Shown here: positions 1-64,000 of the stretch, piece after piece
Layout: each line of letters opens with the position of its first letter
Position numbering within the stretch: position 1 is the stretch's first letter
Source of the DNA: a virus
Lineage: Duplodnaviria; Heunggongvirae; Uroviricota; Caudoviricetes
Direction: 5' to 3' (one strand)
Virus record (IMG/VR): IMGVR_UViG_2974564184_000001
Coordinates: 977 to 64,976 of that record
Length of the DNA: 64,000 nt
Notes under the pieces: generated by a model
Told to the model about the DNA's origin: nothing
Databases searched by the model: none
Seen by the model: only the letters and a program-made list of their open reading frames with translations
Program-made: the position numbers and the translations under genes

Positions 1-100
1 AGGTGATGCGACAGAGGACAAGGCGGAGAAGGGAGAGTGAACTACACCGATTTTGGGGTAAACGTCCCTGACGAGTTGGAGTAGGATAGAGTAAAGATGA

Positions 101-125
101 GCCTCCTCCGGGAGGCTTTCTTATT
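101..125 (+). terminator. Rho-independent terminator (plus-strand)
   Basis: Hairpin GCCTCC-TCCG-GGAGGC followed by TTTCTTATT. Confidence 0.5.
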
Positions 126-220
126 AGTACCGCATATGCGTTACTCAATGTGTGTGGAACATGTTTACGCCATCGACATATTGTTGGGTACGTGTCGAAA
201 GAATGGAGCTTTATCGACAT

Positions 221-242
221 AAGAAAAACCCGCCGAAGCGGG
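221..242 (-). terminator. Rho-independent terminator for minus-strand transcripts
   Basis: CCCGC-CGAA-GCGGG hairpin with A-run on plus strand (T-run on minus) downstream of gene 353..763. Confidence 0.6.
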
Positions 243-352
243 TTATGAGGATGGGGTACAAGGTTGGGTAGTCACCTTTCTGCTTCAATCGTTTCCGAAT
301 GAGGTAGCCAGTTCCACGCGGGGCAGACTTAGGGAGGCTTAAAGGCGTCCCA

Positions 353-763
353 TCAGCAGTCTTCGTGCAGTCTTCCTGATCTCCATGATACAAGGTCATC
401 TTCGTCTCTCTCCTTCACTAAGTTTATGTTCAGACCCGCATTCTCGGTGAAGCTGTATGCAAAGTCTGGCTTATGATATTTAACCTGGTTGGCATACTTT
501 ACGGTTGCCCTGCGGACGCGCTCCCGCACGTACAGCTTGTTGGTGTGCTTATTCACCGAAGCGTACTTCGTGCCGTACTCTCTCTGCATCTTTTTGATGA
601 GATTCTGCTGTGGGTTAGTCCAGCAGGTGACCCGATTCACAATCCACGTTTTGGTTCTTATCGTGGAGGTATTGGTCGGGTAGTAGAAGCGCTCGTAGAA
701 GACGTATTTCAACGTTTTGACTCCCACTCTTGTACCACAAGGCGATTCCCACAGTTGTGGCAA
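353..763 (-). CDS. hypothetical protein, basic; possible DNA-binding or homing-endonuclease-associated
   Basis: 136-aa ORF in track; overlaps the next ORF (709..921) in another frame, so the true start is uncertain. Confidence 0.35.
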   Translation of the reverse strand: MPQLWESPCGTRVGVKTLKYVFYERFYYPTNTSTIRTKTWIVNRVTCWTNPQQNLIKKMQREYGTKYASVNKHTNKLYVRERVRRATVKYANQVKYHKPDFAYSFTENAGLNINLVKERDEDDLVSWRSGRLHEDC

Positions 764-921
764 TAGTTGAACTTGGGCTTGTTGCTCATAATACCACGAA
801 AGCCCATGTCAATAGCCAGGACATTTCCGCAGGTTCCTTTCCAGTCCATAACGTACCCGTCATCTGACTGATAAACGTACTCGCAGGTTGGGGAGTTGGC
901 ACCCCAGTTGTGTTGGCTCAT
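709..921 (-). CDS. small Cys-rich zinc-finger-like protein
   Basis: 70 aa with C..C...CHNCGN pattern; may be N-terminal part of one gene with 353..763 (frameshift?). Confidence 0.35.
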   Translation of the reverse strand: MSQHNWGANSPTCEYVYQSDDGYVMDWKGTCGNVLAIDMGFRGIMSNKPKFNYCHNCGNRLVVQEWESKR

Positions 922-1349
922 GCTACCTCCCTGATCTGGATTAAGTTAGGCACATATGTGCAGGTTGTGGAGTACGGCGTCTCTCTTCTGCGAAGCTGGG
1001 CCTTCGACAAGTCTGCATGAGATTGCTCGTCCACCTCCACGCGCCCGTAGAAGGGGTAGCCGCTACACATGATTGGGCGGTGGTCGTAAATGGAGCACTT
1101 GTTGTCTTTCAGTTTCGAGCAAGTGAAGTACGACGTGATCCTTCCTTGACGAGCAACTACGGCTTCCCGGTTCGATACGATCAAGGGGTTTTTCTGGAAT
1201 GCCTCGTCTCTTGACAAAGGCATCATCATCTCTCCATGAATAGCAGACACCACCCCGCGCTCCACTTTATCGTAGAACTCCTCATGGGTGATGTTGTCTA
1301 TCGCGATCACCTCACAGCAAGCGCTGCAATTGTGGCAATGCTTGATCAT
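918..1349 (-). CDS. cysteine-cluster protein (CxxCxxCC, YkgJ/PF03692-like)
   Basis: MIKHCHNCSACCEV...C..C motif; start moved to internal Met (ATGA overlap with upstream stop). Confidence 0.5.
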   Translation of the reverse strand: MIKHCHNCSACCEVIAIDNITHEEFYDKVERGVVSAIHGEMMMPLSRDEAFQKNPLIVSNREAVVARQGRITSYFTCSKLKDNKCSIYDHRPIMCSGYPFYGRVEVDEQSHADLSKAQLRRRETPYSTTCTYVPNLIQIREVA

Positions 1350-1672
1350 CTCGCCGCCTTCTTTGGTGGGTCGAACGGGAAGAATGACAGTCGGTATTCC
1401 TGCTCCCGCAGTGCCTTCATGTTTGTTTTGGCCCGACCGATTTCTACGAATTCGATCTCGTCCAGTTTCAGCTTCATGCCGTGGATCAACGACCACGCCA
1501 GACTACGAGGTCTACGTGTTGTGCCACCATTGTTGGGCAACCAGCGGAAGTAATACTTCGCCTGGGGTTCATATTGTGTTTGGCCCCACTGATCGATATA
1601 GACCATAACCCGCATCTTCCGTGGTTTGTCGGAGCGGGGGATGAACGGGTAAGTTCCGAAAGATACGTGCAT
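1346..1672 (-). CDS. hypothetical protein
   Basis: 108-aa ORF, tight coupling to neighbours. Confidence 0.45.
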   Translation of the reverse strand: MHVSFGTYPFIPRSDKPRKMRVMVYIDQWGQTQYEPQAKYYFRWLPNNGGTTRRPRSLAWSLIHGMKLKLDEIEFVEIGRAKTNMKALREQEYRLSFFPFDPPKKAAR

Positions 1673-1831
1673 GATTTTCTCCTTTATCCTTTAATAAGTG
1701 AAGCAGCTAAGATTCCAACAGCAATCCAGTTCACTGGCGCGACAAAAGCACTGATCTGAGAGTCAGATGTTGCCAGAATTGAGTTCCACACACCACACAG
1801 TACGTTCAGAATCAGTAAGGTCACAATCATT

Positions 1832-2038
1832 TTATTTCTCCTCGGTTTTGGGGAGTCTGTGCTCCCAGAGTTCTGCGTATTCCTGCATTATACTCATCAT
1901 GGCCTGCTTTACAAACACTTTTTCACTGCCGGGCATAGAGGAATTGTCGATGACACGCTTCATGCGGTCTTTCATCTTCTGACGGCGGTTCTTATTGGTG
2001 CTGTCGCCACGTTTGTACCAGTTTGGGATGCTACTCAC
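1832..2038 (-). CDS. hypothetical small basic protein
   Basis: 68-aa ORF. Confidence 0.35.
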   Translation of the reverse strand: MSSIPNWYKRGDSTNKNRRQKMKDRMKRVIDNSSMPGSEKVFVKQAMMSIMQEYAELWEHRLPKTEEK

Positions 2039-2193
2039 TTGTCACGTACCCACATTTGTCGAGAATAATGACGATTACCAGGATGAAGAGGACTTTCCCG
2101 AGAAAGCCAACACATCCTGAGTTACGGTAGACACCTTCCTGCTTTGCATAGTAGTGATCTCGGGTCAAAGCCCTCATCATCCAGAAGTTCATA

Positions 2194-2475
2194 TTATCTG
2201 GTCACCTTGATTTCAACTTTTACCACGAAGAACCGAAAGCTCTCCTCATTCGATACATCGAAGTCGTTACAACTTTTCCGTACATCGACAGTTATGTTCT
2301 TCTCCAAGTCAAGATAGTGATACGTCCCAGTTTTCAGATAGCAGTGCTTGCTGTTAAAAACCCGGTATTTGGTGTCTTGAAAGAACTGACCTTTCTTTAT
2401 ATGTTTGAAACAAGCCATTATGCTAACCCCCCAGTGAGTATCCCTGCTGCGGCAGCAGCGTTCAACATGCAGCAT
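2194..2475 (-). CDS. hypothetical protein
   Basis: 93-aa ORF; true start possibly internal Met. Confidence 0.35.
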   Translation of the reverse strand: MLHVERCCRSRDTHWGVSIMACFKHIKKGQFFQDTKYRVFNSKHCYLKTGTYHYLDLEKNITVDVRKSCNDFDVSNEESFRFFVVKVEIKVTR

Positions 2476-2697
2476 ACAACGTAAACCTGACGGCGGGTGT
2501 GAGTGCTGTTAGGGTCAATAGCTTCGGTAGCGGAGTACAAGGCCAGTACACCTGCCAGCAAGCCGATGATGATGTTTATTACTTCCATTTTTTCATTCTC
2601 CTCTGATGATATTCTTTAAGCTCCGTCTCGGAGCAGGGTGGTGTACAGACAATATACACCGGAAGCGAAGCCAACACAAGGGCAATCATTAGGGTCA

Positions 2698-3159
2698 TCA
2701 TTTAGGTATGCAGTCCTTCAAGAACTCCCAGTCAATACCCGCCAGTTCACACATCTTCCTCATGCTGTCCAGCATAGGTATGTCGAACTCAGGCCTGAAA
2801 GTCTGTGAAATGCCATATGCTTGACGCTCAAGAATCTTTTTAAGCATGTTCTTGTGGAACGAATTCAGAGAGAGCATGGACTTCCTGCCGTCCATAGGAC
2901 GCAGCCGGGTCAACAGATACTCGAACCCATCAAAAGAAATCCGTGCGTCATTAGCCACCACTACCGCATCGTACTGCATCCCCGGGATCGTCCGTATATA
3001 GTGGTAATGTGAGTTATAGTCCGTCAGAAAGTAGACATTCTTCGGAATCCTTTTACGCTGGTTCATGATCCGATTGTGCTCTCCCTCGGTCTCGACATGC
3101 ACGACGTAGGCTATCTTCATTTGTACTTCACCTCCAGTAAGAATCGCTGCTTTCTGCAA
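2698..3159 (-). CDS. hypothetical protein
   Basis: 153-aa ORF, start may be internal (MKIAYVVH). Confidence 0.45.
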   Translation of the reverse strand: MQKAAILTGGEVQMKIAYVVHVETEGEHNRIMNQRKRIPKNVYFLTDYNSHYHYIRTIPGMQYDAVVVANDARISFDGFEYLLTRLRPMDGRKSMLSLNSFHKNMLKKILERQAYGISQTFRPEFDIPMLDSMRKMCELAGIDWEFLKDCIPK

Positions 3160-3428
3160 GCGATCACGTCCAGTTTAGATGTTGAACCTATCAGTTCGAC
3201 GTGCCAGCGCTCTACGTCCTTGCCGTATTGCTTCTTGACTAAGGCTCCAACACGTTCGCAGCCATGCTTGTACACATACTGAGATTTCAGGAAGCCCTTA
3301 GTCTTCAACAAACTGCACCAAGTATCCTGATAGCAGGCTTTTACGCTATCAACCTTGCAGAGCAGTTGGTAGATGCGTTTTTCAATGCCCTCTGAGCCTG
3401 GGCCAAGCACGTAGTGTTCAGTTTTCAT
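3117..3428 (-). CDS. hypothetical protein
   Basis: 103-aa ORF. Confidence 0.4.
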   Translation of the reverse strand: MKTEHYVLGPGSEGIEKRIYQLLCKVDSVKACYQDTWCSLLKTKGFLKSQYVYKHGCERVGALVKKQYGKDVERWHVELIGSTSKLDVIACRKQRFLLEVKYK

Positions 3429-3721
3429 GATACCTCTTTCTCGCGGGAGGTGATGATCAGCTCCGCCTCTTCTAAGATTAACCGCATACGACGAATCTTC
3501 TCTATACCTAAGATTATCACCAAATCTTCTGTACCTGCTTCGTCTCCTGGTTGGGAAAAACCTAAATACTCGTGGATACCGAGTTCTATTTTTATATCGT
3601 CAACCACGGCTTGCTGGAAATAATCACCTTCCCATTGGAAATAGCCGTTCTCAAAAGACGGTGCCGAGGGGCAGTGTCGGTAAGTCCCACCACAATGGAA
3701 CTCGCATGTGCATAAGGCCAT
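3425..3721 (-). CDS. hypothetical protein
   Basis: 98-aa ORF, ATGA-type coupling. Confidence 0.4.
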   Translation of the reverse strand: MALCTCEFHCGGTYRHCPSAPSFENGYFQWEGDYFQQAVVDDIKIELGIHEYLGFSQPGDEAGTEDLVIILGIEKIRRMRLILEEAELIITSREKEVS

Positions 3722-3757
3722 TATTTTCTCCTCTCAAATCAAAAAGGGCCGAAGCCC

Positions 3758-3976
3758 TTAAACCACTACCCGCTTGAAAAGTAACTTTTCAAGTTTGTGC
3801 CACAGCCAGGCACCGGGAACAGAACTGAGGATCACAATTGCCAGAGTGGTAAAGAACGCGGCTGCTACACCAAGTTCAAATACCTTCTCAACGTATGCTG
3901 CCACAATTACATCCGCAAACGTGATAGGTAGTGCGATCACGACGATAAACATGATGAAGCTCAAGATTTTATCCAT
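3758..3976 (-). CDS. small membrane protein
   Basis: 72 aa, two hydrophobic helices. Confidence 0.45.
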   Translation of the reverse strand: MDKILSFIMFIVVIALPITFADVIVAAYVEKVFELGVAAAFFTTLAIVILSSVPGAWLWHKLEKLLFKRVVV

Positions 3977-4263
3977 TAGTTAATTTTCCCCTTTCCAGTT
4001 TTAGTTGCGCCAAGAGGCCAGTCGCCACCTTGACTCCATGCGAGGACATCACCGTAGCCGGGATGCTCTTTCTTTCCGGTCATTGTGGCCTTGTTAGAGA
4101 TATCAAATGACCGTTTCCCGCTTTCTGTTTCGTACAGAAGCCAGACCCCACGATCATCACATCCCATATCTGTCCAGTGGATCGTCCACTTTAAGGTTCC
4201 AACAAGAACGTTTCTGTCTTCTTTGAACAAACCCTTCAACCAGTCGATCATTTGTTCGCCCAC
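3976..4263 (-). CDS. hypothetical protein
   Basis: 95-aa ORF. Confidence 0.4.
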   Translation of the reverse strand: MGEQMIDWLKGLFKEDRNVLVGTLKWTIHWTDMGCDDRGVWLLYETESGKRSFDISNKATMTGKKEHPGYGDVLAWSQGGDWPLGATKTGKGKIN

Positions 4264-4505
4264 TCAGCCAGCGCTTTTACCACGCGGGTTTCATCAAACA
4301 TAGAACAGATGATAAAGCCTACAAAGACTGTAGCAAAGCCAATTATCAGAGTGCCCACCATCACCTTGACTGCTTGGTCTCCGAAAGCAGCTTCAAAGCC
4401 TGCACAAATCCCGAAGATTGAACCAAGAAACAGAACTCCCACCAAGAAACATACCAATATACCTTTCATTTGATTTTCTCCTCTCTCATCTCGACGTAAC
4501 GCCAC
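4248..4505 (-). CDS. small membrane protein
   Basis: hydrophobic segments GILVCFLVGVLFLGSIFGI / LIIGFATVFVGFIIC. Confidence 0.45.
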   Translation of the reverse strand: MALRRDERGENQMKGILVCFLVGVLFLGSIFGICAGFEAAFGDQAVKVMVGTLIIGFATVFVGFIICSMFDETRVVKALAEWANK

Positions 4506-4626
4506 GTCTTCTTGTAGTGTGCCACTTTATCAGCGACTTCTGAGGTTGTCAAGCCCCCTTTGAGAAAATACCACTCCCCTTGCAGGGAGCAGGAGTCCAA
4601 AGACATTCTTCCGTAGATAGAGTACG

Positions 4627-5778
4627 TCAACCTTTGATCGCTTTCAGGTTGGCAATAGTATTCTCAAGCTCACGGATGGCTTTTGAGTACATTTTGCGGC
4701 GATGTTTTTCGAGGAACTTCTCCAGGAACTCCAGCGGCTTGAAGTCGAGGAAATATTCCAGGTTTTCTTCGATGCGGTACTCATCTTCAAGCATTGAAAA
4801 CAATGCGTTGTTAACTTCAACAGGGATAAACCCTGCCTTCACCACTTGGTGAGTGACCAGACGCTTTTTGTCCACGTCCCATGTGTTGTTGATCGGGAAG
4901 GCGTCCTGACCGTGCTTGTCTTGGAACAATTCCGACGCTTTCTCCGCCATCTCGTTTCTCGACTCCCGGTCTTCGTCATAAGAGTCTGATGAACTACGGC
5001 GGCGGCGCTCGTTAAAACGTCCACGGAACTCGCTCAGGTCATCAAAGTTTTCCATTGCCAAGTCGGTAAGCAATAAGATGTCATCCGATTGACTGATCAG
5101 GTTCGCGGCTTCGTATTTTACCTCGAAGGTGCTTGCAGAGTCGCGATCACGGTCGAGTACGAATGCCCGAGGCATGAAGTCGTAGTCGAATTTGAACTTA
5201 CCCGGCACTTCGGTAACAAAGATGCCCTTCACGAACAGGCGGCAGTTCTTGTGGTTGCCTTGTTTGGAGTAAGCCTTCCCGCGAGAGTTCTCGATCACCA
5301 CGGTTCTGTTCTGGGTCGGTGCGAAATTGGACTTAATCTCTTCAATCGCTTCCGCAGGTAGGTTGTTGATTCCAATCTCAACCGTATCCTTTGTTGCAAT
5401 GAGGCAACCCTCTTCGATGTTGACTGCCAGAACGTTCTCTTGGAACAATTCATCGTACACCATCTCAGGAGACCAGAGGTCACCCTCGTTATTCACAACA
5501 ATGCCAGCGCCCAGGCGCTTGAGAACAAGAAAGCCCAGCTTCATACCTTCACCGAACTTACCGATGGAGTCCACATCGCCCGTCTTGGAGGTTTTACCCA
5601 ACAGCAGGGCGGAAATTGGGATTTTCCCGCCACGGGAAATAACTTTGATGTTATTCTCGCCGAATTCGATGTTGTAGTCCTTGGTGTCCACAGCATTTTG
5701 CAGGATCTCACGAACGCCCTGCCACCATGACCAGTGGGCAACATAAGTTTCAGTGATTGAGAGCTTAATCTGTTTCAT
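4627..5778 (-). CDS. GHKL-family (histidine-kinase/Hsp90/MORC-like) ATPase
   Basis: Bergerat-fold motifs REILQNAVD (N box) and GKFGEGMKLGFLV (G1/G2 box); 383 aa. Confidence 0.6.
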   Translation of the reverse strand: MKQIKLSITETYVAHWSWWQGVREILQNAVDTKDYNIEFGENNIKVISRGGKIPISALLLGKTSKTGDVDSIGKFGEGMKLGFLVLKRLGAGIVVNNEGDLWSPEMVYDELFQENVLAVNIEEGCLIATKDTVEIGINNLPAEAIEEIKSNFAPTQNRTVVIENSRGKAYSKQGNHKNCRLFVKGIFVTEVPGKFKFDYDFMPRAFVLDRDRDSASTFEVKYEAANLISQSDDILLLTDLAMENFDDLSEFRGRFNERRRRSSSDSYDEDRESRNEMAEKASELFQDKHGQDAFPINNTWDVDKKRLVTHQVVKAGFIPVEVNNALFSMLEDEYRIEENLEYFLDFKPLEFLEKFLEKHRRKMYSKAIRELENTIANLKAIKG

Positions 5779-6098
5779 TATTCCTCCCCTGCGTTATAGA
5801 CCATGCAATCTGAGATGAAATCCTTACGAACACCCTCATGAATGTCATAGCTGTGTGTTTTCCCGAAGCTCATGGTGTCACATGCGACGGCATAATGTAT
5901 CTGACAACCTGCGATCAGCAAATTCCCCAGCAAGACAAACCAATTGGACGCCCCACGGTTGGATTTCAGACCTAATGTGGAGTCAGCATCTTGGACACCA
6001 TGACAAACACCCCACGCGGCTCGGTATTGCTTGCCGTCTGGCGCAAAGAAGTAGTTATCGGTAGTGATGAGCATCTTTTGGCCCGGTACGAATTTCAT
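5778..6098 (-). CDS. hypothetical protein
   Basis: 106-aa ORF, start codon overlaps GHKL gene stop. Confidence 0.4.
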   Translation of the reverse strand: MKFVPGQKMLITTDNYFFAPDGKQYRAAWGVCHGVQDADSTLGLKSNRGASNWFVLLGNLLIAGCQIHYAVACDTMSFGKTHSYDIHEGVRKDFISDCMVYNAGEE

Positions 6099-6220
6099 AG
6101 TTTCTCCTTGTAAACGTTTTGTGTCCGAGAATCATACATAGCGTGGAACATCGTGTCAACCACTTGCTTTCTTTTTTCTTTCCTGTATACTGGCTGCACA
6201 TTCACTTAAAGGAGAGCACA

Positions 6221-6793
6221 ATGTCCCTCACACAATTAACTCAACCAACACTATACTCGTGCGTAACCACTTGCATCGCCATGTTGCTGGGAGAGAAATC
6301 CCCAGACAACATCGTTGCGACGTACCACCCGCTGTTCTGGTCTGGGAAGATGAGTACACACCAGATTCTGGACGATTTGCACATCAAATATCGCAAACCG
6401 CGTAACCGTCACTGCCTGAAACGCAACAAGACCTATCTGATCGGAATTCCATCTCTGAATATCACAGGTGGTATGCACCAAGTCATCTTCCAGGTGGACA
6501 ATAACTGGACGATCACCGTGTTTGACCCGGCACAGGGTCGTAAAGGTCGTCGTTTCTACCAGTCAACGTGGAAACCCCTGACTGAAAACAGTGCCTACCC
6601 GATTACTTGGGAGATTGATGCTGAGATTGTGGGTGTTAAGCGTGTCAAGGTGTCAAGATCTGATACTATTTATCATGCTGACGCATATCAGGAACGTCAA
6701 CGTGCGGCTTCGCGCTCTCACGACTACGACTTCCATGAGTTCTTGGCTAAACGTGTAGTAGATCAGGGAGAAACCTATGACCTCGCGCCGTAA
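6221..6793 (+). CDS. papain-like cysteine peptidase, C39-like
   Basis: AGGAG RBS before ATG 6221; motif TLYSCVTTCIAMLLG (Cys) and GGMHQVIF (His) resembling peptidase C39 catalytic dyad; opposite strand to neighbours. Confidence 0.45.
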   Translation: MSLTQLTQPTLYSCVTTCIAMLLGEKSPDNIVATYHPLFWSGKMSTHQILDDLHIKYRKPRNRHCLKRNKTYLIGIPSLNITGGMHQVIFQVDNNWTITVFDPAQGRKGRRFYQSTWKPLTENSAYPITWEIDAEIVGVKRVKVSRSDTIYHADAYQERQRAASRSHDYDFHEFLAKRVVDQGETYDLAP

Positions 6794-7067
6794 GGATTAT
6801 GGAATACCGGATCGCAACCAGATTGACCCCCGCCTGGCGGTGGATGACCTTGCAATTGTGTATGGATTCCCTGAGGGGAGTCCTTCATCAATCATCAACG
6901 GGAAAGAGGTTATGATTACCGGGCCTCTTAACAAGGGAAAGTACACCTGTGACGTTGACGGCTATCCTCAGTCGTTCCACATCGCACCGGAGAACTTGAT
7001 GTACTTGGATACCGAAGACATCATCATAATTTCTGTCTACGATGAATTCCTTCCCCGGAACCAATAA
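6777..7067 (+). CDS. hypothetical protein
   Basis: 96-aa ORF overlapping previous stop; followed by strong terminator. Confidence 0.4.
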   Translation: MTSRRKDYGIPDRNQIDPRLAVDDLAIVYGFPEGSPSSIINGKEVMITGPLNKGKYTCDVDGYPQSFHIAPENLMYLDTEDIIIISVYDEFLPRNQ

Positions 7068-7070
7068 CAA

Positions 7071-7099
7071 AAAACCCGCCAAAAGGCGGGTTTCTTTTT
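7071..7099. terminator. bidirectional rho-independent terminator
   Basis: AAAAACCCGCC-AAAA-GGCGGGTTTCTTTTT; convergent genes on both sides. Confidence 0.75.
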
Positions 7100-7361
7100 A
7101 CATCACCGTTACTCTCAACCACTCATTTCTTTGCGTCAAGATCATCCGGTTCTTCTTGCTTCGATTCATCACTGCCGGGATTACCTGGATGTTGTCCCCG
7201 CAGTTCAGACCTGAGCAGCTTCTTGCTCTGAGAGGGATCATGTGATCCGGTTCCCACTTCAAGCTGGTTTGTTCATTACGTACTTTGCAAAGCGCATCCG
7301 CCTCATCGCGGACGAACTCATCCCATTCGGTGTGGGTGGTTGCTCGTTCAATTGCCTCCAT
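7098..7361 (-). CDS. HNH endonuclease (small)
   Basis: DHMIPLRARSCSGLNCGDNIQVIPAVMNRSK = DH..P...G...N.Q......N HNH motif. Confidence 0.65.
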   Translation of the reverse strand: MEAIERATTHTEWDEFVRDEADALCKVRNEQTSLKWEPDHMIPLRARSCSGLNCGDNIQVIPAVMNRSKKNRMILTQRNEWLRVTVM

Positions 7362-7485
7362 CCGTGCATAGCGGATGCGGAGTTGTTCAGCCTTCCCCTC
7401 TGGGGTTGCTCGACGAGCTTTGTCAAGTTCGCGACGACGTGCAGCGTATGCCTTATAGTAGGCTTGTCTGTTTATGTGCTTCTCC

Positions 7486-8010
7486 TTATCGAATGAACAG
7501 AGCAGTAAGCGTCAGGATCGCATACGCTGTCGCCCCAATCAAGAAGAGGCGGTTACCAGACGAGCGCAACCAACGCTCCACACGTTGCTCTGGTGGACTT
7601 TCCTTCACATGCTCTTCGATGATTGTATCCACAGCACGATACAGGTCGCGGAGCGCTGTCTCAAACCCTTCATACTTGTCGAATGCCGGGTCGAGGTCAT
7701 CAGGATCAAGGTCGCCCATCTTTCTGACCCTGAAACTGTACTTATTTGGAACGGTTGAGGCTGCACGGGTGACATCAAGTCGTCCTGTGATACTGTGGAA
7801 CAGAATATCGTTCTCGAAGTCACGAACAATGAGGGTTCTATCCCCGCAAGGTCGTCTCAAAAGTTCGATATTGCCCTTTGCCGTTCCGATGGCCCCTTTC
7901 TCCAAGAGTTCTTTCCAGTATTCTTGGAGGGCAGGACGTTCTCTTACCAGTTTCTGAAACATGACTACCTCCTTAGTGTAAGATACCATTTTATCACGGA
8001 ATCTCAACAA
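7486..8010 (-). CDS. hypothetical protein with C-terminal transmembrane helix
   Basis: 174-aa ORF; C-terminus LFLIGATAYAILTLTALFI. Confidence 0.45.
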   Translation of the reverse strand: MLRFRDKMVSYTKEVVMFQKLVRERPALQEYWKELLEKGAIGTAKGNIELLRRPCGDRTLIVRDFENDILFHSITGRLDVTRAASTVPNKYSFRVRKMGDLDPDDLDPAFDKYEGFETALRDLYRAVDTIIEEHVKESPPEQRVERWLRSSGNRLFLIGATAYAILTLTALFIR

Positions 8011-8043
8011 TTTGTATAAGAAGTAACCTACATTTCATGCTAA

Positions 8044-8247
8044 TCAGCAGGTAAAACTGCAATTAGGACAAGGACATGCGATCCCGTGGATGCAAATCCC
8101 GCCGTTTCTGCGGATACCTGTTCCTTTGCACTCCGTGCAAGCCTTATGCAGGCATCTGGTTCCTTCTTTCGCACGACCAACCAGTGGAATGTAGCGCTCA
8201 CGGAGCGCCTCCATCTGTTCAAGGGTCATATCACTACCGAAGCTCAT
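8044..8247 (-). CDS. small Cys-rich protein
   Basis: CLHKACTECKGTG...CIHGIACPCPNC. Confidence 0.4.
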   Translation of the reverse strand: MSFGSDMTLEQMEALRERYIPLVGRAKEGTRCLHKACTECKGTGIRRNGGICIHGIACPCPNCSFTC

Positions 8248-8413
8248 AGGCGTTCACCTGTAAGCTCCATCCAAAGGGTGAAGTCCTCGTAGAAGTACGG
8301 GAAGTCCACATCCAAAGGCCAATTCTCTGGGTCTTTTTCGTGGTTCTCCATGTAACTGGCTTTCCACTTATCAACCAAAGGTTTGAAGATGTTTTCGAAT
8401 TCGTTCAGGGTCA
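8244..8413 (-). CDS. hypothetical small protein (56 aa, not in ORF track)
   Basis: ATG at 8413 preceded by GGAGAAAAA; MTLNEFENIFKPLVDKWK...; stop overlaps next start (ATGA); overlaps 8371..8619 ORF in another frame. Confidence 0.3.
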
Positions 8414-8619
8414 TTTTTTCTCCTAATGATGTAATTCACTATCGGTGCGACAGGCCACATGAACCCAAAGGTGAAACACCTTTCCGACCAATCATGGTCG
8501 GATCGGATTTTGTGCATCAATCGCAGTTCTTTGTTGTTCTCCATACGGATGCAGTAGATCAGCCCGATCACCGCATACGCAAGGAACATTGCTCCGTAAA
8601 TCAATTCCACCCAACTCAC
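8371..8619 (-). CDS. small membrane protein
   Basis: 82 aa, hydrophobic N-terminus. Confidence 0.4.
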   Translation of the reverse strand: MSWVELIYGAMFLAYAVIGLIYCIRMENNKELRLMHKIRSDHDWSERCFTFGFMWPVAPIVNYIIRRKNDPERIRKHLQTFG

Positions 8620-9674
8620 CGATTATGCCAAACCAAGTCCTGGATTTCCATAAGCACCTGAGCGCCGTAGTCGCGATCAAAGCTGTGTGGCAATTTACTC
8701 TTCTGGTAAAGTTCGCCACGGATGAATTCATCCTTTTCCTCTGCCCATTTTAACAGGTCTTCGAGGGGCCACGCACCACCACGGATATCTAAAAGCTCTT
8801 TAGCATCCGGGCGCTTCACCTTGACCTCACCAGTCGTCAAGATCTCTTCTGCCATTCGCATCAGGCGCACTAAGTGCATCGCGTGTTTGGTGTCATAACC
8901 GTAGTTGACTTCCAACTCGTGACGAACCTCATTACGGTTCTCCTTCCACGTCCAGTAGTTCCGGTGCTTCTCTTTGGCCTGCTTGTGCTCATCAGCCAGG
9001 TATTTAACGATCAGTGTTGGCTGGCGCTTCTTGTCCTCATCAGAAAGAGCGCTGTACTCCACGCGACGGATAGAACCATCTGTATTGAACAATCCAGGGC
9101 TGTCCCATGAGCCGATCACACCGAAGATGTTGTCACCCATTGGCAAGAAGATGCTCATCTTATCCAGGCGGTCAAGAACGTACTGGAAGTCCTGATGTTT
9201 CAGCAGCTTCTCGTCCATCCAAGAGTGTGTCAGCCTCAGATAATCACGCTGCGTTGGCTGTGCCTCCGGCTGCGGGTTGTTTATCCACTTGTCATGCCCT
9301 TTGATACGCTTCAACTGGGCCATTGCATAGCCCGAAAAAGAGAAGGCGACCTTTTTCGACAACAAATTGTAACCCACATCCCGGATCATCTGGTACGCCT
9401 CGGATGTCTGAATGATATCAGATTCGTCAACGAAAGCCAGCTCGATTATGTTCGGGTTCATCTCTGAGAACAACTTGAAGAAGTTGGTCAGTTCATAGAT
9501 CTTGCCGTCCTCCTCATCAGCCAATGTCAGCTCCTTGATCGGGAAGAATGGCGTCCTGATAGAGCGCATGGGGGCACAGAACAGTCCACGGATATCCACA
9601 TCAGAGGTTGGGAGGTTAGTCCCGTAGGCGAGGCTACCGGAGTAGCAACGCATTATATCTTTGTTCTCAAACAT
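8616..9674 (-). CDS. pol-beta superfamily nucleotidyltransferase
   Basis: N-terminal GSLAYGTNLPTSDVDIRG (GS-x9-DxD) minimal NTase motif; 352 aa with helical C-terminal domain. Confidence 0.55.
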   Translation of the reverse strand: MFENKDIMRCYSGSLAYGTNLPTSDVDIRGLFCAPMRSIRTPFFPIKELTLADEEDGKIYELTNFFKLFSEMNPNIIELAFVDESDIIQTSEAYQMIRDVGYNLLSKKVAFSFSGYAMAQLKRIKGHDKWINNPQPEAQPTQRDYLRLTHSWMDEKLLKHQDFQYVLDRLDKMSIFLPMGDNIFGVIGSWDSPGLFNTDGSIRRVEYSALSDEDKKRQPTLIVKYLADEHKQAKEKHRNYWTWKENRNEVRHELEVNYGYDTKHAMHLVRLMRMAEEILTTGEVKVKRPDAKELLDIRGGAWPLEDLLKWAEEKDEFIRGELYQKSKLPHSFDRDYGAQVLMEIQDLVWHNR

Positions 9675-10056
9675 ATTCTCTCCCTTGCGAGGTGACCAAG
9701 CTCATTGGTCGTTTCATTTCCCAGAAATTGATGATCCGCTGACAAGTCCGCTTCACAGGCATCCCGTCTGCATTGATGCACTCTTCATCACGAATGCGGC
9801 GCACTTCATCCAACAACCCATAGACCTCTGGAGGATATGGTCGGGCCGGGTCAGGAACCTTAATCATGCAGCTCCCGTATTTCCAGATCGAAAGCGTTGG
9901 CTCCCGACCAGGGTTTGTTGTCACCATGACCTTGGCCTTCAAGTTACGGACTTGATCAATGACACCAGGCTTGAGTTCGTTATACCCGAAGTACAGCATC
10001 ACATGGTCACCGACATTCAACAGATTCCCCGCTGAATCAACAAAGTTTTTAACCAT
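9667..10056 (-). CDS. hypothetical protein
   Basis: 129-aa ORF. Confidence 0.4.
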   Translation of the reverse strand: MVKNFVDSAGNLLNVGDHVMLYFGYNELKPGVIDQVRNLKAKVMVTTNPGREPTLSIWKYGSCMIKVPDPARPYPPEVYGLLDEVRRIRDEECINADGMPVKRTCQRIINFWEMKRPMSLVTSQGREYV

Positions 10057-10384
10057 TAAATTGCTCCTCTGTGAATTTGTTCTCTTCTTGCATGGAACGG
10101 GCCATCATCATGAGTTCTTCCGCCTGGCGGCGATAGCTCTGCATTGTTTTCAGCTCACGTTTCTGGATTGCTTTAATCCATTTCTGAAAGTCGCCGTTGT
10201 ACTGTTTCTCGAATCCTTTCTTTCCTCCGAGAATTGTCCCGCATCGGACTCCTTGCCCGTTTGGGCCAAGAGTCCTTGTCCAGTACATGAACATGCCATA
10301 GCCCAGTTCCTCCGTTGCCGTAAACATCGCGTCCGAGTAGACGATTTCACCGTGAGCCATCCTCATGCGCCTTTCAGCCTGCAA
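10049..10384 (-). CDS. hypothetical protein
   Basis: 111-aa ORF. Confidence 0.4.
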   Translation of the reverse strand: MQAERRMRMAHGEIVYSDAMFTATEELGYGMFMYWTRTLGPNGQGVRCGTILGGKKGFEKQYNGDFQKWIKAIQKRELKTMQSYRRQAEELMMMARSMQEENKFTEEQFNG

Positions 10385-10863
10385 CCTTTGATTGCCTCAA
10401 TGAGATCCTTCTCCGGTTGGGAGTAGTTGTGCAGCACGTTTCCCGTCTCCAGGTCTTTGTACTGGTTGGCGATCCTCAAACCACCCAGTTCCCCGTTGTA
10501 AGACTCAATATCCACGTCCATCGCATACTGCGGGGCATACATGTACTCAGGAAGTACGATGCAGATCGCAGTCAATGCCCCATTCAAAGCCGCCTCCTCC
10601 TCGTGGAACTTGGCAGAAGGAAGTGAACGGCAACACTGCATCAGATCGAAGATACGTTCCAGGTTCGACTGATACCCTCCCTCAAGAACGATGATCGTCT
10701 TATCGCGCCGCGCCCAGTTGTCACACAACTGCACTGCCCTTGATTGTGGGCGGTGATTCACCCCGTAATCGTACATCATATCGGCTACCGCATGTGCAGT
10801 TTGAATCCCGGCATGTATGCCGGATATGTACTGGTTTACGACGGAGTAAAGACGGGTCTGCAT
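10363..10863 (-). CDS. hypothetical protein
   Basis: ORF trimmed to internal Met (MQTRLYSV) so that it abuts upstream stop. Confidence 0.4.
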   Translation of the reverse strand: MQTRLYSVVNQYISGIHAGIQTAHAVADMMYDYGVNHRPQSRAVQLCDNWARRDKTIIVLEGGYQSNLERIFDLMQCCRSLPSAKFHEEEAALNGALTAICIVLPEYMYAPQYAMDVDIESYNGELGGLRIANQYKDLETGNVLHNYSQPEKDLIEAIKGCRLKGA

Positions 10864-11111
10864 CACGATCTTCCTCCTGGGATTTTGAACACAACCTTTT
10901 TTTCCAGGAACTTTGTCAGCTTGGAAGACACATTGAGACCTTCCCAGATCATCATCCAAAGAACCAGCGGCAAGCCAAAGATCCAAAGCGCACAAAGGGT
11001 TATAAGGATAAGTGCTTCTCGCCCATCAACCTCTTCGCCACGACAGTGGATGCCGATCAGAAGCGCGGTCAGCAACGCGCCCAGCAGCCAGATAGTTAGT
11101 AATGTCATCAT
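10863..11111 (-). CDS. small membrane protein
   Basis: three hydrophobic helices. Confidence 0.45.
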   Translation of the reverse strand: MMTLLTIWLLGALLTALLIGIHCRGEEVDGREALILITLCALWIFGLPLVLWMMIWEGLNVSSKLTKFLEKKVVFKIPGGRS

Positions 11112-11407
11112 TTTTCTCCTACAGTTTTATTTTTGGCTACTTTCACCAAGTAGATTAACAGTGTAACGGCAGCAATGAAAATCATCACTGTCAGAAGTAC
11201 AGGAAGAAGCACAATCGCCAGCGTCAGCACGATAGGTGTAAACAGACCGAACATGAAGACCGCCAAACCCGTAGGTAGCAGGTCTTCATCTGGAGCTGTC
11301 AGTCCAGCGATCACCGCCCATAACAGCATACTGATACCCGCCGCCCACGGATAGTGCAGAATGAAGATATTCAGTGTCGGCTGCAAAACCCAATTAATCC
11401 ATTCCAT
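11108..11407 (-). CDS. small membrane protein
   Basis: 99 aa, multi-pass hydrophobic. Confidence 0.45.
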   Translation of the reverse strand: MEWINWVLQPTLNIFILHYPWAAGISMLLWAVIAGLTAPDEDLLPTGLAVFMFGLFTPIVLTLAIVLLPVLLTVMIFIAAVTLLIYLVKVAKNKTVGEK

Positions 11408-11417
11408 TTCTCTCTCC

Positions 11418-11627
11418 TCAAAAGTCGAACATTTTAGTTAGTCGGTGCATTGCACCTTCATAAGACGCATGGTCTTTGTAATTGCAACCTTTTTCAACAC
11501 ACCAGTCGGTGGCCTTGTTGCGAAGGCCGACCAAACCGCATTGCTCGCAGACCTGCTTTCCACAGGTCTTGCTTTGATAGAAGTGGTGACGCTCGTACTT
11601 GTACGGGTCTTTGTCAGCTTTCTTCAT
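11418..11627 (-). CDS. small Cys-containing protein
   Basis: CGKQVCEQCG...C..GC pattern. Confidence 0.4.
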   Translation of the reverse strand: MKKADKDPYKYERHHFYQSKTCGKQVCEQCGLVGLRNKATDWCVEKGCNYKDHASYEGAMHRLTKMFDF

Positions 11628-12879
11628 CTTTACGCATCTCCTTCATTTCGCGAAGGACTTTACGGATAGCGTCGATCCGCTCAACACGGATTGCCTCACC
11701 AATCTGGATGCCCGGGACATCTCGTTCCAGCAGACGAGCGCTGATGGGCTTCACGTCCAAAGTCATAACCGCCGCTTGGCAACTGAGAAGCATATCCGCT
11801 TGTGGGTAAGGCTTCAACCAACTTTTCGGCAAACCACGACCCGCTTGATCCATAGAGCAGGCGTTAGCCAAGTCCACGCAACGGCGGCGGTTCTTCAAAC
11901 TGCCCGTGCGCTCCAGAAGTTTCATTACAGATGCAGGCTTCATGTCGTTCTGACCTTTTCGACCGATCATCGTGTGTACGTGAGTATGGAACTCCGTTAC
12001 AACACAGGCCAGCTCTTCAAAGGACTTAGGCACACGCAACCGCTCACAGAAAGCCTTCACCAGAGGAACGCCAGCAGCCTCATGTCCGAACAGGTTCTTG
12101 TGCTCTTCCCATGTAGGGTGCTTGCCGAAGTCATGACACAACACAGCAAACTTCACCTCTGGAGACATACTGTAGCGGTCGCACTCCTCAATACAACGCA
12201 GTGTATGGGCAAAGGCATCGCCTTCCGGGTGGTGCTCTTTCGGCTGCTCAACACCAATCAGATTGTACAGCTCCGGCAGTTCACCGAAGGTGGACATGCT
12301 CTCTGCGTACTGCATGAAGTTTCGGCTGTTTAGAGCCTTCTCCATTTCCTTCCACTTGCGCTCTGCACTGATTTCTACCAAGCGATGACGGTTCATGAAT
12401 GCCATGTGCCAAGTAACACCCGCGATCCTCCATGTGTCTCCCAATTGAGAGGCGAAGCGGAACATGCGGAGGATACGCAAAGGGTCATCCATGAAAGCAT
12501 CAGTTGTGTGACGAAGGATCTTGCGGCGAAGGTCTGCCTGACCGTTGAACGGGTCGATAATCTCTCCCGTATTCAGGTTTTTTGCCATCGCATTGATCGT
12601 CAGGTCACGGCGTCCCAGGTCTTCTTCCAGAGTCACATCTGGAGAGAAGAAGGTCTCGAAGCCTTTGTGACCATCACCCACTTTCCGCTCTGTTCGAGCA
12701 AGGGCATACTCTTCACCTGATACGGGGTGCAGGTAAACAGGGAAGGCCGCGCCCACTTGCTTGAATCCATGTGCGATCATTTGATCGTGGGTCGCACCAA
12801 CCACTACGTAATCACGGTCATGCACTGGACGACATAAAAGCTCATCACGTACTGCACCACCAACCAGGTAAATTTGCAT
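11614..12879 (-). CDS. cca: CCA-adding tRNA nucleotidyltransferase with HD domain
   Basis: MQIYLVGGAVRDELL (GGxVRD), RRDLTINAMA, HD-domain HPEGDAFAHT; 421 aa like bacterial class II Cca. Confidence 0.85.
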   Translation of the reverse strand: MQIYLVGGAVRDELLCRPVHDRDYVVVGATHDQMIAHGFKQVGAAFPVYLHPVSGEEYALARTERKVGDGHKGFETFFSPDVTLEEDLGRRDLTINAMAKNLNTGEIIDPFNGQADLRRKILRHTTDAFMDDPLRILRMFRFASQLGDTWRIAGVTWHMAFMNRHRLVEISAERKWKEMEKALNSRNFMQYAESMSTFGELPELYNLIGVEQPKEHHPEGDAFAHTLRCIEECDRYSMSPEVKFAVLCHDFGKHPTWEEHKNLFGHEAAGVPLVKAFCERLRVPKSFEELACVVTEFHTHVHTMIGRKGQNDMKPASVMKLLERTGSLKNRRRCVDLANACSMDQAGRGLPKSWLKPYPQADMLLSCQAAVMTLDVKPISARLLERDVPGIQIGEAIRVERIDAIRKVLREMKEMRKDEES

Positions 12880-12888
12880 TGTTTCTCC

Positions 12889-13203
12889 TTATGCGTCCAA
12901 ATCCAGTTCTTTTGCTGAGAACAGTTCATTACCCTCATAGGTAATGCCATCGACCACTGCAATGATCCGTGCAGGGATAGGGTCACCAGTCGGGCGACCA
13001 GCGTTATCGGTTTTGTACACGCGGGAGAAAGGTGCCTTTACCAGATAGGTCTCTTCCCGGGTGAAGTTGCGGGTCTGAATGGAACCACTTGACAGCTCCA
13101 CAGGGGTAAGTGCCGGAAGGAGTTTCACAATCTCAACTTCCGCACCAATCACCCCTTCGATTCCGAGATGCTCTGCCACCAAATCGCGTTTTACCTTAGG
13201 CAT
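12889..13203 (-). CDS. hypothetical protein
   Basis: 104-aa ORF. Confidence 0.4.
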   Translation of the reverse strand: MPKVKRDLVAEHLGIEGVIGAEVEIVKLLPALTPVELSSGSIQTRNFTREETYLVKAPFSRVYKTDNAGRPTGDPIPARIIAVVDGITYEGNELFSAKELDLDA

Positions 13204-13711
13204 TATTTTTCCCCTTCATTTCAAGCACGAATGCTTTGTGTTTATTGCTCTGCGGTACGCCAGTAAAGTTCACCGCGATGAAATAGTCAAGGATTTCTTC
13301 CTTGGTCGCATCTTCCAATGTTAATAATGGGAGATAGGGTCTTCCGAACGCTAACTGTTCAGACCGGGTAAGTTTTCCCCACCAGAGAGGCATTCCTTTC
13401 AGGATTATCGGGATCTCTCCGAGTATGAACTTCTGCAAAGTCATCAGACGTTGCTTACCGTCCACAACCTCAAGCCACGGCGTGTCTCTTGAGAGCCAAT
13501 TGCTGTGCTTGGCGATGGCTATTGTACCAAGAGGGAATCCAGAAATGCAAGTGTTTAAAAACTCTTGCTGCTGTTTCTTTTTCCACACGTAGTCCCTTTG
13601 GTAGGGAGCATTGTAATCGAATGCCCCACGCTCAATCCACCCAACGTAGGATTCAATCGTATGAGACCCGGGATTAACCCTGAATCTCTCGTGCTCTGTG
13701 ATCCTGTTCAC
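13196..13711 (-). CDS. DUF262 (ParB/Srx-like, GmrSD N-terminal-type) domain protein
   Basis: YQRDYVW and VVDGKQRLMTL (DGQQR-like) motifs; GTG start at 13711 with AGG RBS inferred because the long ORF overlaps upstream gene. Confidence 0.5.
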   Translation of the reverse strand: MNRITEHERFRVNPGSHTIESYVGWIERGAFDYNAPYQRDYVWKKKQQQEFLNTCISGFPLGTIAIAKHSNWLSRDTPWLEVVDGKQRLMTLQKFILGEIPIILKGMPLWWGKLTRSEQLAFGRPYLPLLTLEDATKEEILDYFIAVNFTGVPQSNKHKAFVLEMKGKNNA

Positions 13712-13724
13712 AGCATAACCTCGA

Positions 13725-14144
13725 TCATTTAATCCCGACAAGGCCGTACTCCTTACGGATCTGGTATTCGGCATCCTCATAGACAAGGCGCTGCACAGTC
13801 TCGCGCTCATCTTCCAGGCACATGTTTTCGTCCTTAACTGCCGCCTTGTATATTTGCGTTGCACGATCATACAGGTCTTCCGCCAAGGTGTCGAGAGGGT
13901 CATAGCCCAAGGCATCCTTACGGAAAATAGAGACGAAACGGTCTTCATCGTCTGTGCGCTCGTCAGCCATTTCTGGAACCACGTCGCGGTGGATGTCCCA
14001 GTAATCAAAGAGCTTGATCGCGTCCTCTGGAGATTTCAGTCCGTAAGACAGACTCTCTGTCTGATACCCAAGCCAAGTGGCAATCGCCAATAATTTCTCA
14101 CGCGGGTTTTCGTAATGTGTTGCTTCCATTATTTTCTCTCCCAT
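13725..14144 (-). CDS. hypothetical acidic protein
   Basis: 139-aa ORF. Confidence 0.45.
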   Translation of the reverse strand: MGEKIMEATHYENPREKLLAIATWLGYQTESLSYGLKSPEDAIKLFDYWDIHRDVVPEMADERTDDEDRFVSIFRKDALGYDPLDTLAEDLYDRATQIYKAAVKDENMCLEDERETVQRLVYEDAEYQIRKEYGLVGIK

Positions 14145-14398
14145 TGATTCATGTAGGTAACAAGGTCTGTCAATTTACGAGCAGTCAACGGGTGAATATC
14201 ATCACCATCCAAACCGCCATGCTTCAACATACCCACCAGTCGAGTATACACCTTTGTTGGACGAACACAACGTCTTACAGACCACACCTCGCCGTCAGGG
14301 GAGAATGATTTCTCCTCCATAGACACATGGACGAGGGTTCCCATCCATTCTTTCTTCCTAATCGACAGAAGTGGTCTGTGGTAGATGTAGAATCGCAT
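14129..14398 (-). CDS. hypothetical protein
   Basis: 89-aa ORF. Confidence 0.4.
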   Translation of the reverse strand: MRFYIYHRPLLSIRKKEWMGTLVHVSMEEKSFSPDGEVWSVRRCVRPTKVYTRLVGMLKHGGLDGDDIHPLTARKLTDLVTYMNQWERK

Positions 14399-14480
14399 TG
14401 TAGTGTCCTCTTTTCGTCACATAAGATCGTATTTTGTTCGTTGTGGTCATTATGAGGGACGTTATGGTCAGTGTCAACCC

Positions 14481-14508
14481 CAAAAACAACAAAACCCGCC
14501 GAAGCGGG
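14481..14508 (-). terminator. Rho-independent terminator (minus strand)
   Basis: CCCGC-CGAA-GCGGG hairpin with A-run on plus side; same hairpin family as at 221 and 7071. Confidence 0.6.
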
Positions 14509-14513
14509 TTAAT

Positions 14514-14795
14514 TTACCAGGTGAGGAAGAACGTTATCGTGGCACCCTGCATTGTCGGCTCGTATCCAATGATATCGAGTTGGAAACCGCCAGCACGAAG
14601 ATCACCAACAATATGGGCGCAATAATCACGCTGGTGATCCGGCAGTTCTATCGTCATTGCCGTTCCCCGGAGACCCTTCTTCGCAGCCTCCGCCACACCC
14701 TCCACAACCGCGTTGTACAGATCCGACATTTCTGTCGGCAACTGCTTTGGTGCGTTTGCGGCGATTTGTGCCATCTTTTGTGCTGCTGTTGTCAT
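14514..14795 (-). CDS. hypothetical protein
   Basis: 93-aa well-formed ORF; overlaps the low-complexity tail of the methyltransferase ORF. Confidence 0.4.
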   Translation of the reverse strand: MTTAAQKMAQIAANAPKQLPTEMSDLYNAVVEGVAEAAKKGLRGTAMTIELPDHQRDYCAHIVGDLRAGGFQLDIIGYEPTMQGATITFFLTW

Positions 14796-15309
14796 CCTTC
14801 GGCCCCTCTAAGTGATAGAATGGTTTCAGTCCCATCTTATTGTTCTTGTCCCACACAAACCATGCGTACCCTGAACCGTCTGTCTTACCGTCATCCGTGA
14901 ACGAAGGCCGTTTAGACAATACCATTAAGCTGCTCAGTGGGTTGTCCTGCCACCACTCCCATCGCTTCATGCTTTCCAGGAATCCCAGTCGTAGGAGCAT
15001 GATTACAACATCGGCTTCGCCTAATGCTTTGGTCACAAACTCTTGCGCTAAGGAGTATGGTGGGTTCGTGATGATCACATCCACATGGTTGTATTGCGTT
15101 TGAAGGTAATCGACACCCTGACGAATCTCTCCCCAAGCACTACCTAAAGGTAGGTGGTTGTAGATTCTACCGGAGCCACGGCATGGCTCCATGTATTTCA
15201 GATTGCTGTCAATAGGTATGACTTTCAGAAGGGCTTCAACAGCCCAAGCTGGAGTTTCATACACATCGTAAGCACGTCTCTCTTCCTTCTTTTTGAGAGG
15301 AGCGCTCAT
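14626..15309 (-). CDS. DNA N6-adenine methyltransferase (phage Dam-type, PF05869-like)
   Basis: YETPAWAV, EPCRGSG (motif I), IITNPPY (motif IV); conserved part ends near aa 172, 3' tail is low-complexity. Confidence 0.7.
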   Translation of the reverse strand: MSAPLKKKEERRAYDVYETPAWAVEALLKVIPIDSNLKYMEPCRGSGRIYNHLPLGSAWGEIRQGVDYLQTQYNHVDVIITNPPYSLAQEFVTKALGEADVVIMLLRLGFLESMKRWEWWQDNPLSSLMVLSKRPSFTDDGKTDGSGYAWFVWDKNNKMGLKPFYHLEGPKDDNSSTKDGTNRRKRTKAVADRNVGSVQRGCGGCGGGCEEGSPGNGNDDRTAGSPA

Positions 15310-16238
15310 TACTCTCCTTTGTCGTTCAGCAGCATATCGGTAACCACTTGCCCGTAGACCTTGAGGTTATCAATCAAGGCTTCACGCGGTGTATCACCGT
15401 TGATGGAACGTTCACTCAGGATGTCGTCACCTGCCAAGCCTGCAACCTGCACCAGAATTGCGAACAACTCTTTAGTGGCGAACTGAGCCAGGGAGGGTTC
15501 ATCCAAAGTGGCAGCATCTAAAATGTGCTCGACACCGTTGAGTTCGATACGGATCTTCACACGCTTTGGCTCTGTTGGCTCTGCGGGAGTTTCAGCCGGG
15601 GCTTCAACCTTACGCAACGACACAGGGGGTTTTCCTTGCTGCATTCGTTTGATGTTTTTAGCATCCAGTAGAACAGCATCAGCACGTTCGAGAACTTGCA
15701 TTTCGTCCATCCAGACCTGCCCCCCACCACGGATTCGTGCGATCTCTTCCTCAGACAAGATCCCGCTGTAAAAACGGTCGATCAGTCTGTCGAAGTAGAC
15801 CTTCTCGAACATGATTTGCGAGTGCATGTTTGCACCGTCACCGTATGTCCCGCCCTGATAGTTGTGGAACATGAAGATTGTCAGTGGTGACACTGTACGT
15901 TCCTCACTTGCCAACCACAAAATGGTTCCAGCAGAACAGACCTGACCTTCTGCGTGGGTAACGATGTTTGCAGCACTCTCCGCCATCGCGTTGACATAAG
16001 CCATTGCGATTGCTACTGCACCACCTGGTGAGTTAATCACGATACGGATACTGTCCTCCGGTGTTGCCATACGGATCAGTTGCAGACGCTCCTGATGATC
16101 CTCCAGCCACGACAGGTCGTCGATGTAGAGCACGTAATCATGACATGGAACCGGGTAAGAGAAGATATTCCGGTTGTCCCCGAAGCCCGGGTAGAAACCG
16201 AAGCTGTTTTCTGGGCCGCTGTTTTTGTTTTCCATCAT
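15309..16238 (-). CDS. ClpP-like serine protease
   Basis: INSPGGAVAIAMAYVNAM and GQVCSAGTILWLA match ClpP/S14 motifs; 309 aa with extended C-terminus. Confidence 0.65.
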   Translation of the reverse strand: MMENKNSGPENSFGFYPGFGDNRNIFSYPVPCHDYVLYIDDLSWLEDHQERLQLIRMATPEDSIRIVINSPGGAVAIAMAYVNAMAESAANIVTHAEGQVCSAGTILWLASEERTVSPLTIFMFHNYQGGTYGDGANMHSQIMFEKVYFDRLIDRFYSGILSEEEIARIRGGGQVWMDEMQVLERADAVLLDAKNIKRMQQGKPPVSLRKVEAPAETPAEPTEPKRVKIRIELNGVEHILDAATLDEPSLAQFATKELFAILVQVAGLAGDDILSERSINGDTPREALIDNLKVYGQVVTDMLLNDKGE

Positions 16239-16732
16239 TCCTCCGAGTTAGCAGCAATACGCTGCTTGAGAATATAGGCGTTTTTCAACAGCCAATCAAT
16301 ATTGAAACCTGTATCTTCATCCACAATGACCTGATCACTGTATTTGAAGCACTTCAAGGTTTCCTGAGCCAGTGTTGAGGCCACAGCCGCCTGATGAACA
16401 AGGGTAAACTCGTCCAACTCCTCTTTTGTGAGGGTGATGTACTTGGAATTTCCTTCCAGGTAAATCAGATGCTCCAACATGTCCCGGCGATCCGGGAACA
16501 TCCAACGAGCATCTCGTGCAGCTTCTTTCTCTCCGTAGAAAAGGCTCATGATAAAGCCTTTGTGCTGTGCGAAGAGAGAACCTGCTACGGTGAGCCGATA
16601 CAGGTTGAACAGTTGTTCCGCCTGCTGCTCAAAGAAGTCTGGTGCCACAACACCACAGTTCTTCAATTCCATCAGCTTTCGATGGGATAAAATCCCATGA
16701 ATCCCCAGTGCCATACTCCTCCTATCGAGCAA
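16235..16732 (-). CDS. hypothetical protein
   Basis: 165-aa ORF. Confidence 0.45.
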   Translation of the reverse strand: MLDRRSMALGIHGILSHRKLMELKNCGVVAPDFFEQQAEQLFNLYRLTVAGSLFAQHKGFIMSLFYGEKEAARDARWMFPDRRDMLEHLIYLEGNSKYITLTKEELDEFTLVHQAAVASTLAQETLKCFKYSDQVIVDEDTGFNIDWLLKNAYILKQRIAANSEE

Positions 16733-17036
16733 TCAGGTATTTGACCTTTCCATCGTCGCCACGGAATCCTGAATCCACCACGTAATAGGATTCATCTTCC
16801 ACGTCCACAGTATCGCCCAAGTCGAAGAGTTCTTCTCCCTGATGCTCATACTCCAAAGACTCCGTGAAGCGCTTGAAAAGACCAGTGTTATCGTCATCAG
16901 TGCAGACATTCTCAATCACACCATCGGGGTGCGTCAAGAATACCATCCCTTGGCTGATTTTAGCAACCTTCCAACCACCTTTGACTCTCACCAGGCAGTA
17001 AGACCTGTTGAGCTTATTTCTGAATTTGGATACCAC
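16722..17036 (-). CDS. hypothetical protein
   Basis: 104-aa ORF. Confidence 0.4.
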   Translation of the reverse strand: MVSKFRNKLNRSYCLVRVKGGWKVAKISQGMVFLTHPDGVIENVCTDDDNTGLFKRFTESLEYEHQGEELFDLGDTVDVEDESYYVVDSGFRGDDGKVKYLIAR

Positions 17037-17688
17037 GCTTTTTCTCCAGTTCTGTGAGGAAACTTTCGAGTGTTTGCAGTCGTTCCGGTGTGTTCAGATT
17101 CAAACAACGCACTCCATGCTGCTTCGCCAGTTTGACGGCAGTAGCTGTCCCGCCTTTTGGGTTGCCATGCTTATCTTCCGAGGCATAGAACAGGCAGAAC
17201 TTTGAAGGACGCGGCTCAAGGATGTTGGCCCCCAGAACCTGATGCACATTTCGGGAATGCAAAGCGAAAGCTCCGCGTTTACGCCGCAAGGCTTCGGGGT
17301 TCGGGTGAATCTCATCCAGAATCTTGTCTCGTGCGGATACTTGCCCGGGCATGACCAAGTTAAGGTCGCTCAGACAGATGTCCCACCAATCTTCCAGGTT
17401 ATTCGTACCAAAACCGTGCCACGGAGTGTAAATCTCCGCTTTACCAGTAGAGTACGCTTCCGGGTTATCTTTGTCAAGCGAAATACAGTACCGCTGCACT
17501 CCAATCTGGAATGCTGCGTCTGCACCACCTGCCTTCCCACTTCTCAGCACACAACCTGCTTGTGCCAATCGGAAGGCGGCATCTTCCATGATGCCAAGCA
17601 CGTCTGGAGGTGTTTCGCGTGATCCTACTCCAGTATAGTACATAATCCTCCTGTTAGGTTGCCATCGGAGTGTAGCGGCCTGCATCAC
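17014..17688 (-). CDS. DprA/Smf-like Rossmann-fold (SLOG) protein
   Basis: YTGVGSRETP...LAQAGCVLRSGKAGGADAAFQIG resembles DprA GSR...SG.A.GID.AAH signature. Confidence 0.55.
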   Translation of the reverse strand: MMQAATLRWQPNRRIMYYTGVGSRETPPDVLGIMEDAAFRLAQAGCVLRSGKAGGADAAFQIGVQRYCISLDKDNPEAYSTGKAEIYTPWHGFGTNNLEDWWDICLSDLNLVMPGQVSARDKILDEIHPNPEALRRKRGAFALHSRNVHQVLGANILEPRPSKFCLFYASEDKHGNPKGGTATAVKLAKQHGVRCLNLNTPERLQTLESFLTELEKKRGIQIQK

Positions 17689-18451
17689 GATCCGTCATCA
17701 GACCTTTCGCAATATCACGAACCATTCCACCACGAACGATGTCGTTCTCTGGGTCATCGAAGGACACCACACCCACACCTGCCAGGTTGTGACGCTCCGT
17801 GAACTCAATCAGCCATTCCAGACCGGATTTTCCGTTGATGTCTTTCTGACTGGCATCGCCCATCACTACCAGAGTACAGTTGTCAGAGATACGAGTGATG
17901 ATACTCAACATCTCTTCCGGGGTGCTCTGCTGCGCCTCGTCGATCAGGAGGTAGCTACGTTCGTCGAATGAACGACCACGGATACTTTCCAGTTCCTGAA
18001 CTTCAATGCGACCATTCAAGCCGTCTTTAAGCGCGTTGTAATAGGCTCCGTCACCCATACGCTTACGGATTGTATCCAGCATGTTTCGAACATACGGGAA
18101 TAGCTTCTCCAACGACGTTCCCGGTTTGAAGCCGGAGGTTTTACCCGTCTGCACGTAAGGACGAGCGACAATGATCTTGTCGAGGTCATTCTTACGGAGC
18201 AAGTCCGCAGCTAAAGCGGAGGCCAGGTAGGTCTTACCTGTACCGAAGATCCCTTTTGCAATGATGATGTTGCAGGTTTGCAACTTATGCAGGTAATCTT
18301 GCTGCTTCTCATTCATTGGGGAGAGCGGCGGTGCGGCTGCTCGTTCCTCGTTGAATTTCGGGTGGTGCTTTGCGGTTGTCGCGCTACGGTCAATACGTTG
18401 TTGTTGACGAGCGTCGAGTTTTCTTGCACGAGCCTCTTTGCTTCTGCCCAT
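17654..18451 (-). CDS. phoH: PhoH-like ATPase
   Basis: Walker A GIFGTGKTYLA and PhoH-like C-terminal region. Confidence 0.85.
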   Translation of the reverse strand: MGRSKEARARKLDARQQQRIDRSATTAKHHPKFNEERAAAPPLSPMNEKQQDYLHKLQTCNIIIAKGIFGTGKTYLASALAADLLRKNDLDKIIVARPYVQTGKTSGFKPGTSLEKLFPYVRNMLDTIRKRMGDGAYYNALKDGLNGRIEVQELESIRGRSFDERSYLLIDEAQQSTPEEMLSIITRISDNCTLVVMGDASQKDINGKSGLEWLIEFTERHNLAGVGVVSFDDPENDIVRGGMVRDIAKGLMTDRDAGRYTPMAT

Positions 18452-18462
18452 AATGGGTCTCC

Positions 18463-19017
18463 TTATGAGGTTAGAACACTTTTTGCCTTCTTGTAGTAGG
18501 CGGTACGCTCTGCCAAGTGGTTTGTTCCACCGTTGACCAGCTTGGTAATCCGTGTAATGTCATCAGCATCGCAAGCGACGTTGATCTTACGCAGATCCCA
18601 GTACCAACCAGCAGAGTCCACAGCGTACTTCGGTTGTTCCAGCAGTTCCGGGTGGTTCACCAGGTCAAGCCCGAGAGCTTTACCACAAGCCTTGTAGTTA
18701 GCAAGACCAGTCACCTGGATTAGGCCACGCCCTTTGTACTTGGCTCCATCCCCATCTTTCGCGGGAGTGTTACCAAGACGTTGAGCTAAAGCCCCCGTAT
18801 CGTATTTGTCAAAGTAGGCATCATTGCCCAGCTCTTTGACGTATCGGAATTCTGCTGACTCCACCCCGATTTGGGAAAGGAAGCCTGCGACCCGATTGAC
18901 GGTATTAATACCGCCTTTGTCGAACAGACCATTCAGAGCATCAATGAACTTGGCATTTCTTCCAGAGGATGCTCCCACAGGAAAGATCTTGTTCAACTGT
19001 TCAAGCGTGAGTTTCAA
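18463..19017 (-). CDS. endolysin, glycoside hydrolase family 19 (chitinase-like)
   Basis: YKGRGLIQVTGLANY GH19 motif; 184 aa. Confidence 0.7.
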   Translation of the reverse strand: MKLTLEQLNKIFPVGASSGRNAKFIDALNGLFDKGGINTVNRVAGFLSQIGVESAEFRYVKELGNDAYFDKYDTGALAQRLGNTPAKDGDGAKYKGRGLIQVTGLANYKACGKALGLDLVNHPELLEQPKYAVDSAGWYWDLRKINVACDADDITRITKLVNGGTNHLAERTAYYKKAKSVLTS

Positions 19018-19032
19018 GGTTAACCTCCACGG

Positions 19033-19443
19033 TTAAACCTCTCCGAGCGCCTCTTTCAACACCGACTCAGCACGAGCGGTCAATCCGGTGAATTTGACAG
19101 TGAATCGCTCTTGGAGGACTGCCATTTGCAGTTCTTCCTCTGAGAAACCCGCCACCAACTCAGCGACGTAAAACTTGCGAATGGCCTCTGCTGGTTCCCC
19201 AGACAGGATCTTCGCCATCTTTGCTTCCTGTTTCACCAGGAGTTCTTCAACTGGTTTGGCATCTGCCTTTTTGATGGACAGAAACTGAACAGCCCGAAGA
19301 TTTTCGAGCGAGCTTTCAAGAGTCTCTGTGTAAGACTCCATCACACGAGGGAGGACAAGGCTCATGAACTCATTGGCAAGCTCAGTCTTTGACACCTCGA
19401 TCTGCTCTGCGGTACGTTTAGCCATTGGTCGGCTCCCAACCAT
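19033..19443 (-). CDS. hypothetical protein
   Basis: 136-aa ORF. Confidence 0.4.
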   Translation of the reverse strand: MVGSRPMAKRTAEQIEVSKTELANEFMSLVLPRVMESYTETLESSLENLRAVQFLSIKKADAKPVEELLVKQEAKMAKILSGEPAEAIRKFYVAELVAGFSEEELQMAVLQERFTVKFTGLTARAESVLKEALGEV

Positions 19444-19567
19444 CGCGCTCCCCAGCAGCTACGAAGGAGTTGTCATTCTCACGACGGTCTTTACGACCTC
19501 GCTTGGTAGTACGGAGCGCCATTGCCAGTTCTTTCTGGTAGGCTTTACGCAGTGTTCTTTTGCTCAT
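19418..19567 (-). CDS. small basic protein
   Basis: AAAGGAGAACCAA-ATG RBS supports internal start MSKRTLRK. Confidence 0.4.
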   Translation of the reverse strand: MSKRTLRKAYQKELAMALRTTKRGRKDRRENDNSFVAAGERDGWEPTNG

Positions 19568-19589
19568 TTGGTTCTCCTTTATCGGGTTG

Positions 19590-19820
19590 TTAGGACAGGG
19601 ACGCTTGAAGCTCGGTGAAGCCACCGACCAACGAACCATATCCATCGAAGATTTGAGGAACTGTACGCGGGATTGCCGGAGCACACTTCTCAATCAACTC
19701 CTCACGGGTGTAGTCAACACCCAGTGTGAGGTAAGTAAAAGGTAACGCCTTTGACATCAGCAGCCCCTTGGCTGCTGTGCAGAAAGGACAATTATCTTTG
19801 CCGTAAACCGTGTAGCTCAT
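19590..19820 (-). CDS. nrdH: glutaredoxin-like protein NrdH
   Basis: CPFC redox motif, 76 aa, adjacent to nrdF. Confidence 0.8.
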   Translation of the reverse strand: MSYTVYGKDNCPFCTAAKGLLMSKALPFTYLTLGVDYTREELIEKCAPAIPRTVPQIFDGYGSLVGGFTELQASLS

Positions 19821-19829
19821 CGCTTCTCC

Positions 19830-20813
<984 letters not shown>

Positions 20814-20853
20814 TTATTCGGGATAAAGCACGGGTTTCCCCGTGCTAATAGTT

Positions 20854-23031
20854 TTACAGTTCGCAGGCCACACAGTTGGCGATATCTTGCGATACGGACT
20901 GGGTTGCTTCCACTTGCGTTCCTTCGAGCGCTGCTTGTTGCAGGCGGACGTAGTAAAGGGTTTTGATTCCCTTCTTGAATGCGTAAATCTGAGCTTTGTT
21001 CAGTTCACGGGTATCAACGTCGGCGTACATGAAGAGCGTCAGCGACAGACCTTGGTCAACATGCGGGGTTGCCGCTGCGTACAGATCAATAATCGCTTCA
21101 TAACCAATCTCGTAAGCACTCTTGAAATACTCACGGTTTTCGTTGGTCATGCCCGGTGCCGGGAAGTAGATTCGGCCTGTCTTACCTTCCTTTCTGATCT
21201 CGACCCCACGAGCAACCGGATGGATGCTGGATGTAGCGTTGTTGATGTAGGAGATAGAGCCAGTCGGAGGGATTGCCTGGAGGTTCTGATTGTAGATACC
21301 GAACTCCATTACGTCCTTCTTCAAGATTTCCCAATCACCAGGGGTCGGGATCGCGATACCCGCCTCTTCGAACAACTTACGAACCTTGTCAGTTTTTGGC
21401 TCCCACACACCATCGACGTATTTGTCAAAATACTCGCCGGAAGCGTACTTGGAATCCTCAAAGCCTTCGAACGTTGCTTTGCGCTCTTTTGCGATCAGGT
21501 TGGAAGCCCTCAACGCATGGAACGCCACAGTGTAGAAGTACATACTGGTAAAGTCCAGCGATTCCTCTGACCCGTAATGGATACGTTGGGTCGCTAAATA
21601 GCCGTGCATGTTCATCTGACCCAGACCGATGGCATGGGACTTGCTGTTACCGTACTGAACAGTCGGAACCGAAGCGATGTCACTCATATCGGATACCGCA
21701 GTCAAGGCACGGATAGCTCGTTCAACCGTTAAGCCCAGATTCGGGGACTTCATCGCATTGGCGATGTTCAGAGAACCCAAGTTACAGGAGATGTCTTTAC
21801 CCATTTCCTTATAGCTGGAATCTTCGTTCAGCTTCGCCGGGGTATTCACCTGGAGAATCTCCGAACACAGATTACTCATATTGATCCGACCTTTGATCGG
21901 GTTGGCACGGTTAACTGTATCCTCGTACATGATGTACGGATAACCAGATTCGAACTGAATCTCTGCAATGCGACGAAACACTTCACGGGGATCGACGTAT
22001 GTCTTACGAATACGGCTATCTGCAAGCAATGTTTCGTACATCTCGGTAACACTGATGTCTCCGAATGCCGTCTTGTAGTGGCGTTCCACATCATACGGAG
22101 AAAAGAGTGCCATCTCACGACCTTCTTTCGCCAGCTTGAAGGTGATATCCGGGATCACAACACCTAATGAGAGGGTTTTGATACGGATCTTCTCGTCGGC
22201 GTTCTCACGCTTTGTATCGAGGAATGTCAGGATGTCAGGGTGGTGTACGTTTAAGTAAACCGCACCTGCACCTTGACGTGCTCCCAGTTGATTGGCGTAG
22301 GAGAAGGCATCCTCCAGCATCTTCATCACAGGGACAATACCGGAGGATTGGTTCTCAATCATCTTAATAGGTGCGCCTGTCTCACGAAGGTTTGTCAACA
22401 TCAGGGCAACACCACCACCACGCTTAGAGAGCTGGAGCGACGAAAGCACAGATTTGGCAATAGACTCCATATTGTCTTCAATACGAAGCAGGAAGCACGA
22501 AACCAGTTCGCCGCGTTGCTTCTTACCGCAGTTCAGGAAGGTCGGAGTCGCAGGCTGGAAACGCCCAGTCATCATTTCTTCCAGGTAACCCTCGGCGATG
22601 TCTTCTTTACCACCAGCCAAGGTTAGGGCAACCATGCACACACGGTCTTCAAAGCGTTCCAAGTAACGATCACCTTTGAAATTCTTCAAAGCGTAGCCCT
22701 GATAGAACTTCAACGCACCGAGGAATGTCTCGAAGCGGAACTCATACTTGTACGCCTTTTTGAACAGACGTTTGATGAACGCAAAGCTGTATTGGTGGAT
22801 CACAACCTTGTCGTAGTATTCGTTCTTGGTGAGGTAGTGCAGTTTCTCTTCCAAGTCATGAAAGAACACCGTGTTCTCATTCACATTCTCTTCGAAGTAT
22901 TTCTTCACTGCCAACTTGTCCATATCGAACGGGATCTTACCGTCCTGACCAACCAGATTTAGCATCGCGTTCAGTGCGTGATAATCTAAACCTTCGATTT
23001 GGTTGAGATCAGAACTGTTGATTGTTTCCAA
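20854..23031 (-). CDS. nrdE: ribonucleotide reductase class Ib large subunit
   Basis: [13 protein letters not shown]-terminus, no ATP-cone, [35 protein letters not shown] near-identical to enterobacterial NrdE. Confidence 0.9.
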
Positions 23032-23425
23032 GGCTTTCCACTCCTCTTTTTATGTTATTCACATCGGTTATCGAACCCATCAGCTCAAATTTGTAGAGCA
23101 GTGGGACATTGCACTTCTCAGAGATCATCTTTGCCGAATGACAATACATCGTTCCAAAGTTTGTATTGCCAGACCCGATGACTCCGATCAGTTTCTCTCT
23201 ATTGCCTTTCACGTTCAACAGAGCGTAGACCTCTGGAGGTATCGAGCCTTTAACAGCCCCACCACCATAACTCGGGCAGATTAGGATGAACTTCTCATCC
23301 AGCAGGGGCGATTCAGCCCCTTTCTCTAACCGACAAATATTTCCAAGCCCGAGTTTCTGCACAAAACGGTGTGTGTTCTCAGTTCTGCTTGAGTAGTACA
23401 CAACCAAAATGTTTTTCTCGGTCAC
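23009..23425 (-). CDS. nrdI: flavodoxin-like RNR maturation protein NrdI
   Basis: [21 protein letters not shown]-terminus typical of NrdI. Confidence 0.8.
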
Positions 23426-23640
23426 TCATCCTCCTCGGATGGGAAATCTTCGTCATCGAATTCAAGGTCACCATCTTTTGGTGCATCGGTAATATTGATC
23501 ACCTGTCCTGTGTATGGGTCATGGTAGACATCATCGTGCATCTTACAGTCGTCTGCCAAATCGTTAAAATGGAGCCATCCGGCGTAGTGTTGCTTGTCAT
23601 CGAAGCCGCGATCTTTCCATTTTGTTGTCTGAGTAGCCAT
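23422..23640 (-). CDS. small acidic protein
   Basis: 72 aa, Asp/Glu-rich. Confidence 0.4.
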   Translation of the reverse strand: MATQTTKWKDRGFDDKQHYAGWLHFNDLADDCKMHDDVYHDPYTGQVINITDAPKDGDLEFDDEDFPSEEDE

Positions 23641-24191
23641 TAATCCCCCTCACCAAAGATGCCGTACAGACGACCCTCGTCTTCTGGTGTGAAGTCGATT
23701 CGAACAAACTCATCACGCTCACCTTTCTTGGTGTACTTACGAGTGTTCACTTTCTCAGTCACAGGCAGGTCGTAGGGGAGGTCAGAGACTAACTCTGCAT
23801 CCAAACCGCTGTACATACCCACATCCAAGATGTCGATATTGTTATAGATTTTAGATTGCTTGAACCCGGGGCGCATATTGCCTGCGAAGATCAGCGTTTT
23901 ACGATACATGTACGGTTTGTCCGCACAGCGTACATTCTTGTTTGGGAGCATTGTGAATGGACTCAGGGCAATCAGCCCGGTCGCTTCATCTTTTTGAGCA
24001 TCAAAGCCGACGCGGTACAATGCTACGTGAAGATCTGCATCCTTCGTTACATCCAGATCTGGAAATGTACGGAGTAGGTCGATAGTCACGGAGATGTGTT
24101 GCGTTGCTCTTTTCTTTGGTGCTGGTTTGGTTTGTTCGTTCATGTGTTCTCCGTTTGCCTCGGGGTCAAGACGACCCCGTATTTCATTCAT
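23640..24191 (-). CDS. hypothetical protein
   Basis: 183-aa ORF. Confidence 0.45.
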   Translation of the reverse strand: MNEIRGRLDPEANGEHMNEQTKPAPKKRATQHISVTIDLLRTFPDLDVTKDADLHVALYRVGFDAQKDEATGLIALSPFTMLPNKNVRCADKPYMYRKTLIFAGNMRPGFKQSKIYNNIDILDVGMYSGLDAELVSDLPYDLPVTEKVNTRKYTKKGERDEFVRIDFTPEDEGRLYGIFGEGD

Positions 24192-24218
24192 CCAAGATAC
24201 CGTTGAAGGCTATCTTTG

Positions 24219-25193
24219 TCAACCCCGAACTGTGTGGTTTGGTACTGATTGGCGATGTTGTGACCACCCACGTAAATTGCCAGACCAGAAGTTACCATCA
24301 CGGTCAACGTGAGTAATTCCTTTCTCCCAAGTACCCGGATCGTCGAAGTTATTCACATAGCGACCTTTCCAAGAATCGTCGATAACATCTTGGAACGGAG
24401 TTGCTTGGTGCTCAAACGGAGAGGCATGAACCTTATTGCCACTCAGCAGTTTCTCGTAGATGTCCAGAGCCTTGTCTTTGGTGCTGTTCAGTCGGCGATA
24501 GCTTACTTGGGCACAACACGAGGCAGAGATTGCCAGTGCTTGGGCTTCTGTAAGGTCAATAGCGATACCGTTCTCATCTTCGACGTAATATCCCTCGAAT
24601 TCCTCTGGGTTGTACGGATCGAAGGTGTGATACACATATGGAGTGTGCCACTGACCAGCTTTCAGCAATTCAGGCTTGCTGTCTTGGTAGGCTCGGTGCA
24701 TTTCTGCTGCCAAAGCATAGATCGTTGGATCAGCGTCCTTATCCACACGCAACCAGAAGAAGTTATTCCAGTCGGTAGAGGTGACGATGGTCTTCATGCG
24801 TTGGAACGGCTCCAGCAGACGGTTACCGATTTGTTTGTGGTAATCAGCCTCTGCAAAACCTTCTGCAAACTTAGCTGCGCTGATACCCGCTAAACGCCAC
24901 CATTCTTCTGCGGTGTATCCTGCATTGATTTCTTGGGTATGATTGCCGCCTTTGTCTTGCATACCTGGCTGGTTGGCACCAAAGCGTACAGGCATTGCTG
25001 GGTCGCTCATGACCTGCTTAATCATTGTAGCGATAGGGATCGCACGGCTGCTCATTGCATTACGACTTAACAGTCGGTGTGTCATAAGCTCGCTGTGGAT
25101 GATGCGAGGGTATTCCAGTTCAAAAGTGGTGATTCTGACACCAGATTTGCTGATGCTGTCTGCGATGATGGTTGCAGTCAGTAAATGATTCAT
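24219..25193 (-). CDS. thyX: flavin-dependent thymidylate synthase
   Basis: ThyX RHR-type motif ELMTHRLLSRNAMSSRAIP. Confidence 0.8.
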   Translation of the reverse strand: MNHLLTATIIADSISKSGVRITTFELEYPRIIHSELMTHRLLSRNAMSSRAIPIATMIKQVMSDPAMPVRFGANQPGMQDKGGNHTQEINAGYTAEEWWRLAGISAAKFAEGFAEADYHKQIGNRLLEPFQRMKTIVTSTDWNNFFWLRVDKDADPTIYALAAEMHRAYQDSKPELLKAGQWHTPYVYHTFDPYNPEEFEGYYVEDENGIAIDLTEAQALAISASCCAQVSYRRLNSTKDKALDIYEKLLSGNKVHASPFEHQATPFQDVIDDSWKGRYVNNFDDPGTWEKGITHVDRDGNFWSGNLRGWSQHRQSVPNHTVRG

Positions 25194-25387
25194 TACATTG
25201 CTCTCCTCTTAAAGGTGTACTTCGTACCTGGCTCCATACCTGCACGAAACACTAAATAACGTGTGAGGGTTTCCTCACACATATCACTCGTCGCACGGAA
25301 CGAGTAGAAGAATCCCCCAGATTCGAGGAATACCTCCACCGTATCACCGTATCGAACGATAAAATCACCGTTACAGTATCTACGCAT
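25193..25387 (-). CDS. hypothetical small protein
   Basis: 64-aa ORF. Confidence 0.35.
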   Translation of the reverse strand: MRRYCNGDFIVRYGDTVEVFLESGGFFYSFRATSDMCEETLTRYLVFRAGMEPGTKYTFKRRAM

Positions 25388-25989
25388 CAGGCGTAGTCCA
25401 GAAGGAATTCCTTAATCACAGTCCAGTCCCCGGTAACCAAGTCAGGTTTACCGATCAACTCTTCGTCCTGAGAATAAGGCGTGTCAAATTTGATTTTGAG
25501 CACATGATCCCCAAACTGGTTAAGGAAGCTGTTACGGTCGTCGATGATCACATCAACTGCCAACAACCCTTTGTTCTTCGTCGCATAGAAACCGTGACCA
25601 TTGTGTGGCTCCAGATCCATGAAGTGCGAAGTATAACGTTCAATGTGGCGAACCTTAGAAGAGAAGTGGCCTTTCTTACACATCGAGATGAAGTGTGCGA
25701 AGTGACCAGCCTTTACCAAGGCTTCCAAGGCAGCAACTGCACCTTCACGCGGCTCAAGTGTATCATACAAATGAGTCTCTTCCCAGAACGCCATACCTGG
25801 AAGCTGGTGAGGCTTCGGAGGTGGGAAATATTTCGTCAGGTTGTAGTGCAGCGCCCCGTTAGGGAGTTTGGGAGGTAAGTCCCAGTCCACACGCGAACCA
25901 GAAGTCCTTTCCAACCAACTCAGCCAAGCTGACCCAGAGTCAACCCAAGTAAGGTCAACGTCAATCCCGATATTTAGTTTCCGGCTCAT
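25387..25989 (-). CDS. 5'(3')-deoxyribonucleotidase (HAD/NT5C-like)
   Basis: GIDVDLT (DxDxT HAD motif I). Confidence 0.6.
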   Translation of the reverse strand: MSRKLNIGIDVDLTWVDSGSAWLSWLERTSGSRVDWDLPPKLPNGALHYNLTKYFPPPKPHQLPGMAFWEETHLYDTLEPREGAVAALEALVKAGHFAHFISMCKKGHFSSKVRHIERYTSHFMDLEPHNGHGFYATKNKGLLAVDVIIDDRNSFLNQFGDHVLKIKFDTPYSQDEELIGKPDLVTGDWTVIKEFLLDYA

Positions 25990-26630
25990 TCGTCTTCCTC
26001 TTGGTTGTGAATCTTAGTCGCCCAATCCCAGATCTCATCTGCACAAGAACCTAAGCAGCCTTCTTTGTTCAAGAAGTCTTTCTCATACCCAGGTACGTTG
26101 TTCTCTTTCAGGTGCAGATAGCTTCGACTGTCCTTACCCCAACCATACCCGCGTCTCTCGATACGTGCAAGCAATAATTCACCGCCATTCTCCTGAGCGT
26201 GGAGGGCCAGAGGGAATAACTCCTCAATGAAACCGCCATCTGAGAACACGACCGCAGTCCCCGGGCGAAGCTCACGCTTAATCAGGTCTTGAACTGCTGC
26301 CTTGCCGAAAGCGTTTTTACCAAACAGGGGTTTGATAAGATGCTCAGAGCAATGGATCATCCAGTCACGCGGAGAAACGCTAACACCATTGATCATCAAA
26401 TAGGGTGTAGGAACCTCTTTGTAATCACGGGTGTATAAGGCATCCCATAACGTTCGGGTCACACCCGCTGCACGGACAGCTACTTGGAACAAGAGTTCCT
26501 TCACTTCCAAGTGAATAGCGCCGTACTCAGTAGATAGATACTCTGCAATTTCATCCTTTCCGCTCATTGGTGGAGCGTTTAGGATAATGATCTGAATGTC
26601 TTTACTCATAACCGCCTCCGTGATACCCAA
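25986..26630 (-). CDS. deoxynucleoside monophosphate kinase
   Basis: P-loop LNAPPMSGKDEIA similar to T4 gp1 / T5 dNMP kinase. Confidence 0.6.
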   Translation of the reverse strand: MGITEAVMSKDIQIIILNAPPMSGKDEIAEYLSTEYGAIHLEVKELLFQVAVRAAGVTRTLWDALYTRDYKEVPTPYLMINGVSVSPRDWMIHCSEHLIKPLFGKNAFGKAAVQDLIKRELRPGTAVVFSDGGFIEELFPLALHAQENGGELLLARIERRGYGWGKDSRSYLHLKENNVPGYEKDFLNKEGCLGSCADEIWDWATKIHNQEEDE

Positions 26631-26811
26631 CCAGGCCGCGAATCAGTGTGAGACACTCTTCGTGGACTTTGTATCCACTTTCATCCACGGAATCTTCCAG
26701 CGTGATCAGTCGCGCTTTAAGTTCCTGGATGACAGACATCTCCCATTCCGGGTCATTACTCTCAGGGAGAAGCAATTCACCATCAGGGCCGTCCAATTTA
26801 AGCAACGTCAT
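26602..26811 (-). CDS. hypothetical small acidic protein
   Basis: 69-aa ORF. Confidence 0.35.
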   Translation of the reverse strand: MTLLKLDGPDGELLLPESNDPEWEMSVIQELKARLITLEDSVDESGYKVHEECLTLIRGLVGYHGGGYE

Positions 26812-26841
26812 TAAGCCTCCAAAAAAGAAGGGCCGAAGCCC

Positions 26842-27810
26842 TTAAATGATATTGACCAGGGTAGCAGCCATCTCTTCACGAGTACGGATGTTACGGCGGT
26901 CACGCATTGCAGAACCACAGCACTTACAACGGTAAGCCTGGAATTTGGAGAGGTAAGTTGTACCTACCTTGCCTTCCATTGCAACGATTTCGTCAGACCC
27001 GCAACGCACACAGCGAATGGTGTCATCTTCGTCATCTCGGAACAGGTTCACGTTCGGGTGCTTTTTCATGAAAGGTCGTACTTTCAGGTAAAGCCCTTCG
27101 AGCGTCGGAATGTCACCGATGTTGTAGTATTCCATCTCTTCAAAGGCAGTCACATCGCCCTTGCAACATCTGATCCACAGAGTGATGCCTTCGTGGTGGC
27201 GCTTACGCTCCAACTGGAAGTAGTTCGTCGCGGCTTCCAGTGCGTTGGAAGGTAATGAGAAGGCTGTTTTGATCTCTGATAGCGTATCGATCACGATATA
27301 CGGAGAAGGAGGCAGCATTCCGTGGAATGCAAAGCGTTGGTTTGCCCAACCTTTATCGAAACGAGCATTATGAGCGATGAAGATATCGCACTCGTCAAGA
27401 ACTTGCCACAGCTCTTGTACCATCTCCTTGTCATCCTTCACATCCGTCTGGAAGGTCGGATAGTCAGGCAGCTTACGACTGATAATCGCAGGGTTGTGGA
27501 GCCATTTACCCGCCCAAGTCAGCATGTAAGGCTCTTCCTCTACGTGCGACGGCGTGATAAACGCCTTAAAGCGGTTAAAAGCCCAAGCAAGAGTTGGAGA
27601 CACTTCCACATCACCCAGAAAAATCTTAGCCCCGGGGTGTGCTTGAACAATCTGGTCAACAGCCTCTTCAACAGCGCTGCTTTGAGCACGTTTAAGAGCC
27701 AGCCGAATCGTGGATTCTTTGCTGTCGCCACCAAGAAATTTACGGGCAATCTCACGGTTGCTCATCCCTTTAGATTTCAGTTCGATAATCTGTTCTGCTG
27801 TTAAGCTCAT
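26842..27810 (-). CDS. DEDDh 3'-5' exonuclease with N-terminal HTH and C-terminal Cys ribbon
   Basis: MSNREIARKF HTH; DIFIAHNARFDKGW (Exo III motif H-x4-D); C-terminal CVRCGS...CKCCG. Confidence 0.6.
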   Translation of the reverse strand: MSLTAEQIIELKSKGMSNREIARKFLGGDSKESTIRLALKRAQSSAVEEAVDQIVQAHPGAKIFLGDVEVSPTLAWAFNRFKAFITPSHVEEEPYMLTWAGKWLHNPAIISRKLPDYPTFQTDVKDDKEMVQELWQVLDECDIFIAHNARFDKGWANQRFAFHGMLPPSPYIVIDTLSEIKTAFSLPSNALEAATNYFQLERKRHHEGITLWIRCCKGDVTAFEEMEYYNIGDIPTLEGLYLKVRPFMKKHPNVNLFRDDEDDTIRCVRCGSDEIVAMEGKVGTTYLSKFQAYRCKCCGSAMRDRRNIRTREEMAATLVNII

Positions 27811-27818
27811 CTGACCTC

Positions 27819-28019
27819 TCAGAAAATTTCCACAATATCAGCGGCTGCGAATGTGCGGAAGTCCTGCTTCTCAACATCAAACGCTTCAATTAGCCATTGT
27901 GGTTGTTTGTGATATTCGGTTGAACCGAATCGCCATTTTGGGTCTTGCACGGTACGGTGACCGTATTCGCCTCGATAGTTCTTGTAGTAGAACTTCAAGA
28001 CAGGTAGTTCATTTGCCAC
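27819..28019 (-). CDS. hypothetical small protein
   Basis: 66-aa ORF. Confidence 0.35.
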   Translation of the reverse strand: MANELPVLKFYYKNYRGEYGHRTVQDPKWRFGSTEYHKQPQWLIEAFDVEKQDFRTFAAADIVEIF

Positions 28020-28498
28020 GGGTCTTCCTCCGCTCTCTTGATGAATTCCGTCATGTAGGCTCTCACGGTCTCTGTCTTATCCAACGTCTCATCAATGACC
28101 ACACCAAAATCCTCTAAGGATTTGCGTCTGATCGTTTCCGAAGTCCACTTTTTGACAGTTGTCTTCATGGTGTCCATGTGTTTACCGTGCAGATGCTTTT
28201 CGCTGGTGTCGTTTTCCAGGTAATCAGCAAGGTTTCTCAGGGCTGTGGAGAGTGATGTCTCGGTGTAACCCGACACGTACTTCATCCAAGCCTTCAATAC
28301 CTGTCCTTCGAACGTATTCACGCATTGACTAACCACCCCACGCACTCTTCCATCGAAATGGTCATGATCCAAGCAAGCAACACCGTGTATCGGCTCACCT
28401 AAAATTGGGTCAAGGCCATTCTGTTCAGCAAGAAGAAGCGTTCTGAGTGCCGCAATCTGTTTATCCGTTTTCACCCAAAGAGATTTGGTGTACGGCAC
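27995..28498 (-). CDS. endonuclease VII-like junction-resolving enzyme
   Basis: ACLDHDHFDGRVRGVVSQCVN matches T4 gp49 EndoVII core. Confidence 0.65.
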   Translation of the reverse strand: MPYTKSLWVKTDKQIAALRTLLLAEQNGLDPILGEPIHGVACLDHDHFDGRVRGVVSQCVNTFEGQVLKAWMKYVSGYTETSLSTALRNLADYLENDTSEKHLHGKHMDTMKTTVKKWTSETIRRKSLEDFGVVIDETLDKTETVRAYMTEFIKRAEEDPWQMNYLS

Positions 28499-28575
28499 AA
28501 GGATTCGTGCCGCAACCTTTTCCTTCGAGACGAAGAGATTCTTTCGAGGTGCTCTCCGTTTTCTCCGTCCAGCGA

Positions 28576-29178
28576 TTATACCCCCTGTCGAGTCTGGAAA
28601 GCCCTTCCGATCAGGTAAGCATCCGCATAGTCTGCCTTACCCGCCGCGAGGGTCAAACCGCTTAGGAAGCCTGGCTCTGCAACCTCAGTTGCTCTCACCA
28701 TTTCCGGCTTCTTCATCACGGTCTTAGCCAGCGAGTATACACTCTTGCCAGACTTTTTGTCAACCTTTTCTTTCTGAAAGGTTTGCTCTTCCTCAGGTAA
28801 CAAAGTACGGGCGAAAGACTTCACAGATGTTGGAGCCACAACGTGAAGATCCTCAACATTCAAGTGATGCTCGATGAGCGCCATCTGAATGCAGTAGAAC
28901 AATCCTGCAAGGTCGCGAGTTGCACTTCCGAGAGAACCCAGGCTAAGGGATTCCATTACGTAGGTGTCGATCTCATGAGTTTTGACATATTCGCAGATTC
29001 TTCCCACGATATATTCAATTTGCTGAATAACGTGGTCGAAATAGACCACATCAGCTTGCCGTTTACCTTTGCTGGAAGTAGACCCCGTGCGGATCATGTA
29101 TTTGGTGGATGGTTTATTCCCATCCCAGATCACTACCGCACAATGGCTCAGGCTTTGGTCAACCGACATCAGGCGCAT
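28576..29178 (-). CDS. RuvC-like Holliday junction resolvase
   Basis: LMSVDQSLSHCAVVI (Asp1), YVMESLSLG (Glu), ADYADAYLIGRA (Asp-x-x-Asp). Confidence 0.5.
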   Translation of the reverse strand: MRLMSVDQSLSHCAVVIWDGNKPSTKYMIRTGSTSSKGKRQADVVYFDHVIQQIEYIVGRICEYVKTHEIDTYVMESLSLGSLGSATRDLAGLFYCIQMALIEHHLNVEDLHVVAPTSVKSFARTLLPEEEQTFQKEKVDKKSGKSVYSLAKTVMKKPEMVRATEVAEPGFLSGLTLAAGKADYADAYLIGRAFQTRQGV

Positions 29179-29497
29179 CAGACCCTCCGTCTTCTGGTTG
29201 CTCTACCCAGACCTTGCTCTTGATCAGAACCAGAGAGAACTCTGATGTGTCTAAAAGCACACTGGTGTACATCACCAGCCGTTCACCGTCCACAACTTCA
29301 CAATCAGGAGCCACAATAACGTCCATAGCCTCGTCAATGTTACGGAAGTCATCAGTGCAGAGGATGTGTAGAACACCATCCGGGTCATCAACCATTCTCC
29401 ACATGCCAGTCATCAGGATATAGTTGGGACGAAGGGAGCTAACTCCCAACGCCTTCTCATCCTTCACCACGGCATCCATGATGATTTGATCAATCAC
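29159..29497 (-). CDS. hypothetical protein
   Basis: 112-aa ORF. Confidence 0.4.
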   Translation of the reverse strand: MIDQIIMDAVVKDEKALGVSSLRPNYILMTGMWRMVDDPDGVLHILCTDDFRNIDEAMDVIVAPDCEVVDGERLVMYTSVLLDTSEFSLVLIKSKVWVEQPEDGGSDAPDVG

Positions 29498-30615
29498 ACA
29501 ACCCCCAGGCGTTTCAGTTCTGAGCCTAACGTCGTCTGGTCATTTGGTGTACGCTTCATGTAAACCATCTGGAAGATGATCGAAGCCCACTGACCCGCAG
29601 ACATTTTCTTGTCAGTTCCATCCCAAGATGTGAACTCAACACCTTCCGGGAACCACTTCTTGTACTGATTCACGATGGTGACCCACATTTCCTTCTCGTC
29701 AGTGATGTGACCGATAAGATTGAATGCGGCGGTGTCTCCAAAGCGACCAGCAATATCGAAGCACTGGTAAGGTTTGATATTGTCTGAGCTGTCGCCGCAG
29801 AGCATCTGATAGCCGAAGAATTTCTTACCCCAGCCCTTAACCTTACTCCCTTCCATCCAGATTTCACCCATAGAATCATCAATGAGCATCGGGATCGGGT
29901 GTTTCCACGTCTTCTCTTCACCATCACGCATCGAGTCAAAGATCAGGCCAGGGTTACCCTTCTGATCCTTATCGAACGAGACGATAAGGCGGTTGAACTT
30001 TCCAGTCGCCTTGTAATGCTCCCATCCCTCGTAAGCGAGGATAGATAGGTAGTCATCGGCTTCCATTTTGTCAATGACCTTCGCATTGTAACGGCGTTGA
30101 ACGTATTCACGAGTCTCCTGGAGGAGCTTCGGACGTAACGTATCTTCACGGTTACCTTTGTAGATCTCTGGTGCTGGAAGAAGCAGACGGAAGTTACCCG
30201 TACCGCCCAACACACCGAGTCCTGCGTTGTCTGACATTCCCAGATGTTCGAACATGGCGTTGATTTTCGTTTTCAGAATATGCAAGCAGTATTCGACTGG
30301 CTCAGGCGTTTGGATGTCCTCAATCGTGAAGTCTGTTCGACCCCACGGAGTGAACTCTCGACCTGCGGCCTTTGCCTTCGCCTCCATATTCATGTTCTGG
30401 TCTTTCAGCCAGCCGCCCACTACCTTCTTCTGGGTTCCCCAGAATTCAGTGCGGTTTTTGAAAATCTTCTCACGTCCTGATGCAATGTGCGTTGCCTTAA
30501 TTGTACGCTTCTCAGCGCCAGCGGCAGAAACAAAGCAAGTCTGGTCTAAATCGAGCACAACCAGACAATCATCTGTGATCTTTTCCTTCCACTTCTCATC
30601 ATACGGATAACCCAA
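29494..30615 (-). CDS. 5'-3' exonuclease / flap endonuclease-like (PIN-type)
   Basis: KMEADDYL and LCGDSSDNIKPY (GDxSDNIPG-like) motifs; 373 aa with N-terminal extension. Confidence 0.55.
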   Translation of the reverse strand: MGYPYDEKWKEKITDDCLVVLDLDQTCFVSAAGAEKRTIKATHIASGREKIFKNRTEFWGTQKKVVGGWLKDQNMNMEAKAKAAGREFTPWGRTDFTIEDIQTPEPVEYCLHILKTKINAMFEHLGMSDNAGLGVLGGTGNFRLLLPAPEIYKGNREDTLRPKLLQETREYVQRRYNAKVIDKMEADDYLSILAYEGWEHYKATGKFNRLIVSFDKDQKGNPGLIFDSMRDGEEKTWKHPIPMLIDDSMGEIWMEGSKVKGWGKKFFGYQMLCGDSSDNIKPYQCFDIAGRFGDTAAFNLIGHITDEKEMWVTIVNQYKKWFPEGVEFTSWDGTDKKMSAGQWASIIFQMVYMKRTPNDQTTLGSELKRLGVV

Positions 30616-30626
30616 CAGTCCCCCTA

Positions 30627-31001
30627 CTAATCTTTCATGTATTCATCGAGGTATTTGACAACTAACTGCCAATCCTCACGTTTGCTTCGTTCATGATAGA
30701 GCGCGAACGCATCACGAACATACCGCTCTGCCACCGGACGAGACACACCGTTCACTTTCATAAAGTGGCGAAGTGCAATCTCACCACGACCGCGAATCCC
30801 GGCAAGGCCGATGTGCTTCACTTCGTGGCACGATGGACAGAGAGCAATCAACCCGGTAAGAGTGATTTTACCATCACCGAAGTCCCAAATCTCGTGGCAT
30901 TCGACGGGATGTTTATTCCCCTTGCCACCGCAGATCTCACACTTATACCCGGCTGCTGCATAACACTTCCGTCTGACCTTATCCCATTGGGCTTGGGTCA
31001 A
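30627..31001 (-). CDS. HNH-type zinc-finger endonuclease-like protein
   Basis: CEICGG...HPVECHEIWDF...LCPSCHEVKH. Confidence 0.5.
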   Translation of the reverse strand: MTQAQWDKVRRKCYAAAGYKCEICGGKGNKHPVECHEIWDFGDGKITLTGLIALCPSCHEVKHIGLAGIRGRGEIALRHFMKVNGVSRPVAERYVRDAFALYHERSKREDWQLVVKYLDEYMKD

Positions 31002-31069
31002 ATGAGAGCGTAGATTATTAAACCATGCGGTCTTTGGTACGAGTTCGATTTGTAGCTTGATATGGCCCC

Positions 31070-31327
31070 CTATTTCTTAGGCATCAAGAAGAACGCCATG
31101 AGAGCAGACCAAACAACCATCAGTCGGAAATACCCCCAAGACACTGCGGAGAATCCGTCTGCACTCCAAGACAAGAAGCAAATCAGCAGCATTGCTGCGA
31201 AAGCCCCACCCCAAGAAAGTAGTGTTGAGAATGCAAAACCAATCAGGTAACGTTTCAAGTAGTTCAAAGGTTTCTCCTTAATGGAAAGTTTTGGAAGAAG
31301 GGCAAGCCGATGCACCGGAGCGTTCAA
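31070..31327 (-). CDS. small membrane protein
   Basis: 85 aa, three TM segments. Confidence 0.45.
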   Translation of the reverse strand: MNAPVHRLALLPKLSIKEKPLNYLKRYLIGFAFSTLLSWGGAFAAMLLICFLSWSADGFSAVSWGYFRLMVVWSALMAFFLMPKK

Positions 31328-31499
31328 TCGTCTCTGTACGGTGACCGTTGCTGTAAATACACGTTTTGGTTGAACCGTTGTCGATCACATCGACAAGATC
31401 CATCGTGTTGACAGTGGCATTAGCTAAGGCGGGGGTCAGAATCAACACTCCGACTACGAAAGCCATCATGCTCTTCTTAAAGTTTTTGGATTGAGACAT
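31278..31499 (-). CDS. small secreted protein
   Basis: signal peptide MMAFVVGVLILTPALANA. Confidence 0.4.
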   Translation of the reverse strand: MSQSKNFKKSMMAFVVGVLILTPALANATVNTMDLVDVIDNGSTKTCIYSNGHRTETIERSGASACPSSKTFH

Positions 31500-31544
31500 T
31501 ATGTTCTCCTTTAGTTTGCCCCGGCGAACCGGGGCGAGTGTGTT

Positions 31545-32435
31545 TTACTTAGATGCTGCCGGGATAGTCACGAACGGTGCCTGACTGTCGCCTGCCATGT
31601 AGACTGGCAGTACGCCGTCCCACTTAGCAATTGTATCCAGCTTAACAATCTCTGGGTTTTTGCGCAAGGCATCACCACGAAGATTGATTGAATCAGCTTG
31701 AGCTTTCGCTGCTGCCATCGTTGCGTAGGCTGACCCATCAGCTTCAAGTTTAGCAGATTCTGCTTTACCACGCGCTTCCTCGATTGCCATATTCGCTTCA
31801 GCAGTACGCTGTTTCACTTCCTGCTCACGCTGGAGCGTTTTCTGGTTAGCAGTCACTTTAGCGTTGATGCTTTCGATAACTGTTGGTGGGTAGTCCGGCT
31901 TACCCATCCAGCTAACACTGATCACTTCGATACCAACTGGCCCCATCTCGCGTTGAAGGTCAGTCAGTACGCCGTTCAGGATCTCATCCTTACCACCGTC
32001 AATGAACTTATCAGTATTCATTCGACTTGCACGACGGTTCAGAGAATCACTGATCTTCTGACGCAGGTCGGTGTCGGTGATGTCATCTACGCCTTTACGG
32101 TAAGTCTGGAACACCGTGGTCACCTTCGCCGGGGTCACTCGATATGCGATACCGATTGAGTAGCCGATGGTTGTACCGTCGCTCATCTGGAAGATGAACT
32201 GATCCGGGTAGGACTTCATCTGCTTGAAGGTCGGGAAGGTATACAGGTCTTCGTTCCAACCAACCCAGTAGCGACCAACACCCAGTGCTGTGGCGTCTAC
32301 GCCTTTTTCATCACCCAGACGGTTGACCATAACACCTGCGTTACCCGGTTCTACACGCTCGTAACAGCCTGACAGAGTGGTAGCTGCTACTGCGATTGCT
32401 GCTGCGAACAGGACACGCTTAATTGCTTTCATCAT
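31545..32435 (-). CDS. SPFH/band-7 (HflK/C-like) lipoprotein
   Basis: signal peptide with lipobox LSGC; SPFH-like core and Ala/Glu-rich coiled-coil tail. Confidence 0.6.
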   Translation of the reverse strand: MMKAIKRVLFAAAIAVAATTLSGCYERVEPGNAGVMVNRLGDEKGVDATALGVGRYWVGWNEDLYTFPTFKQMKSYPDQFIFQMSDGTTIGYSIGIAYRVTPAKVTTVFQTYRKGVDDITDTDLRQKISDSLNRRASRMNTDKFIDGGKDEILNGVLTDLQREMGPVGIEVISVSWMGKPDYPPTVIESINAKVTANQKTLQREQEVKQRTAEANMAIEEARGKAESAKLEADGSAYATMAAAKAQADSINLRGDALRKNPEIVKLDTIAKWDGVLPVYMAGDSQAPFVTIPAASK

Positions 32436-32593
32436 TCGATTTGTTCTCCTCTTTTAAGGTATAGTTCGTTGAGACATTTTGTTCAACGTGTTTGTCGCAT
32501 AAGTCTGCGACGAATCCAGCGACGGATTTACCATCTTTCTGAGCCAGGAATTTCAGTCTGCTGTACGTTTCGGCTCTAAAGTTCAGCAGCATA

Positions 32594-32791
32594 TCACACC
32601 TCTACAGGTTCGGCTTTCTTTTTGAAAGCCAGACGAATCCAGTAGTAAAGCACGACCGGAGTGGCACCCAACCAGGCAAAGCCTGCGATTACTGCGATGG
32701 TGTCAGAAGCTGACACCAAAGCTGGAGCACCAAACCCGAATGTGATTACCAGATAAACAAAGATAAACAGACCATTCAGGTAGTATTTCAT
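32594..32791 (-). CDS. small membrane protein
   Basis: 65 aa, two TM helices. Confidence 0.4.
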   Translation of the reverse strand: MKYYLNGLFIFVYLVITFGFGAPALVSASDTIAVIAGFAWLGATPVVLYYWIRLAFKKKAEPVEV

Positions 32792-33168
32792 TATTCAGCG
32801 CCTTCTGCTGAATCACCTTCTTCGCCATCGTCCGGCTCGGTCTGAGCTACGTTGGCTGGCTTACCACGACCGAACAGGATATCTGCTTCGGTGAAAGTTT
32901 CCTGCTCTGCATCCAGCGCCGCAGATTTCTTCTCTGCTTCGAAGCGAACGTCGTACTCGCGCTTCGCCAGTGCATTCAGGAATTTCGGAGCGATGTGGTA
33001 GGTGCTCTTTTCGACATCACGAATGTCTTTGATCTGGCCTTTCAGGTCAGCAATCTGACGCTGCAAGTCAACGATTTCGTTAACCGAACCTTTCAGACGG
33101 TCACGAGCAACTGCATCAGAAGGCAGGGTGGTGATCAGTTCGATTTTTGCTTTAGCTTGACGTGCCAT
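32791..33168 (-). CDS. hypothetical coiled-coil protein
   Basis: 125-aa ORF. Confidence 0.4.
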   Translation of the reverse strand: MARQAKAKIELITTLPSDAVARDRLKGSVNEIVDLQRQIADLKGQIKDIRDVEKSTYHIAPKFLNALAKREYDVRFEAEKKSAALDAEQETFTEADILFGRGKPANVAQTEPDDGEEGDSAEGAE

Positions 33169-33236
33169 AATTTTGTTTCTCCTATGTGGTTTTATTTCTT
33201 TCAGTATACGTTCTTTTGTTTCTTTGTCAACGAGTT

Positions 33237-33494
33237 TTATTGAACTCCGAAGACTTTTCCGCCTGGGCTACTCAGAATCTGCATCAGGTTCTGGAGCAGT
33301 GCATCACTGTCGGAAGGTACAGCATAACGCTTGTAAGAGTTACCCCAGCGACGTTTCTGTCCACAAAGGATAATGCACTTACCATTTCCACGGAAAGTTA
33401 CCGGGAAACCGAAGACATCAGACAGGTTACGAACCTGCAACATCTTGGTGTCACGCTCTTCTTGAGCGATTTCGATTTTTGATTTCTCTTCCAC
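33237..33494 (-). CDS. hypothetical protein
   Basis: 85-aa ORF. Confidence 0.4.
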   Translation of the reverse strand: MEEKSKIEIAQEERDTKMLQVRNLSDVFGFPVTFRGNGKCIILCGQKRRWGNSYKRYAVPSDSDALLQNLMQILSSPGGKVFGVQ

Positions 33495-33548
33495 TTTGTT
33501 CTCCGCTTTGTTTCGATGGGGCCATTATGCTTGGCCCCGAATCTTTTG

Positions 33549-34232
33549 TCAAACGATAATTTTCGGTTTTCTGAAAGTAATCGGTTTAACAATTTTTCCA
33601 CCATCGGACAGGAACACGTACTGACCTGTCTCTTCGTTCAGCACAGAGTAAACACCCGAGTATTTACCCTCTTCACGACGCTCAATCTGAGCAGATTCGA
33701 ATTTCAACAACTCCTTGTCTGAAAGACCTTTACAATCAGGGTACGCCGCTCTTAGTTGTAGCATAGTTGGGAACTTGCTGTCGTTAGAGGCTAACACCTC
33801 TTCGATATTATAACGCAGATTAACATCCAGGCTATAAGCAAGAGCAACAACCTGCTTTAATGCCGTAGAGGGGTTGTCATCAAAGATAACAGCACGTTCC
33901 AGCGACAAGAGACTGAACTGGGTGTCTTCATCATACGAGCACAGGTATCCGTTACCGAAGGTTCCACCTTGGCGGAGATAGTGAGCGTAGGAAGCTACGA
34001 CAAACATATCACAAACGCCATCAACAACCTCGACCATATCTCCCAAACGGAGGGCATCCAAAGTCTCTTTGAATTCCTCGCGTAAGAATCCCATTTGTTT
34101 GTCTAAAGGCGTCAGAGCACCGCCCCGTGCAGATGCTGCCACCGCGTTCCAGGTGACAACATGGTCTGCATATTCACGCAGGCTTTTTGGACGAGCGATT
34201 TTGGTCAGGGTTTCATATAATAGATCAGCCAC
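33549..34232 (-). CDS. MazG-like all-alpha NTP pyrophosphohydrolase (possible dUTPase/dCTPase-type)
   Basis: LREEFKETLDAL (EExxE) and DMVEVVDGVCDM acidic metal-binding helices. Confidence 0.5.
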   Translation of the reverse strand: MADLLYETLTKIARPKSLREYADHVVTWNAVAASARGGALTPLDKQMGFLREEFKETLDALRLGDMVEVVDGVCDMFVVASYAHYLRQGGTFGNGYLCSYDEDTQFSLLSLERAVIFDDNPSTALKQVVALAYSLDVNLRYNIEEVLASNDSKFPTMLQLRAAYPDCKGLSDKELLKFESAQIERREEGKYSGVYSVLNEETGQYVFLSDGGKIVKPITFRKPKIIV

Positions 34233-34241
34233 TTTTTCTCC

Positions 34242-34493
34242 TCAGATTGTTTTTTCAAAGACGCCTTCGATGGCGTACTTAATTTTTTCCCATTCAGCTT
34301 TGTCGAAACCGACAACGCCTTTCTTTTCGTAACCGGAACGGGTGCGGTTATCGTAAAACGCCAACTCCTCATAGGAGAGGTTGACAGAACCCGGGTGATC
34401 CGGGTCAGGACGAACAGACCAACGGAAGTCCGCATTGTGCGGATTGGAATAGACGTGAGCGTCAAAGTCCACCGTATTCGCCTTAATTGTCAT
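34242..34493 (-). CDS. hypothetical protein
   Basis: 83-aa ORF. Confidence 0.4.
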   Translation of the reverse strand: MTIKANTVDFDAHVYSNPHNADFRWSVRPDPDHPGSVNLSYEELAFYDNRTRSGYEKKGVVGFDKAEWEKIKYAIEGVFEKTI

Positions 34494-34845
34494 GATCAGA
34501 TCCCTCCGGTTGATCTCGGTTGATTTTCAATGGAAGAAGAGTTCCGTTCTTGCTCTGGAACAAGCACTTATCTTCATAGGTGCCATTCTTGTACCATGAG
34601 TAGGTCGTGGTGGCTTTGTAGGCAACACCATCGAACTGGCATGTCATTGTATTCCACAGAGGTTTAATCAGTAGAACAGTAACAACCAACAGGGCTACAG
34701 CCCAAACCTTCAAGACAAGAAGTCGCTTGCCTTCCATCCAGTCGATGAAATCATCCAGTTTATCCTTTCGGAAATAGAAAGCGGTGTAAACACCGCTTCC
34801 AACCAGGATGGTAGCACCGAGCAAAGCCAGCACGTACCAGATCAT
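34483..34845 (-). CDS. membrane protein
   Basis: 120 aa, N-terminal TM helices. Confidence 0.45.
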   Translation of the reverse strand: MIWYVLALLGATILVGSGVYTAFYFRKDKLDDFIDWMEGKRLLVLKVWAVALLVVTVLLIKPLWNTMTCQFDGVAYKATTTYSWYKNGTYEDKCLFQSKNGTLLPLKINRDQPEGSDHDN

Positions 34846-34846
34846 G

Positions 34847-35329
34847 TTAAGCTCCTACTTCCGTGACACGAAGCTCTGTCCAAGGACGAACAGCAATGTG
34901 GGTGCTGTCTTCCAGGAAGATCTTTGTCTCGTCATGATAGTTCTCAACGCTTTTGACTAAATACATTTTACCGCAATAGTCAAAAGTGTCACCCGATTGA
35001 ACATTCTCAGCCTTGAATACACCCGGCACACGGTCTTCGTTCTCAACAAGCTCATAGCTGTCGGCGAAGATGTCCGGTTTGCATGGATAGAACTCACCAG
35101 CGAGACCTTTGATGATCATGTCCCCAGCAGTTGCAGTCATCAGACCTTCCAGTGTTGGAATTTCCAATGTGCGACCGCAGTCGCGAGTTTCAATCTCCGC
35201 AGAACGGAAGGTTCCGGTTTCGATCCAATTTTTGATCTGCCCGACAGAAGTGCTCGACCCTGTAAAGCGATGAGCCTCGATTTCAACGGGCTTCTTACGG
35301 TATTTTGCCATTAGTTTAGCGGCTCCCAT
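34847..35329 (-). CDS. hypothetical protein
   Basis: 160-aa ORF. Confidence 0.45.
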   Translation of the reverse strand: MGAAKLMAKYRKKPVEIEAHRFTGSSTSVGQIKNWIETGTFRSAEIETRDCGRTLEIPTLEGLMTATAGDMIIKGLAGEFYPCKPDIFADSYELVENEDRVPGVFKAENVQSGDTFDYCGKMYLVKSVENYHDETKIFLEDSTHIAVRPWTELRVTEVGA

Positions 35330-36612
35330 GTTTCTGGATTAACTTCGCGTTCATACTGTCCCACCGGGAACTGAGGAACACCCTTGTCGGTACGCGCCTG
35401 GAAGCTAAAGGTGATGAACTTACCAATAAGTTTCAGCATCTTCGCTTGAGTTCGTTCAGCATGTGTACCTTTGATCTTGCAACTGAACTCAGTACCGTCT
35501 TTTTCGATACAGTCCAGAACGCCTTCTCCGTTCTTGTCTTCTTTTGAGCCTGTGACTTTCGCCTCGGCTGTCTGGAAGATCTTCCATTTCTGGAGATCGG
35601 AAGATCGCTGACCATATTCATACAAACCTTTGAAGTTGCGAATCATCGTTCCTTCAAAGCCAGCCTGCATGTTTACTCCCACTGACCACTCGACCTGCTC
35701 AATGGTATCGTAGAAGCACCCCATCACAACAGCAATTTTACTGTACTGCTGCTCCGCCACTGTGGAATAAGTGGTGAACAGGTCAGCAAGGCGGCACTGC
35801 TCTGGGAATTCAACTGAGTGCCACGGGCTGTTGTTGTTTACCGGGATATCGAAAATGTGGAACTGCAAGTCCGCACTCTCATAACCGCCGTAGCGATTAA
35901 CATCCAGTTCCGGGACAACATCAACGTCGATCATGTCACCGTCGAAGTTTTTGTATTTCTCCATACCTATCGAGATAGCTTTATCACGACGCTTCACATC
36001 ACCTTCGTAATCCTTCTGGATTTCTGCGGCAATTGTTGCATGGGTACGCCACTTCTTGGTCAGCGCCACAATCTTTTGCAGGCTCAACCCGTGAATGTAC
36101 AACTCGCCGTCGAATTTGTCAAACCCTGAATGATTGCTCAGGGAGACAACTTCATCCACCAGCTTACCCTGCACAGGATAGGTTTTGTTGCCTCGACTGT
36201 TGAAAGAAGGAACCCCGTCTTTTACCAGCACCAATGCACGAACACCATCCAGCTTTGGCTGTGTATAGCAGGGGACTTCAATGGCACTACCACGTTTCAG
36301 GTAGTCATGAGCAAGCATTGGGGTGAAGACCTCTTCGGCCTCCAACTGATCAGTGCTCTCACGATAACCTAAACGAACCTGCTTCTCCCACTTGGATTTT
36401 GCTTCCAGCAGCGCCTGGAAATCAGCGGAAGTTTCATTGGCACGACCAACGTTTTTCATTTCGCAGGTGGTGCGTTTCTGTTGCAGCTTGCCGCCCACCT
36501 TTCCGAACTCAACGATGACATCTGCACCTTCGGTGTAGACTTTCCATTGTTGGAAAGAGCCATCTTTGTTCAGTGCATACAGCGTAGGGGTGCTGTCAAT
36601 ATTAATCGACAT
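35311..36612 (-). CDS. ATP-dependent DNA ligase
   Basis: motif I TQPKLDGVRAL (KxDG), 433 aa. Confidence 0.75.
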   Translation of the reverse strand: MSINIDSTPTLYALNKDGSFQQWKVYTEGADVIVEFGKVGGKLQQKRTTCEMKNVGRANETSADFQALLEAKSKWEKQVRLGYRESTDQLEAEEVFTPMLAHDYLKRGSAIEVPCYTQPKLDGVRALVLVKDGVPSFNSRGNKTYPVQGKLVDEVVSLSNHSGFDKFDGELYIHGLSLQKIVALTKKWRTHATIAAEIQKDYEGDVKRRDKAISIGMEKYKNFDGDMIDVDVVPELDVNRYGGYESADLQFHIFDIPVNNNSPWHSVEFPEQCRLADLFTTYSTVAEQQYSKIAVVMGCFYDTIEQVEWSVGVNMQAGFEGTMIRNFKGLYEYGQRSSDLQKWKIFQTAEAKVTGSKEDKNGEGVLDCIEKDGTEFSCKIKGTHAERTQAKMLKLIGKFITFSFQARTDKGVPQFPVGQYEREVNPETWEPLN

Positions 36613-36820
36613 CAGTTTCTCCTGATTTTAGTCCGTCCAGGGCGATGGTCGTTTCACAACTATCACCGTATTCTTTGTGGAGACGGAGATAGTCCTCCGG
36701 CCCCGACCAGTCATTGTCCTTGGTTTTCCAACCATCTGCGAAAGCATCTTCAACGATGGTGATCAACTCCAGACGGGAGATGGTTATTTGGTCAGACAGG
36801 CTTACTTGCTTTGCAGACAT
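36602..36820 (-). CDS. hypothetical small protein
   Basis: 72-aa ORF. Confidence 0.35.
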   Translation of the reverse strand: MSAKQVSLSDQITISRLELITIVEDAFADGWKTKDNDWSGPEDYLRLHKEYGDSCETTIALDGLKSGETDVD

Positions 36821-37701
36821 GTTTTGCCCTCCAAGTGATCTTCAACCATCTTGATCAATTCAGGGTCACTGAACGCATCAACCGCGCCTTTATCCCAGTG
36901 TAAGATTCCAGCCTTGTCGAGGTTCTGCATGTCGCTTTTCGAGTAGACCGCACTGTTCCAATCGGTAGACATAGCTGCCTTCTGTGCCGCTTCTGCATTG
37001 TAGAGGTTAATTTCCACAACCTTCGCCCCCAGTTTCAGCTTGGGCTTCAACATATAGCGGAAGTCAATAACCTGCATCGAGCAACCAACGACCAGAATCA
37101 GATCCTGAGAGTTAATCGTGTAGCCAAGCTCGTACATATCATTGTACAGAGGCGCACTCTCTGAGAAGAATACCACATTTGGTTTCGCCCAGTGATAATC
37201 TTTCGGGTCAAAGTCTTCACCCGGAGCCAGTTCCAACATTTCTTCGTGGCCCATCGGCTTCTTGATCACACGCATCTCATTAAGGTAGCCGTGAACATGA
37301 ATGATATCATCCCGAGGAACACCTGCACGTTCCAGTAAGTCGTCAACGTTGGTTGTCAGATTGATAACTTGACCCGGGAAGCGATTGTACCACTCCGCCA
37401 CACGCAGGTGCGCCAGATTCGGGCCTACCGTAGGCAGTTCTTTACGACGCTTCTCGTAAAATTTATGCGTCAGATAGTACAGGTTCTCGCCAAAGGTGTT
37501 TGGCTGTTCCGAAACAGCGTTCGGAGGTGGATTTTCACTGTTACGGTGATGGAAACCCGCCTGGAAACCCGGGGCGTAGCACACATCGTCCAATGCGTAC
37601 TCATCCCAGAGCGCTTTTCCGCTATCCGTATCGGTACGGAAGGTACGGACTCCGCTCTCAGCGGAGAATCCAGCACCAGACACTACGATAAGGCGGCGCA
37701 T
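36802..37701 (-). CDS. Sir2-family (sirtuin-like) NAD-dependent protein
   Basis: VVSGAGFSAESGVRTFR (GAGISxxSGIPxFR), TTNVDDLLERAG (TQNIDxL), HVHG (HLHG). Confidence 0.8.
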   Translation of the reverse strand: MRRLIVVSGAGFSAESGVRTFRTDTDSGKALWDEYALDDVCYAPGFQAGFHHRNSENPPPNAVSEQPNTFGENLYYLTHKFYEKRRKELPTVGPNLAHLRVAEWYNRFPGQVINLTTNVDDLLERAGVPRDDIIHVHGYLNEMRVIKKPMGHEEMLELAPGEDFDPKDYHWAKPNVVFFSESAPLYNDMYELGYTINSQDLILVVGCSMQVIDFRYMLKPKLKLGAKVVEINLYNAEAAQKAAMSTDWNSAVYSKSDMQNLDKAGILHWDKGAVDAFSDPELIKMVEDHLEGKTCLQSK

Positions 37702-37925
37702 TATGCCACCTTGCTCGCAGTTTTACGACCACGGAACGCTTTCGCGTGACCCATGCGGCTTTCGAAAGGACGGATATCCATCAGATTGCTCTGTGAGTGG
37801 ACACCTTTCAGGAATTGACGGGTTTCACCAAGCAGTTTGGCTGTTGCAACTGACTCGCTCAGTTCGCCACGCTCAAATGCTTCGATGGTTGCCTTCATTG
37901 AGGCCATGTTCATACGCTTTTTCAT
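37701..37925 (-). CDS. hypothetical small protein
   Basis: 74-aa ORF. Confidence 0.35.
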   Translation of the reverse strand: MKKRMNMASMKATIEAFERGELSESVATAKLLGETRQFLKGVHSQSNLMDIRPFESRMGHAKAFRGRKTASKVA

Positions 37926-38140
37926 TGTGTCTCCTTCTTCAAAAGTGAGTTTGGGTCATTGTGACCTGATCCTAAGGCAAATGCAATCACTGCGGTAAGC
38001 ATTGTTGCACGTCTTGCTGGATTTTGCAACGTGACAATCACCTCTGGGAGACAATTGACATCGTACAGCAGGGACATTAACGGGGGGTTATCCCGGATAA
38101 ATGCCTTTCCAAGGTCACTCAGTCCACTATCGAACGCCAT
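37922..38140 (-). CDS. hypothetical small protein
   Basis: 72-aa ORF. Confidence 0.35.
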   Translation of the reverse strand: MAFDSGLSDLGKAFIRDNPPLMSLLYDVNCLPEVIVTLQNPARRATMLTAVIAFALGSGHNDPNSLLKKETQ

Positions 38141-38612
38141 AATTGGTCTCCTTTAGTAGTTTTCTGAGTCTGTCGAACTCCTCAATCATCCAGTCGTACT
38201 GTGGCAACTCGATAACCTTGGCATTGTCGGCAGAACCATAGTAGTAATAGTGAGCAAAAGGTAGTTCAGACTTCGCGAGAGCAATTAAGATCTGCTTGTT
38301 CTGTCTTAGTTTGCACCTTATCGCCTCCAGAATGACAGATTTCTGTTCCTCCGTCAAGCCTTCTTTGTCGATTCGGTCATCACGCTTTACCTTTCCCATC
38401 TTTTTGGCACCAAACCCCTTCGCTGTTAGGAACTCGGGGTGCTGACTTCCGGTCAGGAAGTAATACCAGAACCCCTCAAGGCTCTGAAAACTACCATAAC
38501 CGGGGACTGTGAATTCACAATCATGAAGATTTGTCAGCATTCTCCCAAGGGGTGTGGCACCTTTCGTGTAGATGTTGATATGATCAACACCATCATTGAC
38601 AGGTGACCACAT
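38127..38612 (-). CDS. NADAR (YbiA/DUF1768)-like domain protein
   Basis: hand alignment to E. coli YbiA: INIYTK~INFYS, G..TNL~G.FSNF, SLEGFWYYF~SEHYFQA, PFAHYYYYGS~HTENDAYWG. Confidence 0.5.
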   Translation of the reverse strand: MWSPVNDGVDHINIYTKGATPLGRMLTNLHDCEFTVPGYGSFQSLEGFWYYFLTGSQHPEFLTAKGFGAKKMGKVKRDDRIDKEGLTEEQKSVILEAIRCKLRQNKQILIALAKSELPFAHYYYYGSADNAKVIELPQYDWMIEEFDRLRKLLKETNYGVR

Positions 38613-38615
38613 AAC

Positions 38616-39026
38616 CTACCTCAGTTTCAGAGATTCACGGAGAGCAGACTCCTGACGGCGCATGGTTTTATCCGGTACGTCATGCAAAGAGCTGTTTCCA
38701 TGTCTATTCTCAACCACAATTGAGGTGACACGGTAGTCGAACTCCGCAGCCAGGTCAAGATAAACCTGCAAATCGCGTTGTTTGACGTTCGTATCAGAAA
38801 TGATCAATGGCCCTACACCTGCTTCCATTGACCGCTTCAACATGTTGTATACCCAGTTGTGAGCATGACGCAGCTTGCTTGCCTGCCAATCATACACCCC
38901 ATCCGCGTTGTACATGTACATGTCCGCTTCAATACGGTGACCTTTCAGGGCCACTTCCAGCTCTTCGGCAAGCGTTGACTTGCCGGAGCCTGAACATCCA
39001 CGGATGATGTATACCTTTTTAGCCAC
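38616..39026 (-). CDS. P-loop polynucleotide kinase-like protein (Pnkp kinase-domain-like)
   Basis: Walker A GCSGSGKST; 136 aa; adjacent to RNA ligase. Confidence 0.6.
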   Translation of the reverse strand: MAKKVYIIRGCSGSGKSTLAEELEVALKGHRIEADMYMYNADGVYDWQASKLRHAHNWVYNMLKRSMEAGVGPLIISDTNVKQRDLQVYLDLAAEFDYRVTSIVVENRHGNSSLHDVPDKTMRRQESALRESLKLR

Positions 39027-39939
39027 TTTGTCCTCCCTGTAGGAACTTTTCGATGTGTACGCGGCGATCCTGTTCTGCGATCACTGTCCACTCGTCTTTG
39101 GTGAAGTTACCACGAAGGTAATCCAGTAATGGGTAATACTCTTCGTCAATTGTTTTCTTGACGCGATCACCGTGCTCCCAGATTGCTTCGCACTTCTTAA
39201 CGCCACCACGCATGAAGAATTTCTTCGCCAGGTAATGTGGTGACTTGATTTTCAGCAGCAATTTCCCCGATTCTACATCGCGAACGATGAAGCCCTCATG
39301 GGTACACGTTTTAGCGGCCTGTACGGTGTCTGAGAAGAGACATTTGCGCCAAGCTGGGCGTTTCCATGTCGGAAGACACAAACCGTCCAGAGCGCTCTCT
39401 GAGAGCATTTGGCCCGTGTCCTTGACGCGAGCACCGATCAGGTACGCACCAGGTTCTTCATGAACGATGTGTGGGTCTGACGGATCAACGATTTCGAACA
39501 TCAAATCCAGCATGTTCCACGTCTTGCTATTAACAAGATTTGGTTTCTGATCGAAGTTAATGACCTTCTCCGCTAATCGGGCATAGTCAGAATCCAGCGT
39601 TCCGGTTGTAGATACCAACCATTTCCCGTTGTATACCGTTGCGCCAGCCATGAACCCGTTAACCTTCACCGTCTCGATCACGATGTTGTTAGGGTTGAGG
39701 TCGGTCTTATTCTCGCCACGATTAAAGATTTTGGTGAATGGGTGCAGCACCACATTATCGTCAGAATCAACCACAATGCCACGGCACTCCAGCAGACGTG
39801 GGTCACGCTTCCACATATTGTCCCAGAACACGCGACCGTGGTACTTAAAGACTCTAAGGCCATCAAACGGCCCATCAACATAGGTCTTTACGCGAACCAA
39901 ACCAGAAGCGATCAGGTCATCAACATTAAATTTGTTCAT
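39019..39939 (-). CDS. RNA ligase-like nucleotidyltransferase
   Basis: motif I KVNGFMAG (KxNG), size 306 aa, neighbouring kinase and phosphoesterase. Confidence 0.55.
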   Translation of the reverse strand: MNKFNVDDLIASGLVRVKTYVDGPFDGLRVFKYHGRVFWDNMWKRDPRLLECRGIVVDSDDNVVLHPFTKIFNRGENKTDLNPNNIVIETVKVNGFMAGATVYNGKWLVSTTGTLDSDYARLAEKVINFDQKPNLVNSKTWNMLDLMFEIVDPSDPHIVHEEPGAYLIGARVKDTGQMLSESALDGLCLPTWKRPAWRKCLFSDTVQAAKTCTHEGFIVRDVESGKLLLKIKSPHYLAKKFFMRGGVKKCEAIWEHGDRVKKTIDEEYYPLLDYLRGNFTKDEWTVIAEQDRRVHIEKFLQGGQSG

Positions 39940-40139
39940 CTTTGTCTCCGTAATGAGAGATTTTTAATAAGGCGCATGGCTTCTTTCTTCGCCAGCGCCA
40001 TTTCGAGGTGGTCATCATACTGGTAGGTATCTTCCATGTCAAGCATCCAATACGCCTCTTCCAGGAAATGAACCACATTGTCCACATCAGGCTTAGTGGT
40101 GATCCGTTTTCGCGACGGGTTTGGACATTGCGATGTCAT
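39936..40139 (-). CDS. hypothetical small protein
   Basis: 67-aa ORF. Confidence 0.35.
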   Translation of the reverse strand: MTSQCPNPSRKRITTKPDVDNVVHFLEEAYWMLDMEDTYQYDDHLEMALAKKEAMRLIKNLSLRRQR

Positions 40140-40665
40140 ACGCCTCCTTCAAGGTCAGGACACGCCCATGCACATCCCAACCCACATCCAGAATGCGTCC
40201 AGGTGCGGAGTACGAACCATGACTATGACCATGAAGCATAACAGAACCGTGGTGGCACTTGTTCCACACCGCGAAAGGATAATGCGACATGACGACTTTG
40301 TTGCCTTCGATTTCCGTTTCCACATAGTCCGTGACTTCATGCCCATACTCCAGGAAGATTTTCCGAGTCAGACGGTGGTCATGGTTGCCACGCAAGAGGA
40401 TGATATGCCCATAAACCTGATCCAGGAATCGACGCAAGGCGTCTTCTGCCTTCTTGCCGTAGGCGAGACTCACATCCCCCAAATGGTAAACCGTATCACC
40501 CTGCTTCACTGTGCTGTTCCAGATCTTAACGATCCCAGCATTCATTCGCAGAACGCTTGCAGGGTCTGTCTTAGGCCCGTACAGGTCATAACGGTATTTA
40601 TCACATGATTCAAATCCCAAAATATTCTTATGGGAATCATGCGTATCCGACGTAATGTGGATCAT
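40093..40665 (-). CDS. calcineurin-like metallophosphoesterase
   Basis: SDTHD, GDVS..., LLRGNHDH, HGHSH metallophosphatase motifs. Confidence 0.75.
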   Translation of the reverse strand: MIHITSDTHDSHKNILGFESCDKYRYDLYGPKTDPASVLRMNAGIVKIWNSTVKQGDTVYHLGDVSLAYGKKAEDALRRFLDQVYGHIILLRGNHDHRLTRKIFLEYGHEVTDYVETEIEGNKVVMSHYPFAVWNKCHHGSVMLHGHSHGSYSAPGRILDVGWDVHGRVLTLKEAYDIAMSKPVAKTDHH

Positions 40666-40674
40666 TTGTTCTCC

Positions 40675-41046
40675 TTATTTATTTGATTTTCTTACAAATC
40701 CCAGTGTTGCTCTTTCAATAGCACTCATTGGGACTGAGGTCATTCCGCGTCGTTTTGCATCCGGCAGTGTCATCTCCCAGATACCCAGCCAATACTGGAG
40801 GGTCTTTATCCGCTTTTTCTGCTCGTAGTCAGGGCAGCGGTATTCCAAAAGATCCACCAATTCAGCAAGACGATCCACCAATACCTTCTCCAACTCCTCA
40901 ATCGGAGTCATAATCACGAAAGCGGAGGTATCAAAACCGTCTGCTCTTACAGGCTTCTTGATGTCTTGCTTTTTTGCAACACGTACTGTTGCTGGTTTCT
41001 TTGCAGCGGGTTTTCTCTTCGCTGCTGGCTTCTTAGGTGTTGCCAC
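40675..41046 (-). CDS. Lys/Ala-rich basic protein (histone-like tail)
   Basis: N-terminus MATPKKPAAKRKPAAKKPA. Confidence 0.4.
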   Translation of the reverse strand: MATPKKPAAKRKPAAKKPATVRVAKKQDIKKPVRADGFDTSAFVIMTPIEELEKVLVDRLAELVDLLEYRCPDYEQKKRIKTLQYWLGIWEMTLPDAKRRGMTSVPMSAIERATLGFVRKSNK

Positions 41047-41320
41047 GACGTTCCTCCGCAGGGTATACGTACAGCTTGCAATCCCAAGCCTTTACGTTCT
41101 TGTTTTGCCAATTGACCATCTTGATGATGATCAAGTTTATGATGTGTCTCTCCCCGTGCAGGTACACGTTGACATTAACCCAACGCTTCCCACACTCAGA
41201 TATTGTGTCCACATACACTTTTTCTCCGTAGCGTTCTTCCGCTTCCAGGATCAGTTCCAACAATCGTGCATACGCATCCTTGTAAACTGACTTCTCGTCA
41301 GCCAAGAGCTTTACGTTCAT
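41033..41320 (-). CDS. hypothetical protein
   Basis: 95-aa ORF. Confidence 0.4.
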   Translation of the reverse strand: MNVKLLADEKSVYKDAYARLLELILEAEERYGEKVYVDTISECGKRWVNVNVYLHGERHIINLIIIKMVNWQNKNVKAWDCKLYVYPAEERRGNT

Positions 41321-41420
41321 GAATTCTCCTCCACAATAGGTGCAGGAGCCTCTGAGCGGCTCTCTGCTGCGTTTAATCAGTATTACCCACCCGAATGTAC
41401 TGCCACAGTCTCAGAATCGC

Positions 41421-41708
41421 TTAGGATTCGATTGAGAGCGTTACAGAGATTCCACTGAGATCCACCAGCTTGATGTTACTTTGCATATGATCGTCTGTCA
41501 ACCCGGCCAGGGTTGTTACAGACACATTCCTGCGCCTCATTCGTTGGCGTACAGCCGGGAGATAGTTACCGAAGACCTGCTCCTCAGAAACACCATCAGG
41601 TAAAACAACACAAACTTCCTGTTCTTTCATGCACTCGTGAAATACTTCACGAGCCATCATCAAACGACTAACCTCAACTGCACTCATTGGCTTCTTACGT
41701 TCTTTCAT
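41421..41708 (-). CDS. hypothetical protein (first gene of leftward operon)
   Basis: 95-aa ORF with GGAG RBS; promoter upstream. Confidence 0.45.
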   Translation of the reverse strand: MKERKKPMSAVEVSRLMMAREVFHECMKEQEVCVVLPDGVSEEQVFGNYLPAVRQRMRRRNVSVTTLAGLTDDHMQSNIKLVDLSGISVTLSIES

Positions 41709-41734
41709 TCCGGTCTCCTTGTTAAGATGCTGCT

Positions 41735-41763
41735 ATCATACACTGAGTGACTCAGGAGTCAAC
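41735..41763 (-). promoter_or_regulatory. sigma70-like promoter (TTGACT-N16-TATGAT, minus strand) with embedded palindrome CTGAGT-C-ACTCAG
   Basis: read on minus strand: TTGACTcctgagtcactcagtgTATGAT then AAGGAGACCGGA-ATG of gene 41421..41708. Confidence 0.5.
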
Positions 41764-41860
41764 AAAAAGAAACAACAAACCCCCTATAAGGTCTTTAAGA
41801 TCTTAAAGTCTTTTGTTTTTATGTTTTATAAGTTAGTTTAGATCATAAGTTAGTATTGTA

Positions 41861-41974
41861 TACCCGACCGGGAATAATTAGGTATACCCGATTGGGAATA
41901 ATTAGGAGTTGACAGGTGTTGGGATGAAGTGTAGGCTATGACCCTAAATATACCCGAGAGGGAATAAATAGGAG
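41861..41974. repeat. three 24-bp direct repeats TATACCCGA-NN-GGGAATAA-N-TAGG (two tandem, one 42 bp downstream) flanking a TTGACA box
   Basis: 41861-41884, 41885-41908, 41951-41974; third copy abuts the TAGGAGG RBS of gene 41980. Confidence 0.8.
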
Positions 41975-41979
41975 GGTGT

Positions 41980-42348
41980 GTGGAGATAAGGCTTGGGGAA
42001 TCCACAGTGCAGATCAGGAAAGGGGCATACCTTACTGTTCCAACTGAGTGGGTTTTCGATGAGAGACTCTCCCCGCAGGATTTGCAAAGACTGATGAAGC
42101 TGTGGTGGCGATATGATTACTTCAAAAGCCTTAACCCAAGTGCGGGTGAAGAAGTTTTCTTCCCGTCACAGAAATCGCTTTGCCAACTCTTCGGGTTGAG
42201 TGAAAAATCGCAACCTAAGGTTTCAGAATTCTTGAAAAGGATGGAAGACTTAGGGTACATTAAACGAATCAGGTCTGGGTTTGTCGATACATCGGGTAAC
42301 GCGAAGCCAAGACACTTCATAATTGTCAACAGAGGAGACAAAACATGA
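41980..42348 (+). CDS. winged-helix DNA-binding protein (candidate regulator/iteron-binding)
   Basis: GTG start 4 nt after TAGGAGG; SQKSLCQLFGLSEKSQPKVSEFLKRMEDLGYIKR resembles wHTH. Confidence 0.45.
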   Translation: MEIRLGESTVQIRKGAYLTVPTEWVFDERLSPQDLQRLMKLWWRYDYFKSLNPSAGEEVFFPSQKSLCQLFGLSEKSQPKVSEFLKRMEDLGYIKRIRSGFVDTSGNAKPRHFIIVNRGDKT

Positions 42349-43196
42349 ACAACGTAACACTTCAACTGAACAACTTACAGGTTCCTGTCAAACACTTCAC
42401 CTTCAACGGTGGTGAGGAACAGGTTGTTATCGACCAAGCAGCCTCCCCGAAAGGTCGTGTGGCCTACGTGGATATCACTGCAAAGCTGAAAAGCTCAATG
42501 GATGTTATGACCCTGGTTATGCTGACTGATGCCTGCCGTCACATCCACAACCTGGATGATTGTGCTCGTTTCACTCTGCATATGCCATACATCCCTTACG
42601 CTCGTCAAGACCGTGTGATGAACGCAGGTGAAGCTGCTGCGGTGAAAGCATTCGTGAACGTGATCGCGGGACTGAAATTCGACAAAATTGTTGTCGCTGA
42701 TCCGCATAGCGATGTTGCTACCAATCTGCTGGATAACATCGGTGCTCGCCTGGAGGTAATCTCTCAGGACACCTTGTTCTCTGAATATATGGGAAACACT
42801 GGTGAGATCAAACGCAACACTCGCATTTGCACCGTGGGGCGTGGTAATCCGGTAATCGTCGCCCCTGATGCAGGCGCTCGCAAGAAAGCCCAGAAGGTTG
42901 CTGACCGTTATGGTTTCCGAATTGTAGAGGCTGGAAAAGTTCGTGATGTCCGGGATGGTAAGATCACCGGAACTTCCGTTCATGATGATGTGACCGGACT
43001 TCCTTGTATCATTGTGGACGATATCTGCGACGGTGGTCGTACTTTCGTTCCGCTGGCGGCGGCTCTGAAAGAGAAAGGTGCAAGCCAGGTAATCCTGTAC
43101 GTTACTCACGGCATCTTCTCAAACGGTAAACAGTTTCTTCTCGACGCAGGTATTGAGCAGGTTCATGCCTATTATGACTGGAAGGAGAACTTCTGA
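42345..43196 (+). CDS. ribose-phosphate pyrophosphokinase homolog (PRPP synthetase-like; candidate ADPR-PP synthetase of NAD reconstitution pathway)
   Basis: PYARQDR, DPHS, IIVDDICDGGRT PRS-family motifs. Confidence 0.75.
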   Translation: MNNVTLQLNNLQVPVKHFTFNGGEEQVVIDQAASPKGRVAYVDITAKLKSSMDVMTLVMLTDACRHIHNLDDCARFTLHMPYIPYARQDRVMNAGEAAAVKAFVNVIAGLKFDKIVVADPHSDVATNLLDNIGARLEVISQDTLFSEYMGNTGEIKRNTRICTVGRGNPVIVAPDAGARKKAQKVADRYGFRIVEAGKVRDVRDGKITGTSVHDDVTGLPCIIVDDICDGGRTFVPLAAALKEKGASQVILYVTHGIFSNGKQFLLDAGIEQVHAYYDWKENF

Positions 43197-43288
43197 TGCT
43201 GCTGACAGCCTACCTTTTGTTTACCTTGGCCTTCATATCCGCACTCGGGGTAATCCTCGTCTGCAAAATTTTTAAAATTATCGCTTGA
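43196..43288 (+). CDS. 30-aa hydrophobic peptide
   Basis: ATGA overlap with PRS-like stop; MLLTAYLLFTLAFISALGVILVCKIFKIIA. Confidence 0.25.
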   Translation: MLLTAYLLFTLAFISALGVILVCKIFKIIA

Positions 43289-43314
43289 CAAGGCAGAACG
43301 TTAAAGCGTAAGAT
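43285..43314 (+). promoter_or_regulatory. sigma70-like promoter TTGACA-N18-TAAGAT
   Basis: upstream of NAMPT-like gene. Confidence 0.45.
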
Positions 43315-43369
43315 TATCGACATCGGGGACGACTTGTCCCCATTCAAAAATGCAAAGGAGAAAAATTTC

Positions 43370-45088
43370 ATGATTAATATGAACCCGCTTTTCGCAACTG
43401 ATTTCTACAAGCCGTCACATGCTGACCAGTACAATCAGAACAGCGAAGTAATCTTCTCGAACTTCACACCTCGTTCAGACAAACTGTTCCCACACTTCTC
43501 AGATGATGACCATCGTGTGGTTGTTGTCGGCACACAAGGTGTAGCGATTAACTTCCTGGTTGAATACTGGAATGACCAATTCTTCAAAAAACCGAAAAAC
43601 GAAGTGATCGGCGAGTACGTTGAAGAACTGAACCTGTCTCTGGGTATTCCGGTTGACAAAATTCGCACTGAACACATCGAAGCGCTGCATGATCTCGGTT
43701 ATCTGCCGTTAGAACTGCGTTCACTGCCGGAAGGTTCATTGGCCCCGGTACAAGTTCCGGTGTACACCATCCACAACACTGACCCGCGCTTCTTCTGGCT
43801 GACCAACTATTTCGAGACCGCTCTGTCGGCTGAGACCTGGAAGGTTATGAACAACGCAACTATTGCACACCAGTATTTCAAACTGTGCAAAGGTTTCAGT
43901 GACGAAACGTGTGATACTGCTGATCACTTGATGTTCCAGTGCCACGATTTCAGCTTCCGTGGTCTGAGCGGCATTGCGGACGCATACAAAAACGGCTTCG
44001 GTCACTTAACTTCTTTCTACGGTACTGATACCATCCCGGCAATTCGTTACGCTCGTCGTTACTACGGAATGCAGGGACAGTTCGTTGCAGGTTCAATCCC
44101 GGCATCTGAGCACAGTGTTGCAACAACAAACATCGGCGCGATTATCAAAAATCTGCTGAAAGACCCGAACTTCAAAGGTGCAACGCTGGACGAACTGCGT
44201 TATGCGGCTGAACTCGTGTTCTTGGAAAAGTACAGCACTGAAATTTATCCGAACGGATTGTGTTCGTATGTTTCTGACAGCTACGACTACTGGGCGGTTA
44301 TCCTGGCAATGCTGCCAGAGCTGAAAGATGAGATCATGGCTCGTGAAGGTAAGCTGGTAATCCGTCCAGACTCCGGTGACCCGATTCGCATCATTGCAGG
44401 TTATCGTTGGGTTGAACTGAAACAGTTCTCTGGCATCAATGCTGAGATGGTTCTGTTGCCAGGCGGCAAGTTCGTATCTTCTCGCGATATGTACGATGCG
44501 ATTCCTTGCGACGATACCCCGGTTGCTTATCACTTTGCGAAGCTGACCGAGGCGAATTTCAAAGAAGAGCAATTCGTCCCGGATCACATCGTGCATGGCA
44601 CCATTGAGTGTCTGTGGGATACCTTCGGTGGTCACCTGAACTCGAAAGGTTACCGTGTTCTTGATTCGCACATCGGCCTGATTTATGGTGACTCAATCAC
44701 TGTTGAACGTGCCAAAGCGATTATGCAGCGCCTGAAAGAGAAAGGTTATGCGTCAAGCAACATTGTGTTCGGTATCGGTTCGTACACTTACAACTACAGC
44801 ACTCGCGACAGCTTGGGCTTTGCATGTAAAGCGACTGGTTCCATCATCGCCGGAGAAGAAATCCTGGTGACCAAAGAGCCAAAAACAGACATGAAGAAAA
44901 AGTCTGCAAATGGTTTCCTGAAAGTGATCACCGACAAAAACGGTGTGTACAAACTGGTGGACGGTCTGAGCCTGGTAGACATCCAGGACGAGGATAATGA
45001 ATTAAAAATCATTTTCCGAAACGGTAAGCTGTACCGTAATACGACCCTGACGGAAATCCGTGAGCGTCTCATCGGACAGAAATCGTAA
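43370..45088 (+). CDS. nicotinamide phosphoribosyltransferase homolog (NAMPT/NadV-like; candidate Namat)
   Basis: AAGGAG RBS before ATG 43370; LFATDFYKPSHA N-terminal NAPRTase-family motif; 572 aa. Confidence 0.8.
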   Translation: MINMNPLFATDFYKPSHADQYNQNSEVIFSNFTPRSDKLFPHFSDDDHRVVVVGTQGVAINFLVEYWNDQFFKKPKNEVIGEYVEELNLSLGIPVDKIRTEHIEALHDLGYLPLELRSLPEGSLAPVQVPVYTIHNTDPRFFWLTNYFETALSAETWKVMNNATIAHQYFKLCKGFSDETCDTADHLMFQCHDFSFRGLSGIADAYKNGFGHLTSFYGTDTIPAIRYARRYYGMQGQFVAGSIPASEHSVATTNIGAIIKNLLKDPNFKGATLDELRYAAELVFLEKYSTEIYPNGLCSYVSDSYDYWAVILAMLPELKDEIMAREGKLVIRPDSGDPIRIIAGYRWVELKQFSGINAEMVLLPGGKFVSSRDMYDAIPCDDTPVAYHFAKLTEANFKEEQFVPDHIVHGTIECLWDTFGGHLNSKGYRVLDSHIGLIYGDSITVERAKAIMQRLKEKGYASSNIVFGIGSYTYNYSTRDSLGFACKATGSIIAGEEILVTKEPKTDMKKKSANGFLKVITDKNGVYKLVDGLSLVDIQDEDNELKIIFRNGKLYRNTTLTEIRERLIGQKS

Positions 45089-45105
45089 CAAAATCAATTA
45101 AATAA

Positions 45106-45127
45106 GCCCCTAAAGGGGCTTTCTTCA
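45106..45127 (+). terminator. Rho-independent terminator
   Basis: AGCCCC-TAAA-GGGGCT followed by TTTCTT. Confidence 0.6.
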
Positions 45128-45139
45128 TAGGAGAGAATT

Positions 45140-45331
45140 ATGTTTGGCCCAGTAATGATGGAATGTAAAGTGTGTAAGTCGGAGTTCGAGGCAGACCTCG
45201 TTTGTCATGGCCCGGGTATCTGCATAATAGATTTCGATTGCAAACACTCGATGATCGCTGAGAAAGGCGTGACTAAGTGGCGCAATAACGAAACTGGTAA
45301 CATCGACTTGGAGGAAAAAGATGAGTCGTAA
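45140..45331 (+). CDS. small Cys-rich (zinc-ribbon-like) protein
   Basis: CKVCKS...CHGPGIC...CKH; GGAGAG RBS. Confidence 0.4.
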   Translation: MFGPVMMECKVCKSEFEADLVCHGPGICIIDFDCKHSMIAEKGVTKWRNNETGNIDLEEKDES

Positions 45332-45551
45332 CTGGGTAGCGAAGAACGATTTTAATCGCGCTTCGGTTCATACTGACCAGAAGAAAGCCTGGGAACCAGA
45401 CACCGAAGAAGGTCTTAGTGAATATTACGGAATTCCTTTCGATGACGGACTCCCTGACCCGGGAGAAAGCACTGAAGAATTTCGTGATCGCCTGCGAGCC
45501 TTGTCCTTAGCAGAGTACGAACGTGGTGTCAATGCCTGCGGCATCTGCTGA
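45321..45551 (+). CDS. hypothetical small acidic protein
   Basis: 76-aa ORF overlapping previous stop. Confidence 0.4.
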   Translation: MSRNWVAKNDFNRASVHTDQKKAWEPDTEEGLSEYYGIPFDDGLPDPGESTEEFRDRLRALSLAEYERGVNACGIC

Positions 45552-45580
45552 TTGACAAAAACTGTGTCCACTGATAAGAT
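45552..45580 (+). promoter_or_regulatory. consensus sigma70-like promoter TTGACA-N17-TAAGAT
   Basis: perfect -35, 17-nt spacer, CTGATAAGAT -10 region. Confidence 0.6.
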
Positions 45581-45625
45581 CGAGTCTGAAAACACTTTCA
45601 ATAACTTAACTTAACGGTAGGACAT

Positions 45626-45883
45626 ATGTTTAAATTAAAACTCGTACACAAATCAGACACCTCGGATAATGGAGAATACCTCGAACATGAATCAACTCAT
45701 AAAACGCTGGACGAAGCAACTGACGAAGCAAATGATATCGCTTTTGACAACACTGGCTTTAACCTTGAAAACTGGAAATATGTTGCCTCCTTCGGCGACG
45801 AAGGCGGGTTATACTATTTCTACCCCGTGGACGGAAACCGGAGCATTAAATATGCAATCAGGATCTTCCGCCTCTTTGAATAA
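45626..45883 (+). CDS. hypothetical acidic protein
   Basis: 85-aa ORF. Confidence 0.4.
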   Translation: MFKLKLVHKSDTSDNGEYLEHESTHKTLDEATDEANDIAFDNTGFNLENWKYVASFGDEGGLYYFYPVDGNRSIKYAIRIFRLFE

Positions 45884-46268
45884 GAACCGGAAACAGCGTC
45901 GTGCTCATGCGGCTGTTCAACGTTCAAAAAGAAAAGGAGTGAAACGATGAAGAACTACAATCATGCAGAGGTAACTCGTCTGCTGAATGAGATGGAAGCC
46001 TGTGTGAACCGTGTACGCGCTCTGTGTGCAAAGATCACAGACTCAGGTAGCTTTGATTCTGGTTGCACGGAATCAGGCGCTAACGAAATCGGATACGGAG
46101 AAGGCTAATGAAATTGATTGAGATCATCATCCGCCAGGCGGAAGACGTGGACTTCTTCGATGAACGTCCAGACCTGATTTCAACAGGTTTCGGAGAAGGC
46201 ATTGCCCAAGAAGAGAATTGGGGAGTGTAATGGATATCGAAATCATTTAAAATAATTTCTATGGGGTG

Positions 46269-46297
46269 TTGACAAAGGAAGCCACAATCTGTAATCT
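46269..46297 (+). promoter_or_regulatory. consensus promoter TTGACA-N17-TAATCT driving tRNA
   Basis: immediately upstream of tRNA-Met. Confidence 0.6.
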
Positions 46298-46316
46298 TCA
46301 CCCCATCGAAACGAAA

Positions 46317-46392
46317 CGTGCAGTAGCTCAGGCGGTAGAGCAGCATCTTCATACGGTGACGGTCGGTGGTTCGAGTCCACCTTGCACGACCA
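46317..46392 (+). tRNA. tRNA-Met/fMet (anticodon CAT)
   Basis: acceptor CGTGCAG/TTGCACG, D-arm GCTCAGGCGGTAGAGC, loop TTCATAC, T-arm GGTGGTTCGAGTCCACC, ACCA. Confidence 0.7.
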
Positions 46393-46422
46393 AGACGATT
46401 TGAAAAATAATTTAGAAATTGT

Positions 46423-46451
46423 TTGACAATGCCACACTGATAGCTTAGTAT
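46423..46451 (+). promoter_or_regulatory. consensus promoter TTGACA-N17-TAGTAT
   Basis: upstream of gene 46514. Confidence 0.6.
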
Positions 46452-46513
46452 GAGCATCGTTGAGACAGAGACCAGCAAGAATGCTGGAAAATTAATCCAA
46501 AGAGGAGAACAAC

Positions 46514-46855
46514 ATGACCAAGAAGAAAACCGCCCCTAAGAAAGTTTCTGCAATTGATGCAATCAAGCAGCCTTTCCAGTACGAGTCCAAAACGACTCAG
46601 ACACACTCTCCGGCGAAAGACGTTCGTTTGGGCGGTACAGTGAAAACTGTCTCTGTCCGTAAGAAGGCCCGTGATGAAGACGGTAATGTCGTATTCGTGT
46701 ACGAGTCGAAGTCTAACGTAGAAGGCGGTCAGGTTATCTCCGCATCACATCGTATCCGCACTGGCAAGACCAAGCGTGAGCGTAACGCCAAAGTGCGTGA
46801 AGTGGTTAAAGCCGCTCCGGTAGAAACCAAAGGTTCTGCCAAAAAGAAAAAGTAA
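46514..46855 (+). CDS. Lys-rich basic protein
   Basis: 113 aa, AAGAGGAG RBS, K/R-rich termini. Confidence 0.5.
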   Translation: MTKKKTAPKKVSAIDAIKQPFQYESKTTQTHSPAKDVRLGGTVKTVSVRKKARDEDGNVVFVYESKSNVEGGQVISASHRIRTGKTKRERNAKVREVVKAAPVETKGSAKKKK

Positions 46856-46864
46856 AACAATTTC

Positions 46865-46941
46865 GGGGTATTAGCTCAGTTGGTTAGAGTAGCCGACTCT
46901 TAATCGGTAGGTCGAAGGTTCGAGTCCTTCATGCCCCACCA
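46865..46941 (+). tRNA. tRNA-Lys (CTT)
   Basis: GGGGTAT...anticodon loop CTCTTAA...GGTTCGAGTCC...ATGCCCCACCA. Confidence 0.7.
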
Positions 46942-46943
46942 AA

Positions 46944-47160
46944 CAATGGGCTTTGGGAGTAGTGTTTAATTACGGGTGAGGAAACCCTGGCCCTCCAGCT
47001 TAGAGGGACACCACGTAGGGTTCGAATCCCTACCTCCGCCCACCAACCTTGAAATGAGAGAGATACGGGTTCGACTCCCGTTCTTGCTGGCCCGGCCTCC
47101 TGTAGTGGGACAGGGCGATAGCTTAAATGGAAGAAAGTGCTCTCATTTCAAACACTTAGA
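46944..47160 (+). ncRNA. tRNA-like degenerate region with two T-arm motifs and a 12-bp long-range inverted repeat
   Basis: GTAGGGTTCGAATCCCTAC...CCGCCCACCA and ACGGGTTCGACTCCCGT without clean cloverleaves; TTGAAATGAGAG (47049) pairs with CTCTCATTTCAA (47143). Confidence 0.35.
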
Positions 47161-47170
47161 GGAGAACAGA

Positions 47171-55019: not shown

Positions 55020-55110
55020 GGAGGAGCAAATCGAATGGCGACGAAAGCTGTCTTGAAAACAGTCGAGCGTGATGAGCGCCTTGGGAGTTCGACTCTCCCC
55101 TCCTCCGCCA
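55020..55110 (+). tRNA. tRNA-Ser (TGA)
   Basis: GGAGGAG...GCTGT-CTTGAAA-ACAGT, long variable arm, GGGAGTTCGACTCTCCC, CTCCTCC G CCA. Confidence 0.65.
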
Positions 55111-55126
55111 AACAACAGGGGGACTC

Positions 55127-55549
55127 ATGGAAAAACTCTGTTCTAAATGTGGTGAAACAAAGCTACTAACGGAATTTAACAAGAGTTCCAAACGTAAAGA
55201 TGGTGTCCAAGTATGGTGCAGACCTTGTACCAAGAGTGTGAATAATGAGAAGTACGCTACTGATCACACACACAGGTCAAGAATCAGGAAGAACAATGAG
55301 AAAGAAGTGCAGAAATGCAAAGACCTTCTCCTTGAGTTCAAATCTGTAGGCTGCACGTTGTGTCCTGAAAAGGAACCAGTCGCATTGGATCTTCATCATC
55401 TTGATGAAGAGACCAAAGATGCAAATGTCTCAGACCTTATGCGTCGAGGGACTAAGAAACTGATAGCAGAGATGAACAAGTGCGTTGTGTTGTGTGCCAA
55501 CTGTCACAGAAAGGTTCATGCTGGAATATTGGTGCTACCGGGTCGGTAG
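55127..55549 (+). CDS. HNH homing endonuclease
   Basis: LDLHHLDEETKDANVSDLMRR...LCANCHRKVH; lies inside tRNA cluster, 3' end overlaps next tRNA. Confidence 0.7.
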   Translation: MEKLCSKCGETKLLTEFNKSSKRKDGVQVWCRPCTKSVNNEKYATDHTHRSRIRKNNEKEVQKCKDLLLEFKSVGCTLCPEKEPVALDLHHLDEETKDANVSDLMRRGTKKLIAEMNKCVVLCANCHRKVHAGILVLPGR

Positions 55550-55615
55550 CCGAGCGGTCAGGCACCCGCCTTTTAAGCGGAAAGACGTAGGGTTCGAATC
55601 CCACCCGACCCACCA
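55540..55615 (+). tRNA. tRNA-Lys? (TTT) with Ser-like D-arm and weak T-stem
   Basis: GGGTCGG TA GCCGAGCGGTCAGGC A CCCGC-CTTTTAA-GCGGA ... GGGTTCGAATCCC ... CCGACCC A CCA. Confidence 0.4.
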
Positions 55616-55639
55616 ATTTGAAAATTAGTGAAAATAAGG

Positions 55640-55668
55640 CTTGCAGAAGATTGATTTCACTGATAAAG
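55640..55668 (+). promoter_or_regulatory. promoter TTGCAG-N17-TAAAGT (CTGATAAAGT family)
   Basis: upstream of tRNA-Asn. Confidence 0.45.
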
Positions 55669-55741
55669 TAATTACTCGATAGGGGAAAAGAGACGGCACT
55701 CTCCCTGTGACGCTGAAAGATGCAGGCCGACGAATACAAAT

Positions 55742-55827
55742 GACGAGGTGGTTCATCCGGTAGAACAGCGGACTGTTAATCCGCGAGCGAAAGCTCTATG
55801 TGGGTTCGAGTCCCACCCTCGTCGCCA
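55742..55827 (+). tRNA. tRNA-Asn (GTT) with 15-nt extra arm
   Basis: GACGAGG TG GTTC..GAAC A GCGGA-CTGTTAA-TCCGC GAGCGAAAGCTCTAT GTGGGTTCGAGTCCCAC CCTCGTC G CCA. Confidence 0.55.
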
Positions 55828-55832
55828 AATTT

Positions 55833-55907
55833 GGGAATGTGGCAGATTGGTAATGTACTCCACTGTCTATGGAGCCTATGCGAGTTCGATCCTCGTCATT
55901 CCCGCCA
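55833..55907 (+). tRNA. tRNA-Asp (GTC)
   Basis: GGGAATG...CTCCA-CTGTCTA-TGGAG...CGAGTTCGATCCTCG CATTCCC G CCA. Confidence 0.65.
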
Positions 55908-55971
55908 AAATTAGCAAGCCAGCGATACCAGTTTTAGAAATGCCTCTGGGACAATTAAAAGGCAAATATTT

Positions 55972-56048
55972 CGGAGTTTAGCTCAGTCTGGTAGAGCGCC
56001 TGGTTTGGGACCAGGAGGTCGTAGGTTCGAGTCCTGCAACTCCGACCA
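55972..56048 (+). tRNA. tRNA-Pro (TGG)
   Basis: CGGAGTT TA GCTCAGTCTGGTAGAGC G CCTGG-TTTGGGA-CCAGG...GTAGGTTCGAGTCCTGC AACTCCG A CCA. Confidence 0.75.
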
Positions 56049-56103
56049 ATAAGATTTATCGTGGGGCGATGGGTATTCAGTTAACCATGCGACGGTAAAT
56101 TCA

Positions 56104-56179
56104 TGGGGAATTAGCTCAGTTGGTAGAGCGTCTGCCTTGCACGTAGAAGGTCAAGAGTTCAAATCTCTTATTCTCCACC
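56104..56179 (+). tRNA. tRNA-Ala (TGC)
   Basis: GGGGAAT with G3:U70, loop CTTGCAC, AAGAGTTCAAATCTCTT, ATTCTCC A CCA. Confidence 0.75.
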
Positions 56180-56235
56180 ATAATGACGCCTGGGAAACTG
56201 ACATGTACGTGTCGTCTTCACTGGGCTTTTATTAT

Positions 56236-56311
56236 GCAGGTATAGTTCAACTGGACAGAGCATCAGCTTACGAAGCTGAGAATCGGGGTTCGAATCCCTG
56301 TATCTGCACCA
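56236..56311 (+). tRNA. tRNA-Arg (ACG)
   Basis: GCAGGTA...TCAGC-TTACGAA-GCTGA...CGGGGTTCGAATCCCTG TATCTGC A CCA. Confidence 0.7.
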
Positions 56312-56415
56312 AATGAAGGCTGGGATTTCTTCGTGACCTCAGCGTTAAAGAGTCCTCAAGCATCGCCTCGGCGGTGAGCTTCTCGGGTCGCACCCGGTTA
56401 ATGAGGCATTATTTA

Positions 56416-56500
56416 GGGCAAGTGGCGAAATTGGTAGACGCACCAGATTTAGGTTCTGGCGCAGAAATGTGTGAGAGTTCGAGTCTCTCCTTGCCCACCA
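56416..56500 (+). tRNA. tRNA-Leu (TAG), type II
   Basis: GGGCAAG TG GCGAAATTGGTAGACGC A CCAGA-TTTAGGT-TCTGG, variable arm, GAGAGTTCGAGTCTCTC CTTGCCC A CCA. Confidence 0.7.
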
Positions 56501-56508
56501 AACACCTC

Positions 56509-56584
56509 GGGGGTGTAACTCAGTTGGTAGAGTGCCTGTTTGAAGAACAGATGGTCACTGGTTCGAATCCAGTCGTCCCCACCA
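56509..56584 (+). tRNA. tRNA-Phe (GAA)
   Basis: GGGGGTG TA ACTCAGTTGGTAGAGT...loop TTGAAGA...ACTGGTTCGAATCCAGT CGTCCCC A CCA. Confidence 0.65.
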
Positions 56585-56686
56585 AACATTCTCTGTGATG
56601 CAGGTTCGACTCCTGTCAGGACGGCAAAGCCTTCGGGTGGCGAGGTCGTGTGCGTGATGTGGTTAACGGCAGAGAAGTCAAACAGT

Positions 56687-56768
56687 TGCGTGGTAGTGAA
56701 ACGGATATATAGATCATGTTGGCCTCATAAGCCGAAGATTGTGGGTTCGACTCCCACTCACGCATCCA
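56687..56768 (+). tRNA. tRNA-Met/Ile2? (CAT), 82 nt
   Basis: TGCGTGG...TTGGC-CTCATAA-GCCGA AGATT GTGGGTTCGACTCCCAC TCACGCA T CCA; D-arm could not be folded cleanly. Confidence 0.4.
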
Positions 56769-56811
56769 AAATTCTAATAATAATAATTCAAAATCTCCTC
56801 TCCTTTGCCTC

Positions 56812-56840
56812 GCCCCGCTCTTGCGGGGCTTTTCTTTTTC
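56812..56840 (+). terminator. Rho-independent terminator closing the tRNA island
   Basis: GCCCCGC-TCTT-GCGGGGC followed by TTTTCTTTTTC. Confidence 0.75.
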
Positions 56841-56879
56841 TGGTATCCTGTAAATCTTAAATGAATAAAGGAGACCACG

Positions 56880-58304
56880 ATGATCTACAAATACCCCCGA
56901 GATGACTTCCGTCGAGAAGCAAACATCTTACGCAGCTTCTTCCCGGCAGATGTCTACGGCGTATTGCAACGCCTGGATGCCATGATCGCGGGAGGTACGC
57001 TCACATCTCTTTTCTCAAACCGAGAAGTAAACGACCTCGATATCTATTTCCGGTCATGGGACGATTTGGAGATCTTCGTTGCGTATATGCACGACAAACA
57101 GCTCCTAAGCGGAGAGCATGACCTGACTGTTCACACAATGGGTTGGAACAAGTACAAGCGTACTTATCGTCGATTCAAGAAGTTGGATGGTATTGACTTG
57201 GCTACTCACCCATTCAAGATCGCAAGCACGAAATCAATCCGAGACCAACTGGATGGTTGCGCTCCAGAGGAAGGCGGAGAGGAAGTCTCACGTAAAATCC
57301 GCGAGATGTTTGGGATGATCAAGCCTTTTGATGAGACTGAGGATCATGCCTCGCACATCAAGATGGTTGGTATGACGGATAAGAGTGTGATGTACTCTAT
57401 GCAATCAGGCCCGGTAATGCAGGTGATTGGGTTCAGTGTCTTCGAGACACCAGAGGAGATCTTCGCCAAGTTTGATTACACGATCAATATGGGTGCTTTC
57501 TGTTTTAAGACAGAAGAGTGGCATGTGGATAACCAGTTCATGAAGCATTTAGCTCAGAAGGTGTTGGTTGTCAACCCAGCAACTGATTATCCAATCATCA
57601 GCCTCTTACGTGCTGCGAAGTACGAAGCCCGTGGCTACACAATCTCTCGCCGCGAGGCGATGAAGTTGGGTCTGGCTATGACCAAGTTGGAGATCTCTTC
57701 TTGGGAGGACGCCAAGAAACACCTGAGCGGAATGTACGGGACAAATGTTGAAACACTCTTCAATGAGGAAAGGCCGTTTTCATTTGAACTGTTATTTGAT
57801 AAACTGGACACTGCTGGTGAAAAAACAATCTCGATGATTGCCACTGACAAGGAGAAAGGTGATCGTGCCAAGATCAACCATATCTCTCTTGAGCCAGTTG
57901 GACAGTTCACGGTATTGAACACATTGCGCTACCATACAGGTCGCCCACATTACAGCAAGATGTGGGGAGTCTGCAAAAGCAAAGACTTCTACTTGCTTGA
58001 ACCAGAGAAGTCACGACAGAAGATTCACGTTGGCATGACCAATGTGGATAGTGACTTCCACCACCATGTGGAGCTTTTCTTTGACGAGGAAGACGCCCGT
58101 GGACGGTACGAGCAATTGGGGAAAAAGCCAATGGATGGTGGTGCAGTGCTGTTGCAGGTTGACATCCTCAATCTGAAACACCTTCATCAGAAAGACCACG
58201 ACACCGGGTCGGTAAACATGAACGTTAAAGGCGGTCACGTCAAACGTACTGAACCATCCGCTGTCATCCGCAAGTACATCGAAAGCAATGGAGATTTTAC
58301 GTGA
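56880..58304 (+). CDS. nucleotidyltransferase-fold protein of unknown function
   Basis: AAAGGAG RBS; IAGGTLTSLFSNREVNDLDIYF resembles hG[GS]-x9-13-DhD pol-beta NTase motif; 474 aa. Confidence 0.45.
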   Translation: MIYKYPRDDFRREANILRSFFPADVYGVLQRLDAMIAGGTLTSLFSNREVNDLDIYFRSWDDLEIFVAYMHDKQLLSGEHDLTVHTMGWNKYKRTYRRFKKLDGIDLATHPFKIASTKSIRDQLDGCAPEEGGEEVSRKIREMFGMIKPFDETEDHASHIKMVGMTDKSVMYSMQSGPVMQVIGFSVFETPEEIFAKFDYTINMGAFCFKTEEWHVDNQFMKHLAQKVLVVNPATDYPIISLLRAAKYEARGYTISRREAMKLGLAMTKLEISSWEDAKKHLSGMYGTNVETLFNEERPFSFELLFDKLDTAGEKTISMIATDKEKGDRAKINHISLEPVGQFTVLNTLRYHTGRPHYSKMWGVCKSKDFYLLEPEKSRQKIHVGMTNVDSDFHHHVELFFDEEDARGRYEQLGKKPMDGGAVLLQVDILNLKHLHQKDHDTGSVNMNVKGGHVKRTEPSAVIRKYIESNGDFT

Positions 58305-58705
58305 TCACATTTGAAGCCTTTCTCATTATGGTGAGGAAGTACAAGAAGATCATCGTCGCTGGAGTATTCGCATTAACCCTGGTAATCGGGGCTTTGTGGG
58401 TTCACAGTTGGTACGAGGATCAACTTACTGCACAATACAACTCAGGGGTGACGGTAACAGACACCAAGTGGGAGAAGCAGATGCAGAATAACAAAATCGC
58501 TCAGGCCGCATTCAAGGCAGACCAGCAAGCACTGACCGATAAGCTGCAAGAGCAACTGGCAGAGGCTAACAGCCGCATTGCTGACTTGGAGAAATCCTCC
58601 GGTGCGAAGCAGGATGAGTATGCCAAATCAGATGCAGGCAAGAAGACGGGCCTGGACGATAAGGCAGTGGACATCTACAACGAGAGCTTGGGGATTGGGA
58701 AATGA
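58301..58705 (+). CDS. i-spanin (Rz-like): N-terminal TM helix plus periplasmic coiled coil
   Basis: IIVAGVFALTLVIGALWV TM, then Gln/Ala/Glu-rich coiled coil; start codon overlaps upstream stop. Confidence 0.6.
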   Translation: MITFEAFLIMVRKYKKIIVAGVFALTLVIGALWVHSWYEDQLTAQYNSGVTVTDTKWEKQMQNNKIAQAAFKADQQALTDKLQEQLAEANSRIADLEKSSGAKQDEYAKSDAGKKTGLDDKAVDIYNESLGIGK

Positions 58706-58986
58706 AAAAGCTGATCGCGATCTTATTCGCAATGACTCTTGTGGGCTGCACAGTCCACCCTACGGTAGTTCCAGTTGTGGAGAAGCCGAAGGTATCAGAC
58801 CTCATCGCAAAACCCCCTGCCGAGGCAATGAAAGACCCTATGGAGCCTATTCCGCTCAAGAAGGGTGATACAACAGCCGGGAACACTGCAATCATGAGGC
58901 AGAATAACCTGAATGGTTTGACAGATCGAACCAAGCTGAGAACCCTCCAGGAGTATGTCCGCAACCTGTTCAAAGACGAAAAGTAA
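58702..58986 (+). CDS. o-spanin (Rz1-like) outer-membrane lipoprotein
   Basis: MKKLIAILFAMTLVGC lipobox, Pro-rich, start overlaps i-spanin stop. Confidence 0.65.
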   Translation: MKKLIAILFAMTLVGCTVHPTVVPVVEKPKVSDLIAKPPAEAMKDPMEPIPLKKGDTTAGNTAIMRQNNLNGLTDRTKLRTLQEYVRNLFKDEK

Positions 58987-58992
58987 TTGACA

Positions 58993-59027
58993 AAGCCCTT
59001 ACATTGCGTTAAGGGCTTTATTTTTAT
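58993..59027 (+). terminator. Rho-independent terminator
   Basis: AAGCCCTTA-loop-TAAGGGCTT followed by TATTTTTAT. Confidence 0.65.
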
Positions 59028-59036
59028 GAGCTTTCG

Positions 59037-59045
59037 TGGTAAAAT
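59037..59045 (+). promoter_or_regulatory. extended -10 element TGgTAAAAT (candidate late promoter)
   Basis: 42 nt upstream of terminase start; no good -35. Confidence 0.3.
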
Positions 59046-59079
59046 CCTCTAATACGCCAAATTATATCACGGAGGTTCC

Positions 59080-60564
59080 TTGAGTAAGACATTCGGGCCA
59101 GCCAGTGAGAAGCAAAAGATGATTCTGGAAAACAACGCCCAGATCCTCATCATCGGGGGAGCAGCAGGCTCCGGTAAATCCTATCTCTTGCAACTTATGC
59201 CCTTAAAACTGATTGACGATCCTAAAACAAACTGCATCATGTTCCGTCGAACAACGCCGCAGTTAAAGGGTCAGGGCGGTCTGTTTGATACAGCCCGTGG
59301 CATTTACAACGAATTGCCAAAAGCATGGAAGCCACGCTTCCGTGAAAAAGAACTGGAAGCAATCTTCCCTAATGGGGCGAAGGTAAAGTGGTCGCACATG
59401 GAATATGTGAAGGACAAACTTAACCACCAGGGTCTACAGTACACATTCGTCGGCTTTGACGAAGGATGTCAGTTTGAATGGGAGCAGATCGACTACCTGA
59501 TCTCCCGTCTTCGTTCTGAATCAAAATACCCGAGCCGCATGGTAATTTCCTGTAACCCCGATCCCGACCACAAAATCAAAGAGCTGATCTACTGGTATCT
59601 CGATGATGCCGGATATCCAATCCCAGAGAGAGACGGAGTGATCCGTTGGTTCCTGCGTAAGGACGGTGAGTTCATGTGGGGTGAAAGTCAAGAGGAATTG
59701 TATGAAATTTATGGAGAAGAGGCAGAAGATGCTTTGACCTTTTCATTCATTTCTGCTAATATCTTTGATAACCCACCGATGCTGGAAAACAACCGTGAAT
59801 ACCTGGCGTTCCTTAAAGGTCTGCCGGAGGTTGAGAAAGCCCAGCTATTATACGGAAACTGGAATGCCCGTCCAGAAGGTGCAAACTACTTCCTGCGTAC
59901 ATATCTGAAAGAAGCCGAGGTCGTCCCAATCGGGGCCAAGTCGGTGCGCTCTTACGATAAGGCAGGTACTGAGAGAACCTCTGGCAACAAAGCTCCCGAC
60001 TTCACGGCTGGTATCAAAGTCAGCAAGGATGAAAACGGGTTCTTCTATCTATCAGGCGATTACTGCCCGGAGTTCGTAGACGATGGTCTTTACTCCACGC
60101 AGACGCAAGGCCGCTTCTGTAAGAAGGCAGGTGAACGCGATCTGATTATCCGCAAACAGGCAAAACAAGATGGTGATGACGTAATAGTCATTTTCTCTGT
60201 TGACCCCGGTCAAGCAGGTATCAGTGAGTTCGTCACATCCTCCAGAGCATTGCTTGCTGATGGTTACGTTGTAGAGAAAGACCCGACACCGGGCAACAAG
60301 TCGAAAGTGACTCGCTTCTCTCCGTTCGCCCAGCTTGCACAGCAAGGTTTTGTGTATATCGTCAAATCCAGCTTCGATCTTAAAACTTACGAAGCGCTGA
60401 TGAAAGAACTTGAGTCTTTCAACGGTGAACGTTCCACAACGACTCGTAAGGATGACTGGGTGGATGCCGTGGCCTCTGGTGTTAACTACCTGGAGAAAGC
60501 GGATATTGTCCGAGCCATTGTCATGCCTAAGATTGTTGCTCCAACCTTGTACAAGAGACGATAA
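59080..60564 (+). CDS. terL: terminase large subunit
   Basis: TTG start after GGAGG; Walker A IIGGAAGSGKSYLL; acidic nuclease-domain residues (DEG..., D...D) in C-terminal half. Confidence 0.85.
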   Translation: MSKTFGPASEKQKMILENNAQILIIGGAAGSGKSYLLQLMPLKLIDDPKTNCIMFRRTTPQLKGQGGLFDTARGIYNELPKAWKPRFREKELEAIFPNGAKVKWSHMEYVKDKLNHQGLQYTFVGFDEGCQFEWEQIDYLISRLRSESKYPSRMVISCNPDPDHKIKELIYWYLDDAGYPIPERDGVIRWFLRKDGEFMWGESQEELYEIYGEEAEDALTFSFISANIFDNPPMLENNREYLAFLKGLPEVEKAQLLYGNWNARPEGANYFLRTYLKEAEVVPIGAKSVRSYDKAGTERTSGNKAPDFTAGIKVSKDENGFFYLSGDYCPEFVDDGLYSTQTQGRFCKKAGERDLIIRKQAKQDGDDVIVIFSVDPGQAGISEFVTSSRALLADGYVVEKDPTPGNKSKVTRFSPFAQLAQQGFVYIVKSSFDLKTYEALMKELESFNGERSTTTRKDDWVDAVASGVNYLEKADIVRAIVMPKIVAPTLYKRR

Positions 60565-60579
60565 CAGAGGGGATGAGTC

Positions 60580-62142
60580 GTGTCAAGAAGAAGCTCAAGA
60601 AAAAGAAAGGTCATGGCAAAGCAAGCTGTGCAAAAGGCTGGTAACGAGTCCTTAGCAGTTAGCCGTGTCCGCATGGGTGAACTCGGGTCTGGCGCTCTGT
60701 CTCAGATCCGTGCAGACTCAGAACGCATGATGGTGCAGGAGCTACGCTGGCCTTTCTTCATCGGCACAGTGGAAGCAATGAAGCAGGATCATACCGTTTC
60801 AACCGCTCTCGATACTAAGTACGTTTTCGTTACCAAAGCGTTTAATGATTTCAAAATGCTTTTCAATCGTGACAGCCAGGCATCTAAGGACGCCGCTGAA
60901 CTGATTGAATTTGCGCTCAAGAATATGAACAACCAAAGCCTTCGTGATTTTGCTCGAAGTGCAGTCACCTTCAACGAGTATGGCTTCGCCGCATTCGAAA
61001 AGGTTTATCGCACAGAGACATCCAACACGAAGTTCCTTGGCAAGACTGTTCTGGATCGTTTAGCATTCCGTCCACAGGCCAGCCTGTCTCGCTCCAATCC
61101 ATTCCAATTCGAGAATGGTGGTCGTGACTTCACTGGGTTGTGGCAAGCGCCTCGCGCCTTCAATGACCTCGATGGTGACCTGAGAGCAGTGCTTTCTTCC
61201 CTCGAAATCGCAGGTGTGTCAAAGCGTGGTGTGGAAGTGTTCATCCCGGCAAACAAGCTCATGCTTATGTCTCTGGGTGGAACTGAGTCCAACCCGGCAG
61301 GTGTCTCTCCGCTGATTGGATGCTATCGTGCCTTCCGTGAGAAGATCCTGATCGAGAACCTTGAGGTTATCGGCGCGGGTAAAGACCTTGGTGGTATCAT
61401 CGAATTGAAGATCCCATCTCAGATCCTGAACAAGGCAAACATCGACCCTAACTCCCAAGAAGCTATGATGGTTCAGGGATTGATGGCAGATGCTGCTAAC
61501 GCACACGCAGGTGAACAAGCATACTTCATCCTACCTTCGGATTATAACACGCAGGGTGGGGAACAGTTCAAGATGTCTCTGAAAGGGATTGACGGTGCTG
61601 GGAAGCAGTATAGTACCAAAGACCTGATCCAGGAACGCAAGAAAGCAATCCTTGATCGCTTCGGTGCTGGATTCATCAACCTCGGTAACGATGGTCAAGG
61701 CTCTTACAACCTGTCAGAGTCCAAACAGACTATCCACGGTCATTTCGTACAACGCGACATTGACATTATCGTTGAAGCAATCAACCGCAACCTGATCCCT
61801 CAGTTGCTGGCAATGAATGGCATCCGCCTGTCAGATGAAGACATGCCTAAGCTCAAGCCTGGATTAATTCAGGAAGTTGACATGGAAGGCTTCTCTAAAT
61901 TTGTACAGCGTATCGGTGCTGTTGGTTACCTGCCTAAGACACGCGAAGTCATCAATAAGATTCTTGAAGTTGGTGGATTCGATTATGTCATTGATGAGGA
62001 TATGTCTCAAGAGGATCTTTTAGAGATTCTTGGACAGAATGAATCTGGTTCAGGGGAAGGTATGGAAGCGGGTACTTCCGGTAACGGAACGTCTAAGAAC
62101 TCGTCTGCGAGAGACAATTCAGTCTCAAATAACGAGAACTAA
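60580..62142 (+). CDS. portal protein
   Basis: 520 aa immediately after terminase; GTG start at 60580 (alternative ATG at 60613). Confidence 0.7.
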   Translation: MSRRSSRKRKVMAKQAVQKAGNESLAVSRVRMGELGSGALSQIRADSERMMVQELRWPFFIGTVEAMKQDHTVSTALDTKYVFVTKAFNDFKMLFNRDSQASKDAAELIEFALKNMNNQSLRDFARSAVTFNEYGFAAFEKVYRTETSNTKFLGKTVLDRLAFRPQASLSRSNPFQFENGGRDFTGLWQAPRAFNDLDGDLRAVLSSLEIAGVSKRGVEVFIPANKLMLMSLGGTESNPAGVSPLIGCYRAFREKILIENLEVIGAGKDLGGIIELKIPSQILNKANIDPNSQEAMMVQGLMADAANAHAGEQAYFILPSDYNTQGGEQFKMSLKGIDGAGKQYSTKDLIQERKKAILDRFGAGFINLGNDGQGSYNLSESKQTIHGHFVQRDIDIIVEAINRNLIPQLLAMNGIRLSDEDMPKLKPGLIQEVDMEGFSKFVQRIGAVGYLPKTREVINKILEVGGFDYVIDEDMSQEDLLEILGQNESGSGEGMEAGTSGNGTSKNSSARDNSVSNNEN

Positions 62143-62210
62143 GTCAAGCCGCTGAAAATGCTTGCAAAAGAAAATGAACGGTGTTAAAATAACTATCAAC
62201 GGGGAAAACG

Positions 62211-62837
62211 ATGAAATACAAAAGTATTGCTGACCTTCCTGCATCGGTATCTGATCTGTCTCTCGTTCAGAAGAGCAAGGTGCTGAAAATTGCGAACGGC
62301 CTGATTGATTCAGGCCAGTCTCCTGACAACGCTATCGAGAAAGCCTGCAAAGACGTTCTCCATATCGGTCTTGTGAAGACAGCAATCCAGAAGGATGCCA
62401 AGCCAGTGGCGGTCATTAAGGATGCAGATGAGCAGATGATTTCTTACGAAGTTATCTACGAACCAAACTCCAAAGATGCCCACGGCGAATGGATGTCTTC
62501 TGATACAATTTCAAAAGGTAAGGACAGCTTCGACGCTGCTCGTGCTGCGGGTCTTGTAAAAGAGAACCTGTTCCACATCGTTGAGACTGACGCCTTCACG
62601 ATTGAGAAGACCTGGATTCAAGAAGAATTCGATGTCGTGGTTATCGGAAGTGAGCAGATTATCAAAGCTGGCACTTGGGTAGCCAAAGTCAAATACAATG
62701 ATCCTGAACTGTGGCTCTTGAAAAAGGCCAACGCTGTTGGTGGTCTCAGCATTCAATGCTCTGGCTTCACTGACGAAGAGACTGGTGAAATCACCGGACT
62801 CGACTTCGGGATCGAACTTGTCACCGAGGAAAACTAA
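62211..62837 (+). CDS. prohead protease (S78/HK97-like)
   Basis: KDAHGEWMSS (His) and GGLSIQCSGF (Ser) catalytic motifs; position after portal. Confidence 0.65.
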   Translation: MKYKSIADLPASVSDLSLVQKSKVLKIANGLIDSGQSPDNAIEKACKDVLHIGLVKTAIQKDAKPVAVIKDADEQMISYEVIYEPNSKDAHGEWMSSDTISKGKDSFDAARAAGLVKENLFHIVETDAFTIEKTWIQEEFDVVVIGSEQIIKAGTWVAKVKYNDPELWLLKKANAVGGLSIQCSGFTDEETGEITGLDFGIELVTEEN

Positions 62838-63841
62838 TGAGCGGACTCGTAGTCAAGGCCAAAACAATCAAGGAAAAGGGTATCGCCCTTTGCCACGAGA
62901 GTCAAGGTTATTCTGCAAACCTGCGTCCGGTAAGTCTTCTGATGAAGTCTGACCTTGCACCAGAGCAGATTACCAAAGACGTGGTTAAGGCACTGCGCCA
63001 AGTCACTGTTGATATGAGCTTCGAAGAATTCCTTCGCCGCTTCTTCGATATGTGGTCTTCCGATGCAGAACTGCTGACCAAACTGTTGGGCTTCGAAACT
63101 GAACTGGAAAACGCTGCTGCTGAAAATCCTGACGATGAATGGCTGCAACGTTGGAACGATGACAATCAGGAATGGCTGTCGTCTAAGGTGGAATCAATCT
63201 CCATCGCCAAGTCTGCTCAGGCAGGCGAAGAACTGGATCTCGTGAAGCAATACGAACTGATTAAGCTGCAACAGCAGTTTGAAAAGGGTGTTGCAGAACA
63301 CGGTGTCACCTTCGACACCAAAGACACTCAGGAGACTGGGGTCGTCAAGGCTACTGGGGATGCCCCGGTGCCAGTTGAAAATCCAAATGAAAACAAGGAG
63401 ACCTCTGTGTCCGAAACCACAACTGTAGATGTTCAGAAAAGTCCAGAATTCCTGGATCTGCTGAAACAACTTGAAGCCGCAAATGCGAAAGCTGCTGCTG
63501 CCGATGAAATCATCAAGGCGAACGTTGAAGTGGCGAAAGCTGCTGCCGTTACCAAAGCGACTGGCCTGTCATTCGTTGACGAAGGCGCTCGTGAAGCCGT
63601 TGCTGACTTCATCATCAAAGCTGAAAATGCTCCTATCGTTGCACTGCTGGAAAAAGCTCAGGCTAAGATTGCTGAACTGACTGCCGAAGTTGCTGACGTG
63701 AAGAAAGAGTTCGGCGAAAAAGAACATGGCCTTGATGGTGCCGCTGGTGCTGATGACCTTAACAAGTCTGCACAGGACATCCTGAACGCTAACGTACAGA
63801 AAGCTCTTGCGAAAGCTCGCGAAGCTGCTGCTGCCAACTAA
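62837..63841 (+). CDS. scaffolding protein
   Basis: 334 aa, highly alpha-helical Ala/Glu/Lys-rich, between protease and capsid gene. Confidence 0.6.
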   Translation: MSGLVVKAKTIKEKGIALCHESQGYSANLRPVSLLMKSDLAPEQITKDVVKALRQVTVDMSFEEFLRRFFDMWSSDAELLTKLLGFETELENAAAENPDDEWLQRWNDDNQEWLSSKVESISIAKSAQAGEELDLVKQYELIKLQQQFEKGVAEHGVTFDTKDTQETGVVKATGDAPVPVENPNENKETSVSETTTVDVQKSPEFLDLLKQLEAANAKAAAADEIIKANVEVAKAAAVTKATGLSFVDEGAREAVADFIIKAENAPIVALLEKAQAKIAELTAEVADVKKEFGEKEHGLDGAAGADDLNKSAQDILNANVQKALAKAREAAAAN

Positions 63842-63861
63842 TCTGAGGAGATACTTCTAAA

Positions 63862-64000
63862 ATGGCAAATCCGATCCAAGGCTACTACTCTGATCTGGTA
63901 CTGGGCAAGGTTGACTCCTCTGACCAGGGCTACTCCTTCCTGGAGATGCCGATTGTTTTCGCTGCTACCACTAAAGCAGGTATTATCGTGAACGCCTCTG
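63862..64000 (+). CDS. major capsid protein (5' fragment, continues beyond window)
   Basis: GAGGAG RBS; MANPIQGYYSDLVLGKVDSSDQGYSFLEMPIVFAATTKAG...; call by synteny. Confidence 0.5.
   Translation, partial: MANPIQGYYSDLVLGKVDSSDQGYSFLEMPIVFAATTKAGIIVNAS

Follow-up and report, generated by a model that had tools for sequence, protein, structure and literature searches.

Three clustered genes of Erwinia phage Hena1, coding for a P-loop kinase, an RNA ligase and a metallophosphoesterase (MPE), probably form a unit of three enzymes for 'heal and seal' RNA repair, a functional equivalent of T4 Pnkp plus Rnl1 that is built from separate and partly non-homologous parts (we put the probability of this reading at a little under 60%). 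The cassette would most likely mend RNAs cut by host defence nucleases, and the RNAs so mended would probably be tRNAs. The window, i.e., the whole stretch of 64,000 nucleotides that was analysed, is 100% identical to the Hena1 genome (MN732867.1; Vequintavirinae). In this subfamily the cassette is an expected feature, already annotated and discussed in comparative genomics, and the idea behind it is not new, since an RNA-repair role has been predicted for the same rV5-like neighbourhood (Iyer et al., 2022; PMC9503650). The GenBank labels of the three Hena1 genes are 'putative NEDD4-binding protein 2 (Polynucleotide kinase)', 'RNA ligase' and 'putative Metallophosphatase'.

The cassette and its three enzymes

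The relevant features of the window are the following:

8616..9674, minus strand: RlaP-family nucleotidyltransferase (RNA-ligase-associated Pol-beta NTase), a second RNA-repair sub-cluster; Pfam RlaP PF10127 2.2e-13, phrog_388 3e-75
11614..12879, minus strand: class II CCA-adding/repair enzyme with HD domain; Pfam PolyA_pol 3.8e-20 and HD 6.9e-6
35311-36612: ATP-dependent DNA ligase, 2 kb from the cassette
36802..37701, minus strand: Sir2-family protein, 0.9 kb downstream of the kinase; Pfam SIR2 7e-19, phrog_2162 3e-85
38616..39026, minus strand: P-loop kinase, Pnk-like (stand-alone predicted 5'-OH polynucleotide kinase); 136 aa, GTG start, GCSGSGKST
39019..39939, minus strand: ATP-dependent RNA ligase of the Rnl1 (T4 RnlA-like) clade; 306 aa, VKVNGF, short C-terminus
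39936..40139, minus strand: small 67-aa ORF between ligase and MPE; phrog_32298 7.7e-8
40093..40665, minus strand: binuclear MPE of the aq_1665-like clade, candidate RNA 3'-end (2',3'-cyclic-P / 3'-P) healing enzyme; 190 aa
46317..56768, plus strand: tRNA island, 25 tRNA genes; ARAGORN and GenBank annotation

An earlier, sequence-only reading of this DNA had described the kinase, ligase and MPE genes as adjacent, and the ORF list returns all three on the minus strand with exactly the coordinates given there. The neighbourhood stands, whereas strict adjacency does not, because the 67-aa ORF, annotated as hypothetical in GenBank and found by tblastn at the same position in relatives (L006, L011, L014, and L035), splits the ligase from the MPE gene. 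The ORF shares 4 nt with the ligase gene, at its own stop and the ligase start, and 47 nt with the 3' end of the MPE gene. The stop/start codon overlaps in the cassette are of 8 and 4 nt, and this tight packing of a leftward array makes it probable that the cassette genes are co-transcribed; a promoter and terminator scan of positions 35000-42400 gave counts no higher than those of shuffled sequence and is thus uninformative about operon structure. A single strand carries the Sir2, kinase, ligase and MPE genes in a space of 3.9 kb. Pfam gave no match for any small ORF of the array; one of the ORFs in the region, ORF161 (38127-38612), looked NADAR-like by eye, a resemblance to which Pfam at E ≤ 5, NCBIfam, a phmmer search of the PDB and PHROG names lent no support.

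The kinase, which had been read as a polynucleotide 5'-kinase, has proved to be Pnk-like both by profile and by fold. Its family matches are Pfam AAA_33 (1.6e-11), phrog_2071 (7.8e-39) and phrog_505 'polynucleotide kinase' (4e-10), and a search of the PDB with the family profile placed T4 Pnk first over its full length (1.9e-9), followed by the Mucorales tRNA-splicing 5'-OH kinase, PSTK, Pnkp1 and the kinase of CthPnkp. The ranking by fold agrees with this order: with the AF2 model (pLDDT 87) as Foldseek query, T4 Pnk (TM 0.74-0.78) and CthPnk (TM 0.73-0.76) were the top hits and supplied every chain at ranks 1-17 (TM 0.73-0.78), while metabolite kinases had TM ≤ 0.6. The P-loop residues G10-x4-G15-K16-S17 and D35, which aligns with the catalytic Asp of T4 (D35), are invariant among 31 homologues, and the nearly invariant R108 of the ENRHG motif aligns at or near the lid Arg R122 of T4 (lid residues R122/R126). 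The position of T4 Pnk R38, an acceptor-nucleotide contact, is occupied by Met in the Hena1 protein and is variable across the family. The polypeptide comprises only the kinase domain, without a fused C-terminal HAD (DxDxT) 3'-phosphatase domain.

The ligase belongs to the T4 Rnl1 type of RNA ligases, and is neither a DNA ligase nor a capping enzyme. It matches Pfam RNA_lig_T4_1 (2.2e-8; 34.7 bits against a gathering score of 28.3) and phrog_562 (7.8e-60), and in the PDB its family profile finds T4 Rnl1 as the nearest solved relative, over the nucleotidyltransferase domain (1e-19). With 30 bits against the cutoff of 242 of the NCBIfam equivalog TIGR02308 'T4 RnlA family', it is a member of the Pfam family and not an equivalog of T4 RnlA. 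The lysine of motif I, on which the earlier assignment depended, is present as K92 (K92-V-N-G95 aligns with K99-E-D-G102 of T4). In addition, R53, K70, F72, K92, G95, E149, E215, G216, K230, and K232 are invariant in 26 homologues and correspond to ten essential T4 Rnl1 residues, nearly all of those known (R54, K75, F77, K99, G102, E159, E227, G228, K240, and K242), so that motifs III, IV, and V, and also the Rnl1-specific upstream residues (T4 R54, K75, and F77) are all kept. The list of essential T4 Rnl1 residues used here reportedly goes back to Wang, Ho and Shuman in 2003. T4 K119 aligns with T112 at a position that is not conserved. The profile alignment stops at residue 242 of the query and 259 of T4, and by sequence comparison no counterpart of the C-terminal tRNA-specificity domain of T4 Rnl1 (residues ~255-374) was detected in the ~65 ligase residues after motif V; therefore, tRNA specificity finds no support in the ligase itself.

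The MPE matches Pfam Metallophos above its gathering score (4.5e-5) and phrog_547 (7.8e-48). The metal-ligand motifs of the binuclear superfamily (DxH, GD, GNH[DE], H, and GHxH) are represented by D7-x-H9, G63-D64, G93-N94-H95-D96, H128, and H147-x-H149, all of them either invariant or conserved to 90% or more among 32 homologues. These signatures assign the protein to the calcineurin-like superfamily. Within it, the MPE belongs to the clade of Aquifex aeolicus aq_1665 (PDB 1xm7), far from the phosphatases of the Pnkp/lambda type. The aq_1665 protein is an uncharacterised metallophosphoesterase, and the match gives no information on the substrate; the phage clade differs from it by additional conserved C-terminal motifs (W134, LDVGWD, and DHH). 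The sequence-only reading had suggested that this enzyme could act as the 2',3'-phosphatase. This role draws only on the gene context, and the MPE family is also found with no ligase or kinase within ~5-6 kb in phages of Staphylococcus, Enterococcus, Vibrio, and Streptomyces; this part of the earlier reading is unsupported or goes too far. A search for fusions between MPE and repair domains returned longer homologues (P0338, P0292, P0275, and P0318) in which neither a kinase nor a ligase domain was present.

Gene linkage and distribution across phages

A survey of 50,697 phage records returned the ligase from 923, the kinase from 616 and the MPE from 1372, roughly double the number for the kinase. 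The background shares of kinase and MPE are thus 1.2 and 2.7%, respectively. Linkage was counted in 44 non-redundant ligase clusters (70% identity) up to 8 kb on either side of the ligase gene, where the kinase is present in 39/44 clusters, the MPE in 40/44 and both in 35/44, a clustering that is far beyond chance. The linkage resists rearrangement: the order is MPE-ligase-kinase in 15 clusters and kinase-ligase-MPE in another 15, with several rarer arrangements, and in 26 of the 44 the MPE gene lies directly beside that of the ligase or the kinase, in both orders and often with abutting or overlapping ORFs. In the same line, kinase and ligase have nearly identical counts by host genus (173 vs 175 in Pseudomonas, 24 vs 24 in Acinetobacter and 13 vs 13 in Aeromonas). 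Kinase and ligase are even fused in two clusters (L041, and L063 with its relatives), where single ORFs of 421-432 aa contain AAA_33 and RNA_lig_T4_1. The linkage of kinase and MPE to the ligase, through varied orders and with fusions, is therefore strong evidence that the genes form a unit for the healing and sealing of RNA, and the earlier view of the trio as a functionally linked set is borne out at the level of genes, the activities being predicted ones.

The fusion phages have no MPE nearby, and the 229-236-aa ORFs upstream of the fusion genes, which were considered as 3'-phosphatases, gave no Pfam or PHROG match. Another informative case is Streptomyces phage Stanimal, which combines a ligase of the same clade with a T4-type Pnkp (kinase plus HAD phosphatase) and also has no MPE nearby. 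The kinase-ligase-MPE core has been found in Pakpunavirus, Otagovirus, rV5-like, phi92-like, T5-like vibriophages, and Acinetobacter phages. Outside phages, a pattern-limited scan that covered 185,579 species genomes of bacteria and archaea detected no cellular counterpart operon, and the ligase clade at five loci only, four of them on metagenome-assembled contigs.

Other genes of Hena1 would fit into an RNA-repair programme. A CCA-adding enzyme with an HD domain had been proposed, and its assignment is sustained by the PolyA_pol head, the HD domain and a match to NCBIfam NF008137 'multifunctional CCA addition/repair protein' (2.1e-124; 415 bits, slightly short of the equivalog cutoff of 451). 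The large tRNA island is also real: ARAGORN finds 25 tRNAs covering 19 amino acids, with no Val. RlaP enzymes add one or two NMPs to damaged RNA 3' ends (PMC12776372). Outside the window, the Hena1 genome codes for an Rnl2 ligase (Pfam RNA_ligase 2.9e-9) and a Macro-domain protein, and the phage also carries NAD+ salvage genes with a NARP1-like Prs/Nampt pair.

Proposed repair pathway and alternative readings

The analysis shows the family and fold of the enzymes, the conservation of catalytic residues, the gene linkage and the fusions, whereas the enzymatic activities, the action of the MPE on RNA 3' ends, the tRNA substrate, and the host nucleases that are countered are inferred. The tRNA specificity and the defences named in the earlier reading (PrrC, RloC, PARIS, and retrons) accordingly stand as putative targets. 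In the proposed pathway, the Pnk-like kinase would phosphorylate the 5'-OH end of the broken RNA, and the MPE would open and remove the 2',3'-cyclic phosphate or 3'-phosphate to leave a 3'-OH. The Rnl1-type ligase, adenylylated at K92, would then join the 3'-OH and 5'-PO4 ends. RlaP (by re-adding lost 3' nucleotides), the CCA/HD enzyme and the 25 tRNAs may be further layers of the same anti-ribotoxin strategy.

The role of the MPE is the step on which the most serious competing explanation turns. It is conceivable, if rather unlikely, that the repair unit consists of kinase and ligase only, and that the MPE, as part of a counter-defence island with NARP1-like Prs/Nampt, hydrolyses small metabolites of the phosphodiester or phosphomonoester kind, for which NAD+/ADP-ribose derivatives and immune signals made of cyclic (oligo)nucleotides are candidates; 3'-end healing would then either be unnecessary or fall to another enzyme, such as a host enzyme or the CCA enzyme through its HD domain. 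Such a role is consistent with the occurrence of the MPE family apart from ligase and kinase in Herelleviridae, some vibriophages and Streptomyces phages, with its position 2 kb from Prs and Nampt in Staphylococcus phage Stab23, and with the presence of Prs/Nampt homologues at about every second cassette locus; processing of ADPr>P by phosphoesterases has also been allowed for (Iyer et al., 2022; PMC9503650). However, the MPE stays directly beside ligase or kinase through rearrangements, and is missing from the vicinity in Stanimal, where the ligase is accompanied by a Pnkp with its own HAD phosphatase. Moreover, the phosphatase experimentally shown to be associated with NARP1, the 'phage phosphatase' with which the MPE might have been identified (Osterman et al., 2026, preprint), is a Macro-domain protein and not an MPE.

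A quite improbable variant is the NAD+-dependent, yeast-like route published as a hypothesis by Iyer et al. (2022; PMC9503650), in which the phosphoesterase generates 2'-PO4/3'-OH ends, kinase and Rnl1-type ligase seal them, Sir2 moves the junction or terminal 2'-phosphate to NAD+ in the manner of Tpt1/KptA, ADP-ribose products are cleared by enzymes of the Macro type and the NAD+ pool is refilled by NARP1. Sir2 is indeed part of the same leftward array, 0.9 kb from the kinase, both in Hena1 and at rV5-like loci, and the Hena1 genome encodes a Macro-domain protein and NAD+ salvage genes. The Trl1 ligases of fungi and plants, dependent on a 2'-PO4, are moreover classed with T4 Rnl1 in the Rnl family scheme. 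Nevertheless, Sir2 accompanies the cassette at only ~12/84 loci, all of rV5 relatives, and for this reason is not counted in the conserved core; no Trl1 structure is matched in the PDB by the ligase profile at E ≤ 1, no cREC protein was identified among the Pfam matches of the array, the sole MazG-like gene of Hena1 is ~93 kb away, and we know of no sirtuin with Tpt1-like activity.

Kinase and MPE could alternatively serve the nearby ATP-dependent DNA ligase, by 5'-OH phosphorylation and by 3'-end cleaning or nuclease action on DNA ends, which would make the cassette one of DNA repair or replication. T4 Pnk acts on DNA too, a DNA ligase is present in the flanks of ~40/84 loci, and the MPE has a weak match to NCBIfam 'ligase-associated DNA damage response endonuclease PdeM' (9e-4, well short of the cutoff). 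Nonetheless, this reading is very improbable: the kinase is fused to the RNA ligase and shares its distribution, which does not hold for the DNA ligase, the linkage of the cassette to the DNA ligase is much weaker, and the minimal 190-aa MPE has neither the capping nor the DNA-binding domain of Mre11/SbcD. It is hardly credible, finally, that the ligase is mainly a tail-fibre attachment factor, like T4 gp63 in its second activity, and that its clustering with kinase and MPE has no functional meaning. The only argument for this is the PHROG/RefSeq name 'RNA ligase and tail fiber protein attachment catalyst', inherited from T4 gp63, whereas the catalytic residues are all invariant, the gene sits among early or metabolic genes ~46 kb from those of the tail fibres, and the linkage and fusion with a polynucleotide kinase would be left unexplained.

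The heal-and-seal reading bears on a major theme of phage-host conflict, that of tRNA-cleaving defences (PrrC, RloC, PARIS, some retrons, Cas13, and VapC-like toxins), to which T4 Pnkp plus Rnl1 is, to our knowledge, the only experimentally established phage repair answer. About 600 sequenced phages carry the kinase-ligase-MPE kit, some of them candidates for phage therapy against Pseudomonas, Klebsiella, E. coli, and Acinetobacter, and the kit is no rarer than the T4 arrangement; biochemical or genetic work on members of its kinase, ligase and MPE clades was not found in the searchable literature. If correct, this reading would give the aq_1665 clade of phosphoesterases a function, account for differences in host range on anticodon-nuclease strains and provide compact new RNA end-modifying enzymes for molecular biology. 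A more speculative, tentative extension is that the aq_1665-like MPE represents a hitherto uncharacterised class of RNA 3'-end healing enzyme (2',3'-cyclic phosphodiesterase/3'-phosphatase), which, combined with the minimal Pnk of 136 aa and the short ligase of the Rnl1 type, would form perhaps the most widespread phage RNA-repair kit, and which in rV5-like phages might be coupled to the removal of RNA 2'-phosphates by Sir2 with NAD+.

Comparison with known repair systems

The system of T4, in which Pnkp and Rnl1 counter PrrC, has the chemistry that is predicted for the cassette (5'-OH phosphorylation, 3'-end dephosphorylation and ATP-dependent sealing of the Rnl1 type), and the kinase and the nucleotidyltransferase domain of the ligase are homologous in both phages. 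Hena1 also has, like T4, Rnl2 and a homologue of RlaP (T4 NrdC.11). The two systems differ in that the Hena1 kinase stands alone, its candidate phosphatase is of the binuclear metallophosphoesterase type and has no relation to the DxDxT domain of T4, the ligase is 68 aa shorter and without a detectable tRNA-specificity domain of the T4 type, and the equivalents of Pnk R38 and Rnl1 K119 are not conserved. In addition, the three Hena1 genes are clustered, while pseT and rnlA of T4 are presumably not adjacent.

The bacterial Pnkp/Hen1 system of Clostridium thermocellum shares the three activities predicted for Hena1, the fold of the kinase (TM ~0.75) and a phosphatase of the same binuclear superfamily. 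In contrast to the Hena1 cassette, Pnkp is one polypeptide, with an Rnl4-type ligase, a module resembling lambda phosphatase and a methyltransferase partner, Hen1, of which no homologue is evident in the Hena1 annotation or, by a general domain scan, in the scanned ORFs of the array. The cassette does not belong to the bacterial Pnkp family, the ligase being of the Rnl1 type and the MPE of the aq_1665 clade.

With the rV5-like neighbourhood linked to sirtuins (Iyer, Burroughs, Anantharaman and Aravind, 2022, Viruses 14:1977) Hena1 shares the sirtuin, the T4-like tRNA ligase, the nucleotide kinase and the calcineurin-like phosphoesterase. The differences are the lack of an identified cREC in the Hena1 array, the remote MazG-like gene, and the core that emerges from the present survey, which is kinase-ligase-MPE in many phage groups, Sir2 being confined to the rV5-like subset. 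Sir2 is thus a possible accessory to the cassette, for which a role as a Tpt1-like remover of 2'-phosphates has been proposed (Iyer et al., 2022; PMC9503650).

Finally, the fungal Trl1 and Mucorales systems likewise combine a ligase of the Rnl1 clade, a P-loop kinase and an enzyme that opens the cyclic phosphate. Trl1 differs in the use of a 2H cyclic phosphodiesterase, the need for a 2'-PO4 and the dependence on Tpt1, and the profile of the phage ligase found no structure of a Trl1 ligase. The split Mucorales enzymes are a separate ligase and a small stand-alone 5'-OH kinase (PMC11571804), and this kinase matches the Hena1 kinase profile at 1e-8. The kinase-ligase fusions of some phages also resemble Trl1, in which, however, the domains are arranged as ligase-kinase-CPD and not as kinase-ligase.

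Gene layout and nature of the cassette

Positions 38000-41200 match Erwinia phage Hena1 (MN732867.1 / NC_048828.1; Vequintavirinae, Henunavirus) at 100% identity, and record coordinates minus 976 give the window coordinates used here. The three genes of RNA repair claimed by the sequence-only reading are all present in the ORF list, on the minus strand, and a small ORF lies between two of them:

38616-39026, minus strand: kinase, 136 aa, GTG start, GCSGSGKST motif
39019-39939, minus strand: RNA ligase, 306 aa, VKVNGF motif
39936-40139, minus strand: ORF67, 67 aa, between ligase and phosphoesterase
40093-40665, minus strand: metallophosphoesterase (MPE), 190 aa

Gene packing is tight, with overlaps of 8 nt between the ligase stop and the kinase start and of 4 nt between the ORF67 stop and the ligase start, and the cassette is part of a long co-directional array extending from about 41708 to 35311. 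In GenBank the kinase is named 'putative NEDD4-binding protein 2 (Polynucleotide kinase)', and the other two genes 'RNA ligase' and 'putative Metallophosphatase'.

The cassette is best read as a three-enzyme unit that heals and seals broken RNA, a statement to which we assign a probability of about 0.58. This unit is predicted to work like T4 Pnkp and Rnl1 in function, and bacterial Pnkp and fungal Trl1 likewise combine the kinase, phosphoesterase and ligase activities predicted for the Hena1 trio. However, the trio fails the features that define bacterial Pnkp (a single polypeptide, an Rnl4 ligase, a lambda-phosphatase-like module and a Hen1 partner). In substance the earlier proposal holds, namely a cassette that heals and seals RNA as one of several putative layers of tRNA protection; the substrate of the MPE, the specificity for tRNA and the host defences that would be countered are predictions within it. 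The assignment to a Pnkp-like family was imprecise, because by descent the cassette does not group with Pnkp. It is of a known, computationally predicted kind. A jumbo-phage survey by the group of Iyer et al. has described the co-occurrence of ATP-grasp RNA ligases with polynucleotide kinases and HAD, calcineurin-like or HD phosphatases; no experimental study of the kinase, ligase or MPE clade was found in the searchable literature. The kinase-ligase-MPE kit is very common in phages and, together with the MPE clade named after Aquifex aeolicus aq_1665, deserves biochemical characterisation.

The kinase and the ligase

The similarity of the kinase to T4 Pnk is weak in a single-sequence search, but a profile built from 31 homologues and compared with solved structures places T4 Pnk at the top (1.9e-9, full length), followed by the Mucorales tRNA-splicing 5'-OH kinase, O-phosphoseryl-tRNA kinase (PSTK), Pnkp1 and the kinase domain of C. 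thermocellum Pnkp; nicotinamide riboside kinase and metabolite kinases give far weaker, partial matches. When the AF2 model (pLDDT 87, pTM 0.81) was submitted to Foldseek, ranks 1-17 of this predicted fold were all T4 Pnk or CthPnk chains (TM 0.73-0.78). Conserved features of the family are the P-loop, D35 (which corresponds to T4 D35) and an ENRHG...H.VP motif whose R108 is nearly invariant, and the equivalent of T4 R38 is not conserved among the 31 homologues. The protein is a minimal kinase domain with no fused phosphatase; it falls in the Pnk clade, though neither the HAD domain nor R38 is present.

In the case of the ligase, the score against Pfam RNA_lig_T4_1 is above the gathering score, and the match to phrog_562 reaches 8e-60. 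Its sole significant PDB relative is T4 Rnl1 (8.5e-5 in a single-sequence search, 1e-19 when a profile built from 26 homologues is used). In the alignments K92, the lysine of motif I, falls opposite T4 K99 (chain numbering in 2c5u runs one ahead of the native numbering), and R53/G54, K70/F72/N73, K92/G95, E149, E215/G216 and K230/K232 are invariant in 26/26 homologues, whose identity to the Hena1 protein ranges from 26 to 80%. The T4 counterparts of these residues are R54, K75, F77, K99, G102, E159, E227, G228, K240 and K242, known as essential from the mutational work of the Shuman laboratory; a conserved Thr occupies the position of T4 K119. Since K92 pairs with T4 K99, the catalytic residues are invariant and T4 Rnl1 is the PDB relative, the call of an RNA ligase holds, as opposed to a protein that has lost the motif I lysine or is a relative of DNA ligases or capping enzymes. 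The match to T4 Rnl1 ends just past motif V (query 242 / T4 259) and only about 65 residues remain, so that, from the sequence, the C-terminal domain for tRNA specificity of T4 Rnl1 has no detectable equivalent. Against the NCBI model of T4 RnlA equivalogs the protein scores 30 bits (cutoff, 242 bits). It lies therefore inside the Rnl1 Pfam family and outside the T4 RnlA equivalogs, and by sequence comparison is a putative member of a distinct 'short Rnl1-like' clade and not an orthologue of T4 RnlA.

Linkage across phages and the role of the phosphoesterase

Among 50,697 phage records searched by tblastn, a member of the ligase clade is present in 923, of the kinase family in 616 and of the MPE family in 1372. 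Broken down by host genus, kinase and ligase records are nearly equal in number (Pseudomonas, 173 and 175; Vibrio, 89 and 83; Acinetobacter, 24 and 24; Campylobacter, 23 and 23; Aeromonas, 13 and 13; Salmonella, 14 and 15, respectively), the extra ligase matches coming from T4-like and Streptomyces phages, of which at least the one Streptomyces phage sampled relies on a Pnkp of the T4 type. Linkage was measured in 80 IMG/VR loci that carry a ligase homologue and in four annotated phages, with kinase and MPE found by tblastn and the loci collapsed at 70% ligase identity into 44 clusters. Within 8 kb of the ligase, the kinase is found in 39/44 clusters, the MPE in 40/44 and both in 35/44; the kinase adjoins or is fused to the ligase in 28/44, and the MPE adjoins the ligase or the kinase in 26/44. 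Gene order is variable (P-L-K in 15 clusters, K-L-P in another 15, and also L-P-K, L-K-P and an inverted P'-K'-L, where P is the MPE), and therefore the linkage has outlasted repeated rearrangement. In two clusters of uncultivated-phage contigs (locus L041, and L063 with nine relatives), a protein of 421-432 aa has an AAA_33 kinase at its N terminus and an RNA_lig_T4_1 domain at its C terminus (L041:7563-8828; L063:7530-8828; also L065-L071 and L075), which is a Rosetta-stone joining of the two Hena1 genes. An Rnl2-type ligase (PF09414) is also found in L041, 1.7 kb downstream of the fusion gene. The kinase and the ligase very probably cooperate on broken RNA. In prokaryotes (one genome per species, 185,579 species) only five ligase-clade loci were found, four of them on metagenome-assembled contigs, with the MPE in four and the kinase in three; the clade is thus essentially phage-borne, as far as a pattern-limited scan can tell.

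The role of the third enzyme is more finely balanced. Every binuclear-metal motif is conserved in the MPE and its AF2 model is very confident (pLDDT 95); it has the superfamily alone in common with the sole MPE known to heal RNA 2',3'-cyclic phosphate ends, and homology gives no reading of its substrate. The annotation of the whole Hena1 genome lists no HAD Pnkp of the T4 type, and therefore the MPE is the best-placed candidate for 3'-end healing, a role that we consider as likely as not or marginally more so. A related example is Streptomyces phage Stanimal, where the same ligase clade is accompanied by a 296-aa T4-type kinase-phosphatase with no MPE nearby, a pattern that fits the non-orthologous replacement of the 3'-phosphatase. 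Alternatively, but less probably, the substrates of the MPE might be small phosphoesters, for instance derivatives of NAD+/ADP-ribose or cyclic-nucleotide signals. This alternative has in its favour that the MPE family is wider than the cassette, is missing from the flanks of the kinase-ligase fusions and, although looked for, was not found fused to either partner; the flanks fetched from Staphylococcus phage Stab23 (with a Prs/Nampt pair 2 kb away), Enterococcus phage EfV12-phi1 (two paralogues), Vibrio phage D138 and Streptomyces phage Stigma contain the MPE with neither ligase nor kinase. On the other hand, the NARP1 pathway is extended by a phosphatase that has been defined experimentally, and this is a Macro-domain protein, not an MPE.

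One of the EfV12-phi1 paralogues (L087:4420-4995), located beside an annotated 'phosphoesterase', is labelled 'phosphohydrolase (MutT/nudix family protein)'. This looks like a propagated annotation error, because the gene matches the same MPE family by tblastn and the MPE of Pseudomonas phage PA10 (L003:3472-4026) bears the same Nudix note.

Neighbouring genes and other RNA-repair and NAD+ functions

The leftward array that contains the cassette diverges from a rightward unit comprising a Prs-like gene, a Nampt-like gene and the tRNA island. The relevant genes of the window are:

8616-9674, minus strand: RlaP-family Pol-beta nucleotidyltransferase (PF10127, 2.2e-13), named simply 'nucleotidyltransferase' in the annotation
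9667-10056: DUF7205 protein
10363-10863: phrog_3668 'hydrolase'
11614-12879, minus strand: class II CCA-adding enzyme with HD domain (NCBIfam 'multifunctional CCA addition/repair protein', 2e-124)
13196-13711, minus strand: 171-aa protein with GmrSD_N (DUF262-type) domain (4.6e-19)
35311-36612, leftward array: ATP-dependent DNA ligase
36802-37701, minus strand, same array: Sir2-family protein (Pfam, 7e-19)
38127-38612, minus strand: widely conserved 161-aa protein, directly downstream of the kinase
42345-43196, plus strand: Prs-like gene, separated from the cassette by the divergent intergenic region
43370-45088, plus strand: Nampt-like gene, beside the Prs-like gene
46317-56768, plus strand: 25 tRNAs

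This type of neighbourhood has already been described, with a proposal of NAD+-utilising RNA repair in which this sirtuin clade would act like KptA/Tpt1 and strip RNA 2'-phosphates (Iyer et al., 2022, PMC9503650). Sir2 stands beside the cassette in about 12/84 loci, confined to the rV5-like subset, and therefore kinase, ligase and MPE make up the conserved core, with the sirtuin added in that lineage. About half of the 84 loci have homologues of the Prs/Nampt pair alongside the ligase cassette; in phage Bas63 this gene pair was shown to be NARP1 (Adps and Namat), which rebuilds NAD+ from ADP-ribose and nicotinamide against NAD-depleting defences. Two stretches of the Hena1 record that lie outside the window (L092, 120680-123332 and 97875-100106) encode an Rnl2-type ligase directly next to a methyltransferase, a 'phosphatase' with a Macro domain (Pfam Macro, 3e-4), an HD phosphohydrolase, and PnuC with NMN adenylyltransferase (a NARP2-like component); a MazG-like protein is annotated outside the window as well. 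Adpp, the ADPR-1''P phosphatase of NARP1-AP, has a domain of this Macro type. Homologues of the 161-aa protein occur in 451 phage records (jumbo, Ackermannviridae-like, Proteus phage Myduc), all annotated as hypothetical; a by-eye impression of NADAR-like similarity found zero support in Pfam, NCBIfam and PDB sequence searches.

The CCA-adding enzyme and the roughly 25 tRNAs claimed from the sequence were both recovered, ARAGORN counting exactly 25, which cover 19 amino acids with Val missing. The 108-nt 'tRNA-sup(tca)' of GenBank (record 50338-50445, window 49362-49469) is not reported by ARAGORN. The RlaP gene lies 2 kb from the CCA enzyme, with the DUF7205 and phrog_3668 genes between them, and the region represents a second RNA-repair sub-cluster that had gone unmentioned. 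RlaP enzymes extend damaged 3' ends of RNA by one or two nucleotides (PMC12776372) and have been proposed as an antidote to nucleotide-excising nucleases such as RloC. Finally, the GmrSD_N domain of the 171-aa protein is the one that type IV restriction enzymes carry at the N terminus, and is unusual for the early region of a lytic phage.

Follow-up and report, generated by a model that had tools for sequence, protein, structure and literature searches.

A winged-helix protein and co-varying semi-palindromic sites form a candidate operator and origin module in Erwinia phage Hena1

In Erwinia phage Hena1 (Vequintavirinae; full genome of 148,842 bp), three copies of a semi-palindromic site lie around the promoter of a small winged-helix protein, gp088, beside an AT-rich block, and in related phages the arms of these sites change together with a single residue of the protein. 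We give about an even chance to the reading in which the gp088 sites serve both as a feedback operator and as an iteron-type origin module. To our knowledge, no replication origin has yet been mapped in V5-like and related phages, which are widely used in therapy and biocontrol against E. coli, Salmonella, Klebsiella, Cronobacter and Erwinia. The locus provides a testable origin candidate, composed of a fragment of ~200 bp and a protein of 122 aa. Literature searches on Hena1, on transcription or origins in Vequintavirinae, and on wHTH-PRTase turned up no account of its repeats. The window analysed here is a stretch of 64,000 nucleotides of the Hena1 genome, and the positions in Table 1 follow its numbering.

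Architecture of the junction

All elements named in a preliminary description of this stretch, including the 24-mers, both promoters and the AT-rich repeats, are present, though the coordinates given there for the three 24-mers were 2 bp too high. The + strand carries three copies of the 24-mer TATACCCGAnnGGGAATAAnTAGG, two in tandem at 24 bp and a third 66 bp away. With up to 3 mismatches allowed, just these three copies are found in the window, against 0.00 expected from 100 shuffles, and at up to 5 mismatches the whole genome contains no further real copy. Each 24-mer carries an 18-bp semi-palindromic core, TATACC-N6-GGAATA, and an A/T-TAGG tail that gives the site its direction. As a description, semi-palindromic dimer sites fit them better than the plain direct iterons of the initial account.

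The expectation that the repeats would recur in related phages was borne out, since they are kept in four genera (Seunavirus, Mydovirus, Avunavirus and that of a Stephanstirmvirinae phage), along with their spacing and their adjacency to TTGACA. The tandem pair is universal, with a spacing of 23-26 bp in the relatives, out of helical phase. Copy 3 is lineage-specific: it occupies an equivalent place in FENT2, KB57, AV124, Ro1 and PVP-SE1 and is missing from L019, Av05 and the FBKp34 group.

Both promoters of the junction have counterparts in other phages. The leftward promoter has an ortholog in pEp_SNUABM_01, the closest relative with the same promoter, and the palindrome in its spacer is missing there, so that the idea of a conserved operator at this place is not sustained. 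The proximal rightward promoter was not called by the promoter scanner because its TAGGCT matches the -10 consensus at only three of six positions. Its TTGACA and GTGTAG are nevertheless kept in relatives, and the annotation of FBKp34 places a promoter at the equivalent position. Since the start of prs overlaps the stop codon of gp088 (ATGA), the two genes belong to the same operon.

Table 1. Features of the Hena1 junction, in window coordinates
Feature	Coordinates	Strand	Remarks
gp087, 95 aa, phrog_4868	41421..41708	-	no assigned function; first gene of the leftward block
Leftward sigma-70-like promoter TTGACT-N16-TATGAT	41735..41762	-	10/12 consensus positions matched (promoter scan)
Perfect palindrome CTGAGT-G-ACTCAG	41743..41755		within leftward promoter spacer; Hena1-specific
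AT-rich block (GATC palindrome, T-rich run, ATAAGTTAGT pair)	41784..41858		candidate DNA-unwinding element
16-bp palindrome CTTTAAGATCTTAAAG	41793..41808		GATC inside at 41799-41802
ATAAGTTAGT direct repeat, copy 1	41828..41837	+	
ATAAGTTAGT direct repeat, copy 2	41845..41854	+	17-bp spacing between copies
Site 1: TATACC-CGACCG-GGAATA + ATTAGG	41859..41882	+	core centre ~-77 relative to predicted transcription start
Site 2: TATACC-CGATTG-GGAATA + ATTAGG	41883..41906	+	abuts -35 box; core centre ~-53
Proximal rightward promoter TTGACA-N17-TAGGCT	41909..41937	+	consensus -35 (41909-41914, starting 2 bp past copy 2); weak -10 (41932-41937)
Site 3: TATACC-CGAGAG-GGAATA + AATAGG	41949..41972	+	between -10 box and ribosome-binding site, ~+5 to +28
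Shine-Dalgarno AGGAGG	41970..41975	+	shares last 3 nt of site 3
gp088, 122-aa winged-helix protein, phrog_8453	41980..42348	+	GTG start; predicted binder of sites 1-3
Ribose-phosphate pyrophosphokinase (prs)	42345..43196	+	
Nicotinamide phosphoribosyltransferase (nadV)	43370..45088	+	downstream in gp088-prs operon

Across 41784-41863 the A+T content reaches 75-82%, and the sequence thus offers an adjacent AT-rich region with short repeats, as in the origins of iteron plasmids (P1 oriR, pPS10, RK2). The two copies of ATAAGTTAGT are found nowhere else in the Hena1 genome. The left part of the block is homologous to an element that is nearly base-for-base constant in Seunavirus and Mydovirus, and also to an element located after Hena1 gp130. 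Furthermore, non-coding copies of AAGATCTT are confined to this locus, to the region after gp130 and to the terminal repeats.

Neither a DnaA box (TTWTNCACA) nor the IHF consensus WATCARNNNNTTR occurs in Hena1 or in seven related modules; a single match to the DnaA box with one mismatch falls inside a gp088 site. The oriC-13-mer-like match of Hena1 has 2 mismatches, and 59 such matches genome-wide correspond to the background frequency. Matches with 0-1 mismatch appear in the relatives and are kept as a lead only. The GC skew, suggested earlier as a check for an origin, does dip to a local minimum at this very point (window 41784), but its lowest value genome-wide is reached at the other strand switch, at 128.4 kb. 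Since the skew follows gene orientation, it is uninformative as an origin test, and the skew analysis made by the authors of the rV5 study likewise found only transcription switches (PMC3606486).

The gp088 protein and its coupling to the sites

By sequence, gp088 reaches the cut-off of no family in Pfam, NCBIfam or a PDB sequence search. The best Pfam matches, HTH_5 (20.8 bits, cut-off 22) and HTH_36 (17.1, cut-off 25), stay below threshold, as do the MarR profile (14.4, cut-off 24.6) and the NCBIfam ArsR/SmtB profile (13, cut-off 55). The PDB search returned ArsR at E 0.13, and Pfam RepA_N (PF06970) gave no match at E <= 1. PHROG profiles of DnaD-like and replication-initiation type match gp088 at 1e-6 to 7e-4. 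The family is tiny, with 22 clusters at 50% identity among 1.84 billion proteins; a few members have 233-273 aa, with extensions that carry no recognisable replication domain.

The best Foldseek match to the AlphaFold2 model of gp088 (mean pLDDT of 86.5) is the RepA-iteron complex 5kbj, and the viral matches are mostly phage replication initiators of 250-350 aa, with 'lambda GpO N-terminal' proteins also returned. By fold, N-terminal domains of initiators clearly outrank regulators. The model includes the extra N-terminal hairpin and the long helix typical of the N-terminal domains of DnaD and RepA_N proteins, and has the fold of their N-terminal DNA-binding domain. Its structured residues, 2-116, all fall within the winged helix. 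Since this DNA-binding fold fills the whole 122 aa, gp088 would have no domain for recruiting a helicase or primase, and no effector-binding or enzymatic domain of the kind present in NadR, NiaR, NrtR or NadQ was found in it. NadQ itself surfaces merely as a weak generic winged-helix match.

The adjacent winged-helix protein had been put forward as the candidate binder of the repeats, and comparison between phages strengthens this proposal. The two arms of the sites change jointly, through two compensatory changes (TATTCC/GGAATA versus TGTCCC/GGGACA), and the arm type tracks residue 78 of gp088 in all 18 loci: Gln in the 11 loci of the TAT type (TAT../..ATA) and Arg in the seven loci of the TGT type (TGT../..ACA). 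This residue opens the predicted recognition helix, and Arg78 occurs in at least three separate lineages. A recognition rule of one residue and one base is thereby predicted, in which Gln78 goes with A and Arg78 with G.

The gene and its sites are also replaced as one unit. Sister phages of the same genera carry, at the same position, a different winged-helix gene (18% identity) and two copies of TCAATTTGAGCATAGGC. This type B cassette and the gp088-containing type A are scattered as alternatives within three genera, each heading prs-nadV in every locus examined, and ATAAGTTAGT is kept in all type A cassettes and missing from type B. For instance, KB57 and Mydo have flanks ~98% identical on either side of an unalignable cassette of ~500 bp. 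Such natural swaps double as controls. Since the arms co-vary with residue 78 and the gene is exchanged together with its sites, gp088 dimers very probably occupy the tandem pair at the -35 box and the third site before the ribosome-binding site.

Recurrence of the arrangement and comparison with known systems

Hena1 gp130 and the V5-like phages (type C, with four repeat units of 21-22 bp) show the trio again: a small winged-helix gene, tandem palindromic repeats and an AT/GATC element. In both, the repeats are downstream of the winged-helix gene and adjoin the AT/GATC element. The preliminary description had likened the junction to an origin composed of iterons, an AT-rich element and an initiator-like protein; the fold and the recurrence of the trio support this likeness, and the junction is a candidate origin.

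The V5-like system (FV3_00072, rV5, bas54_0212/0213) pairs a 'putative transcriptional regulator' with 4 x 21-bp repeats. It belongs to the same subfamily, lies at the same strand-switch region, on the same side of it, and contains a protein of the same small winged-helix class, phrog_12838, which is also annotated 'replication initiation protein'. Its tandem palindromic units, TGTCCG-N5-CGGACA, adjoin AT-rich 8-9-mers and GATC. Unlike in Hena1, these repeats are downstream of the gene, in four copies in helical phase, and prs-nadV is absent; no sequence similarity between the V5-like protein and gp088 is detectable by tblastn. Published transposon data on Bas54 show that disruption of either the winged-helix gene or the repeat array is costly to fitness: insertions in each are ~10-fold under-represented relative to the neighbours, and both elements were classed 'Intermediate' (10.1101/2025.11.20.689424). 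These data, obtained on the differing type C module, show that the module is important and not essential.

In RepA_N systems, the iterons have been described as direct repeats of semi-palindromic character, whose inverted sub-repeats converge on an A-tract (PMC7145576). The sites of the relatives, such as TATTCC-TTTTTG-GGAATA and TGTCCCC-AAAAC-GGGGACA, fit this description, and site centres with A/T-tracts are seen in KB57, PVP-SE1, L019, FBKp34, Av05 and L028. The Hena1 sites are likewise direct at 24 bp, with arms of 6 bp where inverted sub-repeats of at least 5 bp are expected. Their centres are CGACCG, CGATTG and CGAGAG, and therefore the spacers contain G/C instead of A-tracts. The RepA_N systems compared were RepA of S. 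aureus pSK41/pTZ2162 and RepA of the Vibrio cholerae PLE satellite, the latter driving replication through the replisome of a lytic phage. Compared with them, gp088 has neither the C-terminal domain for replication proteins nor a Pfam RepA_N match, and the 2+1 sites of Hena1 are at the promoter of the gene, neither within it nor in an origin set apart from it.

In iteron plasmids such as P1 (oriR/incC-repA) and pPS10, an AT-rich region with GATC-bearing short repeats is followed by the initiator sites and then by the rep gene. These sites overlap the rep promoter or adjoin it, and one protein thereby both initiates and autoregulates. Hena1 presents, in geometry only, the same order, with sites abutting the gp088 promoter. 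On the other hand, it has no DnaA boxes and fewer sites, gp088 is of the DnaD/RepA_N type and not of the two-winged-helix Rep_3 type, and the phage is a lytic myovirus of 149 kb with its own polymerase and primase-helicase. A likeness to the lambdoid O/ori-lambda modules also exists, as an N-terminal winged helix is found with tandem sites (their binding by gp088 being predicted) beside an AT-rich region, and as initiator and cognate sites are exchanged between phages as one specificity module. In lambda, however, the iterons are inside the O gene and the C-terminal domain of O recruits P-DnaB; gp088 has neither feature. With autoregulated repressors of the MarR/ArsR kind, gp088 shares a small winged helix, presumably dimeric, and palindromic sites at its own promoter, but its main sites are upstream of the -35 box and not over the core promoter, and the profiles remain under their cut-offs.

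Operator, origin and alternative readings

The 18-bp semi-palindromic core would suit one gp088 dimer per site. The arrangement probably gives feedback control of the gp088-prs-nadV operon, in which the upstream pair would be in an activator-type position and the downstream site 3 in a repressor or roadblock position. More tentatively, at slightly less than even chances, the sites could constitute an iteron-type origin module together with the type-specific AT-rich direct repeats and the GATC element. There, gp088 would act as a 'mini-initiator' reduced to the N-terminal domain, marking or distorting the origin. Unwinding, as well as the loading of the phage's T7-like primase-helicase and polymerase, would then rely on the AT-rich element and on transcription started at the flanking promoters. 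Such a module would be comparable to P1 oriR/repA or to RepA_N replicons, whose initiator sites likewise autoregulate the rep gene. The operator and origin roles are not exclusive, and we think that both apply. Several features speak against the origin reading: just two tandem sites plus one, their spacing out of helical phase in relatives, the absence of site 3 from several lineages, the want of a recruiting domain and of a Pfam RepA_N match in gp088, and the lack of DnaA boxes and of the IHF consensus. The constant position of the gene beside prs-nadV also fits a plain operon regulator.

Indeed, gp088 could be an ordinary transcription factor that times or limits the expression of itself, prs and nadV and has no part in replication, the AT-rich element being promoter-associated DNA, such as an UP-like element or a nucleoid-protein site. 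We regard this as a real possibility, short of an even chance. Several observations agree with it: the promoter is bracketed by sites, two of them next to the -35 box and the third in the stretch from the -10 box to the ribosome-binding site; the type A or B gene heads prs-nadV everywhere, and the FBKp34 region also faces a NadR-like operon; gp088 has no domain beyond the winged helix and gives weak profile matches of ArsR/MarR/Sta1 type; the V5-like homologues carry a regulator label; the AT/GATC element after gp130 is directly upstream of a good promoter; and the Bas54 mutants are viable. However, the V5-like and gp130 repeats are located downstream of their gene, away from its promoter, and yet adjoin AT/GATC, and the universal tandem pair, centred near -53 and -77, does not occupy a repressor position. 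Moreover, initiator domains rank clearly above regulators by fold, gp088 has no effector-binding domain, unlike the NAD regulators, and the AT/GATC element is near-invariant between genera although the flanking genes are only ~75% identical. Should the operator role be the only one, the regulator of the phage NAD-salvage operon would be defined, along with an orthogonal set of protein-operator pairs.

The gene and the repeats might instead be the footprint of a selfish mobile cassette, the repeats being recombination or targeting sites. The sharp boundaries within the ~98% identical flanks and the scattering of two alternative cassettes recall such an insert, as do the endonuclease-like C-terminus of the next gene's product in PVP-SE1, FENT2 and Ro1 and the frequency of homing endonucleases in these genomes. 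This explanation is nonetheless very unlikely, since recombinases and nucleases are missing from both cassette types, the sites stand at constant positions relative to the promoter and the ribosome-binding site, and the co-variation of protein and DNA points to specific binding over a long term. The boundaries, moreover, coincide with a conserved functional element and with the ribosome-binding site of prs, a pattern expected of homologous exchange between the flanks.

An element acting at the RNA level, with the repeats forming 5' untranslated hairpins (a translational operator, mRNA stabiliser or attenuator), appears highly improbable. Co-variation of the arms would be compatible with a stem, copy 3 is part of the transcript and reaches the ribosome-binding site, and an upstream rightward promoter in relatives would transcribe all copies. 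The 5' leader of Hena1 does fold, with z = -3.1, but this fold pairs other bases (41948-41955 with 41974-41981), the leaders of relatives have no structure (z +0.17 and +0.35), and the tandem pair shows no more folding than shuffled sequence does (z -1.4). In addition, copies 1 and 2 of Hena1 are upstream of its sole rightward promoter, no relevant Rfam match was obtained at E <= 1, and co-variation with a protein residue is unexpected for an RNA stem. Finally, a general phage promoter or host-factor motif repeated here by chance is hardly credible: TTGACA follows copy 2 and all copies end in an RBS-like TAGG(AG) tail, but the motif and ATAAGTTAGT are absent elsewhere in the 148.8 kb, and the motif changes along with the adjacent gene.

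The combined operator and origin reading could extend beyond Hena1. It is conceivable, though on balance unlikely, that Vequintavirinae and related myoviruses initiate replication at exchangeable cassettes of mini-initiator and iterons beside a conserved GATC/AT-rich element for unwinding. Each cassette would then comprise a RepA_N/DnaD-like protein of ~100-120 aa, limited to the N-terminal domain, and its private semi-palindromic sites. A genome would have more than one origin; Hena1 would have one at 42.8 kb and another at 132.3 kb, close to its two strand switches. Types A, B and C would not cross-react, and swapping of cassettes, as of Gln78/TAT and Arg78/TGT among near-identical phages, would divide strictly lytic phages into groups of differing replicon specificity. 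Occupancy of the origin and the onset of NAD-salvage expression would be linked through the same protein. If the origin reading is true, a large lytic phage can be served by the DNA-binding N-terminal domain of a RepA_N-type initiator alone, and origin specificity is modular and exchangeable beyond temperate phages and plasmids.

A '~2 kb insertion-free intergenic region' of Bas54 was also considered as a competing divergent-junction origin and rejected, as it is not the equivalent of the Hena1 locus. Since it is located between a + gene and a - gene, this region is convergent, and it probably holds the genome ends.

Sites, promoters and AT-rich repeats of the Hena1 spacer

The window belongs to Erwinia phage Hena1 (NC_048828.1, 148,842 bp; Vequintavirinae, genus Henunavirus), with window position + 976 giving the record position. 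On the left of the gp087/gp088 spacer, gp087 opens a leftward block of 34 kb; on its right, gp088, which codes for a 122-aa winged-helix protein, opens a rightward block of 52 kb that continues with prs, nadV, small genes, 26 tRNA genes, and the lysis and then the structural genes. The preliminary description had placed three copies of a 24-mer in this spacer, and these were indeed found (sites 1-3; 3 matches versus 0.00 expected in shuffled sequence), at coordinates 2 bp lower; a search of the complete Hena1 genome yielded no further copies. Their core, TATACC-N6-GGAATA, is palindromic at 5/6 arm positions and carries a tail ATTAGG or AATAGG. Taking the transcription start near 41945, the core centres of sites 1-3 lie at about -77, -53 and +12, and the last bases of site 3 fall within AGGAGG, the ribosome-binding site of gp088, which starts with GTG. 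The rightward promoter was not called by the scanner because only 3/6 positions of its -10 box fit, despite the consensus -35. Since gp088 and prs overlap, the sites stand at the head of a gp088-prs-nadV operon. The leftward promoter (10/12 consensus positions) with its spacer palindrome and the AT-rich repeats (a 16-bp GATC palindrome and two copies of ATAAGTTAGT), both proposed in the same description, were likewise recovered.

In the predicted RNA fold of the Hena1 leader, AUAUACCC (41948-41955) is paired to GGGUGUGU (41974-41981; -9.4 kcal/mol, z -3.1), so that the GUG start and a portion of the ribosome-binding site are masked. This pairing is not kept in KB57 or PVP-SE1.

Coordinates of the sites, promoter boxes and related modules
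Feature	Position	Strand	Description
gp087/gp088 spacer			271 bp, between leftward and rightward blocks
Site 1	window 41859-41882		24-mer
Site 2	window 41883-41906		24-mer
Rightward -35 box	window 41909-41914	+	TTGACA, consensus
Rightward -10 box	window 41932-41937	+	TAGGCT, 17 bp after -35, 3/6 consensus
Site 3	window 41949-41972		24-mer
gp088/prs overlap	window 42345-42348		ATGA, gp088 stop overlaps prs start
gp130	genome 132,005-132,289		94 aa, HTH_36
gp130 module	genome 132,005-132,441 (L010:32005-32441)		gene and 3' repeats
Type C array, FV3	L032:435-518		
Type C array, Bas54/MaxBurger	L034:1149-1232 = record 132,648-132,731		

Conservation and exchange of the cassette

The repeats are kept, with the same layout, in the related phages FENT2, KB57, AV124, Ro1 and PVP-SE1: two ATAAGTTAGT-type repeats, two tandem sites (24 bp), TTGACA and, 58-60 bp further on and beside the ribosome-binding site, the third site. 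Sites 1 and 2 of these phages are mostly perfect TATTCC-N6-GGAATA. The spacer from window 41794 on and gp088 share 71-75% identity with Seunavirus, Mydovirus and other phages, the spacer alignment being as identical between Hena1 and its relatives as coding sequence. In Av05 and FBKp34 the two tandem sites are spaced at 25-26 bp and their arms read TGTCCC/GGGACA; the symmetry is retained through two compensatory changes. The back-to-back promoters of the relatives are strong (11/12 consensus positions each), and the rightward transcript of their upstream promoter runs across the AT-rich element.

Directly 3' of this strong upstream promoter, the relatives have a covarying palindrome (about 1268-1282 of L003, from KB57; equivalents in L002, L004, L011 and L016-L018), with the forms GAGTCACCGACTC (KB57), GAGTCAACGACTC (FENT2), GAGCCACTGGCTC (PVP-SE1) and CGGTGGACACACCG (pEp_SNUABM_01). 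The palindrome might form a 5' stem-loop or act as a further operator. Hena1 has neither this palindrome nor the upstream rightward promoter.

In pEp_SNUABM_01 (of Hena1's genus), 4MG and GAP31 (Seunavirus) and Mydo (Mydovirus), gp088 is replaced at the exact position by a gene for a 105-107-aa winged-helix protein. RefSeq names this protein 'replication initiation protein', and its identity with gp088 is only 18%. This type B cassette, as opposed to type A with the gp088-type gene, has its own repeats, TCAATTTGAGCATAGGC x2 at 23 bp, set against the ribosome-binding site. Type A is represented by 74 records, type B by 34; the two are scattered across Mydovirus, Seunavirus and Henunavirus, both occurring inside the same genera, and their record listings do not overlap, the doubtful NINP13076 excepted. 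The flanks in KB57, a type A phage, match those in the type B phage Mydo at ~98% identity (L003:1000-2000 versus L017:1730-2630); identity ends on the left at ...TTATTGTTTTTAAAGA and resumes on the right at the prs ribosome-binding site, and the ~500 bp between them, containing AT repeats, sites and winged-helix gene, cannot be aligned. This break indicates that the winged-helix gene travels together with its palindromic sites and the AT-rich direct repeats.

The record of Salmonella phage NINP13076 (MZ326168.1, 161 kb) combines a type A gene near 146.5 kb with a type B gene near 157 kb; the phage may truly have both cassettes, or the assembly may be chimeric or concatenated. An extra gene between the winged-helix gene and prs is present in some type A phages, among them PVP-SE1 (gp097, L004:1866-2423), FENT2 and Ro1; gp097 (186 aa, phrog_25806) has an initiator-like winged-helix N-terminus and an endonuclease-like C-terminus.

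gp088 as candidate binder of the sites

The family of gp088 itself, phrog_8453, is of unknown function and comprises 22 clusters among 1.84 billion representative proteins searched. Similarity to DnaD-like helicase loader and replication-initiation PHROGs was obtained at 1.5e-6 to 7e-4, HTH_5 and HTH_36 stayed under the cut-off, and NCBIfam and PDB sequence searches gave no useful match. The matching viral models are mostly phage replication initiators of 250-350 aa, plus Hena1 gp130, and ordinary winged-helix regulators score at most 7.3 in the fold comparison. [quoted passage not shown] Unlike RepA_N initiators, however, gp088 lacks both a C-terminal domain and the RepA_N sequence signature; it appears to behave like an initiator N-terminal domain and is not classed as a RepA_N family member.

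Co-variation of protein and sites was followed over 18 loci from phage records, IMG/VR and metagenome contigs. Residue 78, at the start of the predicted recognition helix (75-90 in the model), is Gln in 11/11 loci with TAT../..ATA half-sites and Arg in 7/7 loci with TGT../..ACA half-sites. Arg78 is found in at least 3 lineages (Av05, FBKp34 and the phiTE/L025 clade), and the Arg-type proteins of Av05 and FBKp34 share 65% and 75% identity with the Gln-type proteins of Hena1 and contig L027, respectively. An IMG/VR relative near Hena1 (82% identity, S77L) has sites TATACT-N6-GGTATA. Given this co-variation and the cassette swap, the earlier proposal that the adjacent winged-helix protein is the binder gains support that comes near the limit of what computation can offer, and gp088 would very probably occupy sites 1-3 as dimers.

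Feedback on the operon and a candidate origin

Given where the sites are placed, their occupancy would probably feed back on gp088-prs-nadV expression: sites 1 and 2 reach up to the -35 of a promoter whose -10 is poor, and site 3 follows this -10, ahead of the ribosome-binding site. The upstream pair would be positioned to aid RNA polymerase and the downstream site 3 to block it; as site 3 is restricted to the Hena1/Seunavirus/Mydovirus group, this negative arm seems to be lineage-specific. Against a further function as an origin, gp088 has no recruiting domain, the sites are few and not spaced in helical phase, DnaA and IHF sites were not found, and the gene is strictly beside prs-nadV, as would also fit a transcription factor acting on this operon only. 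Such a purely regulatory role leaves unexplained why the sites always adjoin an AT/GATC element under any promoter geometry, an adjacency for which an origin accounts. We keep, tentatively and as the less probable part of the mechanism, that cassette and AT/GATC element may also form an origin of the iteron type, or else one of two or more such origins. The rightward transcript over the AT-rich element of the relatives is comparable to the transcripts that cross the origins of lambda, T4 and T7.

Type A and type B phages have in common, near base-for-base, the GATC-bearing element to the left of the cassette boundary, which reads AAAGATCTTGTTTTTAGATCTTATGTTTTATTGTTTTT in Seunavirus and Mydovirus and TTTAAGATCTTAAAGTCTTTTGTTTTTATG in Hena1. 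The trio of small initiator-like winged-helix gene, tandem palindromes and AT-rich GATC element was found twice more, with the repeats 3' of the gene. In Hena1 the gene is gp130, whose product is a structural paralogue of gp088. Behind it come two palindromes, TGACAAATTTGTCA and TGACACAAATGTCC, an AT-rich stretch with TAAAGATCTTAAAGATCTT...GATCTTTTTGTTCTTATGG and finally a TTGACA-16-TATTGT promoter; the module lies 3.9 kb from the global GC-skew minimum (128,431). GC skew, previously suggested as an origin check, is confounded by transcription direction (PMC3606486). In the V5-like FV3, pangalan and Bas54, a 116-aa type C protein, annotated in FV3 and Bas54 as 'putative transcriptional regulator / replication initiation protein', precedes four 21-22-bp units TGTCCG-N5-CGGACA, beyond which lie AT repeats of 8-9 bp and GATC sites; some V5-like records annotate this array merely as 'repeat_region'. 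Non-coding AAGATCTT occurs in Hena1 only at the gp088 locus, the gp130 locus and the terminal repeats. These 519-bp direct terminal repeats contain AAAAAGATCTTG (genome 418 and 148,741) and more GATC sites.

In the HIDEN-SEQ transposon map of Bas54, the type C gene bas54_0212 is 'Intermediate' (17/20 TA sites hit, mean count 13.6), with mean counts of 135-171 for the genes flanking it on both sides, and bas54_0213, a tiny annotated ORF (132,621-132,722), is also 'Intermediate' (4/7 sites hit, mean 18.1; Extended Data Table 8 of 10.1101/2025.11.20.689424). Since the array overlaps bas54_0213, these low counts indicate the same ~10-fold fitness cost for gene and repeats, neither of which is essential. 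The equal cost fits gene and repeats being partners in one function, and the result, which concerns type C and not gp088, would suit a regulator as well as one of several origins.

Initiator or regulator sites beside an AT-rich element, with autoregulation of the adjacent gene, are a known scheme; no account of these repeats or of the role of gp088 was found in the literature. What is unusual is that the protein would correspond to an initiator-type N-terminal domain alone, that specificity cassettes are exchangeable in strictly lytic 140-150-kb phages, and that the cassette is tied to a NAD-salvage operon. Hena1 also encodes a Sir2-like NAD-dependent deacetylase, a PnuC-like transporter and an NMN adenylyltransferase (window 36802-37701; genome 97,875-100,106), forming with prs and nadV a full NAD-salvage set over three loci. 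The gp088-type cassette of FBKp34 and of contigs L027 and L028 is located between a NadR-like operon, recognized in the two contigs from Pfam matches on called genes, and prs-nadV. Further along the rightward block, the 26-gene tRNA cluster includes an unusually long, 108-nt 'tRNA-sup(tca)' (tRNA-TERM) in RefSeq, at window 49362-49469.

Follow-up and report, generated by a model that had tools for sequence, protein, structure and literature searches.

A NARP1 cassette of Erwinia phage Hena1 (Vequintavirinae; genome 148.8 kb), with the enzymes Adps and Namat under the proposed regulation of gp088 and its operators, is very probably the best explanation of this locus, which lies in a 64,000-nucleotide stretch of the Hena1 genome (hereafter the window). 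Sequence signatures, similarity scores, gene linkage and published tables all support NARP1-type Adps and Namat over Prs and NadV salvage, and thereby bear out the NARP1-like chemistry that an earlier note on this DNA had preferred. The novelty presumed in that note did not hold up. Hena1 NARP1 was already known, because both genes stand in the supplementary tables of Osterman et al. (bioRxiv 10.1101/2024.02.11.579819), the paper that discovered NARP1: MN732867_00088 is listed in Supplementary Table 1 as Adps ("Namat within 10 genes: Yes") and MN732867_00090 in Supplementary Table 2 as Namat ("Adps-associated"). The undescribed part is the small regulator-and-operator switch only.

Four ORFs lie on the plus strand of the locus, and our ORF listing agreed exactly with the positions claimed for them. 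The first, gp088 (41980-42348; 122 aa, GTG start; phrog_8453), is a winged-helix protein presumed to regulate the cassette, as judged from its ORF and structural model. It is followed by gp089 (42345-43196; 283 aa), assigned as Adps (ADP-ribose pyrophosphokinase, PRPS-like) from profiles, alignment and Osterman Table 1, and by gp090 (43196-43288; 30 aa), a hydrophobic ORF of uncertain status. The gene for gp091 (43370-45088; 572 aa), assigned as Namat (nicotinamide ADP-ribose transferase, Nampt-like) from profiles, alignment and Osterman Table 2, begins 174 nt downstream of the Adps gene. The PRPP-synthetase signatures attributed to gp089 (PYARQDR, DPHS and IIVDDICDGGRT) are all present; gp091 contains LFATDFYKPSHA, and family scans concur that it belongs to the NAMPT/NadV family.

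In family scans, gp089 matched Pribosyltran_N, Pribosyltran, Pribosyl_synth, TIGR01251 and phrog_619, in keeping with a PRPS-like two-domain fold, while falling far under every Prs equivalog cutoff in the NCBIfam scan. By phmmer it scored 133 bits against Bas63 Adps and 110 against ICP1 Adps, compared to 70 against E. coli Prs. We aligned it using the Adps functional residues reported in PMC13586617. In its PP (donor) loop, gp089 has the same sequence as Bas63 Adps, DDICDGGRTFV; the corresponding loops are DDICDGAAS(F) in ICP1 Adps and DDMIDTGGTLC in E. coli Prs. Equivalents of F18, R87, H121, D161, K185, D212 and D213 (ICP1 Adps numbering) are kept, with the catalytic Lys found within GKVRD. 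F20 of gp089 is the equivalent of the adenine-contacting F18 of ICP1, and the equivalent of ICP1 F92 is Met, as in Bas63. The C-terminal alpha11-alpha12 module of Prs is absent from gp089 (283 aa versus 315 aa in E. coli Prs), which stops approximately 40 residues short of the E. coli Prs end, like the Adps proteins of ICP1 (280 aa) and Bas63 (293 aa). Identity between the Hena1 and Bas63 Adps proteins is only 37%. Membership of gp089 in the Adps clade rests on these signatures and the published tree, because our own Adps tree includes just one Prs outgroup and its internal branches are weakly supported.

For gp091, family scans returned NAPRTase (PF04095), NF006629 and phrog_448. Its top PDB matches were the SPbetaL1 Namat chains 9w5x and 9w5w (1e-127), compared to about 1e-48 to 1e-53 for human and Xanthomonas Nampt, and phmmer gave 377-440 bits against Namats versus 120-171 bits against NadV-type proteins. 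The published Namat SCH signature is present as GSYTYNYSTRD, corresponding to GSYTYQYMTRD in Bas63 and GSYTYQYVTRD in ICP1; the NadV-type proteins of K571 and RB16 instead have GGGLLQ..(D/T)RD (GGGLLQQSDRD and GGGLLQEVTRD). Residues D11, Y13, F194, R197, D220, H248, R332 and D334 of the catalytic core occupy invariant alignment columns and match D13, Y15, F189, R192, D215, the catalytic His, R306 and D308 of SPbetaL1 Namat, also in the PDB comparison. The tblastn identities of gp091 across phages were bimodal, and a neighbor-joining tree placed the Namats, with gp091, apart from the NadV group. Hena1 and Bas63 Namat are only 44% identical, and gp091 is about 31% identical to NadV-type proteins. 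Namats have Arg, Lys or Tyr at the third position of the SCL loop, together with an adenine-stacking residue. The SCL loop of gp091 has a Namat-like length and carries Lys38 followed by Leu39 and Phe40; the residue after the conserved Lys is Trp in Bas63 and Tyr in ICP1 and phage K. With Leu39 in place of an aromatic residue, the auxiliary adenine-stacking contact of gp091 is putative.

These features bear on a classical, NARP2-like salvage route, in which gp089 would be a PRPP synthetase, gp091 a NadV/Nampt making NMN out of PRPP and nicotinamide, and gp186, encoded elsewhere in the genome, the enzyme converting NMN to NAD+. GenBank and RefSeq do label the two enzyme genes Prs and Nampt, yet gp089, which lacks the C-terminal module of Prs, has a Bas63-type PP loop and scores under all Prs equivalog cutoffs, and the homologous SPbetaL1 Adps yielded no product in a Prs-type activity test while converting ADPR and ATP to ADPR-PP. 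A characterised Namat retains about half of the PRPP-dependent NMN synthesis of human Nampt in vitro (PMC12774641), but gp091 has the Namat SCH motif rather than the NadV GGGLLQ and clusters with the Namats. We consider this route highly improbable.

The remaining point in favor of salvage is the NMNAT itself. The earlier note had argued for NARP1-like chemistry from the lack of a visible NMNAT, and indeed none was found in the window, whose only nucleotidyltransferase annotations are for a tRNA nucleotidyltransferase and for one of RlaP type. The argument is nonetheless invalid, since Hena1 gp186 (record positions 99018-100106), outside the window, is an NMNAT. This NadR-like protein has NMNAT and RNK domains, but no HTH, and shares 35-37% identity over its full length with NadR-like genes of T5-like phages. 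Its gene lies two genes from that of the PnuC transporter gp188 and more than 50 kb from NARP1, which marks it as part of a separate NARP3 module rather than the NMNAT-Nudix NatV of NARP2. The earlier note had also counted an NMNAT elsewhere in the genome among the marks of ordinary salvage. Although that part was found, the NARP1 conclusion is not reversed, because ICP1, with experimentally proven Adps activity, also carries a NadR-like gene.

For the NARP1 reading, we infer the enzymatic steps from homology to characterised enzymes, while the signatures and gene adjacency were observed directly; the biochemistry in the literature is that of homologues. Host defence systems (Thoeris, DSR1/2, SIR2-HerA, SEFIR and similar) would split NAD+ into ADP-ribose (ADPR) and nicotinamide. 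gp089 would then move the beta,gamma-pyrophosphate of ATP onto the terminal ribose of ADP-ribose to form ADPR-PP, which gp091 would join with nicotinamide, regenerating NAD+.

The hydrophobic 30-aa ORF described between the enzymes is present, and the ATG of gp090 overlaps the Adps stop codon by 1 nt (TGATG). In pEp_SNUABM_01, a 52-aa hydrophobic ORF has the identical 1-nt overlap, while no such ORF occurs at this position in Ro1, FENT2, a metagenome contig (L015), Bas63 or ICP1, leaving it only in the two Henunavirus phages. gp090 is outside NARP1 in general; rather than a pathway component, it is probably either a small membrane peptide specific to this lineage or an ORF with no function. 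The Namat leader contains a plus-strand internal promoter-like site (43285-43314; TTGACA, 18 nt, TAAGAT) and, 3' of it, a plus-strand GC-rich hairpin (43325-43341; GGGGAC-GACTT-GTCCCC) that matched no Rfam family. TTGACA occurs in the Adps-Namat spacer at all five Vequintavirinae-type loci, and pEp_SNUABM_01, Ro1 and FENT2 each have GC-rich palindromes of other sequence there. This second, internal promoter probably adds Namat expression.

Upstream of gp088, a 26-nt repeat unit occurs in three copies, at 41859, 41883 and 41949, compared to 0.09 matches expected by chance in the window. Each copy contains an 18-bp imperfect palindrome that we designate a putative operator: O1 (41859-41876; TATACCC-GACC-GGGAATA), O2 (41883-41900; TATACCC-GATT-GGGAATA), which begins 24 nt after O1, and O3 (41949-41966; TATACCC-GAGA-GGGAATA). 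The repeat search and comparison with Ro1 and FENT2 identified O2 and O3, and the position of O1 is likewise kept in both phages. No further copies were found in the 148.8-kb genome at ≤2 mismatches. Eight nucleotides after the end of O2 lies the -35 element of a putative rightward, plus-strand promoter (41909-41937), consisting of TTGACA (41909-41914), a 17-nt spacer and TAGGCT (41932-41937). Its assignment draws on consensus and conservation: Hena1, Ro1 and FENT2 have TTGACA and GTGTAGnnT in common but differ in the spacer. O3 is located approximately 12 nt past the -10 element, immediately ahead of the ribosome-binding site. The earlier note had called this an iteron control region; the three repeats exist, but they are better described as palindromic operators around a conserved promoter.

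The 122-aa protein placed at the head of the operon does appear to be a winged-helix protein, with the expected topology in its AlphaFold2 model (pLDDT 86; helix-turn-helix plus beta-wing) and agreement from Foldseek. Against Pfam, gp088 gave sub-threshold HTH matches only (HTH_5, E 3.6e-4). All Foldseek matches were winged-helix domains; their probabilities were close to 1, but no E-value was better than 0.01. The family comprises 18 homolog clusters among 5.8 billion proteins and 74 phage records, and its members precede Adps in every case where the coordinates allowed a check. The gp088-type protein and the operators co-vary between relatives: identity is 75-81% in Ro1 and FENT2, which have the same operators as Hena1, and 21% in pEp_SNUABM_01, whose repeats differ. 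gp088 is thus lineage-specific and, from the model, predicted to be a winged-helix protein, and its linkage to NARP1 could reflect mere inherited gene order inside one phage subfamily.

It is also conceivable, if quite unlikely, that this region is a replication module, with gp088 a relative of DnaD or of phage replication initiators that binds the origin, the repeats and AT tract forming that origin at the divergent junction, and NARP1 a mere neighbor. Residues 13-100 of gp088 match the N-terminal domains of PHROG families annotated "DnaD-like helicase loader" and "replication initiation protein" (E 1.5e-6 to 7e-4), but the protein is only 122 aa long and lacks a helicase-loading or initiator C-terminal domain. 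The N-terminal domain of DnaD (2v79) is among the top Foldseek matches; the regulators AbfR2, NolR and AraR score about equally. Next to the operators is the stretch of the junction richest in AT (30% GC), which holds two direct plus-strand ATAAGTTAGT repeats 17 nt apart (41828-41854); this pair is kept in Ro1 and FENT2, and the exact repeat occurs just twice in the genome. However, each operator repeat is palindromic, which is better suited to an operator bound by a dimer than to a directional iteron; the repeats stand on both sides of an invariant -35/-10 pair, with O3 inside the transcribed leader of gp088. The cumulative GC skew minimum at about 40-42 kb is not independent evidence, because gene orientation switches at the same place.

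A control region of wider reach was considered as well, in which gp088 and the operators would govern the whole rightward block, including small ORFs, the tRNA array and late genes, or serve as a general early/middle switch at the divergent junction, and would not be "private" to NARP1. gp088 is the first gene past the strand switch, and co-oriented genes run for more than 20 kb. Yet a plus-strand intrinsic-terminator-like hairpin (45104-45126; AAGCCCC-TAAA-GGGGCTT into TTTCTTC), which the scan tool reported on the minus strand only, closes the unit 16 nt past the Namat stop codon. A hairpin with a T-run follows Namat in 7/7 loci (Hena1, pEp_SNUABM_01, Ro1, FENT2, the metagenome contig, Bas63 and ICP1). 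Situated between divergent blocks, O1 and O2 could also affect a leftward promoter-like site at 41762-41735, but the lack of the operator motif elsewhere in the genome and the occurrence of the gp088 family, where cross-checked, solely ahead of Adps-Namat speak against the wider role. We regard it as fairly unlikely.

The cassette is probably autoregulated by gp088, an account that we infer wholly from sequence features. Transcription would proceed rightward from the sigma-70-type promoter at approximately 41909-41937 and end at the terminator at 45104-45126. gp088 most likely binds O1, O2 and O3 as a dimer; the operators bracket the promoter, consistent with autoregulation, and O3, past the -10 element, would be the repressing site. 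A broader proposal, which we offer tentatively as possible though somewhat short of probable, is that NARP1 of the Vequintavirinae is a self-contained, autoregulated anti-defence unit, in which gp088 and the three operators tune Adps and Namat in an Aca-like manner and the regulator-operator pair is exchangeable as a module between related phages, as the comparison of Hena1 with pEp_SNUABM_01 hints. In its bolder form, gp088 would sense a metabolite linked to NAD+, for instance ADPR or NAD+ itself. The proposal further includes the combination in Hena1 of NARP1 and a NARP3-type NadR/PnuC module, which could give three NAD+ inputs. If true, Hena1 could rebuild NAD+ from ADPR and nicotinamide or from nicotinamide riboside, with PRPP and nicotinamide possibly serving as a third input through the side activity of Namat and the NMNAT of gp186.

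Among known systems, the Hena1 locus most resembles NARP1 of coliphage Bas63 (JohannRWettstein genes 79-80), SPbetaL1 and ICP1 (10.1101/2024.02.11.579819; PMC12774641; PMC13586617), sharing the Adps-then-Namat order and a terminator after Namat. Its Adps PP loop is the one found in Bas63, and its Namat SCH motif and catalytic core match those of the group. In contrast, ahead of the pair in Hena1 and other Vequintavirinae stand a dedicated winged-helix gene and three operators, neither of which appears there in the Bas63 or ICP1 records; the Hena1 locus further differs from Bas63 in the 30-aa ORF between the enzymes and the Leu after the SCL Lys. NARP2 (KVP40 NadV and NatV) resembles Hena1 in its Nampt-fold enzyme and in its purpose, restored NAD+. 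However, NARP2 uses a NadV-type enzyme with GGGLLQ..RD for the aromatic SCH motif, a shorter SCL loop and no Adps partner, whereas gp091 groups with the Namats and has Adps next to it, and the Hena1 NMNAT is NadR-type and unlinked. NARP1-AP (bioRxiv 10.64898/2026.01.28.702374) adds a Macro-domain ADPR-1''-phosphatase, Adpp, within two genes of a core Adps and Namat common to Hena1. No Macro domain matched in gp088, gp090 or the flanking ORFs, and the phosphoesterase near the operon is calcineurin-like and on the opposite strand. Since there is no Macro-domain gene in or beside the operon, we would predict that Hena1 is still sensitive to aRES-type NAD+ cleavage.

Hena1 gp186 and gp188 have the same architecture as NARP3 (Bas30_86 NadR-like and Bas30_87 PnuC; PMC13464706). 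The Hena1 module, at record positions 97.9-100.1 kb, differs in having an extra gene between its components, and is a pathway apart from the NARP1 locus. A regulatory parallel may be drawn with Aca-type autorepressors of anti-CRISPR operons, small HTH proteins encoded in an anti-defence operon, with palindromic operators overlapping the promoter of that operon. Hena1 gp088 has no sequence relationship to them, is encoded by the first rather than the last gene, accompanies a metabolic cargo, and binds its operators only putatively; by analogy, though, it would likewise be a small HTH protein acting at palindromic operators at its own promoter in an anti-defence operon.

The window matched Erwinia phage Hena1 (MN732867 / NC_048828; Vequintavirinae, Henunavirus) at 100% identity and corresponds to record positions 977-64976. 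Four consecutive plus-strand genes form the locus of interest: gp088 (41980-42348), encoding a 122-aa winged-helix (wHTH) protein from a GTG start; gp089 (42345-43196, 283 aa), which overlaps the preceding stop by 4 nt; gp090 (43196-43288), a hydrophobic 30-aa ORF with a 1-nt overlap with the gp089 stop (TGATG); and gp091 (43370-45088, 572 aa). The coordinates of these four ORFs in the earlier note agreed exactly with our ORF list, and every peptide motif that it described was found in the protein named. A TTG start at 43334 for gp091 was dropped; the ATG at 43370 has AAGGAG 9 nt upstream and agrees with the database start. Profile searches matched gp089 to Pribosyltran_N, Pribosyltran, Pribosyl_synth, TIGR01251, and phrog_619, and gp091 to NAPRTase, NF006629, and phrog_448. 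GenBank and RefSeq call the two enzymes 'ribose-phosphate pyrophosphokinase' and 'nicotinamide phosphoribosyl transferase', respectively, names that mislead on function; Adps and Namat, which together make up NAD+ reconstitution pathway 1 (NARP1), are the proper names.

Structures of ICP1 Adps identified the acceptor residues R87, H121, D161, D212, and D213, the catalytic Lys185, and a remodelled donor (PP) loop, Cys215-Ser220, that binds ATP, while the alpha11-alpha12 C-terminal module of Prs is missing from Adps (PMC13586617). Because the PDB copy searched held no solved Adps structure (the best matches were cellular Prs, 2.8e-18), gp089 was compared using the residue lists of PMC13586617. 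Aligned with ICP1 Adps, Bas63 Adps, and E. coli Prs, gp089 keeps every acceptor residue as well as the catalytic Lys. The gp089 PP loop (DDICDGGRTFV) matches Bas63 Adps, an enzyme validated in vivo, at every residue, compared to DDICDGAASF in ICP1 and DDMIDTGGTLC in E. coli Prs. The C-terminus is ~40 residues short of E. coli Prs, and the position of ICP1 Phe92 is occupied by Met, as it is in Bas63. By phmmer, gp089 scored 133 bits against Bas63 Adps, 110 against ICP1 Adps, and 70 against E. coli Prs; the broad subfamily model TIGR01251 was the only one that it cleared, and it fell far under all Prs equivalog cutoffs (e.g., 105 vs 296 bits). A neighbour-joining tree of Adps and Prs, with a single Prs outgroup and deep-node support of 13-35%, was not used as a clade test.

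The selectivity clamp of Namat, which includes a motif (SCH) and a loop (SCL), was defined in a structural study of the SPbetaL1 enzyme (PMC12774641). In our alignment the SCH motif reads GSYTYNYSTRD in gp091, GSYTYQYMTRD in Bas63, GSYTYQYVTRD in ICP1, and GSFSYQFNTRD in phage K, whereas the two NadV-type outgroups, Vibrio phage K571 and coliphage RB16, have GGGLLQQSDRD and GGGLLQEVTRD at this position and a shorter SCL loop. Within SCL, the conserved Lys38 of gp091 is followed by Leu, where Bas63, ICP1, and phage K have Trp or Tyr; Phe40 may substitute for the role of that aromatic residue. All catalytic-core residues are kept, as judged by alignment and PDB comparison. The top solved structures for gp091 were SPbetaL1 Namat chains (1e-127), with human and Xanthomonas Nampt at ~1e-48 to 1e-53, and phmmer scores were 440 bits for Bas63 Namat, 416 for phage K, and 377 for ICP1, compared to 171 and 120 for NadV proteins. 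A tblastn search of 50,697 phage records with Namat was bimodal, separating matches of ~37-52% identity with an adjacent PRS-like gene from T4-like NadV at 26-29%.

Two insertions (residues ~255-280 and 345-406) make Hena1 Namat ~80 residues longer than its SPbetaL1 and ICP1 counterparts; at the second site, Bas63, Ro1, and FENT2 have insertions that differ in length and sequence. PDB chain 9ke8_A, deposited under 'Nicotinamide phosphoribosyltransferase', matched gp091 nearly as well as SPbetaL1 Namat did (3.6e-119) and has GAQTYQRNTRD at the SCH position; alignment ruled out that it is ICP1 Namat.

The earlier note had argued for NARP1 from the lack of an NMNAT in the window. There none was found, the sole annotated nucleotidyltransferases being a tRNA nucleotidyltransferase and an RlaP-type enzyme, but the genome as a whole does encode one. 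Outside the window, gp186 (record positions 99018-100106, minus strand) encodes a NadR-like protein in which residues 6-153 form a cytidylyltransferase-like NMNAT domain and residues 173-333 an AAA_28 ribosylnicotinamide-kinase domain; it has no HTH domain. It shares 35-37% identity over its full length with NadR-like genes of T5-like phages, and 38% identity at 97% coverage with that of ICP1. The same note had set two findings jointly against NARP1, a PRS homolog using ribose-5-phosphate rather than ADPR and an NMNAT elsewhere in the genome; gp186 supplies the second, and NARP1 still stands. The call is not overturned because its signatures are independent of NMNAT, and because ICP1, for which ADPR-PP synthesis by Adps has been demonstrated (PMC13586617), likewise carries a NadR-like gene. 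An NMNAT, present or absent, is uninformative for the NARP1 call here. Classical salvage by Prs, NadV, and a distant NMNAT could draw on gp186, but the tests of motifs, scores, and architecture contradict it, and we regard it as very improbable.

At the sequence level, gp089 and gp091 are adjacent Adps- and Namat-type genes with diagnostic motifs. The observation made in the earlier note is confirmed and its NARP1-like interpretation is supported: motifs, scores, and gene adjacency all fit, and Osterman et al. list both genes in their supplementary tables, MN732867_00088 in Supplementary Table 1 with 'Namat within 10 genes: Yes' and MN732867_00090 as 'Adps-associated' in Supplementary Table 2 (bioRxiv 10.1101/2024.02.11.579819). 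Hena1 was thus already recorded as a NARP1 carrier; its locus is a catalogued NARP1 operon and, on the NARP1 question, our result is a correct rediscovery. As a NARP1 locus it offers nothing new, since Hena1 is among the 859 NARP1-carrying phage genomes already counted in the May 2023 INPHARED release (bioRxiv 10.1101/2024.02.11.579819).

By analogy with characterised homologs, Adps would convert ADPR and ATP to ADPR-PP and AMP, and Namat would form NAD+ from ADPR-PP and nicotinamide, with the pair jointly countering defences whose cleavage of NAD+ releases ADPR and nicotinamide. No Macro-domain Adpp was found in or beside the operon, making this plain NARP1 rather than NARP1-AP and predicting that Hena1 is sensitive to aRES. 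We rejected the gp084 phosphoesterase as a NARP1-associated phosphatase: it is calcineurin-like, its gene lies on the opposite strand, and Adpp is a Macro-domain protein. The gp084 metallophosphoesterase gene (40093-40665, minus strand) lies a few genes left of the divergent junction, and genes of this type are kept in Hena1, Ro1, pEp_SNUABM_01, FENT2, and a metagenome contig. Given its RNA ligase and polynucleotide-kinase-like neighbours, gp084 is more likely to belong to an RNA-repair set than to NARP1.

Beginning 16 nt past the Namat stop is a terminator-like hairpin (45104-45126; AAGCCCC-TAAA-GGGGCTT-TCTTC), GC-rich and then T-rich, and an equivalent hairpin follows Namat in 7/7 loci examined, including Bas63 and ICP1. 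Closed by this conserved element, the stretch from the winged-helix gene to Namat looks like a discrete transcription unit. The Adps-Namat spacer contains a further site (43285-43341) consisting of TTGACA (43285-43290), 18 nt, TAAGAT, and a GC-rich hairpin (43325-43341); its -35 element overlaps the gp090 stop codon. TTGACA occurs in this spacer in 5/5 Vequintavirinae-type loci, and the pEp_SNUABM_01, Ro1, and FENT2 spacers each have a GC-rich palindrome of differing sequence. From this anatomy, Namat may have a second promoter as well as a structured leader; the spacer leader matched no Rfam family. Among the loci compared, only pEp_SNUABM_01 has an ORF at the position of gp090 (52 aa, hydrophobic, same 1-nt overlap), and since the other loci do without it, this ORF is not a general NARP1 component. 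A large array of 26 annotated tRNAs (~46317-56770; record 47293-57744) starts ~1.2 kb downstream of the cassette and includes a feature annotated 'tRNA-TERM / tRNA-sup(tca)' (record 50338-50445), which at 108 nt is longer than tRNAs usually are.

The 271-nt divergent intergenic region holds three 18-bp imperfect palindromes, TATACCC-N4-GGGAATA, which we designate putative operators O1, O2, and O3 (41859, 41883, and 41949). Three copies in the window compare with 0.09 expected by chance, and no other was found genome-wide at <=2 mismatches. Ro1 and FENT2 share the three-site layout, with start-to-start distances of 24 and 59-60 nt compared to 24 and 66 nt in Hena1. A putative promoter (41909-41937) comprises TTGACA (41909-41914), a 17-nt spacer, and TAGGCT (41932-41937); O2 ends 8 nt upstream of its -35 element, while O3 lies ~12 nt downstream of the -10 element, inside the gp088 leader. 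When the Hena1, Ro1, and FENT2 regions were aligned, TTGACA and GTGTAGnnT were invariant and the spacer sequence was variable. Read from sequence, three unique palindromes bracket a conserved candidate promoter. Scans of the region were not enriched over shuffles for either sigma-70 promoter-like sites (7 vs 5.0 expected) or terminator-like sites (5 vs 3.9 expected), so the promoter and terminator calls rest on cross-phage conservation. No relevant riboswitch or known RNA was detected in the leaders, the single match being a chance snoRNA (E 0.5).

The confident gp088 model (pLDDT 86) combines a beta-hairpin and a long helix with a helix-turn-helix and a two-stranded wing. Foldseek matches were weak (none at E <= 0.001) and uniformly winged-helix (TFIIE, DnaD-N, AbfR2, NolR, and the AraR DNA-binding domain), a result that supports the predicted fold class only and does not discriminate between a regulator and a DnaD-like protein. 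The gp088 family is very small: a set of 5.8 billion proteins contained 18 clusters, and the 74 phage records all belong to phages of Enterobacterales (e.g., Klebsiella, Escherichia, Salmonella, and Pectobacterium). Wherever coordinates were cross-checked (Ro1, FENT2, KNP2, CR3, K54_rec1, F1M1E, Av-05, TH18, and a 138-kb metagenome contig), its gene was directly upstream of Adps-Namat and co-oriented. In Ro1 and FENT2, which have Hena1-type operators, the wHTH protein is 75-81% identical to gp088, exceeding Adps (59-60%) and Namat (54-55%). In the congeneric pEp_SNUABM_01, the closest relative, Adps and Namat are 71% and 87% identical to those of Hena1 and the wHTH protein just 21%; at its junction (L005:2600-2981), a different repeat, the palindrome TGCTCAA-T-TTGAGCA, replaces the three TATACCC-N4-GGGAATA sites. 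This co-variation, the most telling regulatory observation, looks like the pattern expected of a specific regulator-operator pair swapped as a module.

Such an arrangement suggests that gp088 would autoregulate the cassette through O1-O3. The same protein and repeats might instead mark a replication origin, a reading favoured by the PHROG and Foldseek likeness of gp088 to DnaD-type N-terminal domains, a GC-skew minimum, and an AT-rich tract. However, the sites are palindromic and surround a promoter, gp088 has no initiator C-terminal domain, and the skew turn coincides with a strand switch, leaving an origin quite unlikely. The description of the control region as private to the operon is partly justified by the discrete wHTH-to-Namat unit; a broader regulatory role for this divergent junction, not specific to NARP1, was still considered and appears somewhat unlikely. 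Both alternatives concern the switch alone and do not compete with the NARP1 enzymology. A regulator of this kind is not described in the NARP papers examined, and the conserved, putative winged-helix/operator module is a readily testable case in which a metabolic anti-defence operon would be controlled at transcription. Ro1 (L004:3400-3963) and FENT2 (L006:4292-4861) have an extra gene of ~188 aa, absent from Hena1, between the wHTH gene and Adps; its product, again a winged-helix protein, has a T5orf172/MUG113-like C-terminal region and weak, sub-threshold matches to 'wHTH-PRTase associated' (PF24409).

Two genes from gp186, and separated from it by a 141-aa gene of unassigned function, gp188 (within record 97875-100106, minus strand) encodes a PnuC transporter. 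Homologs of these NARP3-type genes, ~60% identical, are found in other wHTH-NARP1 phages, e.g., Klebsiella phage K23PH08C2. At a distance of ~4 kb, the NARP1 cassette is accompanied by the gene for a potentially NAD+-consuming Sir2-family protein, gp077 (36802-37701, minus strand; PF02146, E 7e-19), a curious pairing in a phage investing in NAD+ restoration; the metagenome relative has a Sir2 gene at a similar distance from NARP1. Judging from its gene content, Hena1 appears to encode two NAD+ reconstitution pathways. In this phage of the fire-blight pathogen Erwinia amylovora, NARP1 and the NARP3-type module predict resistance to NAD+-depleting host defences, which bears on its use in biocontrol. 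The residual novelty lies in the conserved, apparently modular winged-helix/operator switch and in the combination, in one phage, of NARP1 with a NARP3-type module in which gp186 and gp188 have the same architecture as NARP3 (Bas30_86/87; PMC13464706).
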